32,000 nucleotides of DNA from Bacteroidaceae bacterium (GCA_963604935.1 CAVCRX010000061.1:143593-175592); one strand, 5' to 3'. Counted from the first letter of the stretch, positions 1-32,000 are shown. Program-made: numbers and translations. Notes: generated by a model from the sequence alone, not told the origin.

Positions 1-1002
1 GGTAAAGCCAGCAGACTCAAGGCCTTCCTTGATAACCTTTGCGTTGGTGCGATAGTAATCAAGAGTTTCCTCGATCTGAGCTGCACCCTCTTCGGTATAA
101 ACAGCAGCAGCGCCACGCTGAATAACATAGGATGCGCCGTTAAACTTGGTGGTCTGACGACGGTTCCACATAGCGTTCAGGCTCTGGCCATCACGCACCA
201 AGTCCTTGGGAACTACCGTGTAGCCACAACGAGCACCCGTGAAACCTGCGGTCTTAGAGAAAGAACGGAACTCGATTGCGCAAGTCTTAGCGCCTTCAAC
301 CTCAAAGATGGAATGAGGCACGCCAGGCTCGGTGATAAAGCGCTCGTAAGCAGCGTCAAACATAATGATTGAGCCGTTTTCGTTTGCGTAATCGACCCAA
401 GCCTTCAGCTGTTCAGTATTAAGAACAGTGCCAGTGGGGTTGTTGGGGCTGCACAGATAAATAACGTCAACCTTGACCTTGGGTAACTCGGGCGAAAAAT
501 CATTCTCGGCCGTGGTGGGCATGTAATAAATGTTAGACCAGCCTTGAGCTTCTTCGTCGTAATCGCCAGCACGACCAGCCATAGCATTGGTGTCAACATA
601 AACGGGATATACCGGGTCGCAAACAGCAATCTTGTTATCGACCGAAAGAATGTCGCCAATGTTGCCACAGTCGGACTTTGCGCCATCGGAAACAAAAATC
701 TCATCAGCAGAAATATCTACACCACGAGCAGCAAAATCAGCCTTCTGGATAGCGTCACGTAAAAAGTCATAACCCTGCTCAGGGCCGTAACCGTAAAAGC
801 TTTCTGCATGAGCAAGATCATCAACAGCGCCATGCATTGCCTCAATAACAGCAGGAACCAAAGGACGAGTAACGTCTCCGATACCCATCTTAATCAGGTC
901 GGCCTCGGGGTGAGCCTCGGCATAAGCAGCAGTGCGACGAGCAATCTCTGAGAACAGATAGCTACCAGGAAGCTTTTGATAATTTTCATTGACCTTAGCC
1001 AA
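1..1002 (-). CDS. dapL: LL-diaminopimelate aminotransferase (DapL-type PLP aminotransferase); C-terminal part runs off the window start
   Basis: My own minus-strand translation from TTG at 1002..1000 (GGAGA about 7 nt upstream) gives [23 protein letters not shown]...GIGDVTRPL...[13 protein letters not shown]...[17 protein letters not shown]...LCSPNNPTG...[15 protein letters not shown]. The frame stays open to position 1. It is absent from the ORF track because it is truncated and has a non-ATG start. Confidence 0.8.
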
Positions 1003-1104
1003 AAGAATCTCCTTTGTGCGAATACTTCAAGGTGCCTCGTTAGGCACAAACGGGTAACTCCATAAGAGTAGCGAAGCTTAAGCAGTTATTGCGTGACACT
1101 TTGG

Positions 1105-1145
1105 TAAAAAACTATCCCCTAGCGCAATTTCTGCCCTAGGGGATA
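1105..1145 (-). terminator. Rho-independent terminator downstream of the fdh operon
   Basis: A 10-bp stem pairs TATCCCCTAG (1113-1122) with CTAGGGGATA (1136-1145) around a 13-nt loop. On the minus strand it is followed by a T6 tract (plus-strand A-run 1106-1111). Confidence 0.6.
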
Positions 1146-1270
1146 ACAAAGTTTCACTGCGACACGACTTCCCGCTTGAACCCTATGCTCAAGCTAGGTA
1201 GTCAGCCTACGATTCTAAGCTAGGCGGCCATGCATACTAGGCGCCCAGTTTAAAAGGCGAGCCTACACGT

Positions 1271-4060
1271 TTAGTCTTCGTGTGCATGAACAGGATGTTT
1301 TTCTTCCTCACTCAAAACGTAATCGTTAGGCACTGCCTCAACCGTAACAGCACAAACCTTGTATTCAGGCGTCTTGCAAATACGATCGAGCGCATCCTTG
1401 GTTAGCCAGTTAGCATTGCCGTCCTGGAAGTGGAAAGGCATCCAGGTCTGACCAGGATTGGTCTTGTCGCTTACGCGAGCCCAGGAAAGGATGGCGCTTC
1501 GACGGCTCGAAACCTTAACGCGTCCACCATCAACAATGTTTAGGCGCTCGGCATCTTTGGTATTAATCTCGATGAAGGACTTGCCGGCAATCTCGTTGAT
1601 ACCCCTGGTCTTATCCGTCATGGCAGATGCATTGTAGTGATACAGAATGCGGCCCGTAGTCAAAATCATGGGATATTCTTCGTCAGGCAACTCAGTTGAA
1701 GGAATATATTCTGCAACCGAATAAGTTCCCAGGCCACGGCTAAATTTGTCCACGTGCATGATAGGGGTGCCAGGGTGATTCTTATCCAGGCAAGGCCAAG
1801 AAAGTCCGCGACCTCCGACCTCAGGGCTATCTAGACGCTCATGACTAATGCCATGGAAGCTTGGGGTCAGCTCAGCGATTTCGTCCATAATTTGGGCACT
1901 GGTAAGCTGAGGCTGCGGGTAACCCATGCGGTTCATCAGGTCGATGAAGATATCAGTATCCAGGCGCGTTTCACCAGGGATGGTTACCGCGGTGCGAATA
2001 CGCTGAACGCGACGCTCGGTATTAGAGAAGGTGCCTTCCTTTTCAGCATAGCTCCTACCAGGCAAAACAACGTCGGCATACTTGGCGGTTTCGGTAAGGA
2101 ACAAGTCATCTACTACCAAGAAGTCAAGCGACTGAAGAGCCTTGATTACGTGGTTGGTATCAGGGTCGGTACGCACTGGATCTTCGCCAAAGATGAACAG
2201 GCCCTTGATGTCACCAGAAATCATCTTGGGGAAGCACTCAGTTGCATAGGTGCCTTGCCACTTAGGAATTTCGACTCCCCAATGCTTTTCATAGCGAGCC
2301 ATAACCTCTTCGTTAGCAAGCTTCTGGTAGCCAGGGAATTCAGCGGGAGTTGCGCCCATATCACAAGCGCCCTGAACATTATTCTGGCCACGAACAGGAT
2401 TAACGCCACAGCCAGGCTTACCAAAGTTGCCAGTAATCATAGCCAGGTTAGACAAAGACATAACGCCTTCGGTGCCACCGGAATGCTCGGTAACGCCCAG
2501 GCAGTATACGATTGCCGCTGCATCAACCGAGGCATACATACGAGCTGCGGCGATCAAATCTTCAGCTGCAACGCCGCAAATTTCTGCGACACGCTCGGGC
2601 GTATACGAAGAAACCATGTCGGCATATTCGCGATAAACATCAGTTTCGGTGCGAGACTGAATGAATTCCCAGTCAATTAGGCCTTCATTAATAAGGATGT
2701 TAGCAATGCCATTAGAGAAAGCAACATTAGTACCAGGCGTAAGCTTGAGGTGAATGTCGGCAATCTTAGAGAGGCCGATATCGCGAGGGTCAACCACGAT
2801 AAGCTTAGTTCCGCGCTCAACAGCCTTACGAATATGCATACCAAAAACAGGATGTGCTTCTTCGGGGTTAGAGCCAACAAGCATGATAACTTTGGCGTTT
2901 TCAGCAATGTCCACAATGGGATTAGTCATTGCGCCAGAGCCAAGAGTACGAGCAAGGCCGGCAACCGAAGGGCCATGGCAAACGCGAGCGCAGTTATCAA
3001 CGTTGTTCGTCTTGAAGACAGTGCGTGCCATCTTCTGAAGCATATAAATATCTTCGTTCGCAGAACGTGCGCAAGCAAAGGCTGCTAAAGACTCGCCGCC
3101 AAATTCGTCGCGCAGGCCACCCATTTTCTCGGCAACCAAGTCAAGAGCCTCGTCCCAGGAAGCTTCTTCGAATTCGCCGGTTTCTTTATTTTTGATAAGA
3201 GGCTTAGTAATGCGCTCGGGCGAATGAACGAAGTCGAAGCAAGCGCTGCGACCCTTTACGCACAGAAGACCACGGTTCGAAGGGCCATCTGCTGCCTCAA
3301 CGTCAACAATCTTGTTGTCTTTAACTACCAGGTAATACTGACAACCCGTTGCGCAATGGGGGCAGGTGGTAAGAACCTTCTTAACTTCCCATTCGCGGTA
3401 CTTATTGCGACGCTTTTCGGTAAGTGCGCCGGTGGGGCAAGCCTGGGTGCAATTTCCGCAAGACTCGCAAGCAGTCGACTTCCAGTCTTCGCCAAAGGGA
3501 GCAACGATAGAAGTACGCGTACCGCGCTTGCCAGCAACAAGCGTGTGATTACCAGTACAGTTGTTACATACCGCAACGCAACGCTGGCAATGAATGCACA
3601 GGTTGGGGTCGTAAGAAATAAAAGGGTTGCCATCCAGGATGGGCTGAACTTCCTGCTTAACGCCGCCAAATGCTTCAGTTACGCCGTATTCGCGGCACAG
3701 CGCCTGCAGTTCACAAGCGCCATTCTTTTTGCAGCTAAAGCAGTAGTGGGTGCTATCCAAATTATGGGTAGTAAGGATGAGCGAAAGCGCAATACGGCGA
3801 GACTCCATTACGCGTTCGGAAGCGGTGTTGATCACCATGCCGTCTTCTACAGGAGTGTTGCAGGCAGCAACAAGCTCGTTGCGACCCTCAACCTCTACCA
3901 CGCATACGCGGCAGCTACCAATTTCGTTAATACCAGCCAAATAGCACAGGGTTGGAATCTTGACGTTTGCTACACGTGCAGCAGCCAAGATAGTCATCCC
4001 GGCTGGGACGGTAAGTTTGTTTCCGTCAATGTTTACTTCGCAAAAAGAAACATTAGACAT
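1271..4060 (-). CDS. fdhA: Formate dehydrogenase catalytic (alpha) subunit, Mo/W-bisPGD family with an N-terminal 2Fe-2S/4Fe-4S (NuoG-like) extension; Cys-type, not Sec-type
   Basis: 929 aa from ATG 4060 (MSNVSFCEVNIDG...). The track start at 4096 would overlap the upstream gene by 44 nt. Motifs: CYLAGINEIGSCRVCVVEV (2Fe-2S), CIHCQRCVAVC and CESCGNCTQACPTGAL (4Fe-4S), TTCPHCATGCQY (MopB 4Fe-4S), and the active-site region ARVCHGPSVAGL carrying Cys. Confidence 0.9.
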   Translation of the reverse strand: MSNVSFCEVNIDGNKLTVPAGMTILAAARVANVKIPTLCYLAGINEIGSCRVCVVEVEGRNELVAACNTPVEDGMVINTASERVMESRRIALSLILTTHNLDSTHYCFSCKKNGACELQALCREYGVTEAFGGVKQEVQPILDGNPFISYDPNLCIHCQRCVAVCNNCTGNHTLVAGKRGTRTSIVAPFGEDWKSTACESCGNCTQACPTGALTEKRRNKYREWEVKKVLTTCPHCATGCQYYLVVKDNKIVDVEAADGPSNRGLLCVKGRSACFDFVHSPERITKPLIKNKETGEFEEASWDEALDLVAEKMGGLRDEFGGESLAAFACARSANEDIYMLQKMARTVFKTNNVDNCARVCHGPSVAGLARTLGSGAMTNPIVDIAENAKVIMLVGSNPEEAHPVFGMHIRKAVERGTKLIVVDPRDIGLSKIADIHLKLTPGTNVAFSNGIANILINEGLIDWEFIQSRTETDVYREYADMVSSYTPERVAEICGVAAEDLIAAARMYASVDAAAIVYCLGVTEHSGGTEGVMSLSNLAMITGNFGKPGCGVNPVRGQNNVQGACDMGATPAEFPGYQKLANEEVMARYEKHWGVEIPKWQGTYATECFPKMISGDIKGLFIFGEDPVRTDPDTNHVIKALQSLDFLVVDDLFLTETAKYADVVLPGRSYAEKEGTFSNTERRVQRIRTAVTIPGETRLDTDIFIDLMNRMGYPQPQLTSAQIMDEIAELTPSFHGISHERLDSPEVGGRGLSWPCLDKNHPGTPIMHVDKFSRGLGTYSVAEYIPSTELPDEEYPMILTTGRILYHYNASAMTDKTRGINEIAGKSFIEINTKDAERLNIVDGGRVKVSSRRSAILSWARVSDKTNPGQTWMPFHFQDGNANWLTKDALDRICKTPEYKVCAVTVEAVPNDYVLSEEEKHPVHAHED

Positions 4061-5885
4061 ACTGGTACCTGCCATCCTGCAGAACACCACAACCATAATG
4101 ATCGCAGCGCAGGCAACGCCTTGCTTCCTGCATAGCTTCTTCGTAGCTCATTTCGATTTCTACACCTTCAAAATCACACTTGCGCTCACGTGCGGGACGC
4201 TCGGCGATGTTTACGCGACCATAAGCCTCACGAATATTGGGCTTAGGAGCAGGAGCGCTTACTCCGCAATCAAGCTTGTGATGGTAGCCAAGGAATTCAT
4301 CGATGTTGCGTGCAGCAACCTTACCAGCGCCAATAGCTTTAATAACAGTAGCAGGGCCGGTCTGGCAGTCGCCGCCAACAAAGACATTTTCAAAGCCTTC
4401 AGCCTTAAGGAATTCATCAGCCTTGTAGGGCTTACGAGAAGTAACAGGCATGCCATAGTGGGTAGACATAATGTCCTGACCAACGGCAATCAAAACGATG
4501 TCGGCTTCGATGCGGACCTCGGGCTTGTTTGCCTTTGCAGGAGCAGGACGGCCGCGCTTAACAGCGCTGATGTACTGAGGCTGCGCAATAAGAGCAGTGC
4601 AGTGGCCGTTTTCGTCAACTTCAATACGCTCAGGAGCGGCAAGGGTCATCATCTCGACACCCTCTTGCATTGCTGACTCAATCTCGGAATACAGAGCTGT
4701 CATATCTTCGATACGACGACGATATACGCAGGTAACCTCGGAAGCACCCAGGCGAACCGAAGTACGGCAGCAGTCCATTGCAACGTTACCGCCACCAATA
4801 ACAGCAACCTTTTTGCCGGTGAAATCGGGGTATTGATCGTCGCCAATCTTGCTCAGCAGGTCAACAGCAGACATAACGCCTTCAGCCTCGACACCATCGA
4901 GCTTTAGGGTCTTACCAATCTGGGCGCCAACTGCAACATAAACAGCATCGTAGTCGGCGATGATTTTTGCTTCGTCTTCCTTGGCAAGCTGGGTGTTCAT
5001 CTTTACATCGATGTTGCCAACCGAAAGGACGGCGCGAATGTCGCGATCAAGAAGCTCACGGGGGAAACGATATGCAGGAATACCGTAGCGGGTCATGCCG
5101 CCCATCTTGCTGCGGCCTTCGAAAACGGTAACCTTGTGGCCCATCAGAGCCAAGTAGTAAGCGCAGGTCAAGCCAGAAGGACCGGCACCAACAACAGCAA
5201 TGTGGCGACCAGTGTCGGGCAGGCGCTTGGGCACAGGGACAGTGTCGGCAGGAGCCATGTCTACCGCAAAACGCTTGATGCCACGAATATTTACAGGAGC
5301 GTCAATAAGCTGGCGGCGGCAGCGAACTTCACAGGGATGCTCGCATACTAAAGCGCACATTGTTGGGAAGGGGTTGTCTTTACGAATAAGCTGAACAGCC
5401 TCTTCGTAACGACCTTCTGCGACCAAGGCAATATAGCCAGGAACGTCAACATGCGCAGGGCACAAAGCTTCGCAAGGAAGCTTCTGCGAAACGTCAGACA
5501 GACAAGAGCCTTCGTTAATGTGACTTGCGTATTCATCTGCAAAAGAATCCAAGCCTTCAAGAACAGCGTTGCCGGCTTCGTAACCAACAGCGCAGTCGGA
5601 AGAATCACGAATAACGGTGGCCAAAGTACGAATCTGCTCAAGAACTTCGGGGCCAGCCTTGCAATCGCGCACCTGGCGCAACAAATTAGCGAGTTGAGGG
5701 ATACCATCGCGACAAGGAACGCACTTGCCACAAGTCTGAGAACCGCCCGCTTCTAATAAAGTAAGCTGAACTGCCACAGGACACATGCCTGGAGGCGTTG
5801 CGGATACACGTTTTTCATAGCGCTCTAGATAGTCATTGATCTGCTTATCAGCATGACTATTAGGAGCAACAGACAGCTTAGCCAT
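4053..5885 (-). CDS. FeS flavoprotein, NAD(P)H-binding partner of the formate dehydrogenase (NuoF-type FeS region fused to a GltD-like pyridine-nucleotide oxidoreductase; SfrB/FdhB-like)
   Basis: 610 aa with an AAGGAGGA RBS. Motifs: GKCVPCRDG (NuoF-like 4Fe-4S), CEALCPAHVD and CALVCEHPCEVRC clusters, and dinucleotide folds VAVVGAGPSGLTCAYYL and VAVIGGGNVAMDC. The stop overlaps the fdhA ATG by 8 nt (ATGTCTAA, 4053-4060). Confidence 0.8.
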   Translation of the reverse strand: MAKLSVAPNSHADKQINDYLERYEKRVSATPPGMCPVAVQLTLLEAGGSQTCGKCVPCRDGIPQLANLLRQVRDCKAGPEVLEQIRTLATVIRDSSDCAVGYEAGNAVLEGLDSFADEYASHINEGSCLSDVSQKLPCEALCPAHVDVPGYIALVAEGRYEEAVQLIRKDNPFPTMCALVCEHPCEVRCRRQLIDAPVNIRGIKRFAVDMAPADTVPVPKRLPDTGRHIAVVGAGPSGLTCAYYLALMGHKVTVFEGRSKMGGMTRYGIPAYRFPRELLDRDIRAVLSVGNIDVKMNTQLAKEDEAKIIADYDAVYVAVGAQIGKTLKLDGVEAEGVMSAVDLLSKIGDDQYPDFTGKKVAVIGGGNVAMDCCRTSVRLGASEVTCVYRRRIEDMTALYSEIESAMQEGVEMMTLAAPERIEVDENGHCTALIAQPQYISAVKRGRPAPAKANKPEVRIEADIVLIAVGQDIMSTHYGMPVTSRKPYKADEFLKAEGFENVFVGGDCQTGPATVIKAIGAGKVAARNIDEFLGYHHKLDCGVSAPAPKPNIREAYGRVNIAERPARERKCDFEGVEIEMSYEEAMQEARRCLRCDHYGCGVLQDGRYQYV

Positions 5886-5939
5886 ATAGCTAATCCTCCT
5901 TGAACCTCTCCATCGTTTACCCTTATCAGAACACCCTCC

Positions 5940-5967
5940 CCTATTATGTTCGTGCGTACATAATAGG
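5940..5967 (-). promoter_or_regulatory. Inverted repeat upstream of the fdh operon (candidate operator)
   Basis: CCTATTATGT (5940-5949) and ACATAATAGG (5958-5967) form perfect 10-bp arms with an 8-bp spacer, 55-80 nt upstream of the start at 5885. There is no T-tract, so it is unlikely to be a terminator. Confidence 0.3.
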
Positions 5968-6133
5968 TTATTAAGAAAGAATGCCGCGACCTTAGCCGTG
6001 GCACCTAACAGGTATGCTTGTCTGATTGAGTATTATGCACGCTCAGATGCAAAATACCGGATAATCTTTTCAAACATTGTTTAATCAAATGCAGCACATT
6101 TAAACGTGCTAGTAGCTGGAGCTTGCCTGGGAC

Positions 6134-6997
6134 TTAGTTGTCCTTCTTGTTGCGAGCAAAAGCAATCCAGTACAGCAGACCAACCAAGATAGATCCACCA
6201 ACAATATTACCCAGGGTGACAATTCCTAAGTTGTAGAAGATGGGACCCAGATCCAAAGCTCCGACGTTTGCAACATTTGCACCATAACCCAGAAGCTTTG
6301 CAAACCAGCCTTCAAACAGAAAGAACATGTTGGCAATACTATGTTCAAATCCGCAAGCAACGAAGGCAGTGATTGGCATTACGCAAGCAACAATCTTGTC
6401 TACCAGGGTTCGCGCACCAAAGGTCATCCAAACAGCCAGGCAAACCAAGAAGTTACACATGATTGCCTTGCAGAAAAGAGTCAAAGCATCGGGGGTTACT
6501 TTGGAAACTGCGGTGGCTACCATGGCGTCGCCTACTGCACCATTGTTCATTGCTGCCATTGCAGAGCCGCAAACAATTACCGCAAGAATTAGCGAGCCAA
6601 CAAAGTTGCCAATCCAAACAACTACCCAGTTGCGCAGCATGCCAGAAAGCTTGATTTTCTTACTGCCCAAGCCGCAAACCATCAAGCAGTTGCCGGTGAA
6701 GAGCTCGGAGCCGCAAACAACAACCAGCATCAGGCCAACCGAGAAGCATGAAGCGCCCATGACGCGCTTGATTGCAAAGGGGAGCTCTGTGTCGCCTTGA
6801 ACCAATGTAAAGAGTGTTGCACCACAACCAATAAACAAGCCTGCAGCAATAGCCAAAACAAACATGGTTATCGCATTCATGCCTGCTTTGCCGACTGCCA
6901 AAACTTCAGCTTTTGCTTCAATTTCAGCTGGAGCCAAAACATCAGGCTTAAGGGTCTTAACCTCAGCGGCGTCTAATGCCACTTCTACCACCTCCAT
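6134..6997 (-). CDS. focA: Formate/nitrite transporter family channel (FocA-like)
   Basis: 287 aa polytopic membrane protein with the FNT signature FEHSIANMFF, sitting immediately upstream of the FDH genes. An alternative GTG start at codon 6 is preceded by GGAGGTG. Confidence 0.85.
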   Translation of the reverse strand: MEVVEVALDAAEVKTLKPDVLAPAEIEAKAEVLAVGKAGMNAITMFVLAIAAGLFIGCGATLFTLVQGDTELPFAIKRVMGASCFSVGLMLVVVCGSELFTGNCLMVCGLGSKKIKLSGMLRNWVVVWIGNFVGSLILAVIVCGSAMAAMNNGAVGDAMVATAVSKVTPDALTLFCKAIMCNFLVCLAVWMTFGARTLVDKIVACVMPITAFVACGFEHSIANMFFLFEGWFAKLLGYGANVANVGALDLGPIFYNLGIVTLGNIVGGSILVGLLYWIAFARNKKDN

Positions 6998-7089
6998 AGT
7001 CTTATACGCATTAGTGCAAAATGCGTAACGGTGTGTGACATTGTGCGAAAAAATGAATTTTCTAACAGCGCAAAAATTCCGAGTGGCTT

Positions 7090-7118
7090 AAAAATGACAG
7101 TAAACGAGTGTCATTTTT
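7090..7118. terminator. A/T-flanked hairpin between the reverse-rubrerythrin gene and focA (possible bidirectional terminator or insulator, or a binding site)
   Basis: AAAAATGACA (7090-7099) pairs with TGTCATTTTT (7109-7118) around a 9-nt loop. Confidence 0.35.
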
Positions 7119-7263
7119 GCTCGGGTTCAAAAACTCCACGTACCGTTTGATTTTTTAGGCAGATTTTTACGAACGATATCTTTAGAGTGAGCGACTTTTA
7201 GGGGGTGGTTTAGTTGGTGTAACCTCCCGACAACTCAAGCCTGATAGCTAAAACGAAAACACG

Positions 7264-7304
7264 CATAAGAAAAGGTCTTCTGCTCTCTATGAACAGAAGA
7301 CCTT
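7264..7304 (-). terminator. Rho-independent terminator of the reverse-rubrerythrin gene
   Basis: An 11-bp stem pairs AAGGTCTTCTG (7272-7282) with CAGAAGACCTT (7294-7304). On the minus strand it is followed by TTTTCTTAT. Confidence 0.65.
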
Positions 7305-7349
7305 AAAACTAGCGACTTAGATTAGTCACAGCTTGCACTTTTGCGGCTA

Positions 7350-7928
7350 TTAGCCAAAGTACCTCTTCAGCAAACCCTGGAAAGCCTGGCCGTGACGAGC
7401 CTCGTCGCGAGCCATCTCATGGATGCTATCGTGCAGAGCATCCAGATTCTGCTGCTTGGCAAGTTTGGCCATGTCGGTCTTAGCCTTGCAGGCGCCATTT
7501 TCGGCAGCAACGCGACGCTTCAGGTTTTCCTCGGTAGAATCGCTTACGATTTCGCCACCAATAAATTCAGCATAACGAGCGGCGTGACCAGCCTCTTCCC
7601 AGGCGGCAGTTTCGTAATAAGCGCCAACTTCAGGGTAGCCCTCGCGATAAGCAACGCGTGCCATTGCTAAATACATGCCGGCCTCGGAGCATTCGCCGTT
7701 GTACTCAGCACGAAGGAAGCTCTGCAGCTCAGCAGGAACTTCGTCAAGCATACCAACGCCAATGCGATGCTCGGAAGCCCAGACCAGATCCTCGCCGCCT
7801 TCTTCTGCAGGAGCCTGCTTCACAAACTTAGAACCAGGAACTTTGCAAACAGGGCAAACAAAATCAGCGGGAAGCTCGTCGCCATCAAATTCTTCTACAT
7901 AACCACAAACAGGACAAATAAACAGCAT
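7350..7928 (-). CDS. Reverse rubrerythrin (N-terminal rubredoxin-like domain, C-terminal ferritin-like diiron domain)
   Basis: I moved the start to ATG 7928, which has AAAGGAGA 7 nt upstream. The product begins MLFICPVCGY...CPVCKV, followed by diiron ExxH motifs (EEAGH, DEARH). Confidence 0.85.
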   Translation of the reverse strand: MLFICPVCGYVEEFDGDELPADFVCPVCKVPGSKFVKQAPAEEGGEDLVWASEHRIGVGMLDEVPAELQSFLRAEYNGECSEAGMYLAMARVAYREGYPEVGAYYETAAWEEAGHAARYAEFIGGEIVSDSTEENLKRRVAAENGACKAKTDMAKLAKQQNLDALHDSIHEMARDEARHGQAFQGLLKRYFG

Positions 7929-8323
7929 TGCGATCTCCTTTTCAGTAATGATTCCTAATAAGCTCACTAATTATATTATGCAAATTTCAGAAAGAAAAGG
8001 AAGACTTATGAAGAAGAAAATTAGTTAGCCACGGCTTACGCTTCTAGCTAGGAGTACAGCAAAATGTACAGCGCAAACAATTCGGTTTTAGTTTAAATAG
8101 CAATTAGATGCATTGCGCCCAGACTTTATACAAACAAGGCGCCGCTCAACCGATGATTTTACCCAAAACGCTCATGCCTTATGAACGGCGCCTTGCACAT
8201 ATAGTGCCTGGTAAATATAAATTTATCTAGTTACCTTAGGCTCAACTTTTGAATACCAATGGGGCAAGATTTTGAGTCCCTATAGTCCACTTTAAAGAAA
8301 CTTTTGTCCGTAGTGGCTCACAC

Positions 8324-9457
8324 ATGACCGCTGGAAATCATTACGGTCATTCGAGCTCAAAAGGCTCTTATTACAAGGACCTATTCTGCACAACATCTGG
8401 CACTTCTGCTTCCGCCACCTACAAAGGTGGAAACTGCTCGATGAACTTGTACCTTTACATCCCTACTTTCCCAGCATCACCTAAGAAAACCGCAGATAAA
8501 ACCAACACCAAAGTTGGTGACAACATAAAATGGTCTATCACTCGCGATATGCCCATCCTCTACACCGACACGCTTGCGTATTTAACCAAAACCATCATTT
8601 CTGACACTTTAGATTCTCGCTTAAGCTACGTTTCAGCAAAGGTTTATTACGACAAGACCGATGTGACCAACTTGGGAACGCTTAACGTAAGCGGTCAAAC
8701 TGTCACTTGGACAGCAAATTCAGCTTTCCTGGGTAACAGCACCTATTACACCGGCAAAGTTCTCAAGATGGAGCTAGTAACTCAGGTGAATGGTACTGGC
8801 AGTATCACAAATAGCGCCTTCGTAAATTACTACAACGATTCGGCAACGCAGAGAGAAACGACAAAAAGTGATGGCACTATCAATTATTACCGCGACTATC
8901 TAGCTGGCGATACTGACTCTGTATATACCGATAAAACCGACAACACTAAGACCGGTTACCAAGTCAACACCAATGCAACAAAGGCCGCGCAGCGCTCTGA
9001 TTGTGCAGGTCTTACCGACTGGTACACCGATCCAGAATGCACTCAAAAGTACACAGGCGATTGGATTCCAAGCAAAGAAAATAACTATACCCTCGATCTC
9101 TACTGCAAGAATAAAGTCACTCTTGGCTACGGGATTACAAGCGATTCCTATATGAAAACTCATCCGAACAAGACAATCTTCACTGATAGCTTAATGACTT
9201 CAACCGTCATTGATTACTCGAAGGTCTTGCCTGAAACTAAAACCTATTACTATGGGGACACGGTTGATTTCACTAAACTTTCTGACCTCTACTACAAACA
9301 TGCTGGTAGCTCTCACTTATTGGCTTGTTCTGATGGTATTTATGCTTACGAGGACGGAACAGGAGATATATTTACCCAAGTGCGCCTGACCTGCAATTCC
9401 ACCGCTTATTACAAGTGGAAAGGTGGAAATTATGACGGCGTTCTAACCACCAGCTAG
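8324..9457 (+). CDS. Surface-adhesin-like fragment (isopeptide/pilin-D2-like domain plus a Listeria-Bacteroides-type repeat); it has no signal peptide or sorting signal and may be a pseudogene
   Basis: 377-aa ORF. KTADKTNTKVGDNIKWSI...GSITNSAFVNYYND resembles isopeptide-forming adhesin domains, and CAGLTDWYTDPECTQKYTG resembles the GWYTD-type repeat. The frame opens only at 8276, after a TGA. The N-terminus (MTAGNHYGHSSSKG...) is not hydrophobic. Confidence 0.5.
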   Translation: MTAGNHYGHSSSKGSYYKDLFCTTSGTSASATYKGGNCSMNLYLYIPTFPASPKKTADKTNTKVGDNIKWSITRDMPILYTDTLAYLTKTIISDTLDSRLSYVSAKVYYDKTDVTNLGTLNVSGQTVTWTANSAFLGNSTYYTGKVLKMELVTQVNGTGSITNSAFVNYYNDSATQRETTKSDGTINYYRDYLAGDTDSVYTDKTDNTKTGYQVNTNATKAAQRSDCAGLTDWYTDPECTQKYTGDWIPSKENNYTLDLYCKNKVTLGYGITSDSYMKTHPNKTIFTDSLMTSTVIDYSKVLPETKTYYYGDTVDFTKLSDLYYKHAGSSHLLACSDGIYAYEDGTGDIFTQVRLTCNSTAYYKWKGGNYDGVLTTS

Positions 9458-9478
9458 TCTCTATCAATCAACAACCAA

Positions 9479-9510
9479 CAAAAAAGGCTGCTCACATGAG
9501 CAGCCTTTTT
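9479..9510. terminator. Bidirectional rho-independent terminator between convergent genes
   Basis: GGCTGCTC (9486-9493), ACAT loop, GAGCAGCC (9498-9505), flanked by an A-run upstream and T5 downstream. Confidence 0.75.
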
Positions 9511-9531
9511 CATGTCTATAACCAGCTTAGC

Positions 9532-11205
9532 TTACTTAGTCTTAACTGACTTTTTGCCAGACCAGCCGGAATAGTATGTCTTACCATTCACTACCTTGTA
9601 GGTACGAACTTGTACGTAATACTTCTTCTTTTTCTTGAGCTTGGAAATCTTCTTGCTCGTAGTTTTAGCGGATGCAACCTTAACAGTCTTAGCTGACTTC
9701 ATATTGCTTTTTAAGCTATAGCGAATCTGATATCCCGTGACCCCAGACTTCTTATTCCACTTGACGGTAAACGCCTTCTTGGCCTTCTTCAACGACTTAA
9801 TCGCGGTAGCAGAAGGATTAGAAACCTTTGTAGTGGTTGCAGCAGGGATAATTGTCACGGTGCTACCATCAGGTGTGGTCCAAGAATTATTATCGGGGTT
9901 AATTACCCAGCCAGAATCATTAGAAACACTCAGCGTCATGGTTTTGCTTACAGCTTCATAATCATCGGTTCCAGCAAACTCAACGGTAATCTTAGTAGTG
10001 CCAGACTTTAGGGGAGTAACAACACCACTTGTAGAATCCACCGTAGCAACTGAAGTGTCACTAGATGTATATTTTGCCGCCGTACCAGAGCTAGACTTTG
10101 CACTCAGCGTAAACTTACCATCGCTAAGCTTGACAGACTTCTCAGAATCAAACCCGCTGATAGTGGGGGTGTCTTTGTCTTTAACTGTAATGGTATAAGC
10201 AACCTCTTTGCCAAGTGCTGTATTTGTCAAAACAGCCGTACCAGCCTTTAATCCCGTTACTGTATTCCCATCTAGCTTTACCACATCGGAACCAGATTTA
10301 ATAAACCAATTGCCGAGGGATACTTGAAGAGAAGGGTTGAAACAAAGGCCTTTGATTCTTACCGTGCAGGTTACGGGAAGTGAGATAGATTTATTATTTT
10401 TTATCGATTTAGACAAGTCTTCATCTTGGATAACAAATTTATAATAATCAATATAGCTTTTTGCGATCGAGACGCTTACAGCTTTCTTTGCATCATCTAA
10501 ACCTGAAATCTCATTGGTAGCAGAGCCTAACTCCATTGCCCAATACCTAACCCCATTATGTTCAAAACAGGCGATACCAACAGCTGTATATGTGGTTCCT
10601 AGCATATTACGACGATGACCTTGGCCGTTGTAGTCGCAGCTATCCTCACGCCAAGACTCAAAAGCCGCTTTTGCATCAAAGAGCTCCTCTTTAACATTAA
10701 AAGCAGGATTTGCCTCAATATCATTACTTGCCACGATATTTTCGCCTGTCGCAGTTTTGCCTGAAGAAGAAATTACGGTATTGTAGCTCTTCCCATTAGG
10801 GCGCTCGTGTTCAAATCTAACAGCAATTTCTGCTGCCCTCTGCATAGCAATTTCTTCAAGCTCAGAGTCCCACTTGAGTTCTTTCAGTCCCGTAACGTAT
10901 TGCCTGTGACCAGACTCGTCATAGTAAGACCAAACGTTACTAGCTTTCTTGTTGCCGTCCTCGTCATAAGCCCACGGTGTATTCCCGTCGTTGTAGTCAA
11001 TTTCAGCAGTCCTAAACTTATTCACCATCGCGAGCATCGAATAAGCGTCTGATTGGTGATAAGTACCCTCAATAGTCACGTCATACAGCTCGTCATCTGC
11101 CCACGCCTGGCTAGCGCTACCAACAAGCCCACAACCACACATCACCAAAGCCGCAGCAAGTAACACCGCAGCCCTTCGAAGCTTCAATCCAAAACAAATA
11201 TTCAT
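9532..11205 (-). CDS. Secreted CAP/SCP (PR-1-like) domain protein with Ig-like (Big_2-type) repeats and a Lys-rich FN3-like C-terminal module
   Basis: 557 aa. Signal peptide LLAAALVMCGCGLVGSASQAWA. CAP-type motif GHRRNMLGTTYTAVGIACFEHNGVRYWAMEL. Big_2-like KYTSSDTSVATVDSTSGVVTPLKSGTTKITV. The C-terminal 89 aa contain 27 Lys. Confidence 0.8.
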   Translation of the reverse strand: MNICFGLKLRRAAVLLAAALVMCGCGLVGSASQAWADDELYDVTIEGTYHQSDAYSMLAMVNKFRTAEIDYNDGNTPWAYDEDGNKKASNVWSYYDESGHRQYVTGLKELKWDSELEEIAMQRAAEIAVRFEHERPNGKSYNTVISSSGKTATGENIVASNDIEANPAFNVKEELFDAKAAFESWREDSCDYNGQGHRRNMLGTTYTAVGIACFEHNGVRYWAMELGSATNEISGLDDAKKAVSVSIAKSYIDYYKFVIQDEDLSKSIKNNKSISLPVTCTVRIKGLCFNPSLQVSLGNWFIKSGSDVVKLDGNTVTGLKAGTAVLTNTALGKEVAYTITVKDKDTPTISGFDSEKSVKLSDGKFTLSAKSSSGTAAKYTSSDTSVATVDSTSGVVTPLKSGTTKITVEFAGTDDYEAVSKTMTLSVSNDSGWVINPDNNSWTTPDGSTVTIIPAATTTKVSNPSATAIKSLKKAKKAFTVKWNKKSGVTGYQIRYSLKSNMKSAKTVKVASAKTTSKKISKLKKKKKYYVQVRTYKVVNGKTYYSGWSGKKSVKTK

Positions 11206-11330
11206 ACGTAAAATCCTGTCTCATATGCCAAAACACTTAATTAATCTTTACCACAGAACAAGACTAAATACCTATATCTTTGCGGCTTTAAAGCAACATT
11301 GAACGGCAAATGATTGATTGACGGGTAACA

Positions 11331-11366
11331 ACAAACAAAAAGGAAGCAGGTCATCATCCTGCTTCC
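11331..11366 (-). terminator. Rho-independent terminator of the lipoprotein gene
   Basis: GGAAGCAGG (11342-11350) pairs with CCTGCTTCC (11358-11366). On the minus strand it is followed by TTTTTGTTTGTT. Confidence 0.65.
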
Positions 11367-11439
11367 CTATTACTCAAAAAAAAGATCGAACCTTAAAAAT
11401 AGCTGTCAGCCCATAAAACCTGACGCATTTATACCTCGT

Positions 11440-11892
11440 TTATTCCCTGCTGAGTTCAACTGTAGTCGTCGTTCCCATCATTGAAGCTTTATAGGAAAGC
11501 ACTCCGTTGCTATAGGAGAAATCTTTAGTGTCATCCATGGAAGCAAGGAGAGCAGATTCCGTCTTTTCTTTATCCCTCTCGCTTGTGAAGTCATAGCTAT
11601 CATCGGTGGTGTCGGGCTTTGGGAAAGATCCAACCCAATAAATGGACTCTGTTTTCCCGTTATCCATAACCCAGTTAATGGTAATTACATCGTCTTCGAT
11701 CGTAGCCTCCATGTATGTATCTTCGCTGGAGCTATTGCTTTGCTTCCATTTTCCGTCCAAAGACAAAAGAGCCTTCTGTTCTTGGGTTCCATTATTTTGT
11801 TCACCAGTATTTGATGTCGAAGAACATGCACACAGAGCAAAAACACAAGAAAAGACAACCAAGAATGCTCCGAATTTTGCTATAGATTTCAT
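11440..11892 (-). CDS. Small lipoprotein of unknown function
   Basis: 150 aa. MKSIAKFGAFLVVFSCVFALCAC SSTSN has a lipobox-like LCAC followed by a Ser/Thr/Asn-rich linker. AAAGGAA RBS. Confidence 0.7.
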   Translation of the reverse strand: MKSIAKFGAFLVVFSCVFALCACSSTSNTGEQNNGTQEQKALLSLDGKWKQSNSSSEDTYMEATIEDDVITINWVMDNGKTESIYWVGSFPKPDTTDDSYDFTSERDKEKTESALLASMDDTKDFSYSNGVLSYKASMMGTTTTVELSRE

Positions 11893-12118
11893 TTAAGTTC
11901 CTTTCAAAGTTGACAGAAGCGCTAATGATCCAGTCCAAGCTCTTCCGCCTTACACAAATAGAGCTTAAATCTATCGCAGTTTGAGAAAATGAGAGGGAAT
12001 CAGAGTTCCCACTTGAAACAAAAAAATCAAGCGTTTTCAGTTTTAAATAAACCGCAGAAACAACCACCAGGGTCTGGCGGCATAAAGGCAAAGTAAATAC
12101 CGATCAAATCAAAATCGT

Positions 12119-12158
12119 GGCACGAAAAAGAACTCCCTTTAGGATTCTTTTTCGTGCC
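12119..12158 (-). terminator. Strong hairpin in the AT-rich spacer, probably the terminator of the cI-like transcript
   Basis: A 14-bp stem pairs GGCACGAAAAAGAA (12119-12132) with TTCTTTTTCGTGCC (12145-12158). On the minus strand it is followed by ACGATTTTGATTTG. Confidence 0.45.
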
Positions 12159-12417
12159 TATTAATAAACATAAATACAACTAAATAAATGCACTCGTTTT
12201 ACATACTCTCTTTTATTTAGATAAATTATCTGAGCCAGCAAGGTTCGCTTGCGAGTAGCGCTTTACCAAAAAGATTTACTAATACATAAAATCTTATCTG
12301 CCTTAGCAGCGATTGCTAGCATCGGAAACTTTATTTTTTTTAATTACAGGAATATAAGCAAGATAAACGAATGGCAAAAAAGCAAAAAACAGCGTTTGAT
12401 AACCAATCAATTTTCTA

Positions 12418-13044
12418 TTAGTCATGATTCACCTCCATACAGAGGTAGCGAACAACGCCTAAAATCTGCAACTCTGGGGTTTTTGGCGCGGTGGTATCCA
12501 CAATGAAGCGAGTGAAACCTTCTTCCCATGTATCAGGGGAAAAGATATAAACACCTTCAACCTCACGCATTGTGCGCAGTTCTGGCTTGCAGCTATCAAC
12601 AGAAACTAAAACAATATCTCCGTCTTGCGGTTCATCATATATATCTATAAGTACATCACACCCAGCAGGGATACGTTTTCCCATTGCGTTGTTTGGCATG
12701 GTCATAAAATAATTGCCACTACTGCAAAGTTCAGGCGGCGCAAGAATAGACTTTCCGTTTTCGTGTGGAACTAAAGTTTTTATTGGTGACGGTTCTGAAT
12801 TTTTATTTAAGCCAGTTGACGTGCTATAGAATCCATTTGTTACACCAAATAGCTCATCTTCACCGCAACTAAGCACCTTATATAGACAATTCAGGGTTTC
12901 CACGCTTTTAGGCTTTACACCCCTGCTCTCCCAACCACTTATTGTGATTGGAGTAACACCTATTGCATCAGCAAGTTCAGATTGCGTCATGCCTTTGTTT
13001 AGTCTTAATGCGCGTAGGTTTCTACCAAATGTAGTGTTCTTCAT
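12418..13044 (-). CDS. cI/LexA-like repressor: N-terminal XRE-family HTH plus a C-terminal S24-peptidase-like domain (catalytic residues apparently not conserved)
   Basis: 208 aa with a GAAGGAGG RBS. HTH: LRLNKGMTQSELADAIGVTPITISGWE. S24-like region: MPNNAMGKRIPAGCDVLIDIYDEPQDGDIVLV...LQILGVV. Confidence 0.8.
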   Translation of the reverse strand: MKNTTFGRNLRALRLNKGMTQSELADAIGVTPITISGWESRGVKPKSVETLNCLYKVLSCGEDELFGVTNGFYSTSTGLNKNSEPSPIKTLVPHENGKSILAPPELCSSGNYFMTMPNNAMGKRIPAGCDVLIDIYDEPQDGDIVLVSVDSCKPELRTMREVEGVYIFSPDTWEEGFTRFIVDTTAPKTPELQILGVVRYLCMEVNHD

Positions 13045-13068
13045 AAAAAACCTCCTTCAACTATAAGC

Positions 13069-13137
13069 ATAGTTTAGTTTATATAATAGTCAATTATCTG
13101 GAAAATAACTATTGCTTAACCTTATAGTTTGATTTAT
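13069..13137. promoter_or_regulatory. Divergent switch region with two copies of ATAGTTTNNTTTAT (candidate operators) and a TATAAT box
   Basis: ATAGTTTAGTTTAT sits at 13069-13082 and ATAGTTTGATTTAT at 13124-13137. The outer flanks form an inverted AAGCATA...TATGCTT. TATAAT is at 13082-13087 on the plus strand. Confidence 0.35.
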
Positions 13138-13166
13138 GCTTGAACAAGCGAAAGGAGGGTAACGGT

Positions 13167-13430
13167 ATGAGTAATTGCTTAAAAGCGTCTCGTGTGGCGA
13201 GCGGTTTAAGGCAGGAAGATATAGCAAAACACCTGAACATAGCTACAGGAACAGTTTCTACATTCGAAGGGAATGTTGAGCAAATTCGTCTACGAGATTT
13301 TAAACGATGGTTTAATCTTTGTTCAGATGAAGGTAAGGCTGTTATTAGGGAATACCTTCGGACTAGTTTTTTTAACCATAAACTAAAAGGAAATATTATA
13401 ATAAGACAAGAAAACAATGAACGAGTTTAA
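13167..13430 (+). CDS. Cro-like XRE-family HTH protein
   Basis: 87 aa from ATG 13167, with AAAGGAGGG 7 nt upstream. HTH: LRQEDIAKHLNIATGTVSTFE. It is divergent from the cI-like gene. Confidence 0.7.
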   Translation: MSNCLKASRVASGLRQEDIAKHLNIATGTVSTFEGNVEQIRLRDFKRWFNLCSDEGKAVIREYLRTSFFNHKLKGNIIIRQENNERV

Positions 13431-13521
13431 ATACCAGTCAAATCGACACTGCGAGTCAAAATACGGCCTAGCCAAAAATGTTCCTTTGGGAACGCTCCGT
13501 AGGGAGCAATCTGACTTGCCA

Positions 13522-13549
13522 AGAGCCCCAGTTGGGGCTCTTTTATTTT
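13522..13549 (+). terminator. Rho-independent terminator
   Basis: AGAGCCCC (13522-13529), AGTT loop, GGGGCTCT (13534-13541), then TTTATTTT. Confidence 0.7.
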
Positions 13550-13702
13550 ACGAGAGATCCCCTGCTCTAGTAGTTATAAGCCCAAATAAATGACGAGTGA
13601 ACAGCAAGTTAGAGCATACGGATACACCCATTGGCAAGCTAACATATTGAGATTTACAGCGTGTCCAACAGACTACTCAGACAAGCAAATTTTAAAAATA
13701 AT

Positions 13703-14686
13703 TTACCCCAGGCCCTGCAAGATCTCTTCCAAATAAGCCTTGTAGACCTTCTTCAGGCTTGCGGGATGCTCGATTGTCACATGCGTTCCGCGCTCGGCCA
13801 ACCAAGCAAAAAAGGTAGGCGACTCCATCACCACCGCATGAACGCGAGCGTGCTTATCATCAACAGGCGTTGTCACAACGTCTATACCAAAACGGTCGAT
13901 CACAGCACCCATCGCAAGGTCATCAACAATAAAAGTAGCCGAAACAACTTCGCCGGTATACATTCCGAACGAACGATTGGCGTACTCGGCCAAATCGAAA
14001 TTTGCCAGCTTTTTATTACGGCTAGCAGGCTCTTCACAAACCTCGATACTCAACATGCGATCAAGGCGATAATTAGCAAAGTCGTCATACTTGTCGGAAT
14101 AGGCAACCAAATAATAGCAATCGTTAACGTAAGCCAGTTGCACAGGCGTAGCCACATAACGCTGCCCATCGCGACGCAAAACGCGCTCCTTCTTCACATC
14201 GTAGCGAAAGTACAAAAAGCTGATTTTGCGCTTGTCTGCCAATGCCCTTTGAATAGCATCCAGATTGTAGAACACCGATTCGTTCTGCATCTTTATGCGG
14301 CCTTCAACGTGCAAGCGATGATTCAAATCTTCCTGCTGGCACTGCGAAGCAAGCGACTTAATAGCCTTCACCAAGCTTGCCGACTTACCCTCGGTCAAAA
14401 AGCGTGAACTTTGCACTGAATCAACCAACAAACGTAGCTCGCCTTCGCTAAAGGGGCGCGAAACCAAGGCATATTGCACCGGCGACGTGCGTAAACGCTC
14501 AATCTCAAAACCACAAGAATCCAGCGCTTCAAGGTCGCGATAGATTGCCTTACGCTCAGCATCAATCCCGCGCTCAGCCAGAGCCTGAATAATCTGCGGC
14601 ATAGTAAGCCCGCGCTCTTCGTCGGTCTGACTAAATAAAATCTTAAGGAGTTCTAGCAGCTTTGTTTTTTGGTTACTTTGGGCCAT
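13703..14686 (-). CDS. WYL-domain transcriptional regulator (wHTH-WYL-WCX architecture)
   Basis: 327 aa with an AAGGAG RBS. N-terminal wHTH: LTMPQIIQALAERGIDAERKAIYRDLEAL. WYL-like core: ISFLYFRYD...YYLVAYSDKYDDFANYRLDRM. It lies 21 nt downstream of the MFS gene on the same strand. Confidence 0.8.
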   Translation of the reverse strand: MAQSNQKTKLLELLKILFSQTDEERGLTMPQIIQALAERGIDAERKAIYRDLEALDSCGFEIERLRTSPVQYALVSRPFSEGELRLLVDSVQSSRFLTEGKSASLVKAIKSLASQCQQEDLNHRLHVEGRIKMQNESVFYNLDAIQRALADKRKISFLYFRYDVKKERVLRRDGQRYVATPVQLAYVNDCYYLVAYSDKYDDFANYRLDRMLSIEVCEEPASRNKKLANFDLAEYANRSFGMYTGEVVSATFIVDDLAMGAVIDRFGIDVVTTPVDDKHARVHAVVMESPTFFAWLAERGTHVTIEHPASLKKVYKAYLEEILQGLG

Positions 14687-14707
14687 AAGCTAGACTCCTT
14701 GCGCAGC

Positions 14708-15982
14708 TTAGCGGCGGCGTAAATTGCCGGCAACCGAAGGGCCTTTTTGCAGGTAAATAACCATAACAATAACGAAGGCGATGACACTCGTGAAAGTCAA
14801 AATGCCGTACGAAATGGTGTAGGTTCTCGTAATCTCCATAAGGATGCCAGGCAAAAAGTTAAAGGCAAATCCGCCCAGGTTGTAAGCAATCTGTAAGTCT
14901 TTTACCAGGCGGCTGCGCTCCATTGAAGTAGAAAGATCAAGCGACCAAACACTAATTCCTACGGTACCAAGCGCCGCACCTAAGCCAAGCAACACCATGC
15001 CAATTGCGGTAAGAACCTGATTTTGCAAACCCGCAAAGGTACAAATAAACAAGCCGGCAATCATCATGACAAAAAATATTGCCGAACCCATGCGCGTACC
15101 AACTGCGTCAAACACGATGCCCGTCAAAAACTTACCCAAGGTTAGAGCCAAACCAGCAACCGAAAGCATGATAGCGCTATAAAAAGCTGGGAAGCCAGAA
15201 GACGTCATCAAAATACCCAGATAACCAAAACCCGCAATACTTACCGAACCAATGCAAACCATGCCAACAAACATTGCATGATGAGCAATAGGCTTTAAGG
15301 GACGCGTAGCTCCCATATGAACATGAGGCTTATTGTCTTCAAGCTCATGAGGGTTAATGTACTTATGCAGGCCCATTTCTTCTGGCTGGTTGCGCAGCAA
15401 AAACAGCACCAATAAGCCAACCGCTAAAGCGATGCCGGCCTCTGTCCAGAAAGAAACAGCCAAGGAATAATTTTCAATTAGCGCATGAACCACGATAGGC
15501 ATAAGCATCGAAGCCACGCCGCTACCACAGGAAGCAATACCAACAGCGGTGCCAACATTACTTTCAAACCAGCGGCCAACCAAAAAGGTCATACAGACCA
15601 TACCGCCAAGGCCATAGCCCGCACCCGCAATTACGGCGCCAATCATAAACTGCCATAAGTTGCTAGCAAATCCATAAACAACAAAGCCTGCACCAGTAAG
15701 CATGCAGGCAATAAAAACACCTAGTCGGCAGTCAAAAAAGCGATACCACTTAACAACCAAAAACATACAAACAAGCGACACAAAAGTGCGACAAGCAAGA
15801 ACCATAGAACCGCCCGTATCACCCACGCCTGGGGTTGCAACGATATAGGTTTGGTACACATTGAAAGAAGTACTAGGCAAGCCAATGTTTACAAAAAGAA
15901 ACAGGAAACAACAGGCACACACCACTCGCTCGTAGTGTTTAGCTAGTATTGCCTTCATACAGGCGATCATCTTCTTTCGCAT
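14708..15982 (-). CDS. MFS transporter (substrate unknown)
   Basis: Polytopic membrane protein of about 12 TM segments. The track ORF (to 16108) overlaps ettA, so I moved the start to ATG 15982 (MRKKMIACMKAIL...). That ATG lies 7 nt downstream of a TTATAT box and may be leaderless. ATGs at 15970 and 15958 are alternatives. Confidence 0.75.
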   Translation of the reverse strand: MRKKMIACMKAILAKHYERVVCACCFLFLFVNIGLPSTSFNVYQTYIVATPGVGDTGGSMVLACRTFVSLVCMFLVVKWYRFFDCRLGVFIACMLTGAGFVVYGFASNLWQFMIGAVIAGAGYGLGGMVCMTFLVGRWFESNVGTAVGIASCGSGVASMLMPIVVHALIENYSLAVSFWTEAGIALAVGLLVLFLLRNQPEEMGLHKYINPHELEDNKPHVHMGATRPLKPIAHHAMFVGMVCIGSVSIAGFGYLGILMTSSGFPAFYSAIMLSVAGLALTLGKFLTGIVFDAVGTRMGSAIFFVMMIAGLFICTFAGLQNQVLTAIGMVLLGLGAALGTVGISVWSLDLSTSMERSRLVKDLQIAYNLGGFAFNFLPGILMEITRTYTISYGILTFTSVIAFVIVMVIYLQKGPSVAGNLRRR

Positions 15983-16094
15983 AATAAAGATATAAATCTT
16001 TATGGGAGTATAGCAATTCGCGAACAAAGCCAATACGTGAGACAATGAGCGGCAGCATGTTTCCATAAACGAAGCAAGGACAGGAGTGCCCTTC

Positions 16095-17774
16095 ATGGCA
16101 GAGTTCATTTACCAGATGTATAAAGCCCGCAAGGCTCACGGCGACAAAGTAATTTTGGACGACGTGACGCTTAGCTTTTACCCTGGCGCAAAAATTGGTG
16201 TGGTTGGCCCCAATGGCATGGGTAAATCTACCCTGCTTAAAATCATGGCTGGCCTGGAAGAAGTCAGCAATGGCGACGCAAAACTGACCCCTGGCTATTC
16301 TGTTGGTATTTTGATGCAGGAGCCACCCCTGGAAGAAAACAAGACAGTCTTGGAAAATGTCCAGATGGCCTTTGGCGACATCCTTGCAAAGATCGACCGC
16401 TTTAATGCCATCGGTGCTGAAATGGGCGAGCCCGACGCTGATTTTGATGCCCTTATGGAAGAGATGGGCAAACTGCAAGATGCCATCGACGCAGCTAACG
16501 GTTGGGATTTAGATAGCCAGCTTTCGCAGGCAATGGATGCACTGCAGTGCCCTGACCCTGATATGCCTGTCAATGTCCTTTCAGGTGGCGAGCGCAGGCG
16601 CGTTGCTTTATGCCGTCTTCTGCTTGAGGCACCTGACCTGCTTCTTTTGGACGAACCTACCAACCACCTGGATGCCGAATCCGTCTTGTGGTTGGAGCAA
16701 TTCCTGCAGAATTATCCTGGTGCCGTTCTGGCAGTTACGCACGACCGCTACTTCCTTGACCATGTGGCCGAATGGATTTGCGAGGTCGACCGCGGACAGT
16801 TATTCCCTTACAAGGGCAATTACTCTACCTATCTGGAGACTAAGGCCGCACGTATCGAAGCGCAAGGTCAGCAGCAGGCAAAGCTTGCTAAGAAGATGAA
16901 GCGCGAGCTTGAGTGGGTTCGCTCAAGCCCCAAGGCTCGCCAGGCCAAGAGCAAGGCTCGTTTGGCAGCTTATGAACAGATGGAAGCCGAAGCTCGTGCC
17001 GCCAAGGATGTCGACTACTCCGAAATTCATATCCCTGTTGGCCCCCGCCTGGGCAATAAGGTTCTTGTGGCTGAGCATCTACATAAGGAATTTGATGGTC
17101 GCGTACTTATTGACGACCTTTCATTCCAACTCCCCCGCAACGGCATTGTTGGCGTTATCGGCCCTAACGGCGTTGGCAAAACAACCTTATTTAAAACCAT
17201 CGTTGGTTTGGAGCCTTTAACTTCTGGCACACTTGAAGTTGGCGACACCGTAAAGATTAGTTACGTCGATCAGAATCGTGAGGGCATCGACCCTGACACC
17301 AAGCTTTGGGAAGTTGTTTCTGGCGGCACCGACTACATGCAGGTTGGCGACACCGAAGTTCCCAGCCGTGCCTATGTTGCATCCTTTGGATTTAAGGGCT
17401 CCGACCAGCAAAAACCCGCTGGCGTTCTTTCCGGCGGCGAACGCAATCGCCTAAACTTGGCGCTCACCTTAAAGCAAGGCGGAAACCTTTTGCTTCTGGA
17501 CGAACCCACCAACGACCTTGATACCGAAACACTGGCAGCCCTAGAAGAGGCACTGCTTGAATTCCCTGGTTGCTCAGTGGTAGTAAGCCACGACCGCTGG
17601 TTCCTCGACCGCATTGCTACCCACATTCTTGCTTGGGAGGGCACCGATGAAAATCCCGGTAATTGGTTCTGGTTTGAGGGCAACTTTGACGATTACCAGA
17701 AGAATCGCATTGAGCGCCTAGGTGCCGAAGCCGCTAAGCCTCATCGTATCCATCGCAAGCTTACGCGTAACTAG
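16095..17774 (+). CDS. ettA: Energy-dependent translational throttle protein EttA (ABC-F ATPase)
   Basis: MAEFIYQMYKARKAHGDKVILDDVTLSFYPGAKIGVVGPNGMGKSTLLKIMAG, with two ABC cassettes (LSGGERRRVAL and LSGGERNRLNL). GGAG lies upstream of ATG 16095. Confidence 0.9.
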   Translation: MAEFIYQMYKARKAHGDKVILDDVTLSFYPGAKIGVVGPNGMGKSTLLKIMAGLEEVSNGDAKLTPGYSVGILMQEPPLEENKTVLENVQMAFGDILAKIDRFNAIGAEMGEPDADFDALMEEMGKLQDAIDAANGWDLDSQLSQAMDALQCPDPDMPVNVLSGGERRRVALCRLLLEAPDLLLLDEPTNHLDAESVLWLEQFLQNYPGAVLAVTHDRYFLDHVAEWICEVDRGQLFPYKGNYSTYLETKAARIEAQGQQQAKLAKKMKRELEWVRSSPKARQAKSKARLAAYEQMEAEARAAKDVDYSEIHIPVGPRLGNKVLVAEHLHKEFDGRVLIDDLSFQLPRNGIVGVIGPNGVGKTTLFKTIVGLEPLTSGTLEVGDTVKISYVDQNREGIDPDTKLWEVVSGGTDYMQVGDTEVPSRAYVASFGFKGSDQQKPAGVLSGGERNRLNLALTLKQGGNLLLLDEPTNDLDTETLAALEEALLEFPGCSVVVSHDRWFLDRIATHILAWEGTDENPGNWFWFEGNFDDYQKNRIERLGAEAAKPHRIHRKLTRN

Positions 17775-17808
17775 ACCTAGCTAGATATTAGCGCTTGTAG
17801 GCGTTAGG

Positions 17809-17849
17809 AAGCGCCCGGCGAAATCCACTCAGGCTATAGCCGGGCGCTT
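17809..17849. terminator. GC-rich hairpin between convergent ettA and rbr (terminator-like, no clear U-tract)
   Basis: AAGCGCCCGGC (17809-17819) pairs with GCCGGGCGCTT (17839-17849) around a 19-nt loop. Confidence 0.4.
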
Positions 17850-17915
17850 ACCCTAATTAAATCGGTGCAAATTCATCGGGCGCTTAACAAAGCTCTTTGG
17901 CAAGCCCCTAAGCTC

Positions 17916-18455
17916 TTAGTAGTTCTCGGCGTGAATCTCGAAGAAAGACTGAGGATGTGCGCAAACGGGGCAAACCTCGGGAGCCTGAGTGCCTACAACA
18001 ACGTGACCACAGTTACGGCATTCCCATACCTTGACCTCGGACTTCTTGAATACTTCCTGAGCCTCAACGTTGTGGAGCAGGGCACGATAGCGCTCCTCAT
18101 GCATCTTTTCAATAGCGGCAACGCCACGGAACTTTGCAGCCAGCTCGGGGAAGCCCTCTTCCTCAGCAGTCTTTGCAAAACCATCGTACATGTCGGTCCA
18201 CTCGAAGTTCTCACCCTCGGCAGCAGCTACCAAGTTCTCAGCGGTAGTGCCGATGCCTTCGAGCTCTTTGAACCACATCTTGGCATGCTCTTTTTCGTTA
18301 TCAGCAGTCTTTAAGAACAAGGCAGAAATCTGTTCAAAGCCTTCCTTCTTAGCCTTAGCTGCAAAGTAGGTGTACTTGTTGCGTGCCTGAGACTCGCCCG
18401 CAAATGCCTCGAGCAGATTCTTCTCGGTCTGAGTGCCAGCATACTTATTTGCCAT
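17916..18455 (-). CDS. rbr: Rubrerythrin (classical order: N-terminal diiron domain, C-terminal rubredoxin-like domain)
   Basis: 179 aa with a GAAGGAGGA RBS. Begins [28 protein letters not shown]. ExxH motifs EKEH and EKMH. C-terminal CRNCGH...CPVCAH. Confidence 0.9.
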
Positions 18456-18518
18456 GTAACATCCTCCTTCTGATCCATGAGCAGCGTCTCGCCGCCCCAG
18501 CGCAGATCCTCTTCTGAA

Positions 18519-18971
18519 CTACGCTTTGTTATTCGTGCTTTCCTTCTGTTTCTGCGGCCTTAGCTTTTGGCAATCAGGGCATAAGCCTTTGAACAAAGTC
18601 TGGTGACTTACCACCTGAAAGCCCGAAGTCTTTGCCACGAGTTCATCGTAGGCTTTTTGGTACTCAAGAGGAGCATCAACAACCGAACCGCACTGAACGC
18701 ACATCATGTGATAATGAGGGTCGCAACGCAGGTCAAAACGGTTAGCCACTGGGGCTGCAACCTGCTGAATCTCGCCATTTTCATCAAGAAGATTAAGATT
18801 GCGATACACCGTTGCGCGGCTTACTTTGCTGTTGCGATCATGCACATCCTGATAAATCTGCTCGGCAGTAGGATGATCGTAATGCTCACGCACCACATCG
18901 AGTACCAAACTGCGCTGCTTCGTATTGCGCTGCTTGGGAGCCTTCTGATTTTCGTCTGCGCTATTCGCCAT
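18519..18971 (-). CDS. perR: Fur-family regulator, PerR-like (peroxide-stress repressor)
   Basis: 150 aa with a GGAAGGAGGA RBS. TKQRSLVLDVV...HPTAEQIY...VSRATVYRNLNLL and paired CxxC motifs (CVQCGS, CPDCQK). It lies 63 nt upstream of rbr on the same strand. Confidence 0.8.
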   Translation of the reverse strand: MANSADENQKAPKQRNTKQRSLVLDVVREHYDHPTAEQIYQDVHDRNSKVSRATVYRNLNLLDENGEIQQVAAPVANRFDLRCDPHYHMMCVQCGSVVDAPLEYQKAYDELVAKTSGFQVVSHQTLFKGLCPDCQKLRPQKQKESTNNKA

Positions 18972-19013
18972 TGATCCTCCTTCCCTTATTTGCCCTTCGT
19001 GAACTCTGTTTTC

Positions 19014-19046
19014 ATTTTATTTTAAACAGTATTCGTTATCAATAAG
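19014..19046 (-). promoter_or_regulatory. Candidate perR-rbr promoter overlapped by a weak Fur/PerR-box-like AT-rich element
   Basis: On the minus strand, TTGATA (plus 19037-19042), a 17-nt spacer, then TAAAAT (plus 19014-19019), about 40 nt upstream of the start. CTTATTGATAACGAATACTG overlaps the -35; its first half, TGATAAC, matches a Fur half-site and the second half matches poorly. Confidence 0.4.
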
Positions 19047-19291
19047 AATTTGCTTGAGGCTGAGCGTGCAGAATACAGGGAGGGAGTGATGGGGGGAGGA
19101 ATAAAGGGGCGTAATGAAGAGTGCGGATAAAAGTTGGATCCGCAATACATGAAAAGCACCGTAAAGACGTGTACGATGCTTTAGGAATTAGTACAAACAG
19201 AGAGAAATGCGCACTAAGCTGCATATCGCATATAAGCACGTTGGGCCACATAACCGCGCCCCGTATAAACGAGCCAAACGAAAGAAGAAAC

Positions 19292-19786
19292 ATGGATGCA
19301 AATGCATATAAACGCTGGTCAGCCCCCTTACGCGAACATCCACGCGGTGCTGCCATCGTTATAGGCTCCAACAAAATACTCACCTATATTGGCTATGCAA
19401 TTTATCCTCTTTTACTTATCATCCTGGCTGTTTTGGGCGACCCTTTCTTCCTGCAGGCACTTTTGGTCCCTGCAATCTGCTTTATTGCCGTAAGCGCGCT
19501 ACGCAAAATTATCAATCGCGCACGCCCCTATGAAACTTTAGACATCGACCCTGTAATTAAGAAGAATACGCAAGGTAAATCCTTTCCCAGTAGGCACACT
19601 TTTAGCATGGCTATGATAGCTATGACCTGGCTTTATTGGTACTTGCCGGTGGGCCTTATTCTGCTGGTGTTTACTGTTGGTATGGCGCTAGTACGCGTGA
19701 TGGGCGGAGTCCATTATCCAAGTGATGTATGCGCAGGAATCCTCATTGCTGTCATTTGCAGCATAATCGGATTCTGGATTATTTAA
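19292..19786 (+). CDS. PAP2-family (type 2 phosphatidic acid/undecaprenyl-PP-type) membrane phosphatase
   Basis: 164 aa from ATG 19292; the track extension to 19121 is non-hydrophobic and unlikely to be real. Motifs: KIINRARP, FPSRH, VRVMGGVHYPSD. Confidence 0.75.
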   Translation: MDANAYKRWSAPLREHPRGAAIVIGSNKILTYIGYAIYPLLLIILAVLGDPFFLQALLVPAICFIAVSALRKIINRARPYETLDIDPVIKKNTQGKSFPSRHTFSMAMIAMTWLYWYLPVGLILLVFTVGMALVRVMGGVHYPSDVCAGILIAVICSIIGFWII

Positions 19787-19872
19787 CTAGGTTACCCTGT
19801 AGCATTGTTTAAATTGAAAATCCGGCAGCACTTACGCGGCATTAGTTAGCAGATAATACCAAAAGGCAAAAG

Positions 19873-20568
19873 ATGAAAGCTATCGCACATATTCACACTG
19901 ATTATCACCAAAAGTTTGGCATCCCCCGCAATGCTGGGCTCGCCGCAGATACTCAAGGCACCATCGTGTTTGAACCCGAGTTCGCCAACCCCGAGGCAGT
20001 GCGCGGCTTGCAAGAGTTTAGTCATCTTTGGCTTATTTGGCAGTTCGAAAATACCGATCGCGATCACTGGCGTCCGACCGTTCGTCCGCCGCGCCTGGGT
20101 GGATCCCGTCGCATGGGAGTGTTTGCCACGCGCTCCCCTTTTAGGCCAAACCCACTGGGTCTTTCCTGCGTAAAACTTGATTCTGTTGAGATTATCGATG
20201 GTATTCCTTATGTCCACGTTTTAGGGGCTGACCTGCGCGATAACACTCCTATTTTCGATATTAAGCCCTACTTGCCCTTTGCCGACTGCCACCCCGAAGC
20301 CAATGGGGGCTGGACCGACGACGAACCTTGGCAACCGCTCGAGGTGGATTTCCCCGACGAAGAGCTTGCAAAAGTTAAAGAAGAAAAGCAGGCAGGCCTT
20401 ATCGAGGCACTTGCGCAAGACCCCAGGCCTCCCCTACAAAACGACCCAAGCAAAACTTACGCCATGGCTTTTGCAGGTTACAACGTTCGCTTTACCGTAG
20501 ACGAGCCAGTGCTTCACGTTGTCCAGGTAGAAACGCTTGATGCAGGCACCTTTGGCTTTGACCTGTAG
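19873..20568 (+). CDS. trmO: TsaA/TrmO-family tRNA (m6t6A37) methyltransferase
   Basis: 231 aa. IAHIHTDYHQKFGIPRNAGL...FSHLWLIWQFE...RPPRLGG..MGVFATRSPFRPNPLGLS is typical of the YaeB/TsaA fold. Confidence 0.8.
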   Translation: MKAIAHIHTDYHQKFGIPRNAGLAADTQGTIVFEPEFANPEAVRGLQEFSHLWLIWQFENTDRDHWRPTVRPPRLGGSRRMGVFATRSPFRPNPLGLSCVKLDSVEIIDGIPYVHVLGADLRDNTPIFDIKPYLPFADCHPEANGGWTDDEPWQPLEVDFPDEELAKVKEEKQAGLIEALAQDPRPPLQNDPSKTYAMAFAGYNVRFTVDEPVLHVVQVETLDAGTFGFDL

Positions 20569-20686
20569 CTAGGATTAGCGTTTTCGCGAAGTTCGCTCTA
20601 GGCAGAGTTTGTTTTAGACAACACTCGCTCTAGGTAGTTCACACTTGGCAAAACCGGAACCCAACCGAACTATTGGCTCAATTGAG

Positions 20687-22255
20687 CTATTTTGCTTTAA
20701 CGCTTTTGACGGAGCTCCAGGCAGAATAGTATTTTTTGCTACCTACTTTCTTATAGCTACGCAGCTGAACGTAATAGCGCTTCTTTTTCTTGAGCTTTTT
20801 CAGTGTCTTTGTGTTGGCGTTTGCCTTGCTAACACTTACCACTTTTGCACTCTTCATTTTCTTGGATTTTGAGTATTTAATTTGATAACCCGTTACTCCT
20901 GAACTGGCCTTTTTCCAGCTAACTTTAATGGCTTTCTTCTTTGCCTTGAGCTTTATACCTTTGACCTTCTTTAAAGTTATGTAGCTTGAAGCTTGCGCAC
21001 TTGAAGCTTGGGGAGAAGGGGATGCCACAGGAGAACCATCAAAATACTCTGCCTTAAACGAAAGAGTAGTTTCGCTGCTTACGGCCTTGAGTTTTACTGA
21101 TTTACCACTTGCTTGCCAAGCCATCTGAGCAAGCGCATAGGCCACATTGGCATTGTAAATTTGCTCCGTATAAGGACTCTCCGAATTTAGCCCGTCCGCG
21201 CTAATTACAAATTCCGTACTTCCGCTATCGAGCTGATCTTGAACTCTATTTTTGTAAGCCGCTGCCCACTTACTAGCTTCGCCGTTTCTTACGTAATAGC
21301 TGTTACGTAAATCCGTCGAGCGATACTCGTAATTTTCTACCTGATACTGAGCGCTTAAATCGGAATGCACGGCGGACATCAATTCGTCGGTAAGCCCAAA
21401 ATAATAATGACGCATGTTAAAACCATACCAAGCATCATTGTTGTCATCCCAGGTAGGATCAACCTGACACCACTTGCCATCAATCTTTACAGCATTCCAT
21501 GTGTGCCCATTGCCGGTAATTCGCCCATTTGCAATTCCTGCCGCATTCAGGAGTTTTGCGTAAGCTCGTTGGTAACTTTCACAAGTTCCCGTGCCACGAG
21601 TAAGCGCGCTTTCGGCGGAACACCAATTAAGCGAATTGTCGTATTCAAGCTGGTCAAGGAGCCAGTCATGCAACCATAGCGCCATCTGATATTCGGAACC
21701 ATCCGTGTTTGATCGTGCCTTGGCTACCGCAGTTTTCACAATCTGATCAACGGACGGACGCACAGAATCATCGACAGAAAGAGTAGCTAAGGTTCTAAGG
21801 TAGTAAATTCCATTATCGGAATCCATAAAATAGAAATAGATACCATAGGTGCCCGAAGCGCTGAATTCAAATGAAAAATCACAGCCTTCGTCTCCAATCG
21901 AAGCATAATTGCTCCAAGCCGCTCGAGATGGATCACATACGCTCTCGGATGTATTGCCAAAACCGTAAGCAGGCCACCAATAGGTCGGAACATCCATTCG
22001 GGCTTTAGCATTAACGGATGCGCCCTCGGCTGAAACATGAAACTTTGTTGCCTGACCAGCGGGAACATCATCGTTCCAGGAGACAGTAAAAGTAACACCG
22101 TTTGAACTTGCTGTGCTTGACTGCTCGGCCGCCCAAGCATATTGAGGGACCATAAACTGCACGCAAACAAACAATGCCGAACAAAGCAACAAAAGAGGCA
22201 AAAAGAAAGCCGCAAGCGCAGGCTTAACACCTATGCACACTTGCGGCTTATTCAT
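20687..22255 (-). CDS. Secreted transglutaminase-like (papain-fold Cys-His-Asp) protein with a Lys-rich FN3-like C-terminal module
   Basis: 522 aa with an AGGTGAG RBS. N-terminal signal/TM: AAFFLPLLLLCSALFVCVQFMVPQYAWA. Transglutaminase core: GTGTCESYQRAYAKLLNAAGI...GHTWNAVKIDGKWCQVDPTWDD. The C-terminal 90 aa contain 29 Lys. Confidence 0.8.
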   Translation of the reverse strand: MNKPQVCIGVKPALAAFFLPLLLLCSALFVCVQFMVPQYAWAAEQSSTASSNGVTFTVSWNDDVPAGQATKFHVSAEGASVNAKARMDVPTYWWPAYGFGNTSESVCDPSRAAWSNYASIGDEGCDFSFEFSASGTYGIYFYFMDSDNGIYYLRTLATLSVDDSVRPSVDQIVKTAVAKARSNTDGSEYQMALWLHDWLLDQLEYDNSLNWCSAESALTRGTGTCESYQRAYAKLLNAAGIANGRITGNGHTWNAVKIDGKWCQVDPTWDDNNDAWYGFNMRHYYFGLTDELMSAVHSDLSAQYQVENYEYRSTDLRNSYYVRNGEASKWAAAYKNRVQDQLDSGSTEFVISADGLNSESPYTEQIYNANVAYALAQMAWQASGKSVKLKAVSSETTLSFKAEYFDGSPVASPSPQASSAQASSYITLKKVKGIKLKAKKKAIKVSWKKASSGVTGYQIKYSKSKKMKSAKVVSVSKANANTKTLKKLKKKKRYYVQLRSYKKVGSKKYYSAWSSVKSVKAK

Positions 22256-22267
22256 AAACTCACCTAT

Positions 22268-22384
22268 CGTCGGGCTTATCTAAGCGTCAAATTTACCAAA
22301 CTGTCGGGTTTGTTGAACCATCAGGTTTGTTGAACCGTCGAGTTTATCAAAGCATCGGGTACGTTGAACCCTGTTTTATCAAAG
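22268..22384. repeat. Seven tandem degenerate 17-nt repeats between the thrH stop and the RBS of the transglutaminase-like gene
   Basis: Plus-strand units: CGTCGGGCTTATCTAAG / CGTCAAATTTACCAAAC / TGTCGGGTTTGTTGAAC / CATCAGGTTTGTTGAAC / CGTCGAGTTTATCAAAG / CATCGGGTACGTTGAAC / CCTGTTTTATCAAAG. Confidence 0.8.
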
Positions 22385-22400
22385 GGACTAACGAGAAAGA

Positions 22401-23000
22401 CTAACGTGCAGCCTTGATTGCCTCGAGCAAATCATTGTAGTTATCAAAGGCAGGGACCTGGGGGTATTCCTGCTTGATGGCTTCGGTCGTATTAAACAAA
22501 AAGCCCGTTTTGCCGTTCAGAATCATGCCCAGGTCGTTGTGGCTATCGCCAACACAAATTGGCTCCATGCCGCAGCTCTGCAAAGCCTTGATAGTTGTTA
22601 GTTTGCTCTGTTCGCAGCGCATTTTGTAGTTAGTGATTTTGCCGGTTTCATCGGTAATCAAGCTATTGCAGAAGATAGTAGGATTGCCCAGCTTGGCCAT
22701 CAAAGGAGCAGCAAACTGCTCAAAGGTGTCCGAAACAATGATGACGGAAATTTCTTTTTCCAACGCGTCCAAGAATTCCTTAGCGCCAGGCAGCGGATCA
22801 AGCGTCTGCGCAACCTTTTGGATGTCGGGCAAGGTCATTCCATGCTCAGCCAGAATTTCTAAGCGATAACGCATGAGCTTGTCGTAATCGGGTTCGTCAC
22901 GCGTAGTTTTACGGAGCTCAGGGATTCCCGCCGCATCGGCAAAAGCAATCCAAATTTCAGGAAGTAATACACCTTCAAGATCTAGGCATGCAACATTCAT
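22401..23000 (-). CDS. thrH: ThrH-like HAD hydrolase (phosphoserine phosphatase/homoserine phosphotransferase family)
   Basis: 199 aa with a GAAGGAG RBS. MNVACLDLEGVLLPEIWIAFADAAGIPELRKTTRDEPDYDKLMRYRLEIL...IIVSDTFEQFAAPLM...GDSHND closely follows the ThrH pattern as I recall it. Confidence 0.8.
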   Translation of the reverse strand: MNVACLDLEGVLLPEIWIAFADAAGIPELRKTTRDEPDYDKLMRYRLEILAEHGMTLPDIQKVAQTLDPLPGAKEFLDALEKEISVIIVSDTFEQFAAPLMAKLGNPTIFCNSLITDETGKITNYKMRCEQSKLTTIKALQSCGMEPICVGDSHNDLGMILNGKTGFLFNTTEAIKQEYPQVPAFDNYNDLLEAIKAAR

Positions 23001-23027
23001 GAGTGCTCCTTCGCTTTAGTTGGTTCG

Positions 23028-23057
23028 ACCGCAATTGCAAACGTGCACCGCAATTGC
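23028..23057. promoter_or_regulatory. Two direct copies of ACCGCAATTGC (each containing the palindrome GCAATTGC) just upstream of the thrH RBS
   Basis: Copies at 23028-23038 and 23047-23057 (19-bp period), 28-57 nt upstream of the start codon at 23000. Confidence 0.35.
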
Positions 23058-23129
23058 GATGGAGCGCATGTTACCCCAAAAGAAAGCGTGAGGAAGATAT
23101 AACCTACCAAGTTGATAGGCTTTAAGCGT

Positions 23130-23360
23130 GAGCGGTAGTTCTGGGGCTCTTTTGTGCTTAATACGAGTAGTTGTTCTGAGGCTAGCTTCCTGACGCAAGC
23201 GCTTGGTTGAGCGGTTATTTCTGTGGTTACCTATACGCAAAGGTGCACTAACGCAAGCACTTGGTCGCGCGGATGTTTGAACTCGATTTTGCATCCACCT
23301 GTGAAGGATTTTGCGGTAAGAAGGGCTTGTCTAAGCGCTTAACTATAAGTAACGCAAGAC
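23130..23360. repeat. Degenerate direct repeats filling the Trm9-like/thrH intergenic region
   Basis: GAGCGGTAGTTCTGGGG (23130), GAGTAGTTGTTCTGAGG (23165), GAGCGGTTATTTCTGTGG (23209), GCGCGGATGTTTGAACTC (23267). In addition ACGCAAGCGCTTGGT (23193), ACGCAAGCACTTGGT (23251) and ACGCAAGAC (23352). Confidence 0.5.
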
Positions 23361-23375
23361 TAGTTATTTAGCCAA

Positions 23376-24203
23376 CTAAAGGCGGCGCAAGACCAGATAT
23401 TTATTAAGGTTGCCCGTGCGCCCGTCGGCGTCAAATTGAGCTTCAAGCTCTGCGCATCCGGTATTAGCAAGCGCCAAAATCAATGCGTCAATTTCTTCAT
23501 TACTAAAGGAATGGCAATAGCGATAAACACCTGATACTTTTTGCCAACCAAGAAGGTGGTCCCCTACTTCAAGATCTTCTTCGTCTAGCTGCAAATCAAG
23601 CAAGGCTTGCTCGCGCAGATCCTGGGCTTGTTCAGCCAGTTTGGGGCTCTTCATAAATTGCCAGAAAGAAACAACTATCACACCACCCGGGCGGACCAAT
23701 TCGCAAAGCGAACGCAGAACAAATTCGCGCGTGCTAGCACCAGGCACATGATGCATAAAACCAAAGCAGACCAAGGCATCTGGCTGTACCGCAGAATGGA
23801 TATCTAAGAGTGGCGTCTGATCAAGAGCTTGTGTGATTAGATCGAGGTCTTGAAATGAGGCTAGTTTTATCTTTGACGAGACCTCATCAAGTAAATCTGG
23901 ACGCGCTTGATTAAGCAAGTCAGCACCATAATCTATAGCACTAAGCTCAACCGTAAGCTCTGGACACTTCATCTTAAGATAGGACTCAAAACGCAAGTTT
24001 CCGCATGCCACATCCATTAAGTTTAAGGAAGGGTTTGCGAGGCCAAGCAGGGTTGTGGTACTCGCTGCAACAGACTCCAAATAAGGCAAGCACTTAGCCC
24101 AGCCAGGCCAGCCCGCTTGACGCGTCTGCGAAAATGATTGCGCCTGCTCCGCGTAAAAGCGGCTTGTAGCAGCATTGAGTATGTTGGCGACTCGGCGTTC
24201 CAT
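23376..24203 (-). CDS. Class I SAM-dependent methyltransferase with Trm9/ALKBH8-like motifs (candidate tRNA cm5U34 methyltransferase)
   Basis: 275 aa from ATG 24203 (MERRVANILN...). Motifs: SFSQTRQAGWPGW, LMDVACGN, ELVRPGGVIVVSFWQF, YRYCHSFSNEEI. A TAAAAT box lies 7 nt upstream of the ATG, so the transcript may be leaderless. Confidence 0.7.
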   Translation of the reverse strand: MERRVANILNAATSRFYAEQAQSFSQTRQAGWPGWAKCLPYLESVAASTTTLLGLANPSLNLMDVACGNLRFESYLKMKCPELTVELSAIDYGADLLNQARPDLLDEVSSKIKLASFQDLDLITQALDQTPLLDIHSAVQPDALVCFGFMHHVPGASTREFVLRSLCELVRPGGVIVVSFWQFMKSPKLAEQAQDLREQALLDLQLDEEDLEVGDHLLGWQKVSGVYRYCHSFSNEEIDALILALANTGCAELEAQFDADGRTGNLNKYLVLRRL

Positions 24204-24241
24204 GTGCCAGATTTTAGCCCAAGACCCGTATAATGGCAGCC
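24204..24241. promoter_or_regulatory. 38-bp divergent control region with two back-to-back -10 boxes, each 7 nt from an ATG
   Basis: Plus strand: TATAAT 24229-24234, 7 nt, ATG 24242. Minus strand: TAAAAT (plus 24211-24216), 7 nt, ATG 24203. Neither start has a Shine-Dalgarno sequence. Confidence 0.45.
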
Positions 24242-26083
24242 ATGGAAAATGCACTAGTCGACATACTTACCCAGCTTCGCCAAGGCGCCGAACTCTCGCC
24301 AGACGATGTGGCGAAAATCATTCGCTCGCACAACGCTGGTATTCGCGATAACTCAAAACGCTGCAGCAAAAAGAAGCTTCTTCGTTTTTACTTTGACAGC
24401 AAGAATTCCACACCTGAACTTTGGAAAAGCTGGAATGTCGATGACACTCTTGAAGCCGCCTTCTTGCGCACGCTACGCGCCAAGCCAAGACGCACCGCTT
24501 CTGGAGTGGCAACTATCACGGTAATCACAAAACCCTGGCCCTGCGAGGGTAATTGCGTTTTTTGCCCCAATGACCTGCGCATGCCCAAAAGCTACGTTCA
24601 TAACGAGCCGGCCTGCCAACGCGCCGAGCGCAACTTCTTTGACCCTTATCTTCAGATTGCCTCGCGCCTACAAGCGCTTACCCAGATGGGTCACATTACC
24701 GACAAAGTTGAACTCATTGTGCTTGGCGGAAGCTGGACTACTTATCCCAGTGCTTATCAGCGCTGGTTCATCAAACGCCTCTTTGAGGCCTTAAATGATG
24801 CAGGTGCGCCAAGCGATACTGCGGCTAATCTTGCCGAAGAAAAGGCTGTCAGGCTTCGTAAAAACTACGAGTCTTGGGGCTTTACCACTAACGACGACGA
24901 ACTAAACGCCTTTGTTGGTGCAGAACAAGCTAAGCTCAACAATGGCGAAACAAGCTACAACCAGGCCTTCAAGCTCTTATACGAGGGAGACTCACGCTGG
25001 CAGCAGCTTGGTAATTCTCAGACCGCAAGCTGGGAAGAGTTGGAGCGCCAGCAAGAGCTCAACGAATTTGCCGCTCATCGCTGCGTTGGTCTGGTAGTCG
25101 AAACTCGACCCGACGCCATTAACGCGCAAGCCTTAGCGGACACACGCCATTTGGGCTGCACAAAAATCCAGATTGGCGTGCAAAGCACCTGCGAAGAAAC
25201 GCTCGCGAAAAATGGGCGCCATATGACAAACGAGCAGCTTACTCAGTCCTTTGAGCTGCTGCGTCTTTTTGGCTTTAAAACACATACTCACTTTATGGCA
25301 AACCTTGTTGGCGCAAGCCCCGAGCTTGATGCCAAGGATTACGAGCGCTTTGTAACTAGCCCACGCTTTAAGCCCGATGAAGTGAAGCTCTACCCTTGCG
25401 TTCTTTTGGGTGGCACTCAGCTTGAAGCCCTACACGCTGAAGGAAAATGGAGCGCTTACTCCCCCAATCAGCTGCAATGGCTCATGACGCAAAATCTTGT
25501 AGCGACGCAGCCTTATACGCGCGTCAGCCGCATGATTCGCGACTTTAGTGCGCAAGACATCATCCAAGGAAACCGAACCGCCAATCTAAGGCAATTGATT
25601 GAAGCTCAGGTTGCTAATGAAGGCGGCCAGATTCAAGAAATTCGTCATCGCGAAGTAGCTGGAGCCACCTTCGACGCTGATGAACTTAGCTTGGATATCA
25701 TCGAGTACGACACCACCGCAACAACCGAATTCTTCTTGCAGTGGGTAACGCCAGAAAATCGCATTGCGGGATTCTTGCGTCTTTCACTGCCTAAAGAGGA
25801 AGCCTTTGAGCGATATCGCGCCGGAGCAGATCTTTTGCCTACCAGCGCAAATGATGCCATGATTCGTGAAGTGCACGTCTATGGAAAAGTTGAGCGCCTA
25901 CACGAAGCAAAAGAAGGCACACAGCATCTTGGCCTGGGACGAAAGCTTGTTGCACGCGCTTGCGATATCGCACGCGAACACGGACGCACTAAAATCTTCG
26001 TGATTAGCGCAGTGGGAACCCGAGAGTACTATCGCAAACTGGGCTTTGGCGACAACGGCCTCTATCAATCAAAAGCGCTTTAG
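24242..26083 (+). CDS. elp3: Elp3-family radical-SAM/GNAT enzyme (tRNA uridine-34 carboxymethylation type)
   Basis: 613 aa from ATG 24242; the track start at 24233 lies inside the TATAAT box. Motifs: KPRRTASGVATITVITKPWPCEGNCVFCPNDLRMPKSYVHNEPA...FDPYLQ...LIVLGGSWTTYP, and a C-terminal GNAT region QHLGLGRKLVARA. Confidence 0.85.
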   Translation: MENALVDILTQLRQGAELSPDDVAKIIRSHNAGIRDNSKRCSKKKLLRFYFDSKNSTPELWKSWNVDDTLEAAFLRTLRAKPRRTASGVATITVITKPWPCEGNCVFCPNDLRMPKSYVHNEPACQRAERNFFDPYLQIASRLQALTQMGHITDKVELIVLGGSWTTYPSAYQRWFIKRLFEALNDAGAPSDTAANLAEEKAVRLRKNYESWGFTTNDDELNAFVGAEQAKLNNGETSYNQAFKLLYEGDSRWQQLGNSQTASWEELERQQELNEFAAHRCVGLVVETRPDAINAQALADTRHLGCTKIQIGVQSTCEETLAKNGRHMTNEQLTQSFELLRLFGFKTHTHFMANLVGASPELDAKDYERFVTSPRFKPDEVKLYPCVLLGGTQLEALHAEGKWSAYSPNQLQWLMTQNLVATQPYTRVSRMIRDFSAQDIIQGNRTANLRQLIEAQVANEGGQIQEIRHREVAGATFDADELSLDIIEYDTTATTEFFLQWVTPENRIAGFLRLSLPKEEAFERYRAGADLLPTSANDAMIREVHVYGKVERLHEAKEGTQHLGLGRKLVARACDIAREHGRTKIFVISAVGTREYYRKLGFGDNGLYQSKAL

Positions 26084-26113
26084 TATTGCTTCATGCTGCT
26101 TATATGCGCAGTA

Positions 26114-26569
26114 TTAAAACTCAATATCCGCATAGCAAACGCCGTATTCTTTCTGCATCCAGGCAAAAAATTCATCGCCATCGAGCACTTTGATAGCGGA
26201 GTTTTTATAGTCGTCCTTGTTGCGTGTAATTATTGCATCTGCGGCAATAGACTTTGCAGCCTGGTATACGCACGCATCTTCAAAATCAGACCAGTCAGAT
26301 TCAAGAGCAGCGTCTATTTCTTTAGTACCAACTGGGGCAATACGAATATACTCACGAAGCTCGCGTAGCACCTGCTTAGCTTCGTTAAGCTTACCCTTCT
26401 TCCCTCCGTTTGAAAGAATGTAGGCCGTGTCTGTAAGTTGAGAAGAGCTCATATACAAATCAAACTCACAGAGCTTTCCCATAATAAGAAGAAGACGAGC
26501 CACGTCGCAATAAGGCTCCCGCTTTAAGCTATGGTCGAGCAAGATATTGGTATCCACGAGAAGCTTCAT
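26114..26569 (-). CDS. PIN-domain toxin (VapC-like ribonuclease)
   Basis: 151 aa. MKLLVDTNILLD...FEDACVYQAA...IITRN carries the PIN acidic residues. The ATG overlaps the antitoxin stop (ATGA at 26566-26569). Confidence 0.8.
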   Translation of the reverse strand: MKLLVDTNILLDHSLKREPYCDVARLLLIMGKLCEFDLYMSSSQLTDTAYILSNGGKKGKLNEAKQVLRELREYIRIAPVGTKEIDAALESDWSDFEDACVYQAAKSIAADAIITRNKDDYKNSAIKVLDGDEFFAWMQKEYGVCYADIEF

Positions 26570-26886
26570 AATTCGCCGCCTCCCTCAAGTTCACTCTTGA
26601 GCCTTAAACGCTTAGCTTCCTTGGTACTTAAGACGGCAACCGAAGGATCGATATCCTGAATTACTAAAGAATCAACCATCCTGGCTGCATCTTGAATTTG
26701 CTTTTTGGAGTACTTATTTAGACCGAATTCTTTATTTTGCGAAAACGGAAGACGCTTGTGCGAAATGACATAATCGTACAATTCGTTAACCGTTTGAGAT
26801 GCATTTGTACCCAGCTGCGCAAGAATTTGGTTGCCAAGTTCCTTTTTCTCGGAAGACATGCGCGCCGTAACCATTGAGTCAGCCAT
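26566..26886 (-). CDS. RelB/DinJ-like (RHH) antitoxin
   Basis: 106 aa from ATG 26886, with AGGTGA 6-7 nt upstream. MADSMVTARMSSEKKELGNQILAQLGTNASQTVNELYDYVISHKRLPF resembles the DinJ N-terminus. It overlaps the PIN gene by 4 nt. Confidence 0.7.
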   Translation of the reverse strand: MADSMVTARMSSEKKELGNQILAQLGTNASQTVNELYDYVISHKRLPFSQNKEFGLNKYSKKQIQDAARMVDSLVIQDIDPSVAVLSTKEAKRLRLKSELEGGGEL

Positions 26887-26908
26887 TAAGATCACCTGCT
26901 TAAACCTT

Positions 26909-26922
26909 GTACAACGTTGTAC
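26909..26922. promoter_or_regulatory. Perfect 14-bp palindrome GTACAACGTTGTAC, candidate TA operator
   Basis: It lies 23-36 nt upstream of the antitoxin ATG and immediately downstream of a minus-strand TATACT box (plus 26930-26935). Confidence 0.5.
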
Positions 26923-27027
26923 TAACTACAGTATAAATCAACGATCATGCGCATTTGTTGTAGCTTTTATGAATTTAATCTACGTCATTTATCTTATATT
27001 TGAGGCAGATTAGCGAAAGGAGAAAGC

Positions 27028-28071
27028 ATGCGTGAATTTAACTACTGCTCTACGCCAGATGCTTTGCGCCAAGACAATGTTTTGCAGCTTCTTCTTTCGC
27101 TGCGCGAGTCTAAAGGACGCCAGGTTTCTCTTAAAGATACCCCACCAAAACTATTAAGCGCCATGCATGAACAAACTCGTTATGCCAGCACCGAGGCTTC
27201 TAATAGCATTGAAGGCATTATCACCAGCAAAGCTCGCTTAAAGCAACTTGTTGCCGATCAAGTTCAGCCAAAAACCCGCAGCGAAGAAGAGATTGTAGGC
27301 TACCTAGACGCTCTTAAGCTCATCTACGAAGAGTATGAATTTATGCCTATTAAGCCCTCGGTGATTTTGCAGATTCACCGCGACTTAATGAAGTACACCG
27401 GCTTGTCGTACGGCGGCAAATGGAAAGATAGCGACAATCAAATTATCGCCCGCCACAAAGATGGCAGCTGTTCTATGCGCTTTACTCCAACCACTGCCCT
27501 AGCAACACCTGACGCCATGGATTCCCTTTGCGAAAGCTACAATCGCGCAATAGCAGAAGGGGTAAGTGATCCACTTTTAATATCGATACGCTTTGTGTTT
27601 GACTTCTTATGCATTCATCCATTTAACGATGGAAATGGGCGCATGAGCAGGATCTTGACTACGCTTCTTTTAGAAAAATGCGGCTATGTTGTACCGCGCT
27701 ATATAAGTATCGAAGAGATTATCAATAATAATGTTGAGCTTTATTACGAAAGCCTGGCCGAAAGTTCGATTGGCTGGGATCAGGGCCTTAACGATGAGTC
27801 TCATTTTGTGTCATACATGTTTGGCACAATAGCGGCTGCATATTACGACCTTTATGATTGCGTAGAAGCCAGTGCCAAAGCGTCAACAAAAGCACAACGC
27901 ATTGCCGATAGTTTTGAGTACTTTATCGGAAGAGTTTCGAAAGAAGACATTCGTAAGCGTTGCCCTGACATCAGCGACACCAGCATAGAGCGCGAATTAA
28001 AGAATTTGCTTGACCAGGGCAAAATCAAAAAAGTAGGCGGTGGACGAACCACCGCCTATGTGAAGATTTAG
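27028..28071 (+). CDS. Fic-family protein (AMPylase-type), class II with an N-terminal inhibitory helix motif and a C-terminal wHTH-like tail
   Basis: 347 aa with an AAAGGAGAAAGC RBS. Fic motif HPFNDGNGRMSR (27616-27651). Inhibitory (S/T)xxxE(G/N) motif SNSIEG (27199-27216). Confidence 0.9.
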   Translation: MREFNYCSTPDALRQDNVLQLLLSLRESKGRQVSLKDTPPKLLSAMHEQTRYASTEASNSIEGIITSKARLKQLVADQVQPKTRSEEEIVGYLDALKLIYEEYEFMPIKPSVILQIHRDLMKYTGLSYGGKWKDSDNQIIARHKDGSCSMRFTPTTALATPDAMDSLCESYNRAIAEGVSDPLLISIRFVFDFLCIHPFNDGNGRMSRILTTLLLEKCGYVVPRYISIEEIINNNVELYYESLAESSIGWDQGLNDESHFVSYMFGTIAAAYYDLYDCVEASAKASTKAQRIADSFEYFIGRVSKEDIRKRCPDISDTSIERELKNLLDQGKIKKVGGGRTTAYVKI

Positions 28072-28201
28072 TCCTAGGCGCTTTAAACGTGCGGTTTTGT
28101 TTGAGGTTTTTAGCTGCGGCGTTTGCGCGAAGTTTTATCCAGAGTTTTTAGGGTACCTAGCCAGAAAACTGGATTTCCATCGCTACTGTTTAAGTGAAAT
28201 T

Positions 28202-29167
28202 TTAATCCCAGGCTGTTGGGTTTAAGCAGTCGATAGGCTTGCGGCCAAGAACAGCATCGATTGCACTCTGCATAGTGCGCGTGCGCAACTCAACGCCAGA
28301 TTCTTCAGACCAATAGGCCGCATGAGCGCTAAAGAGCGTGTGTGGCGCCTTAAAGATTGGACGAGTAATGTCGGCAGGCTCACCCTCAAAAACGTCCAGG
28401 CCAGCGCCCCATAATTCACCACGCTCCAAAACTTCAGCAAGGGCATCGGTGTCCACTACGGGGCCACGCGAAGTGTTAACAAGTACCGCCGTATCCTTCA
28501 TCTTCGCAAAGGCGGCTGCATCAAAAAGATGATGAGTCTCAGGCGTGAGCGCCGTATGAATACTAATAACGTCCGACTGCTCAAGCAGTTCTTCGAAGGT
28601 CAGACACTCATAACCTTCAGGAGTACGGCGACCAGGAATAAGAGAGCGGCTCCAACATACAACCTTGAAGCCCAAGCCTTCAGCTTTCCGCGCACAGGCA
28701 CGACCGATGGCACCCATGCCAACAACGCCAAAAGTTCGGCCATAACACTGACCAAGAGGGCGACGACGAGCAAAATCCCAGATGCCAGCACGAATATCAG
28801 CATCAAGCTCGTTGGTACGACGAAGAACACCTAGAGCCATCGAAATTGCATGGTCAGAAACAACCTCGTTCGCATAACCTGGGGCCGTACAGACAAAAAC
28901 GCCGTTGTCGGTTGCTGCCGGGACATCAATGGAGTCATAACCAACTCCCGTACGAGAAACAACCTTAAGTTTAGGCAGGGCCTCAAAAAGTTTGCGGTCA
29001 AAATCACCGTACGAGGTAACGATACCATCGGCGTCCTGGCAATGATCAATGGTGCTCTGAGCATCGCGCTCTTGACTAAAGCCAAGTTCGATACCAGCTT
29101 CAGCCGCCATCTTTTCTTCAATATCAAATTGAGTAAAGTCCATGTTTACCAGGTAAATCTTTGGCAT
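28202..29167 (-). CDS. D-isomer-specific 2-hydroxyacid dehydrogenase family (NAD-binding)
   Basis: 321 aa. FGVVGMGAIGRACARKAEGLGFKV (GxGxxG), then ...LVNTSRGPVVD... and a HAAYWSEE-type C-terminal region. Confidence 0.85.
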   Translation of the reverse strand: MPKIYLVNMDFTQFDIEEKMAAEAGIELGFSQERDAQSTIDHCQDADGIVTSYGDFDRKLFEALPKLKVVSRTGVGYDSIDVPAATDNGVFVCTAPGYANEVVSDHAISMALGVLRRTNELDADIRAGIWDFARRRPLGQCYGRTFGVVGMGAIGRACARKAEGLGFKVVCWSRSLIPGRRTPEGYECLTFEELLEQSDVISIHTALTPETHHLFDAAAFAKMKDTAVLVNTSRGPVVDTDALAEVLERGELWGAGLDVFEGEPADITRPIFKAPHTLFSAHAAYWSEESGVELRTRTMQSAIDAVLGRKPIDCLNPTAWD

Positions 29168-29272
29168 ATAAACCTCTACTTCATCCTTTTTGAATGCTTA
29201 CTCGCACGCATGCGCACCATAAACAGTAAGCCTTCGCCTTACCAACTTGCCACAGATCAGCAAGCGCTCACG

Positions 29273-30046
29273 CTACTCGCTTGCCTGAGACAAGAAGTCG
29301 CGCGTACGCTGATGCTGAGGATTGTTGTACACCTGCTCTGCCGGACCTTCTTCGACAATAACGCCGCGGTCCATAAATACAATGCGGTCGGCAACTTCCG
29401 CGGCAAAGCGCATCTCGTGAGTAACAATAACCATCGTCATGTCTTCGGCCGCAAGATTTCGAATGACTTTCAAAACCTCACGCGTTAGCTCGGGGTCAAG
29501 AGCCGAAGTTGGCTCGTCAAAAAAGAGTACTTCGGGGTTCATTGCGAGCGCACGAGCGATAGCAACACGCTGCTTCTGGCCACCAGACAAATCACAAGGA
29601 ACCATGGATTCTTTACCCTCAAGCCCCATCTTCTTAATGAAACCACGAGCAACTTCCTCGGCCTCTGCCTTGGACTTACCTAATACGTTGTGTGGAGCAT
29701 CGGCAACATTCCTGAGCACCGTCCAATGCGGGAAAAGATTAAAGTCCTGGAACACCAGACCGAACTTGGTGCGCGCCTTGGGCATGGCAGCTTTGTCGTA
29801 AGCAGCCACACCCTTTTCGTTATCTGTAGCAACAACAACATCCCCGTAAGAAAGCGTGCCCTTATCCATAGTTTCGAGCAGCGTCGCACAACGCAGCAGT
29901 GTGGACTTGCCGCCGCCCGAGGAGCCGATAATTGCTACAACCTCGCCTTTGTGGACATCAAGCGAGATACCTTTAAGAACCTCGGTTGCACCAAAGCTTT
30001 TATGCAGGTCCGCGATATGGACAAGCACTTCGTTTTCGTTAGACAT
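29273..30046 (-). CDS. Polar amino-acid ABC transporter ATP-binding protein
   Basis: 257 aa with an AAGGAG RBS. Walker [10 protein letters not shown], signature [15 protein letters not shown], Walker [13 protein letters not shown]. Confidence 0.9.
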
Positions 30047-30061
30047 ATAAAACTCCTTGTC

Positions 30062-30715
30062 CTAGTCGTGGTAGTAAGAAAGCTTCTTTTCGATCTTGTT
30101 CAAGACGAACTCGACGAAAAGCGTGAAGAACCAGTAAATGAGGGCAGCCATGAAGTACGGGGTCATGTTTGCGAGCGCCGCCGCCAGAGCTTTAGCCTGC
30201 GTAAACATTTCCATAATGCCCAAGACAAAGGCCAGTGAAGTATCTTTGACCAACGCGATAATTTCGTTACCAATAGCAGGGGCGATTCGCTTGATGACCT
30301 GCGGCAAAATAATTTTCATGAAGCATTGCGTGCTGGTGTAACCCAAAATCTTTGCTGCTTCGTACTGGCCACGCGGGATAGACTGAATGCCCGAGCGGTA
30401 AATCTCGCCAAAGTAGGCGCTATAGTTAAGGATGAAGCCGATTGCGCAAGCCACGAATTTCCAATCGGAGCCCAAAGAGAGTCCGAAAAGATAATAGGGC
30501 GCAAACATCCATGCCATCAACTGCAACATCAAGGGCGTGCCGCGCAGAATCGAAATATAAAAGCGCGCAAGAAGCGCCAGCGGCTTAAAGCTACTCATGC
30601 GTGCAAGAGCCACCACAACACCTAAAGGCAGGGCTCCCACCAGCGTAATTACAAAAATTTGCAGAGTCATGCCAAAGCCCGAAAGCAATGCGCTAAACAT
30701 TGCGGTTAATTCCAT
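30062..30715 (-). CDS. Polar amino-acid ABC transporter permease (HisM/GlnP family)
   Basis: 217 aa with an AAGGAGA RBS, five predicted TM segments and the motif ILRGTPLMLQL. Confidence 0.9.
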   Translation of the reverse strand: MELTAMFSALLSGFGMTLQIFVITLVGALPLGVVVALARMSSFKPLALLARFYISILRGTPLMLQLMAWMFAPYYLFGLSLGSDWKFVACAIGFILNYSAYFGEIYRSGIQSIPRGQYEAAKILGYTSTQCFMKIILPQVIKRIAPAIGNEIIALVKDTSLAFVLGIMEMFTQAKALAAALANMTPYFMAALIYWFFTLFVEFVLNKIEKKLSYYHD

Positions 30716-30877
30716 GACGTCTCCTTGCTTGATCTTATGTTTGCTTGAGGCAAAAGCTTGCTCTTTGCGTGTCCGCCATTAACGAACGTGCCATGGCTAG
30801 CTTTGCCTTTCTTTTCTTTTCATTGCTTCTGCGTCTTGTAGGATCTGCCAGGAATTTGCCGAGAGATTCAGGATTAG

Positions 30878-30970
30878 CCTGATTGTCTCGTTTGCCCCGG
30901 TTGCTCCGGTTGCCCTGGTTGCCCTGATTATCTCATTTGCCCCGGTTGCTCTGGTTGCCCTGACCATCGC
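30878..30970. repeat. Nested tandem repeat (about 45/36-nt units built from 9-nt GGTTGCYCY sub-repeats) in the binding-protein/permease spacer
   Basis: CCTGATTGTCTCGTTTGCCCCGGTTGCTCCGGTTGCCCTGGTTGC / CCTGATTATCTCATTTGCCCCGGTTGCTCTGGTTGC / CCTGACCATCGCC. Confidence 0.75.
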
Positions 30971-31030
30971 CTTTTCGTTGGTAAATCGCCTCGTTTCCCT
31001 GGCAATCTACCCCTTTTAAATGCAAAGCCT

Positions 31031-31069
31031 AAAAGACGCAAAAGGGTGGGCAGGGATTCCCCGCCCACC
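31031..31069 (-). terminator. Rho-independent terminator/attenuator after the binding-protein gene
   Basis: GGTGGGCAGGG (31045-31055), ATT loop, CCCCGCCCACC (31059-31069), with one mismatch. On the minus strand it is followed by CTTTTGCGTCTTTT. Confidence 0.7.
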
Positions 31070-31157
31070 ATATGAAATCTAGCTTCTTTGCTGATGCTTG
31101 TTCAGCAAAGCCTTCGAACTAAACTCGCTAGAAATTTAGCTCTGACTTAGCCTTGGG

Positions 31158-32000
31158 CTAGTCTTGGCCCAGGCACCAATTTGCGTAGTCCATACCCTGA
31201 TCAGCGTACTTCTCGCAAAGTTCCTTAACAGTGCCGTCCTCGTCGAGTTCCTTCAGAGCCTGGCTAACCTGATCGGCCATTTCCTGATTGTCCTTGGCAA
31301 AACCAACAGCATAGTGCTCGGAGCTTAATGCCTCAGGAAGCTGAGCGTACTTGTCGGGGTTTGCGGCAATCTGGTAAGCAGCAATTGAAAGGTCGCAAGC
31401 TACTGCATCAACAGCTCCGGACTCAAGCTGCATGAAAGCGTTGTTGTAATCGCTGATGGTCTCAAGCTTGTTGAAAGTGTCGGCAAGATCCTTCTGAGAA
31501 TCTTCAAGAACATCAAGTGCAGCAGAGTCCTTCTGGGTGATAACGTTCTTGCCCTTAAGGTCGGAAAGCTTCTTGATATCGGAGTCTGCACGAACAACAA
31601 TTACTTGCTCGTTGAGCATATAGCGATCAGAGAATGCGTAATTGTCTTCGCGGCCTTCATAGGTAAAGCCGTTCCAGATGCAGGTGATATCGCCCGAGCC
31701 AAGCAGAGCATCCTTGGAGTCCCAGTCGATAGGAGAAACTTCAAGCTCCCATCCGTTCTTTTCGCAGACGGCGTTAGCAAGGTCAAGATCGAAGCCGGTG
31801 TACTTGTTGCCGTCAGAAGCCTCGTAACCGTCGTCACCATCGGTGACCAAGTAGCCATAAGGAGGATAAGCAGCATCGAAGCCGACAACCAACTTCTGAT
31901 CGGAGGATGAGGAACTGCTTGAGCCACAGCCTGCAAGCATCACTGCCGAAAATGCGAGCATCATGCAGGCAGCTGCAACTGCAATAATCTTTTTCTTCAT
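31158..32000 (-). CDS. Amino-acid ABC transporter substrate-binding lipoprotein (family 3 SBP)
   Basis: 280 aa. MKKKIIAVAAACMMLAFSAVMLAGC GSSSSSSS has a lipobox LAGC plus a Ser linker. SBP_bac_3-like body: LVVGFDAAYPPYGY...GFDLDLA.... The start codon sits at the window edge, so no upstream context is visible. Confidence 0.85.
   Translation of the reverse strand: MKKKIIAVAAACMMLAFSAVMLAGCGSSSSSSSDQKLVVGFDAAYPPYGYLVTDGDDGYEASDGNKYTGFDLDLANAVCEKNGWELEVSPIDWDSKDALLGSGDITCIWNGFTYEGREDNYAFSDRYMLNEQVIVVRADSDIKKLSDLKGKNVITQKDSAALDVLEDSQKDLADTFNKLETISDYNNAFMQLESGAVDAVACDLSIAAYQIAANPDKYAQLPEALSSEHYAVGFAKDNQEMADQVSQALKELDEDGTVKELCEKYADQGMDYANWCLGQD

Follow-up and report, generated by a model that had tools for sequence, protein, structure and literature searches.

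A conserved Elp3 and Trm9-like methyltransferase gene pair suggests an archaeal/eukaryotic-type wobble-uridine modification in Coriobacteriia

Formation of cm5U34 has been shown for archaeal Elp3 and for eukaryotic Elongator; in eukaryotes, Trm9 requires Trm112. Haloferax volcanii HVO_1032/Trm112 is a proven case for mcm5U, and Trm9 there needs Trm112 in vivo (PMC6144793); in Sulfolobus solfataricus the Elp3 and Trm9-family genes cluster (PMC2584109). Current compilations assign the cm5U-derived wobble modifications to Archaea and Eukarya (PMC7694415). A 2020 review of Elongator named Dehalococcoides as the bacterial clade with Elp3 and states that bacteria offer no direct evidence for cm5U-derived modifications, because these known Elp3-bearing bacteria are hard to culture (PMC7663514). 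The only structurally studied bacterial Elp3 is that of Dehalococcoides mccartyi, DmcElp3. The literature searched contains no report of a cm5U-type nucleoside in bacteria, and no paper on a bacterial Elp3–Trm9 pair was found. One bacterial class I methyltransferase, CmoM (SmtA), is described as forming a methyl ester on the carboxyl of a U34 side chain, converting cmo5U34 to mcmo5U34 (PMC7694415).

The window considered here, the whole stretch of 32,000 nucleotides that was analysed, carries an elp3 gene and a methyltransferase gene transcribed away from one another (Table 1). The host of the pair is a gut/oral actinobacterium of the class Coriobacteriia, and both products are identical to proteins already called in one NCBI assembly. 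A preliminary description of this DNA had located both reading frames correctly, in position and orientation; the elp3 start that it gave (ATG 24242) is the next in-frame ATG after the annotated start and corresponds to Met4. The pair is most likely a further, bacterial representative of an already known pathway.

Table 1. Features of the elp3–methyltransferase locus, in window coordinates
Feature	Position	Strand	Basis
Trm9-like class I SAM-dependent methyltransferase, 275 aa, predicted tRNA cm5U34 carboxyl methyltransferase	23376..24203	-	Profile comparison, AF2 model, elp3 linkage
C-terminal DADGRTGNLNKY; D260 and N267 aligned to ScTrm9 D270 and N271	23397..23432	-	hhalign
Two-stranded lid: GDHLLGW (aa 214-220) and YRYCHSF (aa 227-233)	23505..23564	-	AF2 model, alignment
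GFMHHVPG; H151/H152 aligned to ScTrm9 H115/H116, the catalytic His pair at the carboxylate site	23739..23762	-	Alignment
N-terminal motif SFSQTRQAGWPGW (aa 23-35), predicted substrate-binding	24099..24137	-	HMMER and hhalign alignment to Trm9
Divergent intergenic spacer, 29 bp	24204..24232	.	Sequence read
elp3, homologue of the radical-SAM/GNAT tRNA wobble-uridine carboxymethyl synthase, 616 aa	24233..26083	+	TIGR01211, Pfam, PDB relatives
Radical-SAM [4Fe-4S] Cys triad C104-x3-C108-x2-C111 (CEGNCVFC, aa 104-111)	24542..24565	+	Sequence read
Insertion of ~78 aa (aa 191-268) within the radical-SAM domain; none in solved Elp3 structures	24803..25036	+	PDB alignment
C-terminal GNAT (KAT) domain	25727..26059	+	Pfam Acetyltransf_1, aa 499-605
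Acetyl-CoA motif QHLGLGRKL of the GNAT domain	25922-25948	+	Aligned with QHMGYGRML of MinElp3

The linkage of the two genes, which is the strongest line of evidence, was surveyed at 80 loci from species-representative Coriobacteriia genomes, of which 77 were evaluable (three contigs were too short). At 73 of the 77, no more than 6 kb separates Elp3 from the methyltransferase gene: the genes are directly divergent at 58 of the 80 loci (median gap, 91 bp), divergent but 0.7-5.7 kb apart at 12, and rearranged yet linked at 3; at 4 of the 80, Elp3 is absent nearby. The adjacency looked for by the preliminary description extends to three families (Atopobiaceae, Coriobacteriaceae and Eggerthellaceae), with the methyltransferases of linked loci 35-43% identical to the window protein. 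No other conserved gene family surrounds the pair in the 80 loci, and the pairing is far beyond chance. Relatives of the methyltransferase are encoded by at least 555 genomes and form 1,614 clusters at 50% identity (E<=1e-30). Conserved linkage of this kind points to functional coupling, though not to which reaction is carried out.

Other neighbours contribute less. The trmO gene (19873..20568), earlier remarked on as lying about 3 kb away, is 2.8 kb from the pair and near it in the closest relative too; since its proximity is not conserved across the clade, it is probably incidental. As had also been observed, no Trm112-like ORF adjoins the pair in the window; a rough scan of the window and of the 80 loci for Trm112 signatures gave no match, and no small ORF is conserved next to the pair in those loci.

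The spacer holds two -10-like hexamers back to back: TATAAT (24229-24234, + strand), whose last 2 nt overlap the start codon annotated for elp3, and TAAAAT (24216-24211, - strand), which was also found by a promoter scan. Both end 7 nt ahead of a start codon (24242 and 24203, respectively), a spacing that may point to leaderless transcription. As the shared spacer is so short (29 bp here), elp3 and the methyltransferase gene are probably co-regulated from overlapping divergent promoters.

The preliminary description called the partner Trm9-like on the strength of motifs associated with Trm9/ALKBH8. The Trm9 motifs that it gave are accurate: 20 yeast Trm9 sequences yield HFSQTRYKPWP, IDVGCGNGKY and KYRYYHLYKKGEL as consensus. 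The strings that it quoted from the window protein are all present there. Six of the eight residues needed for Trm9 activity by mutagenesis (mutant roles from PMC4678810) are kept: ScTrm9 R29, D72, H116, W145, R241 and N271 align in HMMER and hhalign to R28, D91, H152, W181, R228 and N267, each invariant or nearly so in the methyltransferase family. The other two of the eight are Y243 and W168, both in the lid. At the N-terminus, R28 corresponds to R29, which has a role in substrate binding (PMC4678810), and Y17 to Y18; F24, W32 and Y17, like R28, are invariant or nearly so. The Trm9 crystal construct lacks this N-terminal motif. Motif I, MDVACGN (aa 63-69), includes D64-x-x-C-G-N, invariant together with D91; hhalign sets these against ScTrm9 D51/G55 and D72, the SAM-binding acidic residue whose mutation abolishes function (PMC4678810). 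H151/H152 are family-invariant and aligned to the Trm9 HH in the family-profile PDB search, HMMER and hhalign alike; the yeast H116A mutant is inactive (PMC4678810). Near the C-terminus D260, G261 and N267 are invariant, and the Trm9 counterpart of the last, N271, recognizes uracil in the Trm9 model (PMC4678810).

The AF2 model of the methyltransferase (pLDDT 94.5) shows a class I fold of seven strands; the two strands of its lid (215-219 and 227-231) lie between beta5 (175-181) and a helix (235-248). The Trm9 lid, strands betaA and betaB, is inserted between beta5 and alphaE (PMC4678810). A two-stranded lid of such topology is not unique to Trm9. Within the lid, R228 aligns with ScTrm9 R241 and H231 with H244; the first strand, D215-x4-W220, resembles ScTrm9 D163-x4-W168, although hhalign instead set this segment against the yeast insert. 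C230 stands in place of Y243 and is near-invariant in the family, which reads YRYCH where Trm9 reads YRYYH. In yeast, Y243A leaves ~10% of activity and confers zymocin resistance (PMC4678810).

This altered pocket is one reason to consider that the methyltransferase might act in the Elp3 pathway with chemistry other than that of Trm9: on another atom of the Elp3-modified nucleoside, at a neighbouring anticodon-loop position, or on a cm5U derivative not known from eukaryotes. Linkage is silent on the reaction; the family has invariants of its own without a Trm9 counterpart (e.g. G34, W35, D215, G261 and Y269); the AF2 model places a helix (aa 187-203) between beta5 and the lid; and reverse profile searching does not single out Trm9. 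Such a departure is nevertheless unlikely, as the residues proposed to hold the carboxylate and the uracil ring in Trm9 (R29, H115/H116, R241, N271 and W145) are all kept, invariant or nearly so, and a different substrate atom is hard to reconcile with their retention.

Taken as a whole, the protein resembles Trm9 distantly. Single-sequence searches with the window methyltransferase detected no Trm9 similarity; its Pfam matches are generic (Methyltransf_11/12/25; Methyltransf_12, 32 bits), and no NCBIfam model matched. With a family profile, the PDB (177,635 sequences) returns Trm9 first (5cm2_Z, 31.6 bits, E 8.8e-7), the runner-up scoring 25.9 bits (E 4.8e-5); full-length ScTrm9 scores 37.7 bits against the same profile in three collinear segments (HMMER). 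In hhalign, the family and the Trm9 profile align with 98.4% probability (E 7e-15) over 217 columns, nearly full length, at ~22% identity; controls in single-sequence mode gave E 8.9e-13 for ScTrm9, 2.3e-8 for UbiG and 2e-4 for CmoM. In the reverse direction, a yeast-only Trm9 HMM gives the family at best 40.8 bits and does not match the window protein; it gives the non-Trm9 PDB proteins 1ve3 and 3ege 38 and 36.5 bits, and the family is not separated from these. Small-molecule enzymes dominate a Foldseek search with the model, in which Trm9 comes only 16th, amid numerous class I methyltransferases. The C-terminal lid profile alone was not significant against the PDB and did not retrieve Trm9; the short N-terminal motif region, tested alone, was likewise not significant.

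Orthology is not proven, since Trm9 does not stand out in the reverse search, in the fold search or with the lid profile taken in isolation; judged by alignment, the methyltransferase is a distant Trm9 relative, the relationship being visible to profiles alone. The preliminary assignment is supported: the computational comparisons that it had suggested all proved favourable or neutral, and not one told against it. The distance of the relationship, the reverse search and the Cys at Y243 stand as caveats.

The same mixed results can be read to mean that the partner has nothing to do with tRNA and is some generic methyltransferase of small molecules or proteins, that its motif matches are coincidental and that adjacency reflects an inherited shared promoter region. 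Generic Pfam and absent NCBIfam matches, a fold search dominated by small-molecule enzymes and short terminal motif regions that lack significance on their own would all fit. This is quite improbable: the pair is kept across deep divergence (35-43% identity, three families) while all other neighbours change; linkage survives rearrangement to other orientations; the family profile places Trm9 first in the PDB; and six essential Trm9 positions coincide in order and topological location.

The Elp3 product scores 406.2 bits against the ELP3 model TIGR01211 (model positions 15-522 of 522), above the curated (trusted) cut-off of 350 bits, as the preliminary description would lead one to expect; its Pfam domains are Radical_SAM, Radical_SAM_C and Acetyltransf_1. 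The nearest solved structure in a PDB search is archaeal MinElp3 (6ia8, E 6e-80), followed by human, mouse, Dehalococcoides and yeast Elp3 (range E 1e-68 to 6e-80). The hallmarks noted earlier are all present: CEGNCVFC, KPRRTASGVATITVITKP (aa 84-101, N-terminal to the Cys triad) and the GNAT domain. By these comparisons the protein is a bona fide Elp3.

It also has features of its own. PDB alignments break into two blocks (query 76-190 and 269-615) on either side of the insertion, which occurs throughout the clade (gap fraction 0.08), though its sequence is poorly conserved (28% identity with that of the window). The Cys-triad spacing is one residue less than in MinElp3 in the PDB alignment, and this CX3CX2C spacing is kept in the clade Elp3s (as seen in 13 sequences of an alignment that covered up to 32 loci). 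Archaeal and eukaryotic Elp3 have a basic N-terminal extension for tRNA binding, which is short in DmcElp3 (PMC6367351); in the window protein ~75 residues, 12 of them Lys/Arg, precede the catalytic core, with modest conservation in the clade (34-40% identity to the window sequence). The clade-specific insertion, a Cys spacing unlike that of solved Elp3s and the very weak in vitro activity of bacterial DmcElp3 (PMC7663514) would allow an Elp3 homologue with a non-tRNA role (protein acetyltransferase or another radical-SAM reaction) and a pair that is no wobble-uridine pathway, but the full-length match to the curated ELP3 model and a conserved partner resembling the next enzyme of the tRNA pathway make this highly improbable.

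The reading preferred here, and considered reasonably probable, is that the two genes form a tRNA wobble-uridine modification module characteristic of Coriobacteriia, in which Elp3 makes cm5U34 and its partner mcm5U34. From family membership, the radical-SAM domain of Elp3, with acetyl-CoA bound by the GNAT domain, would carboxymethylate C5 of U34 to give cm5U34. From conserved linkage and active-site residues, the methyltransferase would then use SAM to form the methyl ester, mcm5U34; the carboxylate of cm5U would be held by R28, H151/H152 and R228, and the uracil bound by N267 and W181. In some tRNAs, mcm5U34 might also be 2-thiolated. The pair would in this way supply the xm5U34 function done by MnmE/MnmG in other bacteria. 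In a COG survey, MnmG was present in 0 of 74 Actinobacteria genomes (PMC5954106), an absence that makes the Elp3 module a candidate non-orthologous replacement.

A more far-reaching version is put forward tentatively: that Coriobacteriia swapped MnmE/MnmG for an archaeal/eukaryotic-type Elp3 route; that their tRNAs carry mcm5U34 or mcm5s2U34; that the Trm9-like enzyme works without Trm112; and that the pair may have come as a unit from archaea. If true, mcm5U34/mcm5s2U34 would for the first time be known from bacteria, along with a naturally Trm112-independent Trm9.

That the two genes have stayed together in most of the related species examined suggests that Coriobacteriia make a wobble-uridine modification documented so far in archaea and eukaryotes alone. 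The module is found in hundreds of Coriobacteriia species, and its genera include Eggerthella, Slackia, Collinsella, Lancefieldella/Atopobium and Olsenella, common cultured inhabitants of the human gut and mouth. Many Coriobacteriia have been cultured, and the question is therefore directly testable. An answer would reveal how members of an MnmG-less phylum modify U34; it would offer a simple two-protein system, Elongator-free and possibly Trm112-free, for Elp3 and Trm9 chemistry; and it would permit proper annotation of thousands of generic ‘class I SAM-dependent methyltransferase’ entries.

Among known systems, CmoM takes its substrate from CmoA/CmoB and not from Elp3. The methyltransferase family is weakly related to CmoM in sequence, without significant full-length similarity: hhalign gave 46.5% probability (E 2e-4) over the core only, with a provisional CmoM sequence. 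MnmE/MnmG (cmnm5U/nm5U34) shares with the Elp3 module its target position and its purpose, the tuning of wobble decoding by an xm5U34 side chain; its enzymes and chemistry (GTPase, FAD, folate with glycine or ammonium) are unrelated. DmcElp3 (PDB 5l7j, matched at E 1e-75) is a stand-alone bacterial Elp3 too; its N-terminus is short (PMC6367351), whereas the window Elp3 has ~75 N-terminal residues as well as the 78-aa insertion. Archaeal Elp3 stands alone without other Elongator subunits, as in the window bacterium; Haloferax Trm9 needs Trm112 in vivo, and the bacterial pair has no linked Trm112 gene.

Compared with eukaryotic Elongator and Trm9–Trm112 or ALKBH8–TRMT112 (mcm5U34), the bacterial module is without Elp1/2/4/5/6 and without linked Trm112, and its genes are physically paired. 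Its Elp3 has the 78-aa insertion, which solved eukaryotic Elp3 structures lack; its methyltransferase has an extra helix between beta5 and the lid, whereas yeast Trm9 has a low-complexity insert between the lid strands. Common to the two methyltransferases are the elements FSxTRxxWP, DxxCGN, HH, W, YRYxH and, at the C-terminus, D...N; both systems also combine an Elp3 with a class I methyltransferase of the Trm9 type, predicted to act in that order.

The strongest evidence for the proposed pair is genomic linkage. An elp3 gene and a gene for a Trm9-like methyltransferase, claimed from this one stretch of DNA to form a unit, also stay together in other genomes. When each GTDB species was represented by a single genome, the scan showed at least 555 genomes that encode a relative of the methyltransferase; the best 80 loci were analysed, drawn from Slackia, Eggerthella, Gordonibacter, Adlercreutzia, Raoultibacter, Senegalimassilia, Collinsella, Olsenella, Olegusella and Atopobium/Lancefieldella. 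Elp3 lies directly upstream and divergent in 58 of the 80, across a gap of 14-367 bp (median 91); the genes are divergent with 0.7-5.7 kb inserted between them in 12/80, and linked in some other arrangement (co-directional or downstream) in 3/80. Four of the 80 lack Elp3 although 2.5 kb or more of sequence is available upstream; three lie on contigs too short to judge. Identity of the methyltransferases encoded there to the window protein is only 35-43%. When all ORFs of the 80 loci were clustered all against all, no other conserved family emerged as a third partner; the frequent small ORF clusters fall inside the elp3 and methyltransferase genes and are apparently shadow ORFs. It is therefore the pair itself that selection keeps together.

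Homologues with names, together with the loci retrieved, assign the window to the actinobacterial class Coriobacteriia. Some records might seem to carry the pair beyond Coriobacteriia: a Coriobacteriia-type pair occurs in five loci (L040, L046, L065, L066, L074) whose record titles name Firmicutes bins (Oscillibacter, Agathobacter rectalis, Butyrivibrio, Faecalibacterium 'cleanbin'). Mis-binning is the likeliest explanation for these contigs, not a presence of the pair beyond that class.

Other neighbours are less faithful. The closest relative, a Coriobacteriia MAG (L082), shows 54-64% identity and shares the wider synteny, with ThrH and TrmO in place, but lacks the PIN/RelB pair. In that MAG the Fic gene directly adjoins elp3; the toxin-antitoxin pair of the window (26114-26895) therefore looks like a recent insertion. 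The nearby trmO, to which the preliminary description had drawn attention, was considered as a member of the module and rejected, since the synteny is kept only in this closest relative. ThrH lies near the methyltransferase gene at roughly 10 of the 80 loci scanned (L003, L024, L033, L046, L050, L056, L064, L067, L079) and in L082; this linkage is much less consistent than that of Elp3, and a functional link is not obvious. A secreted transglutaminase/fn3 protein is also encoded around the pair. Elsewhere in the window, an apparent formate metabolism cluster encodes a formate-dehydrogenase-like molybdopterin oxidoreductase (941 aa), an NADH-dependent Fe-S flavoprotein (610 aa) and a FocA-type formate/nitrite transporter. 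On a segment of low GC (0.39-0.43, against ~0.50 elsewhere), which may be variable or horizontally acquired, lie genes for two regulators, one HTH and one WYL/WCX, and for putative surface proteins, one with an Sgo0707 N2 domain and one with CAP plus fn3.

Features of the window (positions in the window; strand where given)
Feature	Position	Strand	Remarks
Apparent formate metabolism cluster	1271-6997
Rubrerythrin gene	7350-7967		near formate metabolism cluster
Low-GC region	8000-14000
TrmO	19873-20568
ThrH-type phosphoserine phosphatase/homoserine phosphotransferase	22401-23000		NF010109, 282 bits; just downstream of methyltransferase gene
Methyltransferase gene	23376-24203	-	ORF of 275 aa
TAAAAT	24216-24211	-	ends 7 nt before methyltransferase ATG (24203)
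TATAAT, perfect	24229-24234	+	ends 7 nt before second elp3 ATG (24242)
elp3	24233-26083	+	ORF of 616 aa
Fe-S cluster motif, CX3CX2C	24542-24565	+	CX4CX2C in MinElp3 (archaeal Elp3 structure)
Insertion of ~78 aa in radical-SAM domain (aa 191-268)	24803-25036	+	without counterpart in any solved Elp3 (archaeal, Dehalococcoides, yeast, mouse, human)
PIN-domain toxin	26114-26569		between elp3 and Fic gene
RelB-like antitoxin	26566-26895		between elp3 and Fic gene
Fic/DOC family protein	27028-28071		possible C-terminal HTH-like domain; syntenic with L082

The two divergent ORFs are where the preliminary description placed them; their translations are identical to proteins that had been called before in an NCBI assembly, and contain all the peptide strings it quoted. 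The elp3 frame is likewise the one described, but the start assigned to it, 24242, is the second in-frame ATG, the ORF itself beginning at 24233. The arrangement of the spacer suggests that 24242 is nonetheless the true start. Only 29 bp separate the two genes (window 24204-24242 region), and each start codon is preceded, at 7 nt, by a -10-like hexamer; this suggests overlapping, back-to-back divergent promoters, and possibly leaderless mRNAs for both genes.

The identity of the plus-strand product is the simpler matter. It scores 406 bits on NCBIfam TIGR01211, where the trusted cut-off is 350, and covers the entire model, which bears out its earlier assignment to the Elp3 family. Pfam recognizes Radical_SAM, Radical_SAM_C and GNAT domains; matches to the solved Elp3 structures, without exception (archaeal, human, mouse, Dehalococcoides, yeast), have E from 1e-68 to 6e-80; and the three Fe-S cysteines (C104, C108, C111) are in place, as is the acetyl-CoA motif QHLGLGRKL. 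By family membership, established at the level of sequence, this is a genuine Elp3. Two features set it apart, the insertion in the radical-SAM domain and the cysteine spacing of the cluster motif; both are kept across the Coriobacteriia loci aligned, and are clade-specific. The curated product name of TIGR01211 ('tRNA uridine(34) 5-carboxymethylaminomethyl modification ... Elp3') denotes cmnm5U, which MnmEG makes, whereas the chemistry established for Elp3 is that of cm5U; the inconsistency will spread into bacterial annotations.

The methyltransferase requires more care. The preliminary description held it to be Trm9-like rather than generic. Taken singly, the protein matches only the generic Methyltransf_12 in Pfam (32 bits) and no NCBIfam model, and a single-sequence phmmer search of the PDB returns only GNMT and UbiG (E>0.2), missing Trm9; the relation thus needs profiles to be seen. 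The family from which these can be built is large (~500 clusters at 90% identity in a word-indexed search; 1,614 clusters at 50% identity and E<=1e-30 in an exhaustive representative search, the best 150 matches of which all belong to it), and shares strongly conserved blocks: SFSxTRQxxWPGW, LDxACGNLRF, FGFMHHVPG, VSFWQF, GDYLLGW, YRYCHSF and ADGRTGNLNxYLVL. A 32-member family profile run against the PDB (177,635 sequences) places Yarrowia Trm9 (5cm2_Z) first, with E 8.8e-7 and the next match at 4.8e-5, even though the crystal construct lacks the N-terminal motif. On the family HMM, Saccharomyces cerevisiae Trm9 (ScTrm9; the query sequence is 100% identical to a Trm9p of the database) reaches 37.7 bits, spread over three collinear segments. 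In hhalign, the family aligns with the single ScTrm9 sequence at 97.8% probability, and with a 20-sequence yeast Trm9 profile at 98.4% (E 7e-15, 217 columns, nearly the whole protein). Controls in the same mode were clearly weaker: E. coli UbiG gave E 2.3e-8 over the core only, and CmoM E 2e-4.

Other approaches do not single out Trm9. Reciprocal searches from the yeast side (phmmer, hmmsearch) raise few family members above non-Trm9 PDB proteins: a yeast-only Trm9 HMM does not match the window protein and gives family members 9-41 bits, with 38 bits for 1ve3 and 36.5 for 3ege, neither of them a Trm9. Foldseek with the AF2 model yields 841 PDB matches at E<=0.001, Trm9 ranking 16th among hundreds of class I methyltransferases, and so is not discriminating. 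Profiles of the isolated C-terminal lid and N-terminal segment find no Trm9 in the PDB; for the latter this is expected, as the Trm9 crystal construct lacks that segment. The window protein is accordingly called a distant homologue, Trm9-like and with the Trm9-type active site conserved, rather than a demonstrated orthologue. One JGI record of a family member (P0099) bears the automatic label 'TRM9'; the link has thus been glimpsed by annotation pipelines, and apparently not studied. Long family members, examined as possible Rosetta-stone fusions, were uninformative, offering only variable inserts and one protein (P0271, 437 aa) whose C-terminus is a 6-O-methylguanine DNA methyltransferase DNA-binding domain, either genuinely fused or joined by an error in gene calling.

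The active site argues for the same relation. In ScTrm9, R29, D72, H116, W145, W168, R241, Y243 and N271 are required for activity; in the model of Letoquart et al., R29, H115/H116 and R241 surround the cm5U carboxylate, N271 and W145 contact the uracil, and Y18 is nearby (PMC4678810). HMMER and hhalign alignments map R29, D72, H115/H116, W145, R241, N271 and Y18, in that order, to R28, D91, H151/H152, W181, R228, N267 and Y17, all conserved, and invariant or nearly so in the family. Y243 is not conserved, its place being taken by a near-invariant Cys (C230). W168 may correspond to W220: the family's D215-x4-W220 mimics D163-x4-W168 of ScTrm9, but hhalign put this segment against the yeast insert instead. 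The AF2 model (pLDDT 94.5) has a two-stranded sheet (215-219 and 227-231) that comes after beta5 and before the next helix, a predicted topology that is also that of betaA and betaB, the lid strands of Trm9; R228, C230 and H231 lie on the second lid strand, and N267 starts the last strand. The alignments demonstrate distant homology to Trm9, with a conserved constellation of putative catalytic residues. As the preliminary description had noted of the neighbourhood, no Trm112-like protein is adjacent: a signature regex, a crude test, found nothing in six frames of the window and the 80 loci.

The pathway can be pictured as two steps. Elp3 would form cm5U34; the methyltransferase would then esterify it to mcm5U34, with R28, H151/H152 and R228 on the carboxylate and N267 and W181 on the base. 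We lean towards this full two-step model, with appreciable room for doubt. Such a module would substitute for MnmEG. In COG, MnmG is found in 0/74 Actinobacteria genomes and is nearly universal in other bacteria (PMC5954106, Table 2); the 74 presumably include Coriobacteriia.

Precedents are archaeal and eukaryotic. In Sulfolobus the genes for Elp3 and Trm9 lie in a cluster (PMC2584109), and the Trm9-Trm112 of Haloferax produces mcm5U in vivo and can methylate tRNA from yeast trm9-delta in vitro (PMC6144793); a 2020 compendium lists cm5U and mcm5U in Archaea and Eukarya only (PMC7694415). Bacterial Elp3 has been considered rare, Dehalococcoides being the studied case, and direct evidence for xcm5U in bacteria is absent (PMC6367351, PMC7663514); a 2026 paper places Elp3 in 'numerous bacteria' (PMC13315578). 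Our literature search found no paper joining Elp3 with Coriobacteriia and no description of a bacterial Elp3-Trm9 pair. The question of bacterial (m)cm5U34 becomes easy to address by experiment, in bacteria of the gut and mouth that can be cultured.

The observation in the preliminary description is thus confirmed, and its interpretation supported as far as computation allows. The pair is best filed as a bacterial case of a pathway already known, that from Elp3 to Trm9 in wobble-uridine modification; as a category it is not new, and it would not astonish a specialist in the comparative genomics of tRNA modification. It differs from that pathway in its variant features: a highly divergent methyltransferase, the lack of a linked Trm112, and a clade-specific insertion in Elp3.
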